Source: Leptogorgia sarmentosa (taxonomy: Eukaryota). Taken from it: DNA of 64,000 nucleotides. The DNA is taken from the NCBI GenBank assembly GCA_964658305.1, contig OZ210884.1, forward strand, positions 4,588,001-4,652,000. The letters are read 5' to 3'. The notes under the pieces are model-generated. The model was given only the letters and a program-made list of their open reading frames with translations, did not search any database and was not told where the DNA came from. Made by a program: the position numbers and the translations under genes. Within the stretch, counting starts at the first letter, position 1, and each line of letters starts with the position of its first letter. This document shows, one piece after another, positions 1-64,000 of the stretch.

Positions 1-120
1 CTCTTATCTTTGTTAGTTTTTTGTTGATGCTATTCTGAATGTATATTCTCACTGAGCATGATGGGATACGAAGACACGTAGCCTTGTCTTGTTCCCAGGC
101 TCTAAGAATCCCGATGACGA

Positions 121-258
121 GGTTGAGGATGATGGTTGAGGATGGTGGTTGAGGATGATGGTCGAGGATGGTGGTTGAGGATGATGGTTGAGGATGATGG
201 TTGAGGATGGTGGTTGAGGATGGTGGTTGAGGATGATGGTTGAGCATGGTGGTTGAGG
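121..258. repeat. 13-bp minisatellite (ggttgaggatgat/ggttgaggatggt), about 10.5 copies, intronic in the TEP gene
   Basis: Directly visible tandem array. The unit is not a multiple of 3, and it lies downstream of the GT donor at 325 on the - strand. Confidence 0.9.
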
Positions 259-325
259 TATCGACTTAAATTATAAACTGTTGGACATCAAGAGCTAACG
301 CTAGCTAAAAAGAAGTATAGCCTAC

Positions 326-3300
326 TTCGTCAAAATATAAAACGACTTTCCGTCCTGGGCTTTCAACTCTCTTTACTTTGTTCGTCTCGTCTGATATCAA
401 CTAAATCGAAACAAATATGTTAACACGAAATATCTCCAATATGTCACATTTACTTTATGAACAGTGAGTTTCTCCGGCGTATATCGTATCTTCACTCCAC
501 AATAAAACAATAATAAAACAATCACCTTGTTAAGGTCTTCTTGGTCGAGACTGAAACCAGATGGCAGACCAAACTCCATGATTGCCATTCCAGAATTCTC
601 ACCATCTCCCGCATACTTCACACATGACCGAGCCTCCACTTTGTTGTTGTCAGCGGTTTTCACGTTAACAAAGAGCACGAAAGAATCATCTGTAGGTGTG
701 TTTCTAACATTGTATGTCACTCCAACCTGAATGAAAACGAAGTGGAGAGGGCTCAAAATTGGTTTACCACATCTGACCGAGAAAAACAGCATAAAAAGTT
801 CAATCAAAGAAAATATTATAACCAACCTGTAACACACCAATTCCTTTTCCTTGAGCTGAAATAACCACATTACCGTCCACAGTGGGCAGCTGAAGAAAAA
901 CAGGTGGTTGAGTTGCAATTTTAATTGACGCAGCGAGCCACCTCATGTCAGAATTAGTATAGGAAATTACACGGTTCGAGTTTACACGTTTACACGTTTG
1001 GCAATTTCGCCAAACACAAGTGCAATTTTTCATTAATACTTCCAGAACAAGTGTAATTTCGTATTAATATCATTGTAGTACACGTTCACTAAACTTTTCT
1101 GTCCAGAGTTGCCAATAAATGATAAAAAAAACAAGAATTTTAGCGTTGATAAGCGTTTATTTATTTATTTTTATAATGTATCGCGGGCTCGAAACCGTGG
1201 TATTTGAAAAATTAATTACACACCTGTGTAATTAATGTTTAATTCGCACAGTTGTTGAAGCTTTTTAGCCAATCAGAGTCCAGAAAATTGACAACAATGA
1301 TATTAAGACACAAATACCGGCACCTCAGAATTTGATTATTTACCAACGCTCCTAGTAATGCTCTAAATAATCAAATTGATTATTTAACAACGCTCTTTTT
1401 CAGACCACGGCAGAAGCTTACCTCTTCTTCTTGTAAAACAACGAGATTATTTTTATTCACTTGGAAGGTCTTGTCATAACTTGCTTCTGCCGACAATTTC
1501 ACATTCAGCGTAAAACTGACGTCCGGAGAAAATATAAGAGAGGCAAACTGTGAGAGAGCCTGGATACCAACCACAGTATCCTGTTGAAAGAGAATGAGTG
1601 GTCATTGGAGAGAAATAACATCACATTTAGTTGCACTGCCCACATAGCCTTAAAACGAAGTATTAACGTCTCTAGATTCCCTTTACCAATTTCCCTTTTT
1701 ATATATATATATAGATCAGTCACATCAGCATACCTGAGTTGACGAATACCCGCCAAGTGAATTACGTTGCTGTGCCAACCATTGCGCTATAGGTAACCCC
1801 ATCGCAATGTCTTTTTTGTGTGCATAAGCCAACAAGACATACGACGTTATTTCAATATCCGCTGACCGAGGTTTATAATAAGGACGACGCCAGGGATTGG
1901 GCTCAGTTTTCTCCAAAATGTTCTCCTCCCAATGCAGCGTACCATCTGAAAGGGAACATTGTATTTCAGAAGTCGTGAAATAATTGTATGACAATCTTTA
2001 TCATGTAGCCAGTGATGGTAATGACATCAGGAATTATTGTAAATTAGGCGCCGACGAAGGACCTTGACTCAAAACGTTGAATCTTATTGAATCGTTTAGG
2101 CAGTGCACGTGAGTAGAAATTTTGCTGCTTGTTGATGTTGTTATCAGCTACCTACACTGGCCCATATTGAAGTCTGTTAATAGTTTAGTTTCACCTTCTC
2201 TGACGACATTCTTCATGAGTTCGGCGAAAACAGTTTCTTTTGCTGAATCACCAGTCAGTTGAAAGGCGTAAGCGAGCAGTGCCAATGTGTAAGTATTGCT
2301 CACTTTACTCAGTTGCGCTCTGAGGAAAGCCACAGCTTGAGAGATTCCTCGCTTCATGTCCTAAACACGAAAGCAATGTAACGGTTGCACATGCAATCAT
2401 TGTCGAACTAGACTTGACGCCAATTCAACACATTTAAAACGACATTTGTGTAAGATATGGATCTGATTATACAAACTACTTACATCACTTTCCTCCGCAG
2501 ACTCCAAAAGTGACACAAGAACGTACGCGGTCAAGGCCTCTGGGGTGGACGATTTTAAACCACCCTAAAAGCATAATACACATAAATATATGATAAGTAG
2601 CATTACCCCGGCTGTAAAGAGACGGAAGTAATTAGCATGCAGTTGTATCCGGTACTAGTATTTGCTGGCTACACCCTCGCATGGGACCTCGCCTCGATTA
2701 CCAACTATGATTGTACCTTCAACACTGACACTTAAATAGGAAGTAGTTTGGCATTGAGGTGAGTGCAGCGTACCTGTAAATAGCTGCTGACGTGGCCAGT
2801 CTCGGTAAATGATCCATCTTTCTGCTGACTCCGCAAAATAAACGTCACGCTCTTGCTCAGGGAATCAGGATCAATATAAATATACGACTTCGCGCGGGAG
2901 AATGACCTCACCACGAACGCTGTTAACCTGAAATATACAACGACATTAACTAATATGTGGCGAGCGTAGGTTACGAATAACAACATCAACATCAACAAGC
3001 AGTCTGTGTACCTACCATAGACTGCCCGATCGGCCACCTCGTTCCCCGAACGCACTGTACGAGCCATCACGATGCTGATACGACAACTCACGTTGATACC
3101 CTGGAAAGAAGGAACGGTTGTTTGCTAAACTATCAACTAAAACTAATAAAACCAACTTTAGTTCAACTGTGGTTCGATTCTGTCCAGAACCTGGTTAGAG
3201 AAGGAGAAGGCAAGGCGTGCCTTCTGTATGTCCTTGTGAGTTCCATTGGGTGTGATTATAGCAGACATTCTGAGGACTGCTGCGTACAAAGTGAGAAACA

Positions 3301-6300
3301 TGCTAACCTGACGTCATGATTTTTATTGACTTTTCTTTGATAGTTGATGTAAGCTGATCAACAGTCTCCAGATAGGTTCGTATGAACATACTCGGAGCGA
3401 AGTTTATCATATTCTGTTCACCACAACCGTACGGCATCCTGAGTAAGTTTTCGAAACCACTGATGGATGAGCCCATTATATCACCTGTATGGAAAAATGT
3501 TTTGGTAAAAACATACGCAAAAACGATCTCAAACGTGGTGGTCCAGTGTAGGTTTTGTTCTACTATAAGCCGTCGTGGTTTGTGCCTGAACTACCTGAAA
3601 AATTAAGGCATCTCAAGCTTGGTACTAACCGATGACTGAAATCGTTGCTTTTGCTGAGCCTTCGATGACGTCTGAGGGCAAAGCAAGTATCAATTCGCTG
3701 TTGAAAGTTGCTAAAAGATAAACGACCAAATTCAATGCTATTGCGCACATGCAAGGTGGCTGCATGTGTTCCTTATGATCACACATGAAAGATACCTGTT
3801 GAATTTAAGTCCACAAGGACACTGTAAGAATATTCCTGTTCAACTCCTTCAGCCTAAAAATTAGAGGAAAATAAATTGCTGATTGTAATGTAGGTACCCC
3901 AATATGTCGGCCATATGCGAAATGGAAATTAGTAGAAAACGGAACGACCCACACTCGAAACGTCAAATTCGGTTTAATTTATCTTTCTGATAGTCAGTCT
4001 ATCTTTTGGTGTATTTCACTATTTCATATCCAGCGATATTGAGACGTAGGCTACACTAGTGAAGCTACCTTCGTTTTATCAGATAGTCTTACCTCAACCA
4101 ATAGTGTACGTCTGACGCCGTCAGCTGACGTCGTCGTCTGCGCATGAACTTCAATCGGAATGTTACCAAGTTTGCCAGGGACTATGGGAAATGACACCGC
4201 TGCTCCGCTATTGGCTGAAACTTTGATTACGTGTCTTATGTCATCAGCCGCATCTCCTTCGATGATGTTATTTTCAGTTTTCTCCACCATGTTCTTCCAG
4301 TCATTGGAACCTTTCAAAGTCACTGTCACCTAAAGAGTTACAGTAGTTGTAAATTCCTTACTCTTCTTCCAAGTTATGTTCAATGTACCAAATGAACAGC
4401 CAACACTTTAATTTCCCAAACCCCTCCGACATGCATTAAACTTATCAAGTGGGTGCCCGAAATGCCAAAATCTTTCTTAGAATACCTCCATATCTTGTGC
4501 TTCGTAGTTAAACACAACAACTTTGATTGCAACTTGTTCTCCTCGAATGACGGAGTAAGGAAGATCCATTGACAGGAAAAATGGCTGGAATACTCGAAGC
4601 TAAATGAATGAAAATAAACACGAATATTTTTGAGAAATTGACGATTATAAAAAAAGTGACGTCCAAAAAGTTTGACATCCAGTTAAATCATACTTGCGGT
4701 TTCTCATTCGCGACTCCAAAGCCAGTCTCATTAGACACAGCAAAACCACTCAGAACCCATGACGTAATGGTATCTGGTGACGTACTCTTCACTTGCGCAT
4801 GCCCAGATGAACTACGTAAGGTAAAGATGTTTTGGTGTTAGTTTGAAGTGACTTGACAATTTATACTTGGACTATCAGGCATTTTCAGACTGTTCTTCCC
4901 GGAGGTTAGAGAAGTGCCTTCGTTTGGTTATCATGTCCTAAAACTATATGACATTCTACTAAATTAACTTATTTAAACATTATCAAATCGCTCAGTTTAA
5001 AACGAGAGTAAACTCTAGATGCTACAATCAGTGACAAAACACTTTGGACAAACTCTCAAAATAGCGTGTGGGTGCAAATAAGTAACCCCCCGCACCCCCT
5101 TACAATGTTGAGGGGAAAATTTATCGGCCAAAATGTTGCTCAATGACCACCAACATTGTTCTTGGTGTTGTCAACACTGTCCATAACCTTTTTGTCACTG
5201 ATTGTAGAATGGATGATACATAAAGTCAGATCATTTTAGACAATATTTTCTTACTCCGTATTCACAGTTTCCCAAAGCCAAGTCTCAGGAAACAGACTTC
5301 TAACTGTCGTCACTTCTGTCAGCCGCGTTCTTTTGTCTCCTCTTGATACTGAATCTGGTACTGATTCATCCATATCAACGCTTGTAACTAATAAGTTAGT
5401 TTTGAGGTAAAAATATTTTCTTTTCTAGTGCCATTGAGTAAGCTAAAACATATATATTACAGTGTCACTCTTTTTTTTAATTCTTACTCACATTTGTAAA
5501 GAACACGGCCGTACCACTCATCTTTCCCAAGAAATTTGCAGTCTGATATAACGGCCAAATTAGCTCCCTTAATATGGAAATAAAACACCAGTTTACATTT
5601 TACCATCGTTCTATCCTATCACAATTTTCTCGTGTATTTTAAATGTCTGTACCGTAAAAATCTGCCGAGAGTTTGAAGCGCTAGGGAACCAAGGAAAGAA
5701 AGATCTTCGTCTTCTCCATCTCCACCACGGAGGGAACGAGTTGGAGGAATCTCCACCATAGCTAGCCAACTCTTCCATCACCTAAAAATATTTATTCCAC
5801 CAGTTAATTTACGAATCAAGTTATAATTTGAATAGGAATTCCTTTAAGCTTCAATAGGAATTCCTTTTTGGATTCAATAGGAATTCCTGAAGGATTCAAT
5901 AGGAATTCCTTTAGGATTCAATAGGAAGTCCTTCAGGATTCAATTGGAATTCGTTTAGGATTCAAAAGGAATCTCTTTACGATGCTATAGGAATTCCTTT
6001 AGGATTCTATAGGAATTCCTTTACGAAATCCTATCAAAAAGTCATTAAGAATTCCTATTGGAATTCTTAATGAATTCTTAAGGAAAGTCCAAAAATCCTT
6101 TAAAATATCCTAAATGAATTCCTGTAGAAATTTTTAAAGGAATTCCTATAGGAATTTTCCGTAAGGGTAGCATCCAGTTATATTCTACCCCTGTTGCCTT
6201 ACGCGAGTACTTTGTCGTTCCAGTTGTTTCGGTGTCACTGCAGTGCAAGCACATACCTGAGACACAGAGAAATCGTTTCCTTTATCTAACAGAAGAACGC

Positions 6301-9300
6301 TCTTGTCAACTGCCAACAGTCCAACTTGAGAAAATGGAGAAGCCTTCACGTTTACACTCACAGCTTCTCCTGGCTTTGTTTCGGCACTGCTGAACTGCAC
6401 TGAAACCTAAAAATTTAGAAACCGTCTCAACATTACTGTCATCCCTCCACAGGCATCTGAATTATCCGGCGATAAATTTACCAATGTCTGGAGGTGAATA
6501 CCTCCTCCCCTTCCCCACAAAAATATTAACAAGAACTTCTTCCCTAGCTGTGGTGCTACTCACATCATTTTCAAACGCTCCATTCACTTTGATCGTGACG
6601 CTATCAGCGACAATTTCGCCGTCATTCCGTACAATATAAACCACGATCTTCGCTGAAGGCGACAAAATACTGGTAGCCATAAACCTTAAGGTTGCAGCAT
6701 TCGCTGAAGGGTTTCGAATGATCGTGCTTGCATTGACAGTATTTCCTCGTGAAAGCAACTACGTAGAAAAAAGATAGCCAGGCATTTTAACATGTGATAA
6801 AATATTTTCCCCAAAAATTTAGTTCGACGTGATGAAGAACCATTGAAAAAACATCAAGGGCTCATGCACTTACGATGTAGTTTAAAGATGAGAATTTCTC
6901 CGTACACTTGAGGTTACAAACGATTTCCTTCCCGGCCTAAAACCAAAAAAAGTGTGTTAAAATAATGAACAAGAACCACAATTGATACTGGCAACAACAT
7001 TATTCTTACATCTACTTCATATTCATCAGCCGTTACAGTCAAGTACGTTTCACTATCAGATTTGAATTTAGACACATGTTGTGACAAAGTGACTTCTTCA
7101 CCAAACTCATCCTTAGCTTTTGCCTAAAAGGAGCACAGGTTAAGCAAATTAATTTTACAATTCTATCGCGATGATTTTGTTTTAGTCCCAGTTACAACAA
7201 AAGTGATCCTAGTTTGCAGATGTCAAAAGAAAGTCCTGACAAAGCAATTTACGAAATAATAAAAATAAACGTGTCTAAAGCCAAGTTGTTTCATTGTTTC
7301 AAGTCCATTAATGATATATAGCTGCTACAATATTTCTTGTGTTGTTAAAACGTTTCTTTTTCTTTATAAGACAAACTTACATCAATGTTAAAGCTGTTAA
7401 CGTCTTCTCCAATATTTCGTTTGAAGATAACATAGCCATTCTCGTCACTTTTGTATGCCGTTGATAACTCTTGTCTGTCAGGGTATGTCCTGGATGAGAC
7501 TGTTACCAGAGTGTTAGGTACTGCAGTACCGTCAGGACGTGTTACCTCAATCTGTGAAATAATTCAAACGATTGGCAAAGCACCGGAGGGGAAGAGAAGC
7601 CAATGGAGAATGACAGAGGGTTCTTGGAGGGAGGAGGGGTTAGTTGTTAGTTGTTTGCGTTTAGCTTAAACGGTGGATAAGCAAAATTTTAAAAACACTC
7701 CTATTCATTTTGTAAATAATTGAACCTAAATTTTATCAACTAAATGTGTAGTTCTATGCATAGTTGTTGTGTTTGGACAGAAAAGTTTAGTTTGCTCGTT
7801 GTCAATAGTTCATAATTTTTCTTGATATTTTTTACTTATTCACCGTTAAACGCCTTTGATACAACCGGCCCCAGTTAATTTAAGGGGTGGTGCTTTTCAT
7901 CGCTTCTCAGTTGATTAATAAAATTCTCTGTTTTGCTTCTAAGCTTAACTTGGGCCTGGTAAGAGCAAATAATGATGTGCAAACCAGTTTCCCTACCAGT
8001 GCTTGAAATGGAAAGCCAGTTTTAAATGCTTTCGGATTAGATTCAGCGTATTGGAGTGTAACAGCACTTCTGTACAGTTTAACAGTGGCCTCGCCAAAAT
8101 ACGTTTTTTGTGTAAGTTCCTCCGTCACTGATGCATTGAGGACAACTTGTCTGCCATAATCGCCATACGGTTCGCCCCACGAATCGGGGTATAACTTTGT
8201 AATTCTTTCTTTTGATATTACAAATGAATGACTGCCATCAACCTGGGGAAAAATCAGAGAACAATAATGACAATAAAGATCTAATTAATGTATGTTATAT
8301 ATGGTTGATAGCTACATTTGACACTGTACAGAACAATGGTTTTATCATACACTTACATCAAAACTCAGTTCATACTTTTCACATATCTCATGGTGGTAAC
8401 ATGAAAAATAAACTGCCAACTTTCCTTTGCCTTTCACGTTTTTACCGTATGTGTACCTGAAACATTAAAATATCATAAATTTCAAACCACAAAAGCACCA
8501 TCAATTAGTAGAAGTGGGGGGAAGGAAGGCGCCCTCCTTCTTCAAACTCTGCTCAAGGCAGCTGTGTCTCCCTTCTACTTCTTACTTTGCTGTCACACTT
8601 CCTCGTATGTCACCATCACCCTTTGACGCGTAGCTGCTGGTCACAATTTTGACTTCAAACTTCGGGAGAACTGAGAAAGAAACGACAAAACTCATTTATG
8701 AAAAAAATTATTAATATTTTTCATGCAATGTTTGGAAGTTATTACCATATTCCTTGACTTCGAATGTCGTCTCCTTGGTCTGCCCCTGGTTAAAAAAATG
8801 TCAGGGTGGGGTTATGGTTTGTGGCCAGAAACTGCAATTCATTTAAACTGAATGGGATTATACCTCAATATCAACTGAAATCTTCCAGTCACCCATGTTG
8901 GGTTGTGATGACAACTCAAAGTCTTTTGAGACCACACCTGTTTCAATTGAATTGAGTTATAAAATATACAGTTATGGAGTTATTTAAGTGAATGTTTAGT
9001 GATTGAACGAGAATCCATCATGGATGAATAATATGCGTTGAGTGTAGGTAGTGGATAGCAACATCAACAAGCAGCAAAAGTTCTATTCACTACCTAAACA
9101 ATACAATAAGATTCAACATCACTAAAAATTTTGAATGAACAAAATTGAAGTGAATTCAAGTATGTCACCTGATGGAGAGGACACATCTTTCCATAAAGCA
9201 AGTTTATTGTTCTTGGGATCCTACATTGATGAAATGTTACGATTTTCTTTCAATGATAAAAATAATGTAGCTTATTAAGTTAAACTGTCCACTTTGGTAC

Positions 9301-10899
9301 CCTTTAATGCCATCCCTAATGGTACCGGTACTTACAGATACAGTGATCGTCATCTACATAAAGAAAAACAAATCTTAATCAATAAAATATTCCATATTCA
9401 TTGTGAGATCGAAATCAGGTGAAGCTGTTGCTCGACTGGTGTACACACCTTTCCGTTATGAACTTTCAAACTTGGATACACCACAACAAACCTCATGTGA
9501 ACTGAAGGAAAAATCATTTGGAAAACGTTGAATCTATATAGATCTGATCAGTGATACCGTACCTGACACTTTCAACAAAACTTGCCTGTTTGTCCAGGTT
9601 TATAAATGCCTTTGTCAGTTTGCACATAAACTGTAAACCCTTTTTTGTCAAACATAATGGAATGTAATTCTGTCACATTGAACGTCAAACCACCAGACCC
9701 AGTCACTCTTAAAACATGTTGGTCCTTTTGGCTGTCACTTTCTGGAAAACCATCTGAAGGAATCTGGGAAAAAAAATATGAGTGAAATATAAAAAATTGT
9801 ATTTTGTTTCTGGAATTTAGTATATACAACTATATATCCAATCAACTTACATGAAGTTGAAGTGAGCCCATTTGACCTGCACCAAAATAAAAACACAGGG
9901 AAAATGTTCAGTTAAGTAAATTCTACCACTCCATTAACCATTAATTTAAATCACTCAAATGAAAGGTATGGTTTCTTTTCATGTTCCAAACCTGCATAAA
10001 ATTCTCCAGAGTTTGTTGAAATTTGTTTTGATCCAATGAGAAATGTTGCATGGACAGTGACAGCGGCATCCGAGGGTTGTGTTCGGAGAATAAGGACATT
10101 CACATTGACAACCATTCCTGGCCGAAATGTTTTTGGTGCCGTAATCAAATAGGAACTAAAATGAATGAACTTGAATCATTTAAACCCTGTAAATTAAATC
10201 ATGTAAATTTTGCAAGCAGCTTTATCATGCACTTGGTATAAAGGACAATAGCAGTTGCCTTAATCAACACTGAGAATATAATTTAAAACTTCGTATAACT
10301 GCCTGCATGCTGATCACGTTATTACGTCGGCTTAAAAAAACTCTACCTAGGGTGCCAACATGCAATCACAAACAAAACTCTCCTTTATTGCATGTTTAAC
10401 CATCACCCTTAGGATTTGTGCCCAAGAGAAAAATCCAGTTACAAATTTGTTAATTTTAGAGATCGAGCCATAAAGCAATTCTTCCAGAATGTGGAATCAG
10501 GTGCAATTGACTATGGCGCAGATCTTGAAGAGCTGCAAGCTGTATAACTGAAATACTCAACGATCACTGCAGCTGCATTCTAATTGCAGGTCCAATATTT
10601 CATAAATTGAATCTGGATATGACTTCGTTTCACTTAGGACAGTGTCAACGTTTGCTGTATGACATATTCTGGGATACAGTTGAGAAATTGCGGCAGTTTG
10701 CTATTTATAATATACAGTATCTGCAATCATATCAGCTAACGGAGTATTTTGTAGTTAACATGTTGTAATTAGTAAACAGTGCTCAAAGAAACTTGACATT
10801 TCAATATTAGCCCTTCAATCGTAAAACTTACTTGTTTGAGAACGCATCAGCGTCCACCACAAACAAAATCAGAGCATAAAAAAGAACTTTTAACGCCAT
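326..10899 (-). CDS. CD109: CD109-like thioester-containing protein (alpha-2-macroglobulin/TEP family); multi-exon, 3' end runs off the window
   Basis: The first exon (ATG 10899) gives signal peptide [19 protein letters not shown]. Spliced exons give A2M-family hallmarks: [29 protein letters not shown] processing site, [25 protein letters not shown], intact thioester [63 protein letters not shown] and [12 protein letters not shown] boundaries were consistent wherever I checked. CD109 versus another TEP subfamily needs a phylogeny. Confidence 0.92.
5025..5204. mobile_element. MITE with terminal inverted repeats and TA flanks (Tc1/mariner-like)
   Basis: ctacaatcagtgacaaaa (5022-5039) is the exact reverse complement of ttttgtcactgattgtag (5190-5207). 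TA lies on both sides of a 180-bp non-coding core. Confidence 0.75.
5829..6025. repeat. Degenerate ~22-bp minisatellite with palindromic aggaattcct core, intronic
   Basis: About 9 tandem copies of taggattcaataggaattcctt-like units, decaying further to ~6160. Confidence 0.85.
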
Positions 10900-12083
10900 T
10901 CTTTCTTCCACTCGTTAAATTGTTCTTCCTGAAGCTGTTATTAAATAATTGTTATTTATTGCATGCATTATTCATCCATGTGACGTCATTACATTCTGTA
11001 TTAATAATATACACTGAGACCGTGACTTACATGACGTTTCCAGCAATTTGAGTACGCAAATTATGAAAATATGCAAATTGTTTGGTGCACAGAATCCCAA
11101 AAAGAAGTCCCCTCTATAGAAATCAGCTCAGTTAATTAAAGTTTGAGAATTGAATTGACAACTACAATTACAAAGTTATCATGTAGTTTCAGCCTGCTGT
11201 TTAAAATATGAGTAATATGGTTGATGTTTATGGGTACAAGTAATTACTTTGAGTCTTTGACTTCTTTCTTAGCAACGTTGATATAGTAATTCTAGTAGAC
11301 GATGTTGAAAGTGAGATATATGGCAGGAAACAGCATGACACACGTCTTGTCAATCCACAAAGCCCAGTTGACAGAACAACATTTCAATGCGGGCGGGGCT
11401 TCACTCTCAATTTCTTCATTTCAGTATCTTGAACTGGTTCACCATTGTCGGGCGGGGCAACCCTGCAACAAGACCAAACTCAAGTTATTTACACCAGATA
11501 ACTGACAGTGTTCCACTTAGAGCCCCGTAATACCAATCTATTCATGATCCAGTGTTACTACAGGATTCTAAACTAAACAAATATGTTCGTCCAAAAAATT
11601 CCAAAAGGGTTATCTCTTGCTGATTCGGTATTACCACAGAAGATAACTTAAACAAAACTTATAGAAACTGTTTTTATGGAGGTTTAGTAGTAGCCATCGG
11701 TAATCTAGTACACTGACATTTCGTTCATTGTTGAAAAGTGTAGAGGTTCAGATATGTAATAACTATACTTACAGAGGAACCACAATTTGAACAATTCCTC
11801 TTCCGTTTCTGTTTCCCTGATTGATATGCCTGGAACTAATAACAGAACTTTATGTAAAGAATTATTTACAATATACGATGTACAATTTGAATTGGGAATG
11901 TGGGAATGCAAAGAATGCAAAGGTTAACTTTATAAGGGCATGCATGGGAGATTTTATTATAATGATTTACAGTGGGTCAGGTTATGCCACACATAACCTG
12001 AATAATACTGTACATATTGTTAATAATAATAATAAAGACGTGAAATTTTTGACTCTCCATTCAAGCGGTCTGTATTTTTCCAG

Positions 12084-12210
12084 GTTTGACGACACATTTG
12101 GTCTGATGAAGTCGTTAATGGTGTATGGCTCGCGCGTGGTTCAGACGCCAATTGAAGAGGGCGGAGATCCTAACATTGGACCCAATGCAGGCCCTACTTA
12201 CTTCAACTAA
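12084..12210 (+). other. Orphan terminal exon of a paralogue of the VioB-like gene (opposite orientation)
   Basis: Acceptor tttttccag, then FDDTFGLMKSLMVYGSRVVQTPIEEGGDPNIGPNAGPTYFN*. It has the same 127-bp length and phase as exon 16975-17101, with 35/41 identical residues. AATAAA at 12449. No upstream exons seen in the window. Confidence 0.85.
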
Positions 12211-13383
12211 TTTTGGAATCCTTGTTTTAATTTTGAAGTATTCGGTCTCAGTGTCTTTTAGTTGTTTTTTCTTTTATTTTTGAAACATATGTAATGTTCT
12301 CAACTTGCACTTAATACGTAGTCATAACGATGCATCAAATTCGATGTTATATGGACAGAATTAGGGAATACCGAAATGCATAGTTTTATAGGTATATTAT
12401 TTTTTTGTGTTTTATATCATTTTTATATGAATTGCAACTGTATTACCCAATAAAATATGTCAACGTATACGTAAATGTCGCATACGTTTTGTCATTCACT
12501 GCATTTCTGTATAATTTGTATGGAGTTATATATAGCTATTACGTAATAATGCTAACTCTTATTGGCTAATTTAATGCAATGTTTACAGCGTGGGCAAAAT
12601 AAAAATAATTGCCGCCTTGTCAAAAAGAAAATGGCAAGTTGTAGTTGTAAGTTCATAAATCATTTTCATGTTTTTCAAAGACTATAATTATAATCAACAA
12701 GAGACGAAAAATGCAGATTACATGCAAATACACAAATACATTTAATGTTAATCCCCCCTCCCTTTCCTGATTACCCCTCTAGTCACGCCCAGTGCATGGT
12801 CATTCATGTTACACTTGTATAATACAAAAAAAACTCATTTCATTTATTCATTGCTATATCTGCAACCTAATTTGGAAAATATCACTGTAAAGAAATAATA
12901 GCCAAATAGTTCAGCTTAAACATGTTCGGTTCACTGAATATAAAAATATTAAACATGTAGTCCCCGTTTTTCTGAAAGACTGCCCTAGCTGGAAACGTGT
13001 GGCACCCAAAATGAATTTGTAGTATTCCCAGTACCCTGTTGCCTCTTTACAACTATATGTGGCTCTCAGAATTCGTTCTTGGGCGATTATCACACTAATT
13101 TCTAGGAATAATTAAAACGTGATTACACACATCATCATCTTTATTATGACCATATTTTAATAATAACTGAATTCAAACTGATGTTTTCAAGTCGGCGTGT
13201 AGCAGGCCGATATGTGTACTCGAACAGTCGAACTTGCAGTCATATCTTAATATTCTTTAGATAAGTGTCCACGCACAATTTTTGCCATGATTATATAGTA
13301 TACTTACAGTCTCGCATTTCCAAAATTATGATTTACAGGTGAGTATAATAGTATAGAATAAGTTTAATTAATTAATTAACCCT

Positions 13384-15912
13384 TCATTCTTTGTTTATAG
13401 TCCACTCCAAGTATCGTTCAAGACCAGTTATCATGCTCACCCTCCTTTGATTAACCGCCTGCTTGAAAAAAACGATTCTGTTTTCGTTACGTAAACCATC
13501 ACGCAGTCGTAGTTGAAACTCGCTACCAAGTTCCTTCAAAGTCGGCAATCTGGTGGAATGGGAACACCCTGATTTGTATCGCTTTTGAAACACGTGAAAC
13601 AAAGCACGAAGATAATCTTGCCACTGATTAGAATTATCGAGATATTCTCTGAAGGTTGTCCCACCGTTGCTCGCTAGTACTGGATCATTCGTGTCTTCCA
13701 TTACAACTTCACGAAAGTGCGCTGTCTGTACAGGAGTTGTAAATGGCATCATACTTACGTCTGCATCCGGGCAGAAATTCACCCAATTTTGACATTCCGT
13801 TATCAATGTTGCGTGTGGATTGTCACGATTCAGCTTGCCTGAGTAAATTCTAAAATGCAAAAATATAATCTAAAACATTAGAACGTTTAAAGAAAGATTT
13901 CAAGAGGATGCGAAAGTCTTAGACCAAACTGAATTCATGGACTAACTATTTTCCATGCTCTTCGCAGCGGATCAATATTTGCGAACCAGTACTGTAGATA
14001 GTGTATATAAAATCAAATATATCTGATATGCCTTAGCAAAACTTTGCAAAAGGTCTGTCGGTTTTTTTTAGTTTCGGTTTCTCAGGTTTTTTCAAACTTT
14101 TTCAGACTTTTCCAAAAGTGTGTCGGTTTTTTTTTCAATTAAATTTCGTCGCGCGTGTTTTTCGTCGTAATGTACCAAACTAGCGAATGCCCTGAAATAT
14201 AGAGTGTACAGTATATAGCTACAATTAAGGTTACAGGGTATATAATCACAATTTTGAATACCCCACCTTAGTAATTCTGGAAGAAGGATATAATCCATCA
14301 AATTGGATGATAATATCCTATCATATTTCTCTCTTTTGTGGAAGAACTTTTCGATTTTCAAGCAATCGCCCAGGATAATGGAGAAACTCACTTGCTTAGA
14401 AGAAAGTTTTTCCATAAAACGAGCCAACTTATTCTCAATATACTCTCCATACATAACAACAAGTGACTTATTATATTTGAATTTCTCCACCTCAATGTAA
14501 TCCCAACCAACAAAAGGGAGGACGCTGGTTGGAACACAATAGGTAAAGGGAGCATCTTCGGACAGTATAGGAGGACCAGTCAGTGTAGGATTTTCTACGA
14601 ATGAACGTTTCGGAGTGCGACGAAATTCACCATCTTCCATGTACTTCATGGCACTGGGCACATGTTCCTTAGGAATACACCTGTAATAATTGAACATCCC
14701 AAAAAAACTGCCTGAATCTGCCCTCATTGCTCCTTCGCGTTGCTGTCGAATATTCGAGGTACCTTTGACTTTCAGAGCAAGCCATCTCCTCCATACCTCT
14801 TGCAGCTCGTTGAAGTGGTTTGCATTCTTCAAGGTGATTAGTCCACATGTAGAAGATGTCAAATGATTAGCACTCTTTAGCTGAAGAAGTCCTTGAATTG
14901 CTGCGCACAGGTAACTGTACGTCTTTTCGCTCAACGACAAGGAGTACCAAATTTCAGTAATAACATTAGTGGCGTTTGGGTCACCTAGAAATCGAACATT
15001 AAAGTATCTAATCTGTATTTGTAGTATTAGTTCTTTTTCTTGACTATTCCTGTGCCTTGCTGGTTTTACCCTGTACTATTTTTGTCGGACATTACAAGGG
15101 GATAAAGGCATTAAACGCCTACGTTAATAATGCAACAAATGTTGCAACATCCGGTTTAGTATTTGATGTATTGTCGTCTTGCCTAATTTCGTCTTTCAAT
15201 TTCTATAATAAATACGGCGAGTGTATCCAGAAAGAAAGTGAAATTGAAGCATTGCAACTACATGTGAACAATATTATCGTAAATGAAAAAGGAAACATAT
15301 AGACGCTTACTTACATTTGATCATCATGTATAGCAACAAAACCAACCTTGCCAGGACACATCTATCGGAGTCGTTCAATGTAAATTTCACTTTGCTTGTA
15401 AAATATTCAGGCAACGAGGCACAGGTGAGCACAACATTTCTTAAATCGCCGACACCAAGAACCAGAATATTCATAGATAGTCCGAAATCGATTCCTTCAT
15501 TTTCTAACAAATTTAGGTAATCGTACGCCGGTACATTGCCCCAATAATAACGAGCCATACAACGTCGGGCAAAATATGAAGGGAAATACCGGTCAAGTTC
15601 TGAAGCCAGAGATTTTATCTTACCCACCACACGTTTACACTCAGCTTTGTGTTGATTTCGATGATTCTTTTGACAAATCCCGTCGCAGTAAAAGACGCGG
15701 TAACAGCCAGTGCACTTTTGTAGCAACGGACCTACCTTGCGACATGATGAGCATGTATTAATCACAGATACTGGTCGACATTCAGCATCGGTGTGCCTCG
15801 CGAGGTCATTTTTCTTACATCTATTACTGCAGTATTTAGCGACATCACATGAACGGCACACCACATTTGCCGATGCTTTACCACAACGCCAGCATTCACA
15901 AAATCGGGGCAT
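13384..15912 (-). CDS. Double MYND zinc-finger / DUF4470-type protein, 3 exons (15912-15315, 14984-14267, 13849-13384), ~593 aa
   Basis: Two MYND fingers (CWRC..CRSCDVAKYCSNRC..H..EC and CSSC..CTGCYRVFYCDGICQKNH..HKAEC). These are followed by YYWGNVPA, ILVLGVGDLRNVVLT, TLND..VLAR, IWYSL, SNLMDY and NPHATLIT, motifs typical of MYND-DUF4470 proteins. The exons splice in frame. Confidence 0.85.
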
Positions 15913-16974
15913 ACTATTCGACTATCTGACAATGTAATGATAGCTCCATCTACGTACGCGTCAGCATTTAAATCCTTACATTGTTAGCATGGGAAGGTGA
16001 TAGAATGAAAATTGGTTCAAGTTACTTCGTTCCAGGAAATAGGGATTTCTGCCGGATGTTGCGTAGCTTTCTGCCAAGCGTGAAGCACCTGAATCAATAA
16101 TTATTTTCAAAAATCATGTGAACTGAGCAGGTTATTTCCGCATGCAAGGCGTAATCAAACTTTTTCGAAGCTTATCAGACGTGCATTATTAACAATGGAC
16201 TTTGAGATTTGTGTATTAATTGGTGTATTGGAGTTTTTTAATGAGGGTTACGTCATTATTTTGATGTGAGATAATTGTTGTTTGCCACATGATCAGCAAA
16301 ATGTTAGGGCGGGAAATGTTAACATCATGACGTGACAATTTTAATTCCGCCTTGTAACTGTGATATCGCTTTTTTTCGCGCTTAATAATAATACAAGTAT
16401 GCAATATAACAGAGATGCTGTCATATGTATAGGGACAGGCCGATTTCAGTTTTGTCATATCCCTCCCTCGACGTCGTTCCCATGTCAATCACTAGCTATA
16501 ATGGTTTACGTTTTTGGCGGAATGATTTTCTTTTCCAAAACTTCCAAATAATGGCAGCAAACTGTTTTGAAAAGGAATTTTACCGCTTTAAAGGAATTTT
16601 ATAATTATAATAAGTTTTGAAAAGACTATTTGGTATAAACTAATTTAATACATTTACTCATAGTATCGGATATGGAAGGACATAAAAACACATTAACAGA
16701 ATTGGGAAAATGTGAAACTATTACTGAAATGTTTCTAGGACTACATGTACATGGATCCCTTGTTCACTACTGCTAATAATGAAATATTAATACTGCTAAT
16801 ATAATTGAAATATTCATCTGTATCAATTTGAGGTATATTGTTACAGAATCTACTGCAATTGCAACGTGTATAGCTAACTAGAAGCAACATTACCGCACGT
16901 TAAGTGATGGCCGCACGAAAGCATAAAAAAGCGGCGAAATATGTTGCATTGTAAGAAATAGCTTCAAGGAATTA

Positions 16975-19900
16975 TTAGTTGAAATATGTTGGACCTGCGT
17001 TAGGCCCAATATTAGGATCTCTATCGTCGTCAATTGGTGTCTGAACCACGCGCATGCCGTACACAATCAAGGACTTCATCAAGCCAAAAGTGTCGTCAAA
17101 CCTGTAGAATAGAAAGGGAAATTCTAATTCAAACTCCAAACAGTGCGGTAGTTTGAGAGCATTAAAAATTATCAATAGTTAAACCGGACAACCTAAGAGA
17201 CAGTCATTTCCAGTCTTCCACAGATAAAAAGGGAACGTGCCAATCGACCATTGCCCAATAACCGCGTATTTGACAAACTTTGAAATAGAGGAAATTACAT
17301 TATCACAAAATTTTGAAGTTTGGTTGCAAGATATCGTAAAATGAGGAAAATATTTTCCCGTGAAGTTTTTATTGGAGTCATATTCTTTATTAGCTACGCG
17401 CAACAGTCACTGCCATATTTCAAAATGTTTTTCAATTCTAATAAAAGTTTGCCTAACTATAGGGCAAGTTTAAACTGAAGCCCGTAATATCTAATTTCAA
17501 TTGATAATTATATAAACAATTATACATTATATTGAGCTGCTTTTCATCGATTTTTCTCCTGTTTGCTTATGGATATCTGCTACCGTTAACAACGAACTTG
17601 GCATTTGTTATTGTAAAGTAAAAAACTTGTTTGTACCTGTCAACATTTCCATCAAATACGCTCTGCAATGTCTCCAATAGCCTCCTGTAGATATCGTTGA
17701 AAGCTTGCGCGTTCTTATAAGCTTGACTGTCAGGCTTGTATTTGGACATTTGCGGATCCTTGACCACAGGCCAGACTCCAGTTTCAAAGAAAGGAATTTT
17801 GTCACCAAGATATGCATAATTTTCGTGACATTCCTGAAAATCATTATTATTATTATTAATTCGCCAAGTTCACAATATAACATTACATCCGAATACGTCA
17901 CAAATACAATATATACATTGATTATATCTAGTTGAGGTATTTATATTATTTGATTGGTTGGCAAGAGGACCTCAAGAAACCATCAGGCTTTTTTTAAAGA
18001 GATCCCCACATAAAATTATTATTAAATTACAGTTTGATTTAGTACAAGATGTAGAGTTTTAGATTTATAACGAATTCTGATTCGTTATAAATATCAAATA
18101 TCATGGAATAATTTATAAAATTATTCTTCTCGTTTTTATTTTGTTTTTTGTTTTGCATTTCAGAGATTCCAGGGTTTGTTAAACCTGTGACTCTGTACGT
18201 ATCTTTAGAGCCAGGGCTATCATTGCATTACTATAATAGCCAAATTTTAGGATTTCATCCCTCAGAAATTTCGTTACTATTGTATTGTCATGGGAACTGC
18301 ATATTTTTTAGACCAGAATTTTAGGGATTTATGCAGCATAAAAGTTTTATAATTCGATTCGAACATTCCACTCGTATGGTTGCTTTCGAAATAAAACCTA
18401 CCTCTTCGTTGTTGTTGTACACTTTTTCATTGGTTACATTAAACGTCGTAATATGTCTACCATGGAATATGGATGAAAATTTGAAATAGTGAGACAACTC
18501 AGAAGAATCAACATTTTGTTGCAGAGGGTTGTATGGCGAAGCACCTTCACCTTGATCCACAATCGCCTTAATTGCTTCCAACGCATCTTTGTAATTTGTT
18601 ACTTCTCTGAGATTTTTGGGATTTGACCACTTTATTTGTCTGGTCTTTCCGGTAAAGATCTCTTTTTTCCCGCATATGCTCAATTGGCCAAGAACATAAA
18701 CAACAGCCATGTATAGGTCGCCAATTGTTTCATGGTTTTGCTCCGTTAGTTTTCGGTTGGGAAGTGGAAAGACACCCAACGCCTCGGCACATTGTCCTTG
18801 ATAATCATCAGGTCCTTTGATGAAAAAGTTTAAAAAAATGTGTATTTATCAGCAACATAAAAAAGTGTATTTATAATTATTAACTACTCCTATTTGGGAA
18901 TAGGACCCGCCTTCACGACACTCTATTCAGTAAATTGATCGCGATCTGAATGCCTATTTACCACTACAAGAGTAGAAGAGTACATGCCAAGATCGTGGAA
19001 ACCATCCGATATCTCTTTACAATGAGGACCAGATGAAAAAGTACAGCTCATTATTTTTTTAATATTCTTACCTTCGCTACTTACTGTTAGATACTGTAAG
19101 TTGGCTATTTCAAGAAAATAAAAATGTAGATTAGATGGGATTAACAAAGATTAATTGTGATTGATTAACACAGATTAAATGTGACAGACAGATGGACGGA
19201 CGGACGGTTTTTGACGTTCAAAGTTTGACGTTGGAATTTTTACCTGTAGAAATTTTATTAATCAAGGCCACCAGCTCATGGTCTTTTAGAACATACGAGG
19301 GCTCTTCAATTTCCATGTAAACATTATTAATCTGTTGGTTTGATATTTTATTGATACTTGCTATCATATTAGGCCGGCATCCTCCGGGAAGATGAGTTGG
19401 AAACGCGGGGACAAATGTTTTCCCTAAAAGATACGGTCGTCCCCCAAGACCATTTATGATATTTGCAACTTGTGCAAAGTGAAACATCTCGTCCACGATA
19501 ATCTGGTGTATCATTTCCTTAACTTCTTGATTCTGCCATGGTTTTATTGAGAGAAATCCATTCAGGTAAACAGGTATTGTAGCGTGCTCCAATTGTAGCG
19601 CAGTTTGAAGCATATCTATCAAGTGTTGTTTGGTTATTTGTTCGGCATGTGTGAAACCGAATTCGGGTTTGTCTGAATTCAACCATTTTAAGATCATCTT
19701 TGTCTTACCCTTTGAAAGATCACGTGTCACTGGCATAAACTGGGGATCTTGAAAATCTAACGACATTGCTGTAATAATATGACATTTTTTCTTTATGACA
19801 CTGTTGTAATCTGCCAGGTCTACAAAACCTCGCATCACAGGAAAGAGGTTGGCATAAAGTTGAAAAATAGGGAGAATGTTTGGGAGCCATTTTGGTCGGT

Positions 19901-22704
19901 CGTTGACAATTACTTCATCATAAACATGAATACATATTGCTGTGTTCAATGCTTCATTTCGATCTGGATTCAAGGGATACCCATCAAATGTATACTGTAA
20001 TGTATATACCTGACCATCAATAATCTTTCGAATATTATTGGGGTTATTCATGGCGTAAAAGTAATAGTAGTAGATGCTGGGATTTTTGCTATCTTTAAAC
20101 AATCCAAATGGCTGTTGGGGTCCGAGTGGATGGTCCCGGATAATCGATTCAGCTGGTTCCAATTTCAGGTGGATGTCTCGACCAGGCGTTGGTTTTTTAC
20201 CAAAAATAGTGACAAATAAACTACCATGTACGATTTCCTCATATTCTGCTCTGAATACAAAATGAGTGTTTGAGCGAACATTAATTCCTTCTTTATGTTC
20301 CGCAAGGAGGATCTTCAAGCAAGTGCCATCTTTATCAATCTGCAAGAGAAAAAACACCTTTTAGATCATATTTAAATCAAACGCGAACTTTTTGCCAGAA
20401 TTTTCATGTGGAAGTCACGACCCCTTTTTTTGACCCCGATAGATCGGCGACATATAATAATCGCGTCATATTTGGGTCATATCGTCCTTGAATGCCATAT
20501 TGACATTTTTTGGTGACATGCGAAATCATTGTTTTTAAAAGACAATTACTGTTGAAGACACTCAGTAGTCTTGTACCATCGCCATAACCAGGCATCGGCT
20601 GTTTTTTCACTTACTGCGTATATTTTCAAGGTTTTGACCGAAATTTGGGCTTTATTAATTTTGATGTTTGCCTTGGTTATAAAACTGTAAAAACAATCCA
20701 AAGCTACATCGCAGCGTGTAAAGATAAGTCACCTTCAAATGCTCATGAGCCAGGTAAGTAACGTGAATGTCAGTCAGTAAGACTGCAGTCCTGACTAGTA
20801 CCATCTTTCGCAAGGTATGCCGGTGTCCCAGTTGATTTGGACCCCTGTGGATTTGGACCCCCGTTCCATATAATTTATTATGCTAGTACTAATACAAACC
20901 CTCGATTACTTATCTTTTATTTACCAACATCGCCAATGTTTGACCAGTTTTATGACGGTGTGTATATATTATGATCCGGTTTGAAATGATCAAATATGAT
21001 GTACTGCCACTCTGCTCTACATACCTTCGCTAAAACAAATTGTTTATCCAGGCTGCCTTTTAAGTGACTGGGAATGTCAATCTTGTTTATTCCGGCAGTA
21101 TAACGATATCCGCCATATTCGTCGTAGTAAACTCTTGAGATCCACGTAATTTTATCCAAGCAATTCGGAGTTTCTATACCGTTTGCTTCATTACCAGCAT
21201 AAACACCAAGGGCTAATTCCCCAACTGAAATAAGAACATTTCCATTTCGGCCAATAGCAAGTGTGTTTCCTAGGTCAATATAAATTTTCCTTTTGCTTTT
21301 GTCTACAGTAAACGGTGCGTAACTAAGTTCTGTTGTTGCTTGTAAATGGTGTAGTAATCGACCATGGTCAAAAAAATACGGTGCTTTTTCTCCTGCCAAT
21401 CCGATTGAACCAACGATCCTAGCGTAACTATAGTTAGCAGCTGGATGCTCACCCATCATATCGACATTGAAACATATGGACAATTTTTGATTTGGTCCAA
21501 TGTTTTCTCTGAAGTGTTGAACGATGGGAGAATCATTGTTTTCAGCAGAAAATTGCACGTTGTTGAGGACACTCTGTAATCTTGTACCTTGCCCATAATC
21601 ATCATTAGGCACGTCTATCATTTTGTACCACAATGACTGAAATGAGGCGCGTTCCATGTCACCCTTAAAGAAGCCTCCAACATCTATCGACAGCCCATAT
21701 ATTTCAGAAACTCTCCCCTGTACTTCTATGTCCAAGTCGACAATCTTTGCCGAAACCTTACCATTGGCCTGGTCTAAAAAGATAGCAAAATCAATTTTGC
21801 ATAGTCCGAGGTATAAGCTTAATAATTATTATTAATAAAATAAGAAGTTGCATATAATTATATATTGTATGATTTAATAAAAAATGTTGTGCGGTTCAAA
21901 CAATATCCTTTTCTGCGGCATTTTTTTTCTTCTAAAAATGCCCTGATTGTGCTAAAATGCTTTACCTATTTGACGTGACAAGAGTAGCTATATGAATCTT
22001 CATATCGATCGCGATAAAGAGTTATAGATGGGGAAGTTAACATGTACAGTTAATAAGCACAGGAAAACTTCACCGGAAAAGATAGAGAGTCATAAATCGT
22101 CTGTTAAATTATTTTCATTTTCCATGAGCAACGAGAAAACTAGACAAACTTTTTAGACAACTCCCCGACATTAAAGTAGATTTTAGGTGGCCTTTCAATA
22201 TTGCCGCAATAATTATCATAGCAGATGTACATACTATCGATATTTTAGTGCTTCAATCCCAATTTAAAGCGTAGAATGGATAATTATTGGTTAATTGAAC
22301 GGTGCGAACCTCAAAACCCTGAAATTTTGACCCAACGCAGCATTCTGCATTAAACACAAGAATGAGAACCTTTTCCAAGCACTATATTATTAATTTTGTG
22401 ATTTTTCTGAGTATTATATAGCTAAGCGGCCTAGGCCCACCTTTAATTGTGGCTCCAGCCAGGGGATCTTGGTGGGACTGGTAAACACATAAACTTTCCG
22501 TATGGCAAACTCTTGTTACGGAGACGTCCACCAGGCGAAAGTCACTTGATCCCGAGGGATTCCAATTCTCCGCAGTTATTTTTGTATCTGCAGTAGCAAA
22601 GGTTTTAATGTCGAAATTGCTGAAGACGTTGTTCAATGTTGCTGAGTCGATCTGGAGTTTTCCAGCAAAGTTGATCCTTGGAAACATGATGTAAGAATGG
22701 TATT
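16975..22704 (-). CDS. VioB/RebD/StaD-like (iminophenyl-pyruvate dimer synthase-type) region with ferritin-like domain; C-terminal part of the gene above
   Basis: SYIMFPRINFAG..D.ATLNN, NWNPSG...FRL, SAKIVDLD.EVQ..VSEIYGL and FMPVTRDLS resemble the N-terminal part of bacterial VioB-like proteins. LQTALQLEHATIPVYL..IIVDEMFHFAQVANIINGLGGRP, MEIEEP, TIGDLY, IVDQGEG, SHYFKF and NAGPTY match the VioB-type ferritin-like family (Pfam PF12902) by recollection. Confidence 0.88.
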
Positions 22705-25700
22705 CTAGTGATAAAAAGAGGATTACGATTTAGAATATGAGTAAACTATACAGTTACTGCATGTCCAAAAGTCTATAAATACTTGTGACAAAATTGAAAA
22801 TAATATTTCATCACAAATTGACTTAATCACCAATTAAGTTACGTATATAAAATTTAATACCTCTTTCTTAATTAAACGATTGGTTTAAGGGTGTATAGAC
22901 AGGGTATAAATGCATGCAATCGTTTTGTTGCTCATAAAACGAGAGGAACGGTAATATTATCTAAAAAGTAGCTAGATAAGTAAAGAGGGTGATCAATTTG
23001 TTGGGCAGTGACTATATAATTATTATGAACAAAACACGGTACGGCAAATATTATTTTTAAATTTATTTTTATTTATTAAATTATTACCCCCAGTACGAAT
23101 TATTTATCGATATTCACCTTCTTTTTTTGCTGTCACAGACTTGTAGGCACATTCTATTTTTCCAGAGGGATACTTCAGTGCTCTGCACTGAAAACCAGAA
23201 ACATTTCCTAGATGCAGATATTAATGACCTTTTAGATTGTTATTTTTCAATGAAGGCTAACCGAGAAAGTTTTTTTTTCACTGAATTTCCTCTAAAAAAA
23301 CGTACCTTTACTGCGAGTTATTTCTGTATCCGCTGTAGGGGATGGAAATATAGCGATAATTAATTTCATTTGTTAGCTAGGTAACAAATTGTGCACGCAA
23401 GAAGACAAATATTTCACAACATTTTACCTTTTGGGCACGAATATACTTTTGGGCATTCTGGAGTTTCGTTCTCTGATGTAAGAAACAAAAGAACAATATT
23501 TTCAATCTGCATGTAATCCTAACTGTTTAAGAGGATAATCAGTTAGAAAGAGAACATTTGCCAAGAAATTACGGGATTTGATAATTGATAAAAAATTGGC
23601 ACTTCTCCAGACAAAAAAGGTCTTTAATTTAATTGTTACCGCCACAAGTGGGAATGATATCTACGAATAATATGTTGTTACCAGTATTATCTGCACATGT
23701 CTTCTTGCATTCGATAGCTAAAGAGAAAAAAAAACATTGTCAAGCTATCTATTGTAAATCCTTAAAATGTTAAATCACGAAATTCTATAAGTAGCAGATA
23801 AATGGCTTGGTTAAAAGAATAATGGGGAAAATACGGTAGGCGAATTTGGAATTCGGTGAATGGTTAGAAAACACTAAATTATTTCTAACCTTCTGCACTG
23901 CATGTACTAGAACATTTCTTCAAACTTGAAGCTAAAATATGATTATTTATAAGTTAGAATATGTTCAGAGCGTTTAATTAACAGATAATTCTAACATAAC
24001 AATGGATGCTAGTAGTTACATGTAGTACGAGGGAAAAAGACTGAAATTAACATTACTAGCCATTGACTTACTCGTACAGCTGCTTTTTGCGTCCTTGCAT
24101 TGCTCATAGTTTGCTGAAAAAAATGTGTCCAACTTTCAGAACAATGTTAGAGGAACGAAAGAATTTAATAAAATTTTTTTTTTCCATTTTATGCAAGCAT
24201 GACAATTAATTTCATCGAAATTCTTTCATTTTCGAAAACAACGTGCAGGTATAGCTACGAAATTTTTTAACAAAAAGTAAGATCTGATAAATATTTCAGA
24301 ACCGTGTGTTCTCTCGTTTTTAAGTTTCTTCGTATCACGTTATAACTTTTCGCTTTGCTGATGATAAGCATTAGGAATAAACGTTCGTATATGTTGAGAC
24401 AAAACACCGTTTTCAGTTGAAGTCACCTAACCCTAACCCTAACCCATACCCTAACCCTAACCCTAACCCTAACCTTTACACGAAAATATGCATGTGGAGG
24501 CAGTAAACACATTATCTTCCTTCTTTTGTAAATTTCCTCACAGTATGGACTCTTTCCTTTGGATATGCAAAGAAAACATTCCCATATCCTGACAATTTTA
24601 AATACTCGATTCAGAAGATGAAAGAAACCCAAAATAATATAGTTAATAACTATAGTAATTTAATCTTGCCACTATAAAGTATTTCACCCCACCATGGAAA
24701 GATATATTATTTCCCAAATATTTAACTGAATTTATAATGCAACGTGAATATATAATAAAAACAATTATACGATAAAAACAATTAACTTACGCGTTTCTTT
24801 CGTACAATTTCCACAGAATTGAGCTAAAGTAAAACAAGAGAGACTAGCGAATCCAATTTTAGTTAAGCAATTCACACCAATGGCTAGGCAAATGCAACAA
24901 TATTACAGTGCAGAGCAATAAACCTTGGCATTATACTTACCAAAATAATGCATAGCATTATTTATTAGATATAAGTGCGGCCAATGTGTGAGCAATAATT
25001 GATCGTCATGCATATAAGTAGAAAAAATTACGATTGTGCTTTACCTAGTTGTTGACAATGAACTTGGCAGCTTTGTTCTAAAAAATAATTACTCGCAATA
25101 AATTATCAGAAAAAAGAACTTACTTCGCATGCACTAATATAAGAATTCACAAAGTACTCCATTTTAAAAATCAACGGTGGGAATTTAAGTTTCTTCCATT
25201 CTACTGTAATTTCAATTAAATTTTAAAAAACCACACTAATTGTTGAATAAATGCGGATCTCCAGCTATATTGAAAACAAGGGCTATAAAATTGAAAAGGT
25301 GAACTGAAATAATTATTATGTAATTGTTATCTGGTCCTAGTCCATTTTTATTCTGACTTTCTGTCAACCAGGCCAAGGGCGCTTTGCGTTTGAATTTGAT
25401 TTGAAATGTTGTGTAAAAGACGAATCCCTAAATTCATCTCCGGTAGCGGCTGGTGTTAAATTAGGAAAATATAAAACCGCTAAAAAGCTAGAACAGGAGA
25501 ATGAATTGAAGCAAATGCAATACAAGTTATACAACTGGTCCGGCAGATGAGTAATTTACAGCAAACTGAAGTAATCTAGATTTGACACTCGCCTTTTTTG
25601 TTGCAACAACCTTCACAATTCGCTGAAAGTGAGAGGAAAGGTATAAAATGTAAATTACGAAAGAATAAAACTGTAATATTTCGGTAACAGGAGTTACTGC

Positions 25701-28700
25701 GTTATTAATTACTGTTTAAATTTTGAGATTTCCTGTCATTGGAGTCAGAATTCACTGTTTGCATAAGCGCATCTGTTTAGCGTTAACGCATTGACTATAG
25801 CGCTTTCTAGAGATTGAGACCATCTCCGTGATTAATATAAAGTCTAAAACTACGAATATTTCTATGATACTAAGGAGTTTTTTGCTATTTGAATTGGTTG
25901 CATGATAGAAAGATTCACAAAAAAAATATCAAGACTAACAGATATTGATCTATTAATTCATGCGTCATATAATTAGCTAGCTCGAACGATTTGAAATTTC
26001 GATAAATTTTTTCTCAAGTAACAAAAGATATAATGTCATACATTGGTGATCATGGGGATATTAAATTGTGTGAAACCATAGCAACTATTCTTACCGGCAC
26101 CTGCAGAGCACTTTCTGCAACCACCTACAAAGCAGATAGGTATGAGAAATTTTTAATGCATCTTAAAAGCACAAGAATTTTATCAGTAAATTTAAAAACA
26201 GTCTTTCTATAAACTACTTAGCAATTGGATTACGAACACGAGTTTCTATGAGGTGATATCAGAATCAGAGATCAAACACAAAAATAATGTAGAAAAAATA
26301 AGTTGAAAATGCGTCTCAAAGGAATTTTCTTTAATGAAAATTCACATGTTTTGCTACTCGCTTTTTTGGGGACACCCTGTACTCGGTGTATGGTAGTAGC
26401 TATCACAAGCAATATAACAAAATTTCCAATTGGCCCTGGAACCTGTTGATTGTTTTTTACTACAAAAGAAATACTGAAAAAAGTATTGGTACCTCTTTCT
26501 CCGATTGTTTGCACAACTGGGCAGAAGTAACTCATCTTTGGCGGACGCAGAATTTCGCCATCAGCTAAAATAAAAAATCTATTAACACCATAATTTTTAT
26601 AAGCTGTAATTATTGAAATGAACAAATTTGAACTGCATGGTAGAGCACCCAGCCAGATTACAATGTTGTGCGAATCCATGTCCTTATATTTAATGTAGCT
26701 ATAACTTTATATTAATATAATTATATTGTAGATAATTATTTATACCGATAATTACAACGACAAGAATCTAATTGGCTTATTTGATAAGAATCTACATGGT
26801 GAAAAATATCGCAAACCGAAAAATTGCATGATTGTGACCTTTCAGTCTTGCTATTATCATTAGGCTCAAACAATTGTTGGAAAATTGCAGCAATTCTAGA
26901 GCCAGAATAAATCTCTTCGTTGAAGAATAGGTGTAATACAATGATAATCATTGTTGAATTTTGTCATCGCTGCTGGTGAAATAATAGACTAATTAAAATC
27001 GAGTAGTACGCCGTCAAATACGACCTGAAAATGGCTTTAACATGACGTGGCATACAGGTGCTCACATACGTTATTAGACACCTTCATTTTGATGAAGATT
27101 TTCCCTAAACAGGACACCAGCATAAATTAATTTTTACTTTTCCGACATCAAATGTTTCCAATGATTAAAAAATTCCAATTTGAAGATGGTAGATCCGCAG
27201 ACAAATGTCATAGAAAATGCCAATTTGCATGGTCCATATTCTGTATCCATTCATGCTGTATTTGAATACCGATAATTTAAACGAAACGTTTTTCGCAGGT
27301 GTTTTCAAGTTGTTCGCTTAATATATAGTTTCATATTGTCATGCTTGGATCAGTGAACCTTTGTGCCGGTGAAGAGATTACCAGTTCTTAAAATTCTAGC
27401 CTTAATTTCCATAGATTATTTGGTTTCGTTCAGTATTGCATTGGGGGAACTACTTTTGTACGTCGTTTGATGCTAAATGATTATCAGAACAAATAGGTAT
27501 ACCAGCGTTCCAAAATGAACTAGGAGATGCAATGAAAGAAATAATTAAATCCTTAATTAAGCTAAGCTTTTATTTTACCTCTGTTTTGACAATTTGATCC
27601 ATTGTATCTCGCTGAACAGTTACATTTTAACTTTCCATTCTCATCGATACACTTTCCATGGTGTAAGCATACAACATCGTCACAACTGTTAACTATAGGG
27701 CGTTAAAAAAAATGAAATTATTGCTTCGTAGCTACAGTATATCTTGTCTGGAATTGAATTTTAAGTTCTTGGCTAGGTAATAAAATGGATATTAAAGCGT
27801 TATTGACCGAGCGTGAGGTCTGTACTGTGAAATATCGGTAATACCACGGTCCGGATAGGGGTTTTTACGGACCGCTTGTCAACCAATCAGAATAGAGAAT
27901 TTGGAAAAGCCATATAATAAAAGATAATAGCGAATAGTTTAGGTAGCTATAGATGATAATCATGTCAGGCCTAACCATACATTTTGCTTGCGGGATATGA
28001 TTAATTCAGTACAATGCTCCAGTTGTAGCGAGCAAACTAATGAATTAAGTGTAGAGTGCCAAAACACGCATGAAGGTTTTAACGCGTATAGTGAGAGCCG
28101 GATGATGTGCAAAAAAATGCAGATTGGATTTCAATGAAATAGTATCGGAAAGCAAAACAGGGTGAGGCACATTCCCCATTAAGATACCTTTTCCTGAACA
28201 ATCTTCTCCAGCAAATCCAGGTGGACAAAAGCACGTTGCACTTCCATCTTTATCGGTCCAGCACATTTGTGATTTGGCGCAAGGATTTCTAACACATTTA
28301 TCTAAAGATACATTCACAAAACATTTAACTATATAAAAGCACATACTGTATATGTGTTAAAATGTATTAAAAGATATATATTTTAATTATGTATTTTTGC
28401 AAAAATAGAGCTGCATGTATAGCTAACTATGATAATATTTTTCAGTGTGGTAAGTGATTCCTCAAACATTTGGGTGAAAATCGTTTTTGTCGAGTACCTT
28501 CCAAATCTGTGGATATGTCTTGTTCACAAGGAAATTCTAGCAAGATAAATTACAATAAGAATGTAGGACAACTACATGCCTGTAATATGCTTTCATAATC
28601 AAGGATGGAGACACGTGTTACTATACGTATACCAGTTTATGCCTTTTAAAACAGCGATGTTTTTGCTTTGCACCTTTACGTACCTATAATTTCGCAGTTC

Positions 28701-31700
28701 TCTCCAGAGTAACCCGCTCCACAAGAACACGTATAGGAACCTCCGTCATTTTTACAAAGGCCACCATGTTCACATGGATGGTCATCACATGTGACTATAC
28801 GTGTATGTAACACAAAGTAAAAAAGTATATTGAAAATTTTTCATTCAGTAGGTTTTTAGCTTACCGACATGCGTCGTTCAAACTTGAAAATTTCCATTTA
28901 CCTTTGAATTCACAATATTCTCCTGTATACTTCTTGCCACATGAACATTTTACTTTTCCAGCAACCATTTCGCACTTTCCTTCATTACAAGTTTTGCTGG
29001 AGCAGTTGGTAACTAAAGATTTCAGTGTCAAATTTTTAAGTGAATAAAGGACCGTGCTCAATGAATTTTGCATTATGACAAATTAGAAAAGTATTCTGTA
29101 GCCTGTAGGTAGCAAAAAGAAAATAAAGTAGGGGTGAAGATCCTACAAATATGATCTGCCTAAGAAAGCTATTTAATTTAAAATATCCGGGCAGTAAAAT
29201 TTCGACAGAATTCTTGAAAGTACTAAAGTATAAAAGTATTTCTCTAGAGTCAATGGCAAAAACACAAGAGTATATTGTTGAATTACTTGCTACTTGGCAT
29301 CGATTTCCAGTAAATCCTTCTTTACATATACACTGAATGTTGCCAATTGAGTTAGTTGTGCAAAATCCGCCATTCGTACAGGGACTTGATGTGCATTTAT
29401 CTACATTAATTCAAGATTCGCATCAGACTCAAGCGCATTTTCTAATAAACCTAAATGTACTGTATAATACTCAAATAAATTCGCTCTTCCACCTAGCAAC
29501 CGCTGGGCTAAAAGAGCTGCTAGCTCCTTATATCGTTTCTCCTCATCACAAACATGTCTCAGTGTAAAGAACAAGCAGGTTTAGGAGCCCTTCAAAGGCA
29601 ACGCGTACGTACGGAAGCAATCCAGGGCAGGGGGACAGCATCTTGAAAAGGGGCAATTTGCTTTACTTTGGCAAATAAGCCGAACTGACTCTCTTTATAA
29701 AAACTATAATTGAGATATAGACTGCCATGGAAAGATCATGCTTTCGGCAAAATTCTACATAAATTCAGTAGCGCATATAATAATAAAAAAATTCTGGGGA
29801 GGGAGGTTGCATGGCTAGGCAATATTTTCTACAGAACCTGTATCATCACATTTAGGGCCAAGAAACCCAGTGTCTGTGCAATCGCAAGAACATCTCCCAG
29901 TATTGTTATCTGGTCGGCATTGTCCACCGTGATGACAAGGATTTGAAAGGCAAGGATCTATGAAAAATATAAAATAATATTATATACGGCTTACTGGCGC
30001 TGAATAAATGGTACCTTATGTCATGGTCTCTTCAAATAGTTGAGTACACGAGAAAAAAAATCTGCTGCATTGCATCATGGGCACATGACGAAATGCATGT
30101 CAATAAATAAAGTTGGTAGGTTTTGAGTAACATCGCGTTTTGGTTTTTATGGCAGGAACCAACCAAGAATTGAGCTTCAATTTGACTGTCAGAGATTGTA
30201 TAACAATTATAATTTCGTTTGAGCATCACATGCTGTATTTATACCAGAATCCCTTATCATTCATATTTTCAAAATTATTTTTCTGTTGCTTGAAAGTGTA
30301 TAGTCAAATATTTTGTTTATTTTCTCACAACGTAGTCGGCTGCAGTTTAATTAGCTTATACACATGGAAGCCTAATTTGAATAGGAAGGGTAATAAAAAA
30401 GGATCAAATTATACAAACAAGTGCTAAGACGAAGCGACACATTAAATACGAAACATTGGAATTCTAGATTAAAATTTACAACATTTTCATTCTTTCGAAC
30501 TGCGTGCAGCGATTGCATGTCTTACCTACAAATTCACAGAAGTAGCCAACGTAACCATGGTAACAGTCACACTTGTATTTTCCTACATCATTCATCTGAA
30601 TGCAAGTGCCATTCATACATGGTGTTACTGACGAACATGGACCTTAAAGTAATTACAATCTAATCTAAGTGAAACTGTATAGGCGTACGTAGACTCGTAC
30701 AGGGAAGACTTGCGTAGCTGGCGTTTCTGCCTCGCTAGGCGCTAGTGCATTTTGTTAGACAAAGGCCAGGATAGTAAAATAGCATGCACGGCCGAAAGGT
30801 TTGCAATTTAAACTTTTTGTTCCTTTCTTCTTCCCTATATTTCCATTCATTCGAGGTGTCTGTATGTGATAAATAATCATTGGAGTTTTTTCACTCATGA
30901 TTAAACGGATTTATTAATTCATTCCATATCTAACCAATCAAGCCATGTGCCGCTTGTGGCCACCAAGGGGGAAATTGTGCATGTTTACCTGGAAATTGAC
31001 AAGTCTCGCCAATTGTGTTTAGCGGGCAACGACAATGGTGTAATTTTGGATCATGTTCATCATTCACACATCTTGACATTGGTCCTTTGCAAGTAATGTT
31101 ATGGCATGGACCTGAACAAAGTATTAGTTTAATCTTATAATGCAATAATGAGGGCCCTGAAGGGGTTAAAAGGGAACTGGTATTTGAGGCTAGGACCAGG
31201 ACTAGGACGGGCTTTGTGCTCTTGAGTTCTAGGATTTAGCCGATATTTGGGCTGGAAAATGGGCAGAGGAACCCCCCTTCAAGACCCTCAATAATTACCA
31301 TACATGTTCAACAGTAGTCGAACAGCAAGTAATAGATCATTAAGTCGGTTTTTAGAGTCTCCAAGTCCAACACCACATGAGAACGCTGCAAGTAGCTAAA
31401 CGACTTAGAATTACATACGTATTGTCTCAAAAAAAGGTAATTCAACTTTGGTGTGTCTTGTGCATTATACTTTGCCCGAATTCGAGCAAGTATCAGCCAG
31501 TTGAAAATTGCCTGTACTGTATGTCGCATATAATCGTATATTTTCACCGTTAAGAATTACGACTGTGTGAGCCTGCTGAAAATTTAATATTTCCTCGGGG
31601 ATTAAAAAATGACGAAGTTCACTTCAATAAACAGCTTGAATATATATAACTATTACCATCCCTAGCTATCAGGGTTGCCAGAAATTGTGAATAAATTAGC

Positions 31701-34700
31701 CAAACTTTGAACAATGTTCCTTGTTTTTCTTTGCGTTTATCTTTTGCTTTCATTCTTAAAGGTGTTAATGACGGTTTGGCTAATTTATTAACGCTTTCTG
31801 GAACTTCTGCTCGCTAGCTATATTTTTAGCTGCGAGCTATGTACCATATAGCACAGGCTCTTGTTATTGGCTGGTTTCAAATTAATTTTCAAACTTCTCC
31901 CTCAATGCAATGTACTTCGGTCCGGGCTTCAGAATGTTTTGTTTTCACATACCTTCGATGCAAGAGCTTCCATTAGCCGCAAGAACATAACCTGTTTTAC
32001 ATCGCAAATCGTACGATCCGAGTGTGTTCACACATTTAATATTCTCGTCATCCAATTCAGAACATTCGTCAAAATCTGAACAAAATTGGGAAAAAAGGGC
32101 CAGATCAGATATTACTGGAAATGAATGTCTAGAGTATGAGAACCTTTTCTTGCAAATAGCCAAACTAGCGTATGCGAAGCAGTTAACGTTCAACAGGTGA
32201 CGTTCAATGTAGCTATAACATAGACTCGTTGTAAATAACCATCTATCGCAGTGCGCGGATTAAAAATGTGCTGTATAACGATTAATGCATGGAGTTTCTG
32301 GTAACTGGCCATTTTTCTAGCATATTTCCAGTGATAAAAAATCTTTGTTGCTGTATAGGTTTTGGACTAGCTATTATCAAAAGAAATCTGTCCGGCAGAC
32401 CATGAACATGAACACTGCGGTAATATATATATCTCAATTGTGTATGTGATTGGTCTATTGGGCTATGGTGTTTTGTTATAGGAAGATAGTTTGCGAGATT
32501 TCTAACTTTGTTATAGCATATAATAATTAAAACACAATCGCTTGGGAGCTAACACGTTTTATTATACCTGTACAACTTTCTCCATTGCCGGTATAGCCAT
32601 TCGCACATTGACATTCGTAATGGCCATTAATATGCACACATCGCGCATTTTCATGACATTTCGTGCACACATTAATATCTAAGAAAAATAATTATATTCA
32701 GATTTTTGGCTTGCTTTAGTTCTTGTTCATTGGAGACAGGGACGTAGGAAGTAGGAACGAAGGGCGTAGGCAAAGAAGCCAAGTAAAAAGGACGAGTTTG
32801 AACTCCGAAATGGACATATTCGGCGATCTAGAGACCTTGCATGTTCAAAATTTTCTCGCTCGGTAACTTCACGTGATATCTATTTATTCCATAATTTTTT
32901 TTAATGTCGCCTATGCATTAGTCCTTTCATTAGCATATTTCAAATCCCCAAATTAAGAAATTACAGTTTTTCGTTGCTCAACAGTTTATAGACCAATATA
33001 CAGAAACTAAATTAGAATGAAATGTGGATGTGCGGAAATCTGAAACTTATTTCGGGGTTTACAAGAATATGAGATGTGAAATGATCGTTAATAATCTCTC
33101 ATGTAAAATTATAATTTTAAAAACATCAATGTAGCGCTACTCTATTATACAAGGTTAACACTACCTTTGAAGTAGTGTGTATGGCTAATTTGACTGGGCA
33201 AGATTCACTGAATCTTTAAAGCAGCGGCCTATACTTTTAGCCAATCAAGATTAACTGGCGCATGCGGGGCGAAATAAAATTACTTCACATACAGTATGAT
33301 TAGTATCGTTTAGCCCTCACGCAGTTTATTATTTACCACAGTGCATGATCAAACCAATGATAAACTTTTATATACCTTCACAGTTTTCTTTGTCTGAATC
33401 ACATGTGCCTTCGGATGAACGACCGGATATGAACGAAGCAATTCTCACAAAACCTGAAAAAGAAACAACCTGAATTGTTCAATCGCGTTAAAGGTCGACT
33501 AATGTGTGTGATATAAATGCACCAAATAGTTTTTGGCTGCTAAATGCATTCTGTACCTCCCATGAGCCACCTTGTTTTTATAATTTCCATAGAAATTAAA
33601 ACCGATAGCTACATAGTTCCAGTTCTTATTCCCTGAATGTCGCGTGAATATCAACCTGGTATTTCCACAGCTCCAAAATTTGCTGCTCGGTCGGTAGCAT
33701 CTTTGTTGTATGATTGGATAAGTTTACAATACCGAATAATACAATAATTTGTTGCTAACAAGACGTTAATATTTCCAATTGTGGTAATATATGTTAGTAT
33801 ATGATTATAAGATTTTTTGCTGAAATTTATGAATATCTTCGGGTTGCAAATCATGTTCAAATGATGCCATGGAGGAGTTAGACACCCTTGAATGCGAGTC
33901 TGCGTCGATATATCATGCGTATAATATGATATACATGGCTATGATTGGAATTCACAATACAAGGTCACAAAGTTCAGAAACAATTCAAAATAAAGATTCA
34001 ATCCATTTGTGAAGGAGGGCTAAAATGGCAACTATAGGGCTGAAACGTACACTATTTACTATTAGAGTCGCTTTGAAGGAGCCAAAACCGGCCTAAATCT
34101 GAGGGCTATTTCGCTCCAAGGGGCTGATTTAAAATGCGAGGGACTAAATTGGAAAATGAGGGAGTCGTTATAGCAAGTAGGGTCGAATAGTTTAATTTGT
34201 AAAGATAAAAGGACTCGTACATGTTGTTTAAGATTTGCCAGGTTAAAACGGCTGTTGGGTAGGGCCAAAACAGCTTCAGTCATTAAGAGGCTGAAATTTA
34301 ATTTGGGGTCGTTAGAAAAAGAGCCTTTTTACAATTTACGTACATGCATAAATTTGCACATGTGTAGTGTTTATACATTCAATTTCCGCACAGTAGGATA
34401 TATCCGTTTGTTGTTAACTGATTGCAGCTAGAAAGTTAAACACACGACGGCTGCATAGAGCCCTCAATCCCTGATTTAGCTATCTTTCAGCCAATAAAAC
34501 TTACACCGAAGTAGGTTACACCGTAATCCCTACGCTGTAGTATAAAATTCATCACAAAATTCATCGTTGTGCCGGTGCGCATGCAACTTGAAAATTCAAA
34601 AAGTTAATTGTTTACATAATCCTATATCTGCATGTTGAAGAAACTCTTCTGGTGTACCAACCAGATACATTTCATACAGAAATATAAATTCTACTCTATT

Positions 34701-34895
34701 TTTTCTCCCAACTGGAGTTGGAATGAATTGGTGGCTATTTTTAAACTAATATTAGTGGTTGCGCGTGCATGCATCTAGCTCCCGTTGTCAAACGGATACT
34801 AACAATACGATATCATGCGACTCACCAGTGCAGTCAGTCAAATTAAGTGATAATCCAACCAAACAAACAAGTAGTTTCATTGATAACGGTGACAT
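16975..34895 (-). CDS. Predicted secreted protein: signal peptide + 10 EGF repeats + Cys-rich linker + VioB/RebD-like ferritin-fold enzyme (~1463 aa, 23 exons)
   Basis: Hand-spliced exons: 34895-34826, 33453-33376, 32678-32568, 32075-31953, 31111-30989, 30642-30526, 29957-29838, 29400-29287, 29012-28902, 28794-28684, 28301-28188, 27692-27579, 26124-26095, 24823-24791, 24113-24072, 23472-23428, 23207-23118, 22704-22441, 21773-21025, 20339-19244, 18814-18402, 17833-17637, 17101-16975. All junctions are GT-AG, the total is 4392 nt, and the frame stays open. The EGF block has no stop codon of its own. The join through the micro-exons is the least certain part. Confidence 0.72.
24426..24474. repeat. 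Short interstitial telomere-like (CCCTAA)n tract
   Basis: About 8 copies of ccctaa, one imperfect (cccata), inside an intron. Confidence 0.85.
27579..34895 (-). CDS. Signal peptide and tandem EGF-like exons; N-terminal part of the gene above
   Basis: MSPLSMKLLVCLVGLSLNLTDCTG is followed by ten 111-123-bp phase 1-1 exons, each one EGF-like module. Examples: DINVCTKCHENARCVHINGHYECQCANGYTGNGESCT, DPCLSNPCHHGGQC..CDCTDTGFLGPKC, DKCTSSPCTNGGFC..CICKEGFTGNRC. Confidence 0.9.
31150..31289. mobile_element. Small MITE-like insertion with imperfect TIRs
   Basis: gagggccctgaagggg ... ccccttcaagaccctc form an imperfect inverted pair, with aataat repeated directly on both flanks (candidate TSD). Confidence 0.55.
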
Positions 34896-36951
34896 TGCAA
34901 ATTTGAAAGCAAGAATTCAGTGCCTCAAATTTGTTATCCACTGTGATACGTTATGGAAATGAAAGTACCTTATATTTGGATAGGTGCTCAGTAATTCAAG
35001 AGTTTTTATGACGTGTGTATGTATGTTGATTGACGTATCTATGTCAAGGAAGTTACAAATGACTTGGAGTGAGAGTATCTCCAAGTAAGTTAGCTCAGAC
35101 TAAAGGGGCGTGATCATGAAGACTTTATGCGTATAGATGACATTTCGGGCGAGCCGAGCGGTTTTGACTAAAACCCGGTGTCCAAGGGAACAAATCCTAT
35201 CGTCTTCGTGGCTATGCTGGTCATCAAATCTTTATCCCATTCGATTCCCATTTTTATTTGGGGTTTTTTATGAGTTCCAATCCCAGTGCATTAAATCCCA
35301 TTTTCCCAGGCCCTTTTGGCAAATCTCATCAGTTCCCATTCTACTCCTGCAGCACCCTCTAGGTGCTTGAACGTTTACGGTCTGGTAGCAAACGGCTATT
35401 CTATGATCGTGTTAAAAGAATATTTGCAAGCCAAAAATAAGTTTTGTTTGTAAACGAATCCGCAAATTATTTCGAATTTTAATTCCTTTAAATCTTGAGT
35501 AATTTTGCCCGACATTTCCTTATTTCTTGCCCCGCGGAAGTGTATCGTTTCATCTCACCGCCGACGACGGTAGGTCACGCGCCTGATGATGAGTTCTCTA
35601 GTCCTAGCTGTCTTTTTAATTCTTGATATTGTATGAGTCTTCCATGGCTCCCCCGTATTTTGAAATCTCAATTGGAACAATCGCAGTGCCACGACACAGG
35701 ACGCGCACTATTGCCTATACCGTAATAGAAAATCTCTGGATTATCACTGAGTACTAATCCGCCAAATCTGCGGGTATAGTCGTCGATTCCTCACGGAGGA
35801 AGAGCCCTAAACCGAAGGAGAGACCCTCGTGCAAATATTAAGAATGTGACATCATCCAGGGTGGGGGGGGGGGGTGATTCCCTATGTGATCGATGCGTCA
35901 CTACAGCAGTATTACGGTTATAACCTTTAAAATGCCTTTATGCAGATACTAAAGCGCATTTCATCCTGTCTATAGTAATGGGTTTCCCTCGTGAAATATA
36001 TATAAACGAATACATCCATCCAGTCCGTTATGCAGCTCACGCACACACGTGACGTATTTTCATACTGACATTTTTTTATTGCAGAATATTTTTCACCACC
36101 ACCTGTATGTTATTAAACATGAATTTGGTGTAAATACACGATTTATACTTGCACGAAATGTTTCGAAATGTTAGAGAAAATAGACGTTATTCCTAATAGA
36201 CTTGGAACAAAACCATTTTAAGACAAAATTCACTAGTATAGCTATATTCTTTTCTATCTAAAATTCGTTCTTAATTTGCATTAATAAAGATGAAAAAGTT
36301 TTCCGTTTACAAAGCTTTAACATTCTGGAATTAAACAGTGAATATATTGAATAATGCGATTGTAATTTGCAATGTTATACTTTATCAATAGTCTTTACTG
36401 TTGCTACCCTCTTATCTCAGTTATCTGACAACCTTGAACGTATATGCATGTAGCTGTATGTATGCATATGTACTGTAAGTGTGAAGTGTTGGAGAACTAT
36501 ATAATTAATACGTCGTAATGCATGGCCATGGTTATTAAGATACGGGAAAAAACGCAAAGCATTATTATTAAGTTTTTTTTCATTAATGTACTGTCAGAGG
36601 ACATCATTTACTTTCCAACTGAAAATCGATGGAGTTATTATTTTAAATTAATATTTAATGCGCGAAATTAAATTTGATGTCGATTTTTTGTATAAAGTGA
36701 ATATTTTATTGTGAACATCACATTTTATTGACATTAAAACGCCTGTCACAGGATTTAAATCGGCATGATTTTATTAAGTAGATTTTTTTTAATATTCTCG
36801 CCCACCAATCAATCTTTCGAAATTAGACATGCAATATTAAATGTTTGCTCAGAAAATTTTCGCATATTGAAATCTTCATAAATTGAACCGGAGATTGCTC
36901 ACAAACACCAAAACTGTATTGCCTTGCAAATAGGGAGGATTGTACACTACA

Positions 36952-38010
36952 ATGGATAGAAACATTAGCCGGCCGTTATCTTACAGCGTTGGGGCAGAAA
37001 AGCAATGGAATGACTATGTTGTCGCGACAATATTAACTTTGGTTTTGATATTTGGTCTCGCTGGGAACCTTTTGGTTGTTTGCTCTATTAAGAACCAGCC
37101 ACGGTTGCTAAGGAGCAACTACTATTACCTCGTTCAAATTTTAGCAGTGTGCGACATATTCCATCTGTTGACTGGGTTGAGAATGAACTACGAAAACTGG
37201 TCCCCCAAATGGCTGTTTACAAGTACAGTCGGTTGCAAAATTTGGTGTTATCTGGAGATGTTTTCTTGTACCTCCGGCATCCAAATTATGATTATCATTT
37301 GCATCTTTCGTTATCGTGCCATTTTAAAACCTTTAAACCCCCCTGTTTCTCAAAAGAAGTTAAGATTTATACCACTTATTCTCTTCGGTATCTTAACCAT
37401 CTATCTCATTCCTTACATTCTGTCTTATAAGTTTTCTCCATTAAAAGGATGCCACATGGAATGGTCAAACAACACCTTTCGCCTCATTTATACTTTTTTT
37501 TCCATTAACATTCATTATATACTGCCCGTTACAATCATGTCAGTGCTTTATTTCAAAATTTGCAAAGCTTTAATACAACAAACAAGGAAAATGGACTCTT
37601 ACGATGGGCAGCAATCACTTATCGAAGCCCACAAACACTCGCAAAGAGTTCGCCACCACCGCAATAAAAGGACTTTTATTGTGAGTGCTGTGAGCGTCGG
37701 GATTTTCGCTGTAGCTGTGCTACCTTTCGAAATATGGTGGATTTCCGATGCAAACGATTTTGGATGGTTCACAAACATTTACACGAGGAGTTTGTTTTAT
37801 GTTTCGTACATAATGGGTTCCTCTTCGGTTAACCCTTTGATCTATGGAGTGCTAGATCAGAAACTTGTCGAAGGGTTTAAACGATGCTTTCAAAAAACGA
37901 AAAGAGTAGCTGTAGTGGCAAGTGGTCAAATAATGGTGAAAATAAACGGAGCCAAATCTTTACATGACACAACGACCAAAGAAGAAGTAACACTTGAAAC
38001 ATGGAAATAA
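36952..38010 (+). CDS. Class A (rhodopsin-like) GPCR, neuropeptide-receptor-like, intronless
   Basis: Seven hydrophobic segments: GN in TM1 (GNLLV), LAVCD in TM2, CKIW at the start of TM3, FRY in place of DRY, YILP in TM5, LPF in TM6 and NPLIY in TM7. First ATG at 36952. Confidence 0.93.
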   Translation: MDRNISRPLSYSVGAEKQWNDYVVATILTLVLIFGLAGNLLVVCSIKNQPRLLRSNYYYLVQILAVCDIFHLLTGLRMNYENWSPKWLFTSTVGCKIWCYLEMFSCTSGIQIMIIICIFRYRAILKPLNPPVSQKKLRFIPLILFGILTIYLIPYILSYKFSPLKGCHMEWSNNTFRLIYTFFSINIHYILPVTIMSVLYFKICKALIQQTRKMDSYDGQQSLIEAHKHSQRVRHHRNKRTFIVSAVSVGIFAVAVLPFEIWWISDANDFGWFTNIYTRSLFYVSYIMGSSSVNPLIYGVLDQKLVEGFKRCFQKTKRVAVVASGQIMVKINGAKSLHDTTTKEEVTLETWK

Positions 38011-38960
38011 CGAACCCTTAGTTGTATAAATTATGTAATTGATTCGAACGCTTTAACTTTATTAATGGTAGTTGCAACAGAGATAACAGTGTTTAAATCT
38101 CGTGTATTTTAACAGTAGGTTTGAACCAATTTTGGCCAAGATTGGAGCAGAAATTTATTCCTATTAAATTATAGGCAGAACTTTTCACAGGGTAGTCCCT
38201 ATATATATATAGTCAGTATAAAAAATTAGATGTTAGCCGACAGTTTAGCAGCTGAATTTTAGAGCATAATGATAAATGATGATTAAAAAACACTGTTAGA
38301 ATTACAACGATGATTAAAAATCTCCTGCTGTCAAAATATATATGAATAGACAAACAAGCGTTATTCTTAAAATCATTGAATAAATATTTCCCATTAATGT
38401 AATGTTGCAAGTGATGTTTTGAATTTTTCAAATTATTTTTCAAAAAATATTATTTCCAATTTAGCGATCGATCCTCATAATACTCTTCAATGTAAGATAT
38501 AGGGTCATTATATTATAACGTTCCCCGTAATTATCATTATCAACGAAGATCCATAAGTCGATATGTTGGAACAGTTGATATGCTGGACTCTGGAGTGAAG
38601 CTGCTAGCTTCGCGGGTTTTTTTTCACTACGATACTTATACGTGTTTAATGACCAATGCTAAGATGCGTTCGATGATTCAATATATTTAGCTTACGCAAT
38701 TGTGTCGCAAAATAATTAAAATGATAAAACATTTAAGATGAGTTACAGTAAGTCCACATATTCCTGCTTCACTTTTTCTATTAATTTATTCGTTGTTATT
38801 TGAATACAAGCACATTCCTTTCGATATAAATATAAAAAAAGGATAATTAATAACACAATATATATTTAACCTTGTCAGTTTTATTGTTTCATAGTTGGTC
38901 ATATGATTTTAATTTATCTTTTTCGTTCATGTTGAAGTACCTTAAAACAATTCCTTCTGC

Positions 38961-53602: not shown

Positions 53603-55585
53603 TTTTGTTGATGATTATAGCTACGTTCGTTGCAACAATCGAAAGGAAATGCTCAATCGGTCCCTCTTAACCAACTAAAATTGATGAGAAAGTTTCTGCT
53701 TTCGATCTGTCTTCCTTTCGATCGCTTGAAACAAAGTGACAACTAGTACGAGCGAATACATCCACGTCTAGTGCCGCAAACAATATCTACACCTGTATGT
53801 CAATAATAACGTTAAAAGGTCGTGGGCGAAAGTTGTTTTGAATTGCAAATGAATGTTTTGCTTGAGTATTAGAATATTAGAGTACTGTATGATAATTTTT
53901 TATTCCCAATTTTTGCTGCCTATATCCGTCATGAGGAGATAAAAACATTGTCACTGGTTTTATCATATTTGTTTCTTGCAGAAGCTTTTTATTTCGACAT
54001 CAATCAACGGCCGTGCTCAATAATATTTATATTTTTTCTCATTCTGCAAGCAACTGCCATGGCATTAACTATTCATGTTTGATTTGTAGTTTTCCTCAAA
54101 AGAATAAAGTGATTAAATTATTCATCGCCCTACAAAGCGATGCCTCTGAAATACATATACGCATATGTTAGTCGCGAGTATTGCATAAAATGCTATTTGT
54201 AAAATGAGATTTGGGCCTTTCTGCGTTGTTGTGAGAGCTATACGACGGTGGCGTTGGTTGACCTAAATAAGACATGGATTACAATTCAATTATTATTCAC
54301 TCGGTCGACGTAAAATAATGTTATTAGTGTGAAATCTACTTTTTGATCTCTTTATCAACAATGCATATATATACGGTCACTATCCGAAAAATTCAATATT
54401 ACTTTAAGATAGAGTATGGAAAACGTCGTTATTAATTACTCCTTTGGAGATATCTCCGAAAAACAATACATCGACTTGCTGGGAATTTGATTATGATTGG
54501 TTCAATGGGGAACGGATATTTTATCCAAACAACTTATATTTTGGAATTGATTTTGCTTGCTTCGATCGTCACTTCAAATTAATTTGACGAAGAAAATTAT
54601 ATAATTATTATCAATATTTCCGCCGTGCATGTACTATATTCAATTTAACGCTCCTTTAACAACAAAAGAACCGATTTGTATAGCGGGTCCTTATTTGACA
54701 CGCCTTAATATATACGGGGGGAGGGTGCATATTGATATTTTGGTATTCTGCCGTTTGAAATTATTTCATTAACAAATGATTTCAAGGAAATAATTCTGCA
54801 GAACGCCAGAATAAGAATATGCAACCCCCCCGAAGGCCCTGTCTGCACTTATAACAATATGTCAGTAATAGAATTGCTAGAAACTTTGAGCCCAGCTGGA
54901 ATGGAAGGTTTCTGACTTATAGCTAATAAGTTGAACGATTAAAATCATACTAGGAAAACTGCATGATGTGAAATTGTATTATTTATTGAAAAAGTGCTAA
55001 AAATTTTAAAAAGGCATTATTATTAGTGTTAAAGAACATTCGTAGCTTTGTGGCATAATCATGCATGCCACATACTTGTGCAAATTAAGTTAATTATAGT
55101 AGCAAATATTTGCTGGTATAGCTACGTACATAAAAAGTATATAAACCTAAGTAGCTAGCTACATAAGTCTATTTTAACAAACTTAGTTTGATTATATTTG
55201 CAGTGTAAATATTAATGGAAATGTTTAGAAAGTTGTAACGTGACGATTGTCAACTAATCAAAGCAAGCAAATTAGAGGTACGGTTCAAGAAATGATTGAA
55301 TTCATCGATCAATTAGACGAGACGTGATAACGCAATTAGAGCAGGAGGCAAAATATGTACGATCATAGCAAAGGAAAAAGAAAGTAATAGAATCAGGCGA
55401 AAAAGAAATTGTTAATGAAGATAACAAAAAAGAAAATATTTTCCGAGTAATATTGGCAATATTTATTCGTAATCAATCCAGCTTTGGCAACTGAGCATAG
55501 TCTCTATCTAAAAAAATCTTTAGTTGACAATCGCACTATTTAAAGTGAAGCAGTATTTTAACGTTTCCTATAAGCTAGTATATGC

Positions 55586-58500
55586 TTAGGTGTTGTAGTA
55601 TTCTCTCATTAAACCACGTTCTTCAAATGACGGAGCCACGATTGTACTGACTCTTCCCATTGATATTTCGTCTTCTTCTGGCTGGTAATTTGTTCCATAA
55701 CATACTCTAATGATGTACGAATAATCAAAACGTTTAGTAAAATTGTAGAATTTGGGATAACTGCCACCCAGAATGTTTTCCAAAATTCCTTTTAAGGAAT
55801 ATCAATTCCGTGCCCATGACGAGATACTGTAGAAAGGTAGGGTAGGTATAAATGCTACTTACATTTTACAAATAGCAATTGTGATGAAAAACGTGACAAG
55901 GAAGCAAATAGCAAGGAAAACGATGATGAAAATTGATAGTCCTTTCACAAGTTCAGCATCATCGTCTTTCACTAAAATACACAAAGATTATTATACTAAA
56001 TGCATAAAAAAAATTCGTTTTACCAAAATGCTCACCTGATTTCTACAGTTTGATAAATCGCAATAGCTATCTTTATGCTATTTTTTAAAATTCAAAATCT
56101 CTCAAATTGCTGATTACAAATCCAAAAATATGAGGACTGAAAATACTTGATTGACTCATTCGACAAACACTGTCGCGATTAGTTCACTTATCGTATACGT
56201 AACATCGAATGATATTATGTGAGGGTGAATTTCTTTCCCGTTATCAAAATTTGCTTCTATATCCCCACCCAATGGAATGGAAATCATAGCTCACACAGAA
56301 CAGTGTAGAATGTATCGAAGAACAGCACCCTCTGCACAATAATTGTAGCAATTGGTGACACCATTTTGTTATCAGCGACTTATTCGAGACATTATAATTC
56401 TAATTTATTATATTGGCTCGAAAATATAAGTGGAACAAATGTGACTGAAGATGGTCGACTCTCGAAAGGATACATACCTATTAGCGAAATTTGGTGAAAC
56501 TTATGATCAGTTTTGTGTTGTTGTCTTATTTGAGAAATATAAACATTTTCTGTGTTTCTATAGTTATAGAAACACGCGTGGAAGTATAAAAGAAACGAGA
56601 AATTCAGTGGGAACAACGGCACGAAGTGCGAGTTTTTCCACCCAATTTATAGTTTCTCCCAAACTTCCACAAGTATTTCTATAACTCCATAGAAACACGG
56701 AAAAATGTTTTCTATTTCCTTTATTAAATAGCTTTTTAAAACAATAAAAAAGATAAATCTATTCCTATTGGTTTTAGTTACATTCGTTCAAAATTCGTTC
56801 GTTTGTTTTTTAATTTCCCGCGCAATCAACGTACCACGCGTAAAAATTCTAGTGTTTCTATCGTGTTTTAGTAGAATCATACTCGTATACTATTGCAAAT
56901 GTTGCAATTTGATTGGCTACTCTACTCGCTATCTATTCCTCGATAGATAACGAGTAGCAAAATATGTGAATTTTCGTTCAAGAAAATGTCTTCCGAGACG
57001 CGGTTTTAAATTATTTTTTGCAATATTTTCATGTTTGATCTCTAATTCTACTAAAACAATTAGATTACTCGCTATTGATTTCTACGAGATGATAGTTGAT
57101 TCGGGCTTCGCCCTCATTAACTATCACCTCATAGAAATCTCGAGCTCGTAATCTAATTGTTAATTATAAATAGAAACACGGGTTTTTTGAGCTCTCGACC
57201 GATCAACTCCTGTGTTTTTAAAAGGCTATTAATTTTTATAAATAAATGCTCAAACAAAAACGGAGCATGGACCCCTGTACACAATTTGTTGTTGAACGAT
57301 TCAAACTATAGTTAAAGATAATTGAAATGAGCAAAAGAAAAGAAACCTACCACCATCTTTATTCACAGCTGAAAAGAAACGAATCAACATTTTAGTTTCA
57401 GAATTAAGTTTTATAGTGGTGAATACTGTGTAGTTCTACTCGAATGGTAAAACTGCTACGACAGTTCTGGTTCATTTCAATACTTTAATGGGTAAAGATC
57501 TAATAGGCCTATGATACATTCGTTCAAAATTCGTTCGTTTGTTTTTTAATTTCCCGCGCAATCAACGTACCACGCGTAAAAATTCTAGTGTTTCTATCGT
57601 GTTTTAGTAGAATCATACTCGTATACTATTGCAAATGTTGCAATTTGATTGGCTACTCTACTCGCTATCTATTCCTCGATAGATAACGAGTAGCAAAATA
57701 TGTGAATTTTCGTTCAAGAAAATGTCTTCCGAGACGCGGTTTTAAATTATTTTTTGCAATATTTTCATGTTTGATCTCTAATTCTACTAAAACAATTAGA
57801 TTACTCGCTATTGATTTCTACGAGATGATAGTTGATTCGGGCTTCGCCCTCATTAACTATCACCTCATAGAAATCTCGAGCTCGTAATCTAATTGTTAAT
57901 TATAAATAGAAACACGGGTTTTTTGAGCTCTCGACCGATCAACTCCCGTGTTTTCAAAAGGCTATTAATTTTTATAAATAAATGCTCAAACAAAAACGGA
58001 GCATGGACCCCTGTACACAATTTGTTGTTGAACGATTCAAACTATAGTTAAAGATAATTGAAATGAGCAAAAGAAAAGAAACCTACCACCATCTTTATTC
58101 ACAGCTGAAAAGAAACGAATCAACATTTTAGTTTCAGAATTAAGTTTTATAGTGGTGAATACTGTGTAGTTCTACTCGAATGGTAAAACTGCTACGACAG
58201 TTCTGGTTCATTTCAATACTTTAATGGGTAAAGATCTAATAGGCCTATGACTCATTTTTTGCTCTTTATAAATTATTTGCTTCAATTTATGCCTTGTGTA
58301 TTTTTTAAAAAAATCAACGACTATGATAAATGGTAAACAGTGAATATATTCACATATCTCTATTAAACACTTACGTTTACATTCAGGATAAGTTCCTTTA
58401 TAATCCATATCAGTATCACATTCACATGTATACGTTCCCGGTTGGTTTATGCATTTCGCCCCTTTACCACAATCTTCCGCATGGATAGTTTCAGGGTTGC

Positions 58501-61500
58501 ATTCATCGTAATCTGTTTCAAATAATGGCATAACTTTACAAATTCGAGCCGCATGTCAAATTTTTGGTAAGAATATTATAAGCGAAACGACAAGGAATTG
58601 TTCTCATTTCCAAATATAAAACCGTACTCCTTCTTTGTATTAATTAAGAAATCCATCTTATTGGTTTTTACTTGGTCACGTGCTGTTTTAATAAACTTCA
58701 TTCTTAACCCATAAAAACACGTCTGATTTTCCTCGAGCCCCACCCTAATTCCCGACAAACGGTTTTTGCTCGAGCATATTCTTCAAAATTCACGCACTTT
58801 GGTGATGATTGGATGGTCATGGTCTTACCTTCGATAGTTACTGCTGTCAACCTGTTTCCACGTAGTTGATATTGTCCAAGGAAAACTCCAGTAGAGCTAA
58901 CTGAAAGTACAGACTGTAGGGCAGACTGTACAGATGATTCAGTTTCATTGGTTGCAGCCTCATCAAGTGATGCCAAGAACGAGACAATGACCGATCCCTC
59001 TCTGTCATCGTGAATACAATAATGTTAACCAATTTACAAACGTTTCAATTGTTACGAATATTATAAGTTTTCTTATTAGTTTTTAAGACAGCTGAGTAGA
59101 ACGGAAAGTTACACTACATTTGCTGTCGATGATAATTAGTTTTTTACATCAAGGGGTCATGCATGGTTTCAATCATAGCAGAAATAGACGCTATGAGACA
59201 AGCTAGCTTGGAGGACATCAAATGAAGTAGCAATTTTTTAATAGAAATTTTCTAAATAGTCGCTCAGTCAAAAATCATGTTTCATGCACCTGGAATGCAA
59301 TTCATCACCAAAAAATACAATAGAAAATAGGAATGTGATTAAGATTTCAGCAGCCATTGAGAGGATGGGAATGACACTCGGAAAAAATGGAATTTATTCC
59401 AAATTTGGGCTTGGAAATTGAGAATTGGACCTCCTTTTCAGGCCTAGGGCACCCTCGCAGCAAATGCCGTAGGAAGATCCATAATTGGGGTGGTGCAGGT
59501 GGGTATTATATGGTCGTGTTCACATACTCTAAATCGCTTATTAGCAATATTCACTAATTGTACCTGTAGCGGGGCACTCGACAGCCTTTGTATCGATTTG
59601 AAAGTCGGCTGCTTCGAAAAGCTAAGTTAATCTACAACGAAACGAAAAAATGTTTCATAACAATGGTACTATACAGGGTGTATCAAAAAAAACGCAATCC
59701 AAGTTTAAGGCTTTATAACCAAAATAATATAGATTTCCATGTCTTAACTTTTAGTTCATGTTTTAGCCCTATCTTTTTTCTACTCAATAAGTGGTCGATT
59801 GTGACTTTTTATGCCATTTAGGACTTCAAAATAAGTGATTTACTGCAAGCAGTCATTTTTAGATGCTTCGAATTCGACGTTCTTAATTCCAAAGAGGACG
59901 TTATCGTTGCATGCGAATATTTTGTTTGAAATATTTTCGCTAAATAATTTTAAAGTCTAGAATCATGCCACAGCTCACTACAGCAGAAATAACTTTTATT
60001 GTTGAAGGTTACTTTGTAACAAAAAGTATTCAGGAAGTTTTAAGATTGTTTCGAATAGCTTTCCCGGATCGACAAGTCCCAAATTCGACGACCGTTTGGC
60101 GTAACGTACGTAAATACCGGCAGATACAGCTTGAAGCAGATGCTTTACATGGAAATCATGAACTAATAAGAAGAGTTGCACGGGAAATGCAACGTCGAAG
60201 TGATTTGTGTGTGGTGAGAAAGCCAGGCCACGTTGAATGATTGTAACCAACTAAAGTTAAATTTTTAATAAATTCAAGCTATCTCAAATTTTAAATTGTC
60301 CAATCACACTTACTAAAAATATCATTACTCGCTCATTTCCAACTCAAATTTAACAAACAAGCAGTCTTAAGAAAGCGGAATGATAGAGCTTTCTAACGGT
60401 GGTAAATATAGCCTATTTTCTAATACTTTTTGTTATGAAAATTGCATTTGAACGTAGGATTGCGTTTTTTTTGATACACCCTGTATATAGCTGTGTCCAC
60501 TCTTTTCGCGCCAAGGAGGTGCAAATAAAGTGGATGAATGATGGAATTTAACAATGCAATCGTGGTCCAAAATTGACGTACAATCACGCACGAAGCTGTT
60601 GCAAATATATACATTTTTTCAGAGAATATGGTGAAATTAATTTGTCTTCCTTGCACAAGCGGAACATCAAAAAAATACGTTTTCCACCGGGGCAATAACA
60701 AGACTTAGGACACTTGCTTTGAATTCTTCAAAACGCTAACATGGCGTAAAGGCTCTCAAACAAAACAACGAAAATCAATGCTCGCAGATAAAGACGCTGG
60801 CCATCAACCCAAAATGTGGTGAAGCAAGAGATAAAACTGATACTACCACAGTACTACGCCAAATATAATATTTCATATATCTTCGTCTACCATTTCCTCT
60901 TTTTTGTCGTTTGTTTGCTCTTTTTACATGCAAATGCTTCTTGACTCACTGGGCCCTCCGTTTTGCCTCGGGAAACATCAACGGTTTCAGATGAATGTTT
61001 AATGTACATGTAGCTATGTTATCTTTGATTTCAATTTTCATTTAAACCATAATATACAAACCATATATAGGTTTACATGAGCAGACAATCACGTAAAATT
61101 ATAAACCTACCGCTCTTTCGATCGATGAAGTAAGCCGTTGCCATTTAAGTGTGATGTTATTTTCAAGATCACTATTAAAATCGTAATTGATGATAGTAAT
61201 GGTTCCACGGAACGTTCTGGCGTCTAGGAATAAACATAACATATTACTGTCATCGACCTCAAACCATAACCTTATATTATAACACTGTCATTTGACTTAT
61301 TAGTTAATTAGACATTAGCTTTCGAGGGCTGCTCCCGTAAATCAGTTTACACACAAATGAAATAATTTTAAAAAACCCGCAATTATAATGATGATAGTAA
61401 CTTTAATTGTACATTGTACAAAAAATTAAGTCTCATTTTAGCGTAATCTTTACTCTTACTCTTTGAAAAGTGTATATCCGGATGTGCATAAGGACTGGCA

Positions 61501-63086
61501 TTTCACCAAAAAACAAAACGAGCAAGCTAACGTTGGCTTCTTAATGTCGCCACATTCAGCGTCAATTAAAAATGCATTACCCATTATAAATTCCGCGATT
61601 AAAGGACTTTACTTGTTAAGACAAAGATTTTCTGTATGTCACGTATCTCGCGCTCAAAACTCAAATTCATCGAAATATAAATTTCAAACTTTGAGGTTTC
61701 TCAGTCGGCAGACTCATTTAAAAAGCTGGATGGATTCATAATTAATGATATAAAACGAAAATAGAAAGATTTTGGAGGGTACGCCAAAGATAAAATTACG
61801 TTTGAAATCTTGCATTTATTGTTGAAATCAAGGCTTCATTTATATTGCGCTGGTCATTTATATACCAACATCGATGCTCATAATTTTTATATTCCTTTTA
61901 GTTCCTCAATACCCATGCATAGTTTCGAAGATAGCAAATAGTTTTGTCGAGACAATAATCATAGAATAATTTGATTTTGAGAGGGACGCCAAAAAGATTT
62001 CGGGTTTTGAACACATTTCGTATAGAAAATACGCGACATGGAAAAAATTAACCTCTTAAAGAATAAAGAGACTAGATTTTCCAGTGTTTCGAACGTTTTT
62101 TTCGGATAATCTTATTTAACTAAGGCCGAAGATTATCGTTTTCGGGTAATATTTCGTCAAATCACCCGAGCGGAGGGAGTATAAATGATATATGATACCG
62201 AAAATAGACTGAAATGACCGAGCCAAGAATAGTAATATCGATATCTAGAGTTTCCGCCATGTTTGAATTGTTTGTGTGTGTTAAAATACCCGGAAAAGCA
62301 CCCTATCGCGTTATAGAAATATGATCTTTTGATTGAACAATTTGAACTTGAGGTATAATATTTGAAAAATATTGTAGTACGAGGTTTTTCACAGAAAAAA
62401 ATGGGCATCAACTGCATGGAAGAATGCTCTCATTAATTGACCACAACCATAAAAAATTAAATTTTATAATCAACGTTAAACTGTATGAATTACCAATCTA
62501 CTTACTTATACATTCACCCTTACACAAAATTTGTCTCGGACTATTACAGTAACAACGTCTTCCCCACGTTTTGTCGACGCAATGTTGAGCACGGCCACAA
62601 GAAGACGCATCACACGCAGGATCAGCTACAAGATAAATTACATCAATGAGAAACGTGATTAAATCTTTGTTTTAATTGCTTTGCTTCAGCAATCTTTACA
62701 AAGAAAAGGCAAATCTGATTTCTTCGAAATATCCAATGATCATACAGAAATGAAGCTGAAATGTCTTTTCCCGGTAATATATTATAACCATAGCGTCGTT
62801 ACGCATGTGGGGAAGGTATGGTTACGAAATTTTTCAATTAATATCAAATTTGTCCAAAAGATGACCATGAAGATCGTTTGATTGGATGATATCAAGTTGA
62901 ACAAAGAGACGAAGACCAATTAGGGAGCTAACAGGAGTTAATTATTATAATTTCAACTGAACGACTTGATGATAACCTCTCTTTGAATTCAAAATTAGCT
63001 TAGTGCATCACTGTAGAATGAAGTCTTACCCTGATGAACAAGGTAATTTATGACGTTTTTTACAGTCTTATTATTGCTAGTGTTAC
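55586..63086 (-). CDS. EGF-SEA-EGF single-pass membrane protein (transmembrane mucin-like); 5' part not resolved
   Basis: In-frame exons: 63086-63030, 62625-62506 (EGF-like), 61223-61111, 59631-59564 and 59001-58829 (SEA with GSVIV), 58512-58375 (cbEGF DYDECN), an 18-bp micro-exon present twice (58104-58087, 57368-57351), 55971-55863 (TM LSIFIIVFLAICFLVTFFITIAIC), 55706-55586 (tail ending EYYNT*). Confidence 0.85.
56779..58250. repeat. 736-bp near-perfect direct tandem duplication (56779-57514 / 57515-58250)
   Basis: Identical ORFs at 56966 and 57702 (offset 736). Only two substitutions seen by eye (caactcct/caactccc; gtttttaaaa/gttttcaaaa). Confidence 0.93.
59674..60483 (+). mobile_element. 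Internally deleted Tc1/mariner-type DNA transposon
   Basis: A 27-bp TIR, cagggtgtatcaaaaaaaacgcaatcc, at both ends with TA flanks. The internal ORF 59965-60240 has a DUF4817-like HTH N-terminus joined directly to the C-terminal R..LC....GHVE motif, with no DDE core. Confidence 0.88.
61620..62055 (-). mobile_element. TTAA-flanked non-autonomous DNA element, copy 2 (inverted)
   Basis: Reverse-complement match to 42360-42793 (e.g. caaaatcaaattattct.tgattattgtctcgacaaaactatttgctatcttcgaaactatg), with the same TTAA boundaries. Confidence 0.7.
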
Positions 63087-64000
63087 CTATGTACGACGAG
63101 CTCTTGGTATATATAAAGAAAAATCGCGTTCAAGGATTCTGGCCACAAAACGAAACGAACTGACAGTGCCTATAGCACCACGTGTACATTCAAAACAAAT
63201 TCGAAGATAGATGGAGGATATATTACATGGTGGATATTACACTCATTCAGGAATGACCCATTCTCTGCACTCAATCGTAAAATATTGCTTTCACCACTCG
63301 AAGGTAAAATTTATATCTTCGCACTGACGTATAATTTCTTTTTTATTATTACATACCAGTCGTAACACACTGACGGCAACATTAATTTTTTATCGATAAT
63401 GGTAAATTTTTCAACCAAATACCCCCATATTACCCAAATTCGAACAATACCTAGGCATCGTTTCAGTTTTTTCTTGTATTATTTTTATCTTCTCAACAAG
63501 AACATATTTTTTCGTTGGACAAAGACCAAAATTCGCTGCATTTAGACGAACGTCGTCATTTTAGCGAATTGGAGCGAAACGATCACGTGATATACATCTT
63601 CACTAGTGAAGATATGGAAAATATCTCATAGTCATTTTTTCGGGATCTAACTGTCTACTATATAATGAATGGCTTTATCCAAAATTGACTTCATTAGCTA
63701 AGAGTAGACCCGTATCACTTAAAAAAAAGGATCGCTAACAATATACCATGGAAACAACTTCGGGCGAATGGAAAACGACCGCCAGGAATTTTCTATTGAT
63801 TCAAAATCTACTCAATTATTCCAATTACTTTCAATGCTGTTTTCCTAAAAAACCTACCAAATTCAGCAAATCGCCCTGTCTTGCTATCTTCTAATAGAAC
63901 ATATTTATCCCTCAGTTTCGACTTGCTGACATTGTCTTCTGTTACAGATACCAATTTTTTTCGGAATTCCATTTCAATTTTAACGAAATCATTCCCGACT

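What the first reader, a model, noticed from the sequence alone, without database searches (positions are those of the whole stretch)
16975..34895. Animal secreted EGF-repeat protein fused to a bacterial VioB/RebD-like enzyme
Seen: one open reading frame can be spliced with canonical GT-AG sites from a signal-peptide exon, through ten EGF exons and five Cys-rich micro-exons, into ~950 aa carrying VioB-like motifs (FPRINFAG, AKIVDLD, MPVTRDLS, LEHATIPVYL, DEMFH, DQGEG, SHYFKF). The EGF block has no stop codon, and the first enzyme exon begins at a phase-1 acceptor. Known: VioB, RebD and StaD are cytosolic bacterial heme enzymes that oxidatively couple indole-3-pyruvate imine in violacein and indolocarbazole synthesis. 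Inference: a bacterial-type oxidative coupling enzyme has been recruited to the animal secretory pathway with EGF tethers, possibly for extracellular chemical defence, pigment or matrix cross-linking. I know of no described protein with this architecture, but could not search.
Basis: partly seen in the sequence, partly recalled or inferred. Interest (0 to 1): 0.93.

Follow-up and report, generated by a model that had tools for sequence, protein, structure and literature searches.

The report
Secreted VioB-like oxidase family in animals
A soft-coral-type gene is spliced into one transcript that joins ten EGF repeats to a distant full-length relative of the bacterial violacein enzyme VioB; it belongs to an unstudied, likely ancient family of probably secreted animal proteins predicted to be heme-and-iron oxidases, whose substrate is untested.

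Summary
The fusion is real. One 4,879-nt spliced contig runs from the signal-peptide exon to the last enzyme exon: 31 exons, 1,567 aa. The same architecture is in RefSeq, uncharacterised (Dendronephthya LOC114515704, 73% identical in the enzyme part).

The enzyme part is homologous to VioB/StaD over its whole length but only about 20% identical, and it fails the VioB family cut-off. Its predicted parts are a beta domain, an Ig-like domain, a small cytochrome-c-like domain with two invariant methionines (likely heme ligands, also invariant in VioB/StaD), and a ferritin-like bundle with intact di-iron ligands.

It is not a recent coral recruit. Relatives in sponges, cnidarians, amphioxus, a tunicate and an acorn worm form one clade, most with signal-peptide-like N-termini. 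EGF, FN3, TSP1 or LDLa modules were likely added separately. The closest bacterial relatives often sit by ebo genes; none had a StaO-like tryptophan oxidase nearby.

Best reading: a tethered extracellular heme/di-iron oxidase coupling an unknown aromatic substrate. Ten literature searches found no description.

The parts
34826..34949 (-). Exon 1: 5' UTR and signal-peptide-like N-terminus (ATG 34895)
   Evidence: X5 contig starts at 34949; most hydrophobic 19-residue window of the protein
33376..33453 (-). Exon 2 (78 nt, two Cys)
   Evidence: splice-site scan; covered in X5 and required by contig coordinates
32568..32678 (-). Exon 3, EGF 1
   Evidence: PF12947 37.9 bits
31953..32075 (-). Exon 4, EGF 2 (calcium-binding type, four Cys only)
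   Evidence: PF07645 32.5 bits
30989..31111 (-). Exon 5, EGF 3 (six Cys, no Pfam hit)
30526..30642 (-). Exon 6, EGF 4
   Evidence: PF00008 29.8 bits; joints
29838..29957 (-). Exon 7, EGF 5
   Evidence: PF00008 22.6 bits
29287..29400 (-). Exon 8, EGF 6
   Evidence: PF00008 33.3 bits
28902..29012 (-). Exon 9, EGF 7 (weak hit)
   Evidence: E 0.02
28684..28794 (-). Exon 10, EGF 8
   Evidence: PF00008 36.7 bits
28498..28536 (-). Exon 11, 39-nt spacer
28188..28301 (-). Exon 12, EGF 9
   Evidence: PF00008 31.8 bits
27579..27692 (-). Exon 13, EGF 10
   Evidence: PF00008 26.1 bits
26493..26564 (-).
   Evidence: joints 26564/27579 and 26124/26493
23306..26124 (-). Exons 15-23: nine micro-exons of 27-45 nt (26124-26095, 25622-25593 with GC donor, 25077-25045, 24823-24791, 24113-24072, 23931-23890, 23717-23682, 23472-23428, 23332-23306). 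Cys-rich linker; aa 449-608 hold 20 Cys and are conserved in the Dendronephthya orthologue
   Evidence: no Atlas look-alike
23118..23207 (-). Exon 24 (90 nt), last linker exon
   Evidence: joint 22704/23118 in 3 of 3 RNA-like runs
22441..22704 (-). Exon 25: start of the VioB-like part (SYIMFPRINFAG = bacterial N-terminus)
21025..21773 (-). Exon 26: rest of the N-terminal beta domain (no fold match found)
19244..20339 (-). Exon 27: Ig-like domain, Met-Met domain and first half of the ferritin-like domain
19650..19916 (-). Small helical cytochrome-c-like domain without CxxCH; invariant Met1115 (codon 19835-19833) and Met1148-Pro1149 (19736-19731), predicted heme ligands
   Evidence: 96/96 family and 11/11 VioB/StaD rows; fold
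19479..19589 (-). Predicted di-iron ligands Glu1197 (19589-87), Glu1230 (19490-88), His1233 (19481-79)
   Evidence: 93-94 of 96 family rows and 11/11 VioB/StaD
19072..19104 (-). Exon 28, 33-nt micro-exon in a loop of the ferritin-like domain
18402..18814 (-). Exon 29: second half of the ferritin-like bundle, Glu1412 (18548-46) and His1431 (18491-89)
   Evidence: PF12902
17637..17833 (-). Exon 30
16843..17101 (-). Exon 31: C-terminus, stop 16977-16975, 3' UTR

Best explanation
The gene is one spliced transcript for a 1,567-aa protein that is likely secreted, likely held on matrix or cell surfaces by its EGF repeats, and predicted to be a heme/di-iron oxidase that would couple an as yet untested aromatic substrate outside the cell.

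Shown: the transcript, the domain order, whole-length homology to VioB/StaD, and conservation of the candidate metal ligands.

Predicted: a ferritin-like four-helix bundle holds a carboxylate-bridged di-metal site (E1197, E1230/H1233, E1412, H1431, with E1291, Y1204 and Y1357 also conserved). A cytochrome-c-like domain holds a non-covalent heme b between M1115 and M1148.

Inferred: a six-coordinate bis-Met heme would relay electrons while the di-iron site activates O2 or H2O2. This would give one-electron oxidation and C-C or C-O coupling of indoles or phenols, either free metabolites or Tyr/Trp in secreted proteins.

Inferred history: one acquisition at or before the base of animals, a signal peptide added then, loss in many lineages, and later separate tethering by exon shuffling (EGF and FN3 in octocorals, TSP1 in Styela, LDLa in one amphioxus model).
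For: Single transcript. Orthologue with the same architecture and three paralogues in Dendronephthya.

Homology to VioB/StaD over both halves.

Structure: model pLDDT 88, pTM 0.83 for the orthologue's enzyme part. The C-terminal domain matches ferritin-like 3HL1 at Z 27.3, rmsd 2.6, 260 aligned; the next hit is Z 11.1. Ligand conservation: M1115, M1148, P1149 and R1152 in 96/96 family and 11/11 VioB/StaD rows; the five core di-metal residues in 92-94/96 and 11/11. The Met-Met domain folded alone (pLDDT 88) has cytochrome PccH as best match (Z 6.9, rmsd 2.9, 80 aligned), and 9 of the top 14 rows are c-type cytochromes or their domains (heme type of FoxE and 2BLF_B recalled). VioB uses heme b and has catalase activity (PMC9705886, passages).

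Secretion: 28 of 35 named animal homologues have a hydrophobic N-terminus, against 0 of 24 bacterial-type ones. All exons from 2 to 26 start in phase 1. Other extracellular modules are fused in relatives.

Tree: animal clade 96/96, cnidarians+deuterostomes 99/97; FastTree 0.991 on all 107 rows.
Against: No activity, cofactor or localisation is measured for any member.

Identity to VioB/StaD is only 19-21%, and several family-conserved residues differ in VioB/StaD (e.g. D628, N634, K706, P1202). The substrate cannot be transferred.

The cytochrome-c match is below Z 8, which the tool says may be a common arrangement; the Met-Met geometry was not measured. The signal peptide rests on hydropathy only. 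Demosponge models mostly lack one (P0075 0.85), possibly because the models are truncated.

Tree limits: no mixture model; biased composition in at least 12 rows; the sponges form two groups; the root inside the family is open; most non-animal rows are unnamed. Bacteria-to-animal direction is therefore inferred, not shown.

One genomic run (X1) carries a 4-nt insertion in exon 1 that would shift the frame, so the gene may be dispensable in some individuals.
Confidence: 0.5

Rival explanations
1. An extracellular peroxide scavenger. The heme/di-metal unit would work as a catalase or peroxidase in mucus or matrix, like rubrerythrins or Mn-catalases, with no small-molecule product.
For: VioB is reported to have catalase activity (PMC9705886, passage). 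Mn-catalases and Dps-like proteins are among the fold neighbours of the ferritin-like domain (Z 8.7-11). There is no consistent biosynthetic partner in most bacterial loci: 58 of 80 lacked an EboD-like gene.
Against: A 350-residue beta domain with invariant residues shared with VioB/StaD is kept, more than peroxide removal should need. Bacterial relatives often lie beside ebo genes or in NRPS/P450 clusters.
Confidence: 0.2
2. A true VioB/StaD-type enzyme: it would dimerise indole-3-pyruvate imine made by a secreted animal L-amino-acid oxidase, giving bis-indole pigments or defence alkaloids.
For: Whole-length homology and shared invariant residues. VioB/RebD/StaD are the only characterised relatives (PMC9705886, PMC3640393 passages). 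Secreted L-amino-acid oxidases exist in animals, and sponges and tunicates yield bis-indoles (both recalled).
Against: TIGR04492 gives 18.5-20.5 bits against 1250. VioB/StaD form a separate long branch (100/100). Three StaO-like queries found no relative in the ORFs of 85 loci around closer bacterial homologues, whereas 6 of 6 StaD-like loci had an adjacent ~500-aa FAD-motif ORF.
Confidence: 0.13
3. An extracellular ferroxidase or iron-handling protein, working like bacterioferritin (bis-Met heme plus di-iron centre, recalled) but monomeric and tethered.
For: Ferritin-like fold and ligand set; bacterioferritins and Dps are fold neighbours; weak bacterioferritin sequence hit, E 0.001.
Against: The bundle is interrupted by long insertions and flanked by three other domains, unlike cage-forming ferritins. 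Iron transport genes did not appear among the commonest neighbour clusters I annotated.
Confidence: 0.12
4. A non-catalytic matrix or adhesion protein, or two separate genes joined by an assembly artefact.
For: Frameshifting allele in run X1; the full-length join is from one short-read contig.
Against: The joint into the enzyme exon is seen in 3 of 3 RNA-like runs. The Dendronephthya orthologue has the same fusion. All candidate ligands are intact.
Confidence: 0.05

Closest known systems
VioB (iminophenyl-pyruvate dimer synthase, TIGR04492) and the chromopyrrolic acid synthases RebD/StaD
   Same: Collinear over about 790 columns. Same N-terminal motif, invariant Met/Met-Pro-x-x-Arg and di-metal ligands.
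   Different: About 20% identity, far below the family cut-off. A separate clade; predicted secreted, intron-split and EGF-fused; no tryptophan-oxidase partner seen.
Dendronephthya gigantea LOC114515704 (uncharacterised; paralogues LOC114525845, LOC114525846, LOC114538017)
   Same: Orthologue: hydrophobic N-terminus, EGF array, Cys-rich linker, enzyme part 73% identical.
   Different: The window protein has two extra N-terminal EGF exons. Two paralogues carry FN3 domains and lack the Cys-rich linker. None is characterised.
Uncharacterised bacterial PF12902 proteins of about 900 aa, fused or split in two genes, often beside ebo operons
   Same: Closest non-animal relatives, 34-36% identical over the enzyme part.
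   Different: No signal-like N-terminus (0 of 24). About half are split (an ORF of 820 aa or more in 42 of 80 loci).
Caulobacter CC_0557 (PDB 3HL1), stand-alone ferritin-like protein
   Same: Fold of the C-terminal domain, Z 27-28.
   Different: Lacks the beta, Ig-like and Met-Met domains; structural-genomics entry, no function in its title.
Class I c-type cytochromes (best match PccH, 4RLR)
   Same: Likely the same small helical fold, with Met-Pro before the C-terminal helix.
   Different: No CxxCH in the enzyme part; a second Met is predicted in place of His, so the heme would be non-covalent.

Membership tests
VioB equivalog (TIGR04492) | Score of 1250 bits or more | tested here: not met
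   18.5 bits for exon 27, 20.5 for the full orthologue; true VioB scored 1779-1908
VioB/RebD/StaD superfamily | Homology over both N-terminal half and ferritin-like half | tested here: met
VioB/RebD/StaD superfamily | PF12902 domain with intact E / ExxH / E / H ligands | tested here: met
   PF12902 105 and 51 bits in two exons; ligand table
VioB/RebD/StaD superfamily | Binds heme b | not testable with these tools
   Only the invariant Met pair and a weak fold match
VioB/RebD/StaD (enzymes) | Couples two indole-3-pyruvate imines | not testable with these tools
   needs an assay
VioB/RebD/StaD (enzymes) | Works with an L-Trp oxidase (VioA/RebO/StaO) encoded beside it | tested here: inconclusive
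   No whole genome is held, and animal pathways need not be clustered. No StaO-like hit in 85 loci of bacterial relatives; VioA itself was not used as a query.
   Hydrophobic N-terminus, 10 EGF exons, 14 NxS/T sites in the model; SignalP not run
Ferritin-like di-metal proteins (3HL1 type) | Four-helix bundle fold | tested here: met
   Z 27.3, rmsd 2.6, 260 aligned, on the orthologue's model
Class I cytochrome c | CxxCH covalent heme motif | tested here: not met
   The only CxxCH in the protein is at residue 54, in EGF 1
Class I cytochrome c | Cytochrome c fold | tested here: inconclusive
   Best Z 6.9 and 9 of the top 14 rows are cytochromes; nothing by Foldseek or HMM
EGF-repeat proteins | Tandem EGF modules in phase 1-1 exons | tested here: met
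   8 of 10 over a Pfam cut-off; phases

The most novel reading that the evidence does not exclude
Marine invertebrates (sponges, corals, tunicates, acorn worms, amphioxus) carry their own ancient, secreted family of VioB/StaD-type heme/di-iron coupling enzymes. With them the animals themselves make dimeric indole or phenol alkaloids, pigments or matrix cross-links outside the cell, chemistry usually credited to symbionts. The family also reveals the unknown cofactor layout of VioB/StaD: a CxxCH-less cytochrome-c domain with a bis-Met heme feeding a ferritin-like di-iron site.
Probability: 0.25. Interest if true: 0.9.

Novelty: new variant of a known kind. Interest (0 to 1): 0.66.

Why it matters
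It points to an unstudied animal enzyme family whose only characterised relatives build violacein and indolocarbazoles. If the family is catalytic in the same sense, it would be a host-encoded route to oxidatively coupled natural products or matrix cross-links in marine invertebrates. Repeated fusion to EGF, FN3, TSP1 and LDLa modules says that where the protein is held matters. The deep alignment also gives a direct test for a gap in enzymology: no VioB structure was available per a 2021 review (PMC9705886), my PDB searches found only 3HL1, and two invariant methionines are now named as candidate heme ligands.

Tried and rejected
Whole genome: not held, so paralogues and a partner oxidase could not be sought.

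Run search: no run was on record as RNA; X4-X6 were judged RNA from their spliced contigs.

Independent start at ATG 22687: not supported, since the acceptor at 22704 is joined upstream in 3 of 3 runs. A minor internal transcript cannot be excluded with contigs. Bacterial contamination is rejected: 30 spliceosomal introns and animal neighbours.

Recent octocoral-specific transfer: rejected by the tree. The IQ-TREE run used 45 of the 107 rows, picked by me. Labels of P0018, P0077, P0083, P0103 and P0015 come from tree position only.

Sequence search of PDB found only EGF hits, 3HL1 and a weak bacterioferritin. HMM, Pfam and Foldseek searches with the Met-Met domain gave nothing. The N-terminal beta domain gave no fold match in the whole-model searches and was not folded alone. 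The Atlas gave no usable hit for the Cys-rich linker. A complex job (Met-Met domain against ferritin-like domain, heme and iron riding along) returned 'no answer', with the alignment not used.

A LodA/LodB link, reported for fungal PF12902 genes (PMC4417212, passages), was seen in only 1 of 85 loci.

Literature: ten searches listed nothing on an animal member or on the Met-Met/di-iron layout; I saw listings only, except for the papers cited. The library lacks most subscription papers, including the primary RebD/StaD biochemistry, and I opened no supplements. Earlier-finding look-ups by sequence, place and animal keywords were empty.
Full report
OBSERVATION. The region 34895-16975 on the minus strand holds short Cys-rich exons and then long enzyme-like frames. 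PF12902 hits two of the enzyme exons at 105 and 51 bits (cut-off 22.3). No genome is held. Six runs hold the stretch. Three of them (X4-X6, one study, kind not on record) give contigs that skip introns. Laid on 16000-35900 they show 11 joints from the last exon up to 23890 in all three runs, including the key joint 23118>22704 into the first enzyme exon. X5 alone, laid on 23860-35400, lists 15 further joints of the same 4,879-nt contig and places its start at 34949; 4 joints were cut from the table. My 31-exon model reproduces the contig's coordinates (one boundary corrected) and translates without a stop to 1,567 aa. 29 introns are GT-AG and one is GC-AG. Eight of ten EGF exons pass a Pfam cut-off.

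WHAT IT IS RELATED TO. The best hit is Dendronephthya gigantea LOC114515704 (1,488 aa, EGF + PF12902, 75% identical over exon 27), followed by FN3+EGF paralogues at 40%. The window is therefore most likely from an octocoral. The orthologue keeps the EGF array and the Cys-rich linker. A search of 1.84 billion representatives with the orthologue's enzyme part gave 374 hits at E 1e-30 or better, of which 150 were listed. Named members come from Oculina, Sanderia, Branchiostoma (many paralogues), Styela, Glandiceps, Corticium, Oscarella and Ephydatia. Most lack EGF. Styela members carry TSP1 and one amphioxus model carries LDLa. 28 of 35 named animal proteins begin with a hydrophobic stretch, against 0 of 24 proteins with the bacterial MSYL-type start.

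RELATION TO VioB/StaD. The NCBIfam VioB model gives 18.5-20.5 bits against a cut-off of 1250. I fetched five true VioB (over the cut-off, 5 of 201 genomes) and StaD/RebD-like genes (14 of 251 Streptomyces genomes had matches; six fetched whole). A profile of 95 family members hits them at E 3e-31 to 8e-48, mostly in both halves. hhalign gives probability 99.9% over 789 columns at 20% identity. The window protein is 19-21% identical to them, 34-36% to two close bacterial relatives and 31-36% to non-octocoral animal ones. It is a true but remote homologue in a sister family.

HISTORY. With VioB/StaD as outgroup, animal proteins form one clade: 0.991 by FastTree on 107 rows and 96/96 by IQ-TREE LG+G4 on 45 rows. 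Cnidarians (98/94) and deuterostomes (100/98) are sister groups (99/97), and two sponge groups branch outside. This roughly follows the animal tree and suggests one acquisition at or before the base of animals with vertical descent (inferred). Caveats: some labels are from tree position, the non-animal rows are mostly unnamed, composition is uneven, and the root among non-animal groups is open. No protostome, vertebrate or unicellular holozoan name appeared in the named hits, but I did not search for them directly.

ANATOMY AND MECHANISM. AlphaFold2 on the orthologue's enzyme part (pLDDT 88.2, pTM 0.83) shows four parts: a beta-rich domain (about 1-350, no match found), an Ig-like domain (353-481, Z about 8-9 to filamin/invasin types), a small helical domain (482-565), and a ferritin-like domain matching 3HL1 (Z 27.3). 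In the window numbering E1197, E1230, H1233, E1412 and H1431 are kept in 92-94 of 96 family rows and 11 of 11 VioB/StaD rows, as are E1291, Y1204 and Y1357. This is the pattern of a carboxylate-bridged di-metal site (established knowledge of ferritin-like proteins). In the small domain M1115, M1148, P1149 and R1152 are invariant in all 107 rows and no His is conserved. Folded alone from the window's own sequence, it matches the cytochrome PccH best (Z 6.9), and c-type cytochromes fill 9 of the top 14 rows. That is suggestive only: Z is under 8, and Foldseek and HMM searches are blank. There is no CxxCH. VioB is described as using heme b and having catalase activity, with no structure as of 2021 (PMC9705886, passages); RebD/StaD are called heme-dependent oxidases (PMC3640393, passages; PMC12710047, passages on VioB). 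I recall reports of extra non-heme iron in RebD/StaD but could not check them. I infer a bis-Met heme b as electron relay and the di-iron site as the oxidant, doing one-electron coupling of aromatic substrates outside the cell (0.5).

SUBSTRATE CLUES. Around 80 bacterial loci (best 80 of 561) the commonest neighbours are ebo genes: an EboD-like cyclase in 22 of 80 and EboE in 16 of 80 (20 and 15 of the 59 loci of 14 kb or more). Several loci are close kin, so these counts are not independent. Of five plasmid loci, two carried ebo operons and a third TatD plus the cyclase. An actinobacterial NRPS/P450/glycosyltransferase context recurs in 7-9 loci. Three StaO-like queries found nothing in 85 loci, while 6 of 6 StaD-like loci had the adjacent flavoprotein. 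The ebo cluster is needed for export of the scytonemin monomer before its oxidative dimerisation by ScyE (PMC6282210, abstract and passages; 'ferritin' does not occur in that text). Earlier AI notes report the same ebo link and mention thallusin; I did not verify the latter. These contexts favour small-molecule oxidation over the exact VioB reaction.

NOVELTY AND VERDICT. The architecture is annotated in RefSeq but uncharacterised. Ten full-text searches listed no paper on animal members or on the proposed cofactor layout; subscription papers are largely outside the library. The EGF fusion itself is ordinary exon shuffling. The notable points are the ancient, probably secreted animal family of VioB/StaD relatives and the testable Met-Met heme site. 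Verdict: real; new variant of a known kind; interest 0.66.

Noticed in passing
window 12084-12209 (+): An inverted copy of the gene's last coding exon, with an intact acceptor and stop. It differs at 23 of 126 nt (15 synonymous, 6 non-synonymous codons), and the flanks do not align. No other exon of a plus-strand paralogue was found in 1-12100. It may end a paralogue lying beyond the window's left edge, with the A2M-like gene nested in its last intron, or be a relic.
   Followed up: partly
window 34859: Genomic run X1 shows a 4-nt insertion in a short repeat in the signal-peptide exon, at the full depth of its one contig; it would shift the frame. It is absent from the three RNA-like runs. Possible null allele or contig artefact.
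   Followed up: no
window <397-10881 (-): Alpha-2-macroglobulin/TEP-like gene: PF07677 hit at 397-942, signal-like start near 10881.
   Followed up: no
window 13384-15921 (-): MYND-finger + DUF4470 gene directly downstream of the finding.
   Followed up: no
window 36934-38010 (+); 52187-53614 (-); 58208-58555 (-): Single-exon rhodopsin-family GPCR; a voltage-gated potassium channel-like ORF (named from its motifs, recalled); an EGF-containing exon of another gene.
   Followed up: no
window 56779-58256: 742-bp tandem duplication, 99.5% identical; recent duplication or assembly artefact.
   Followed up: no
window 24420-24484: Telomere-like TTAGGG run inside intron 18.
   Followed up: no
L001:1498-4559: A LodA/GoxA oxidase and partner flavoprotein lie 3.4 kb upstream of the split homologue and ebo operon in Mycetohabitans. 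LodA (2YMW) and GoxA (6BYW) also appear weakly (Z 2.7-2.9) in the fold search of the Met-Met domain.
   Followed up: partly
proteins P0021, P0026, P0029, P0037, P0210-P0226: Amphioxus carries an expanded set of EGF-less paralogues with signal-like N-termini; these are simpler candidates for expression.
   Followed up: no
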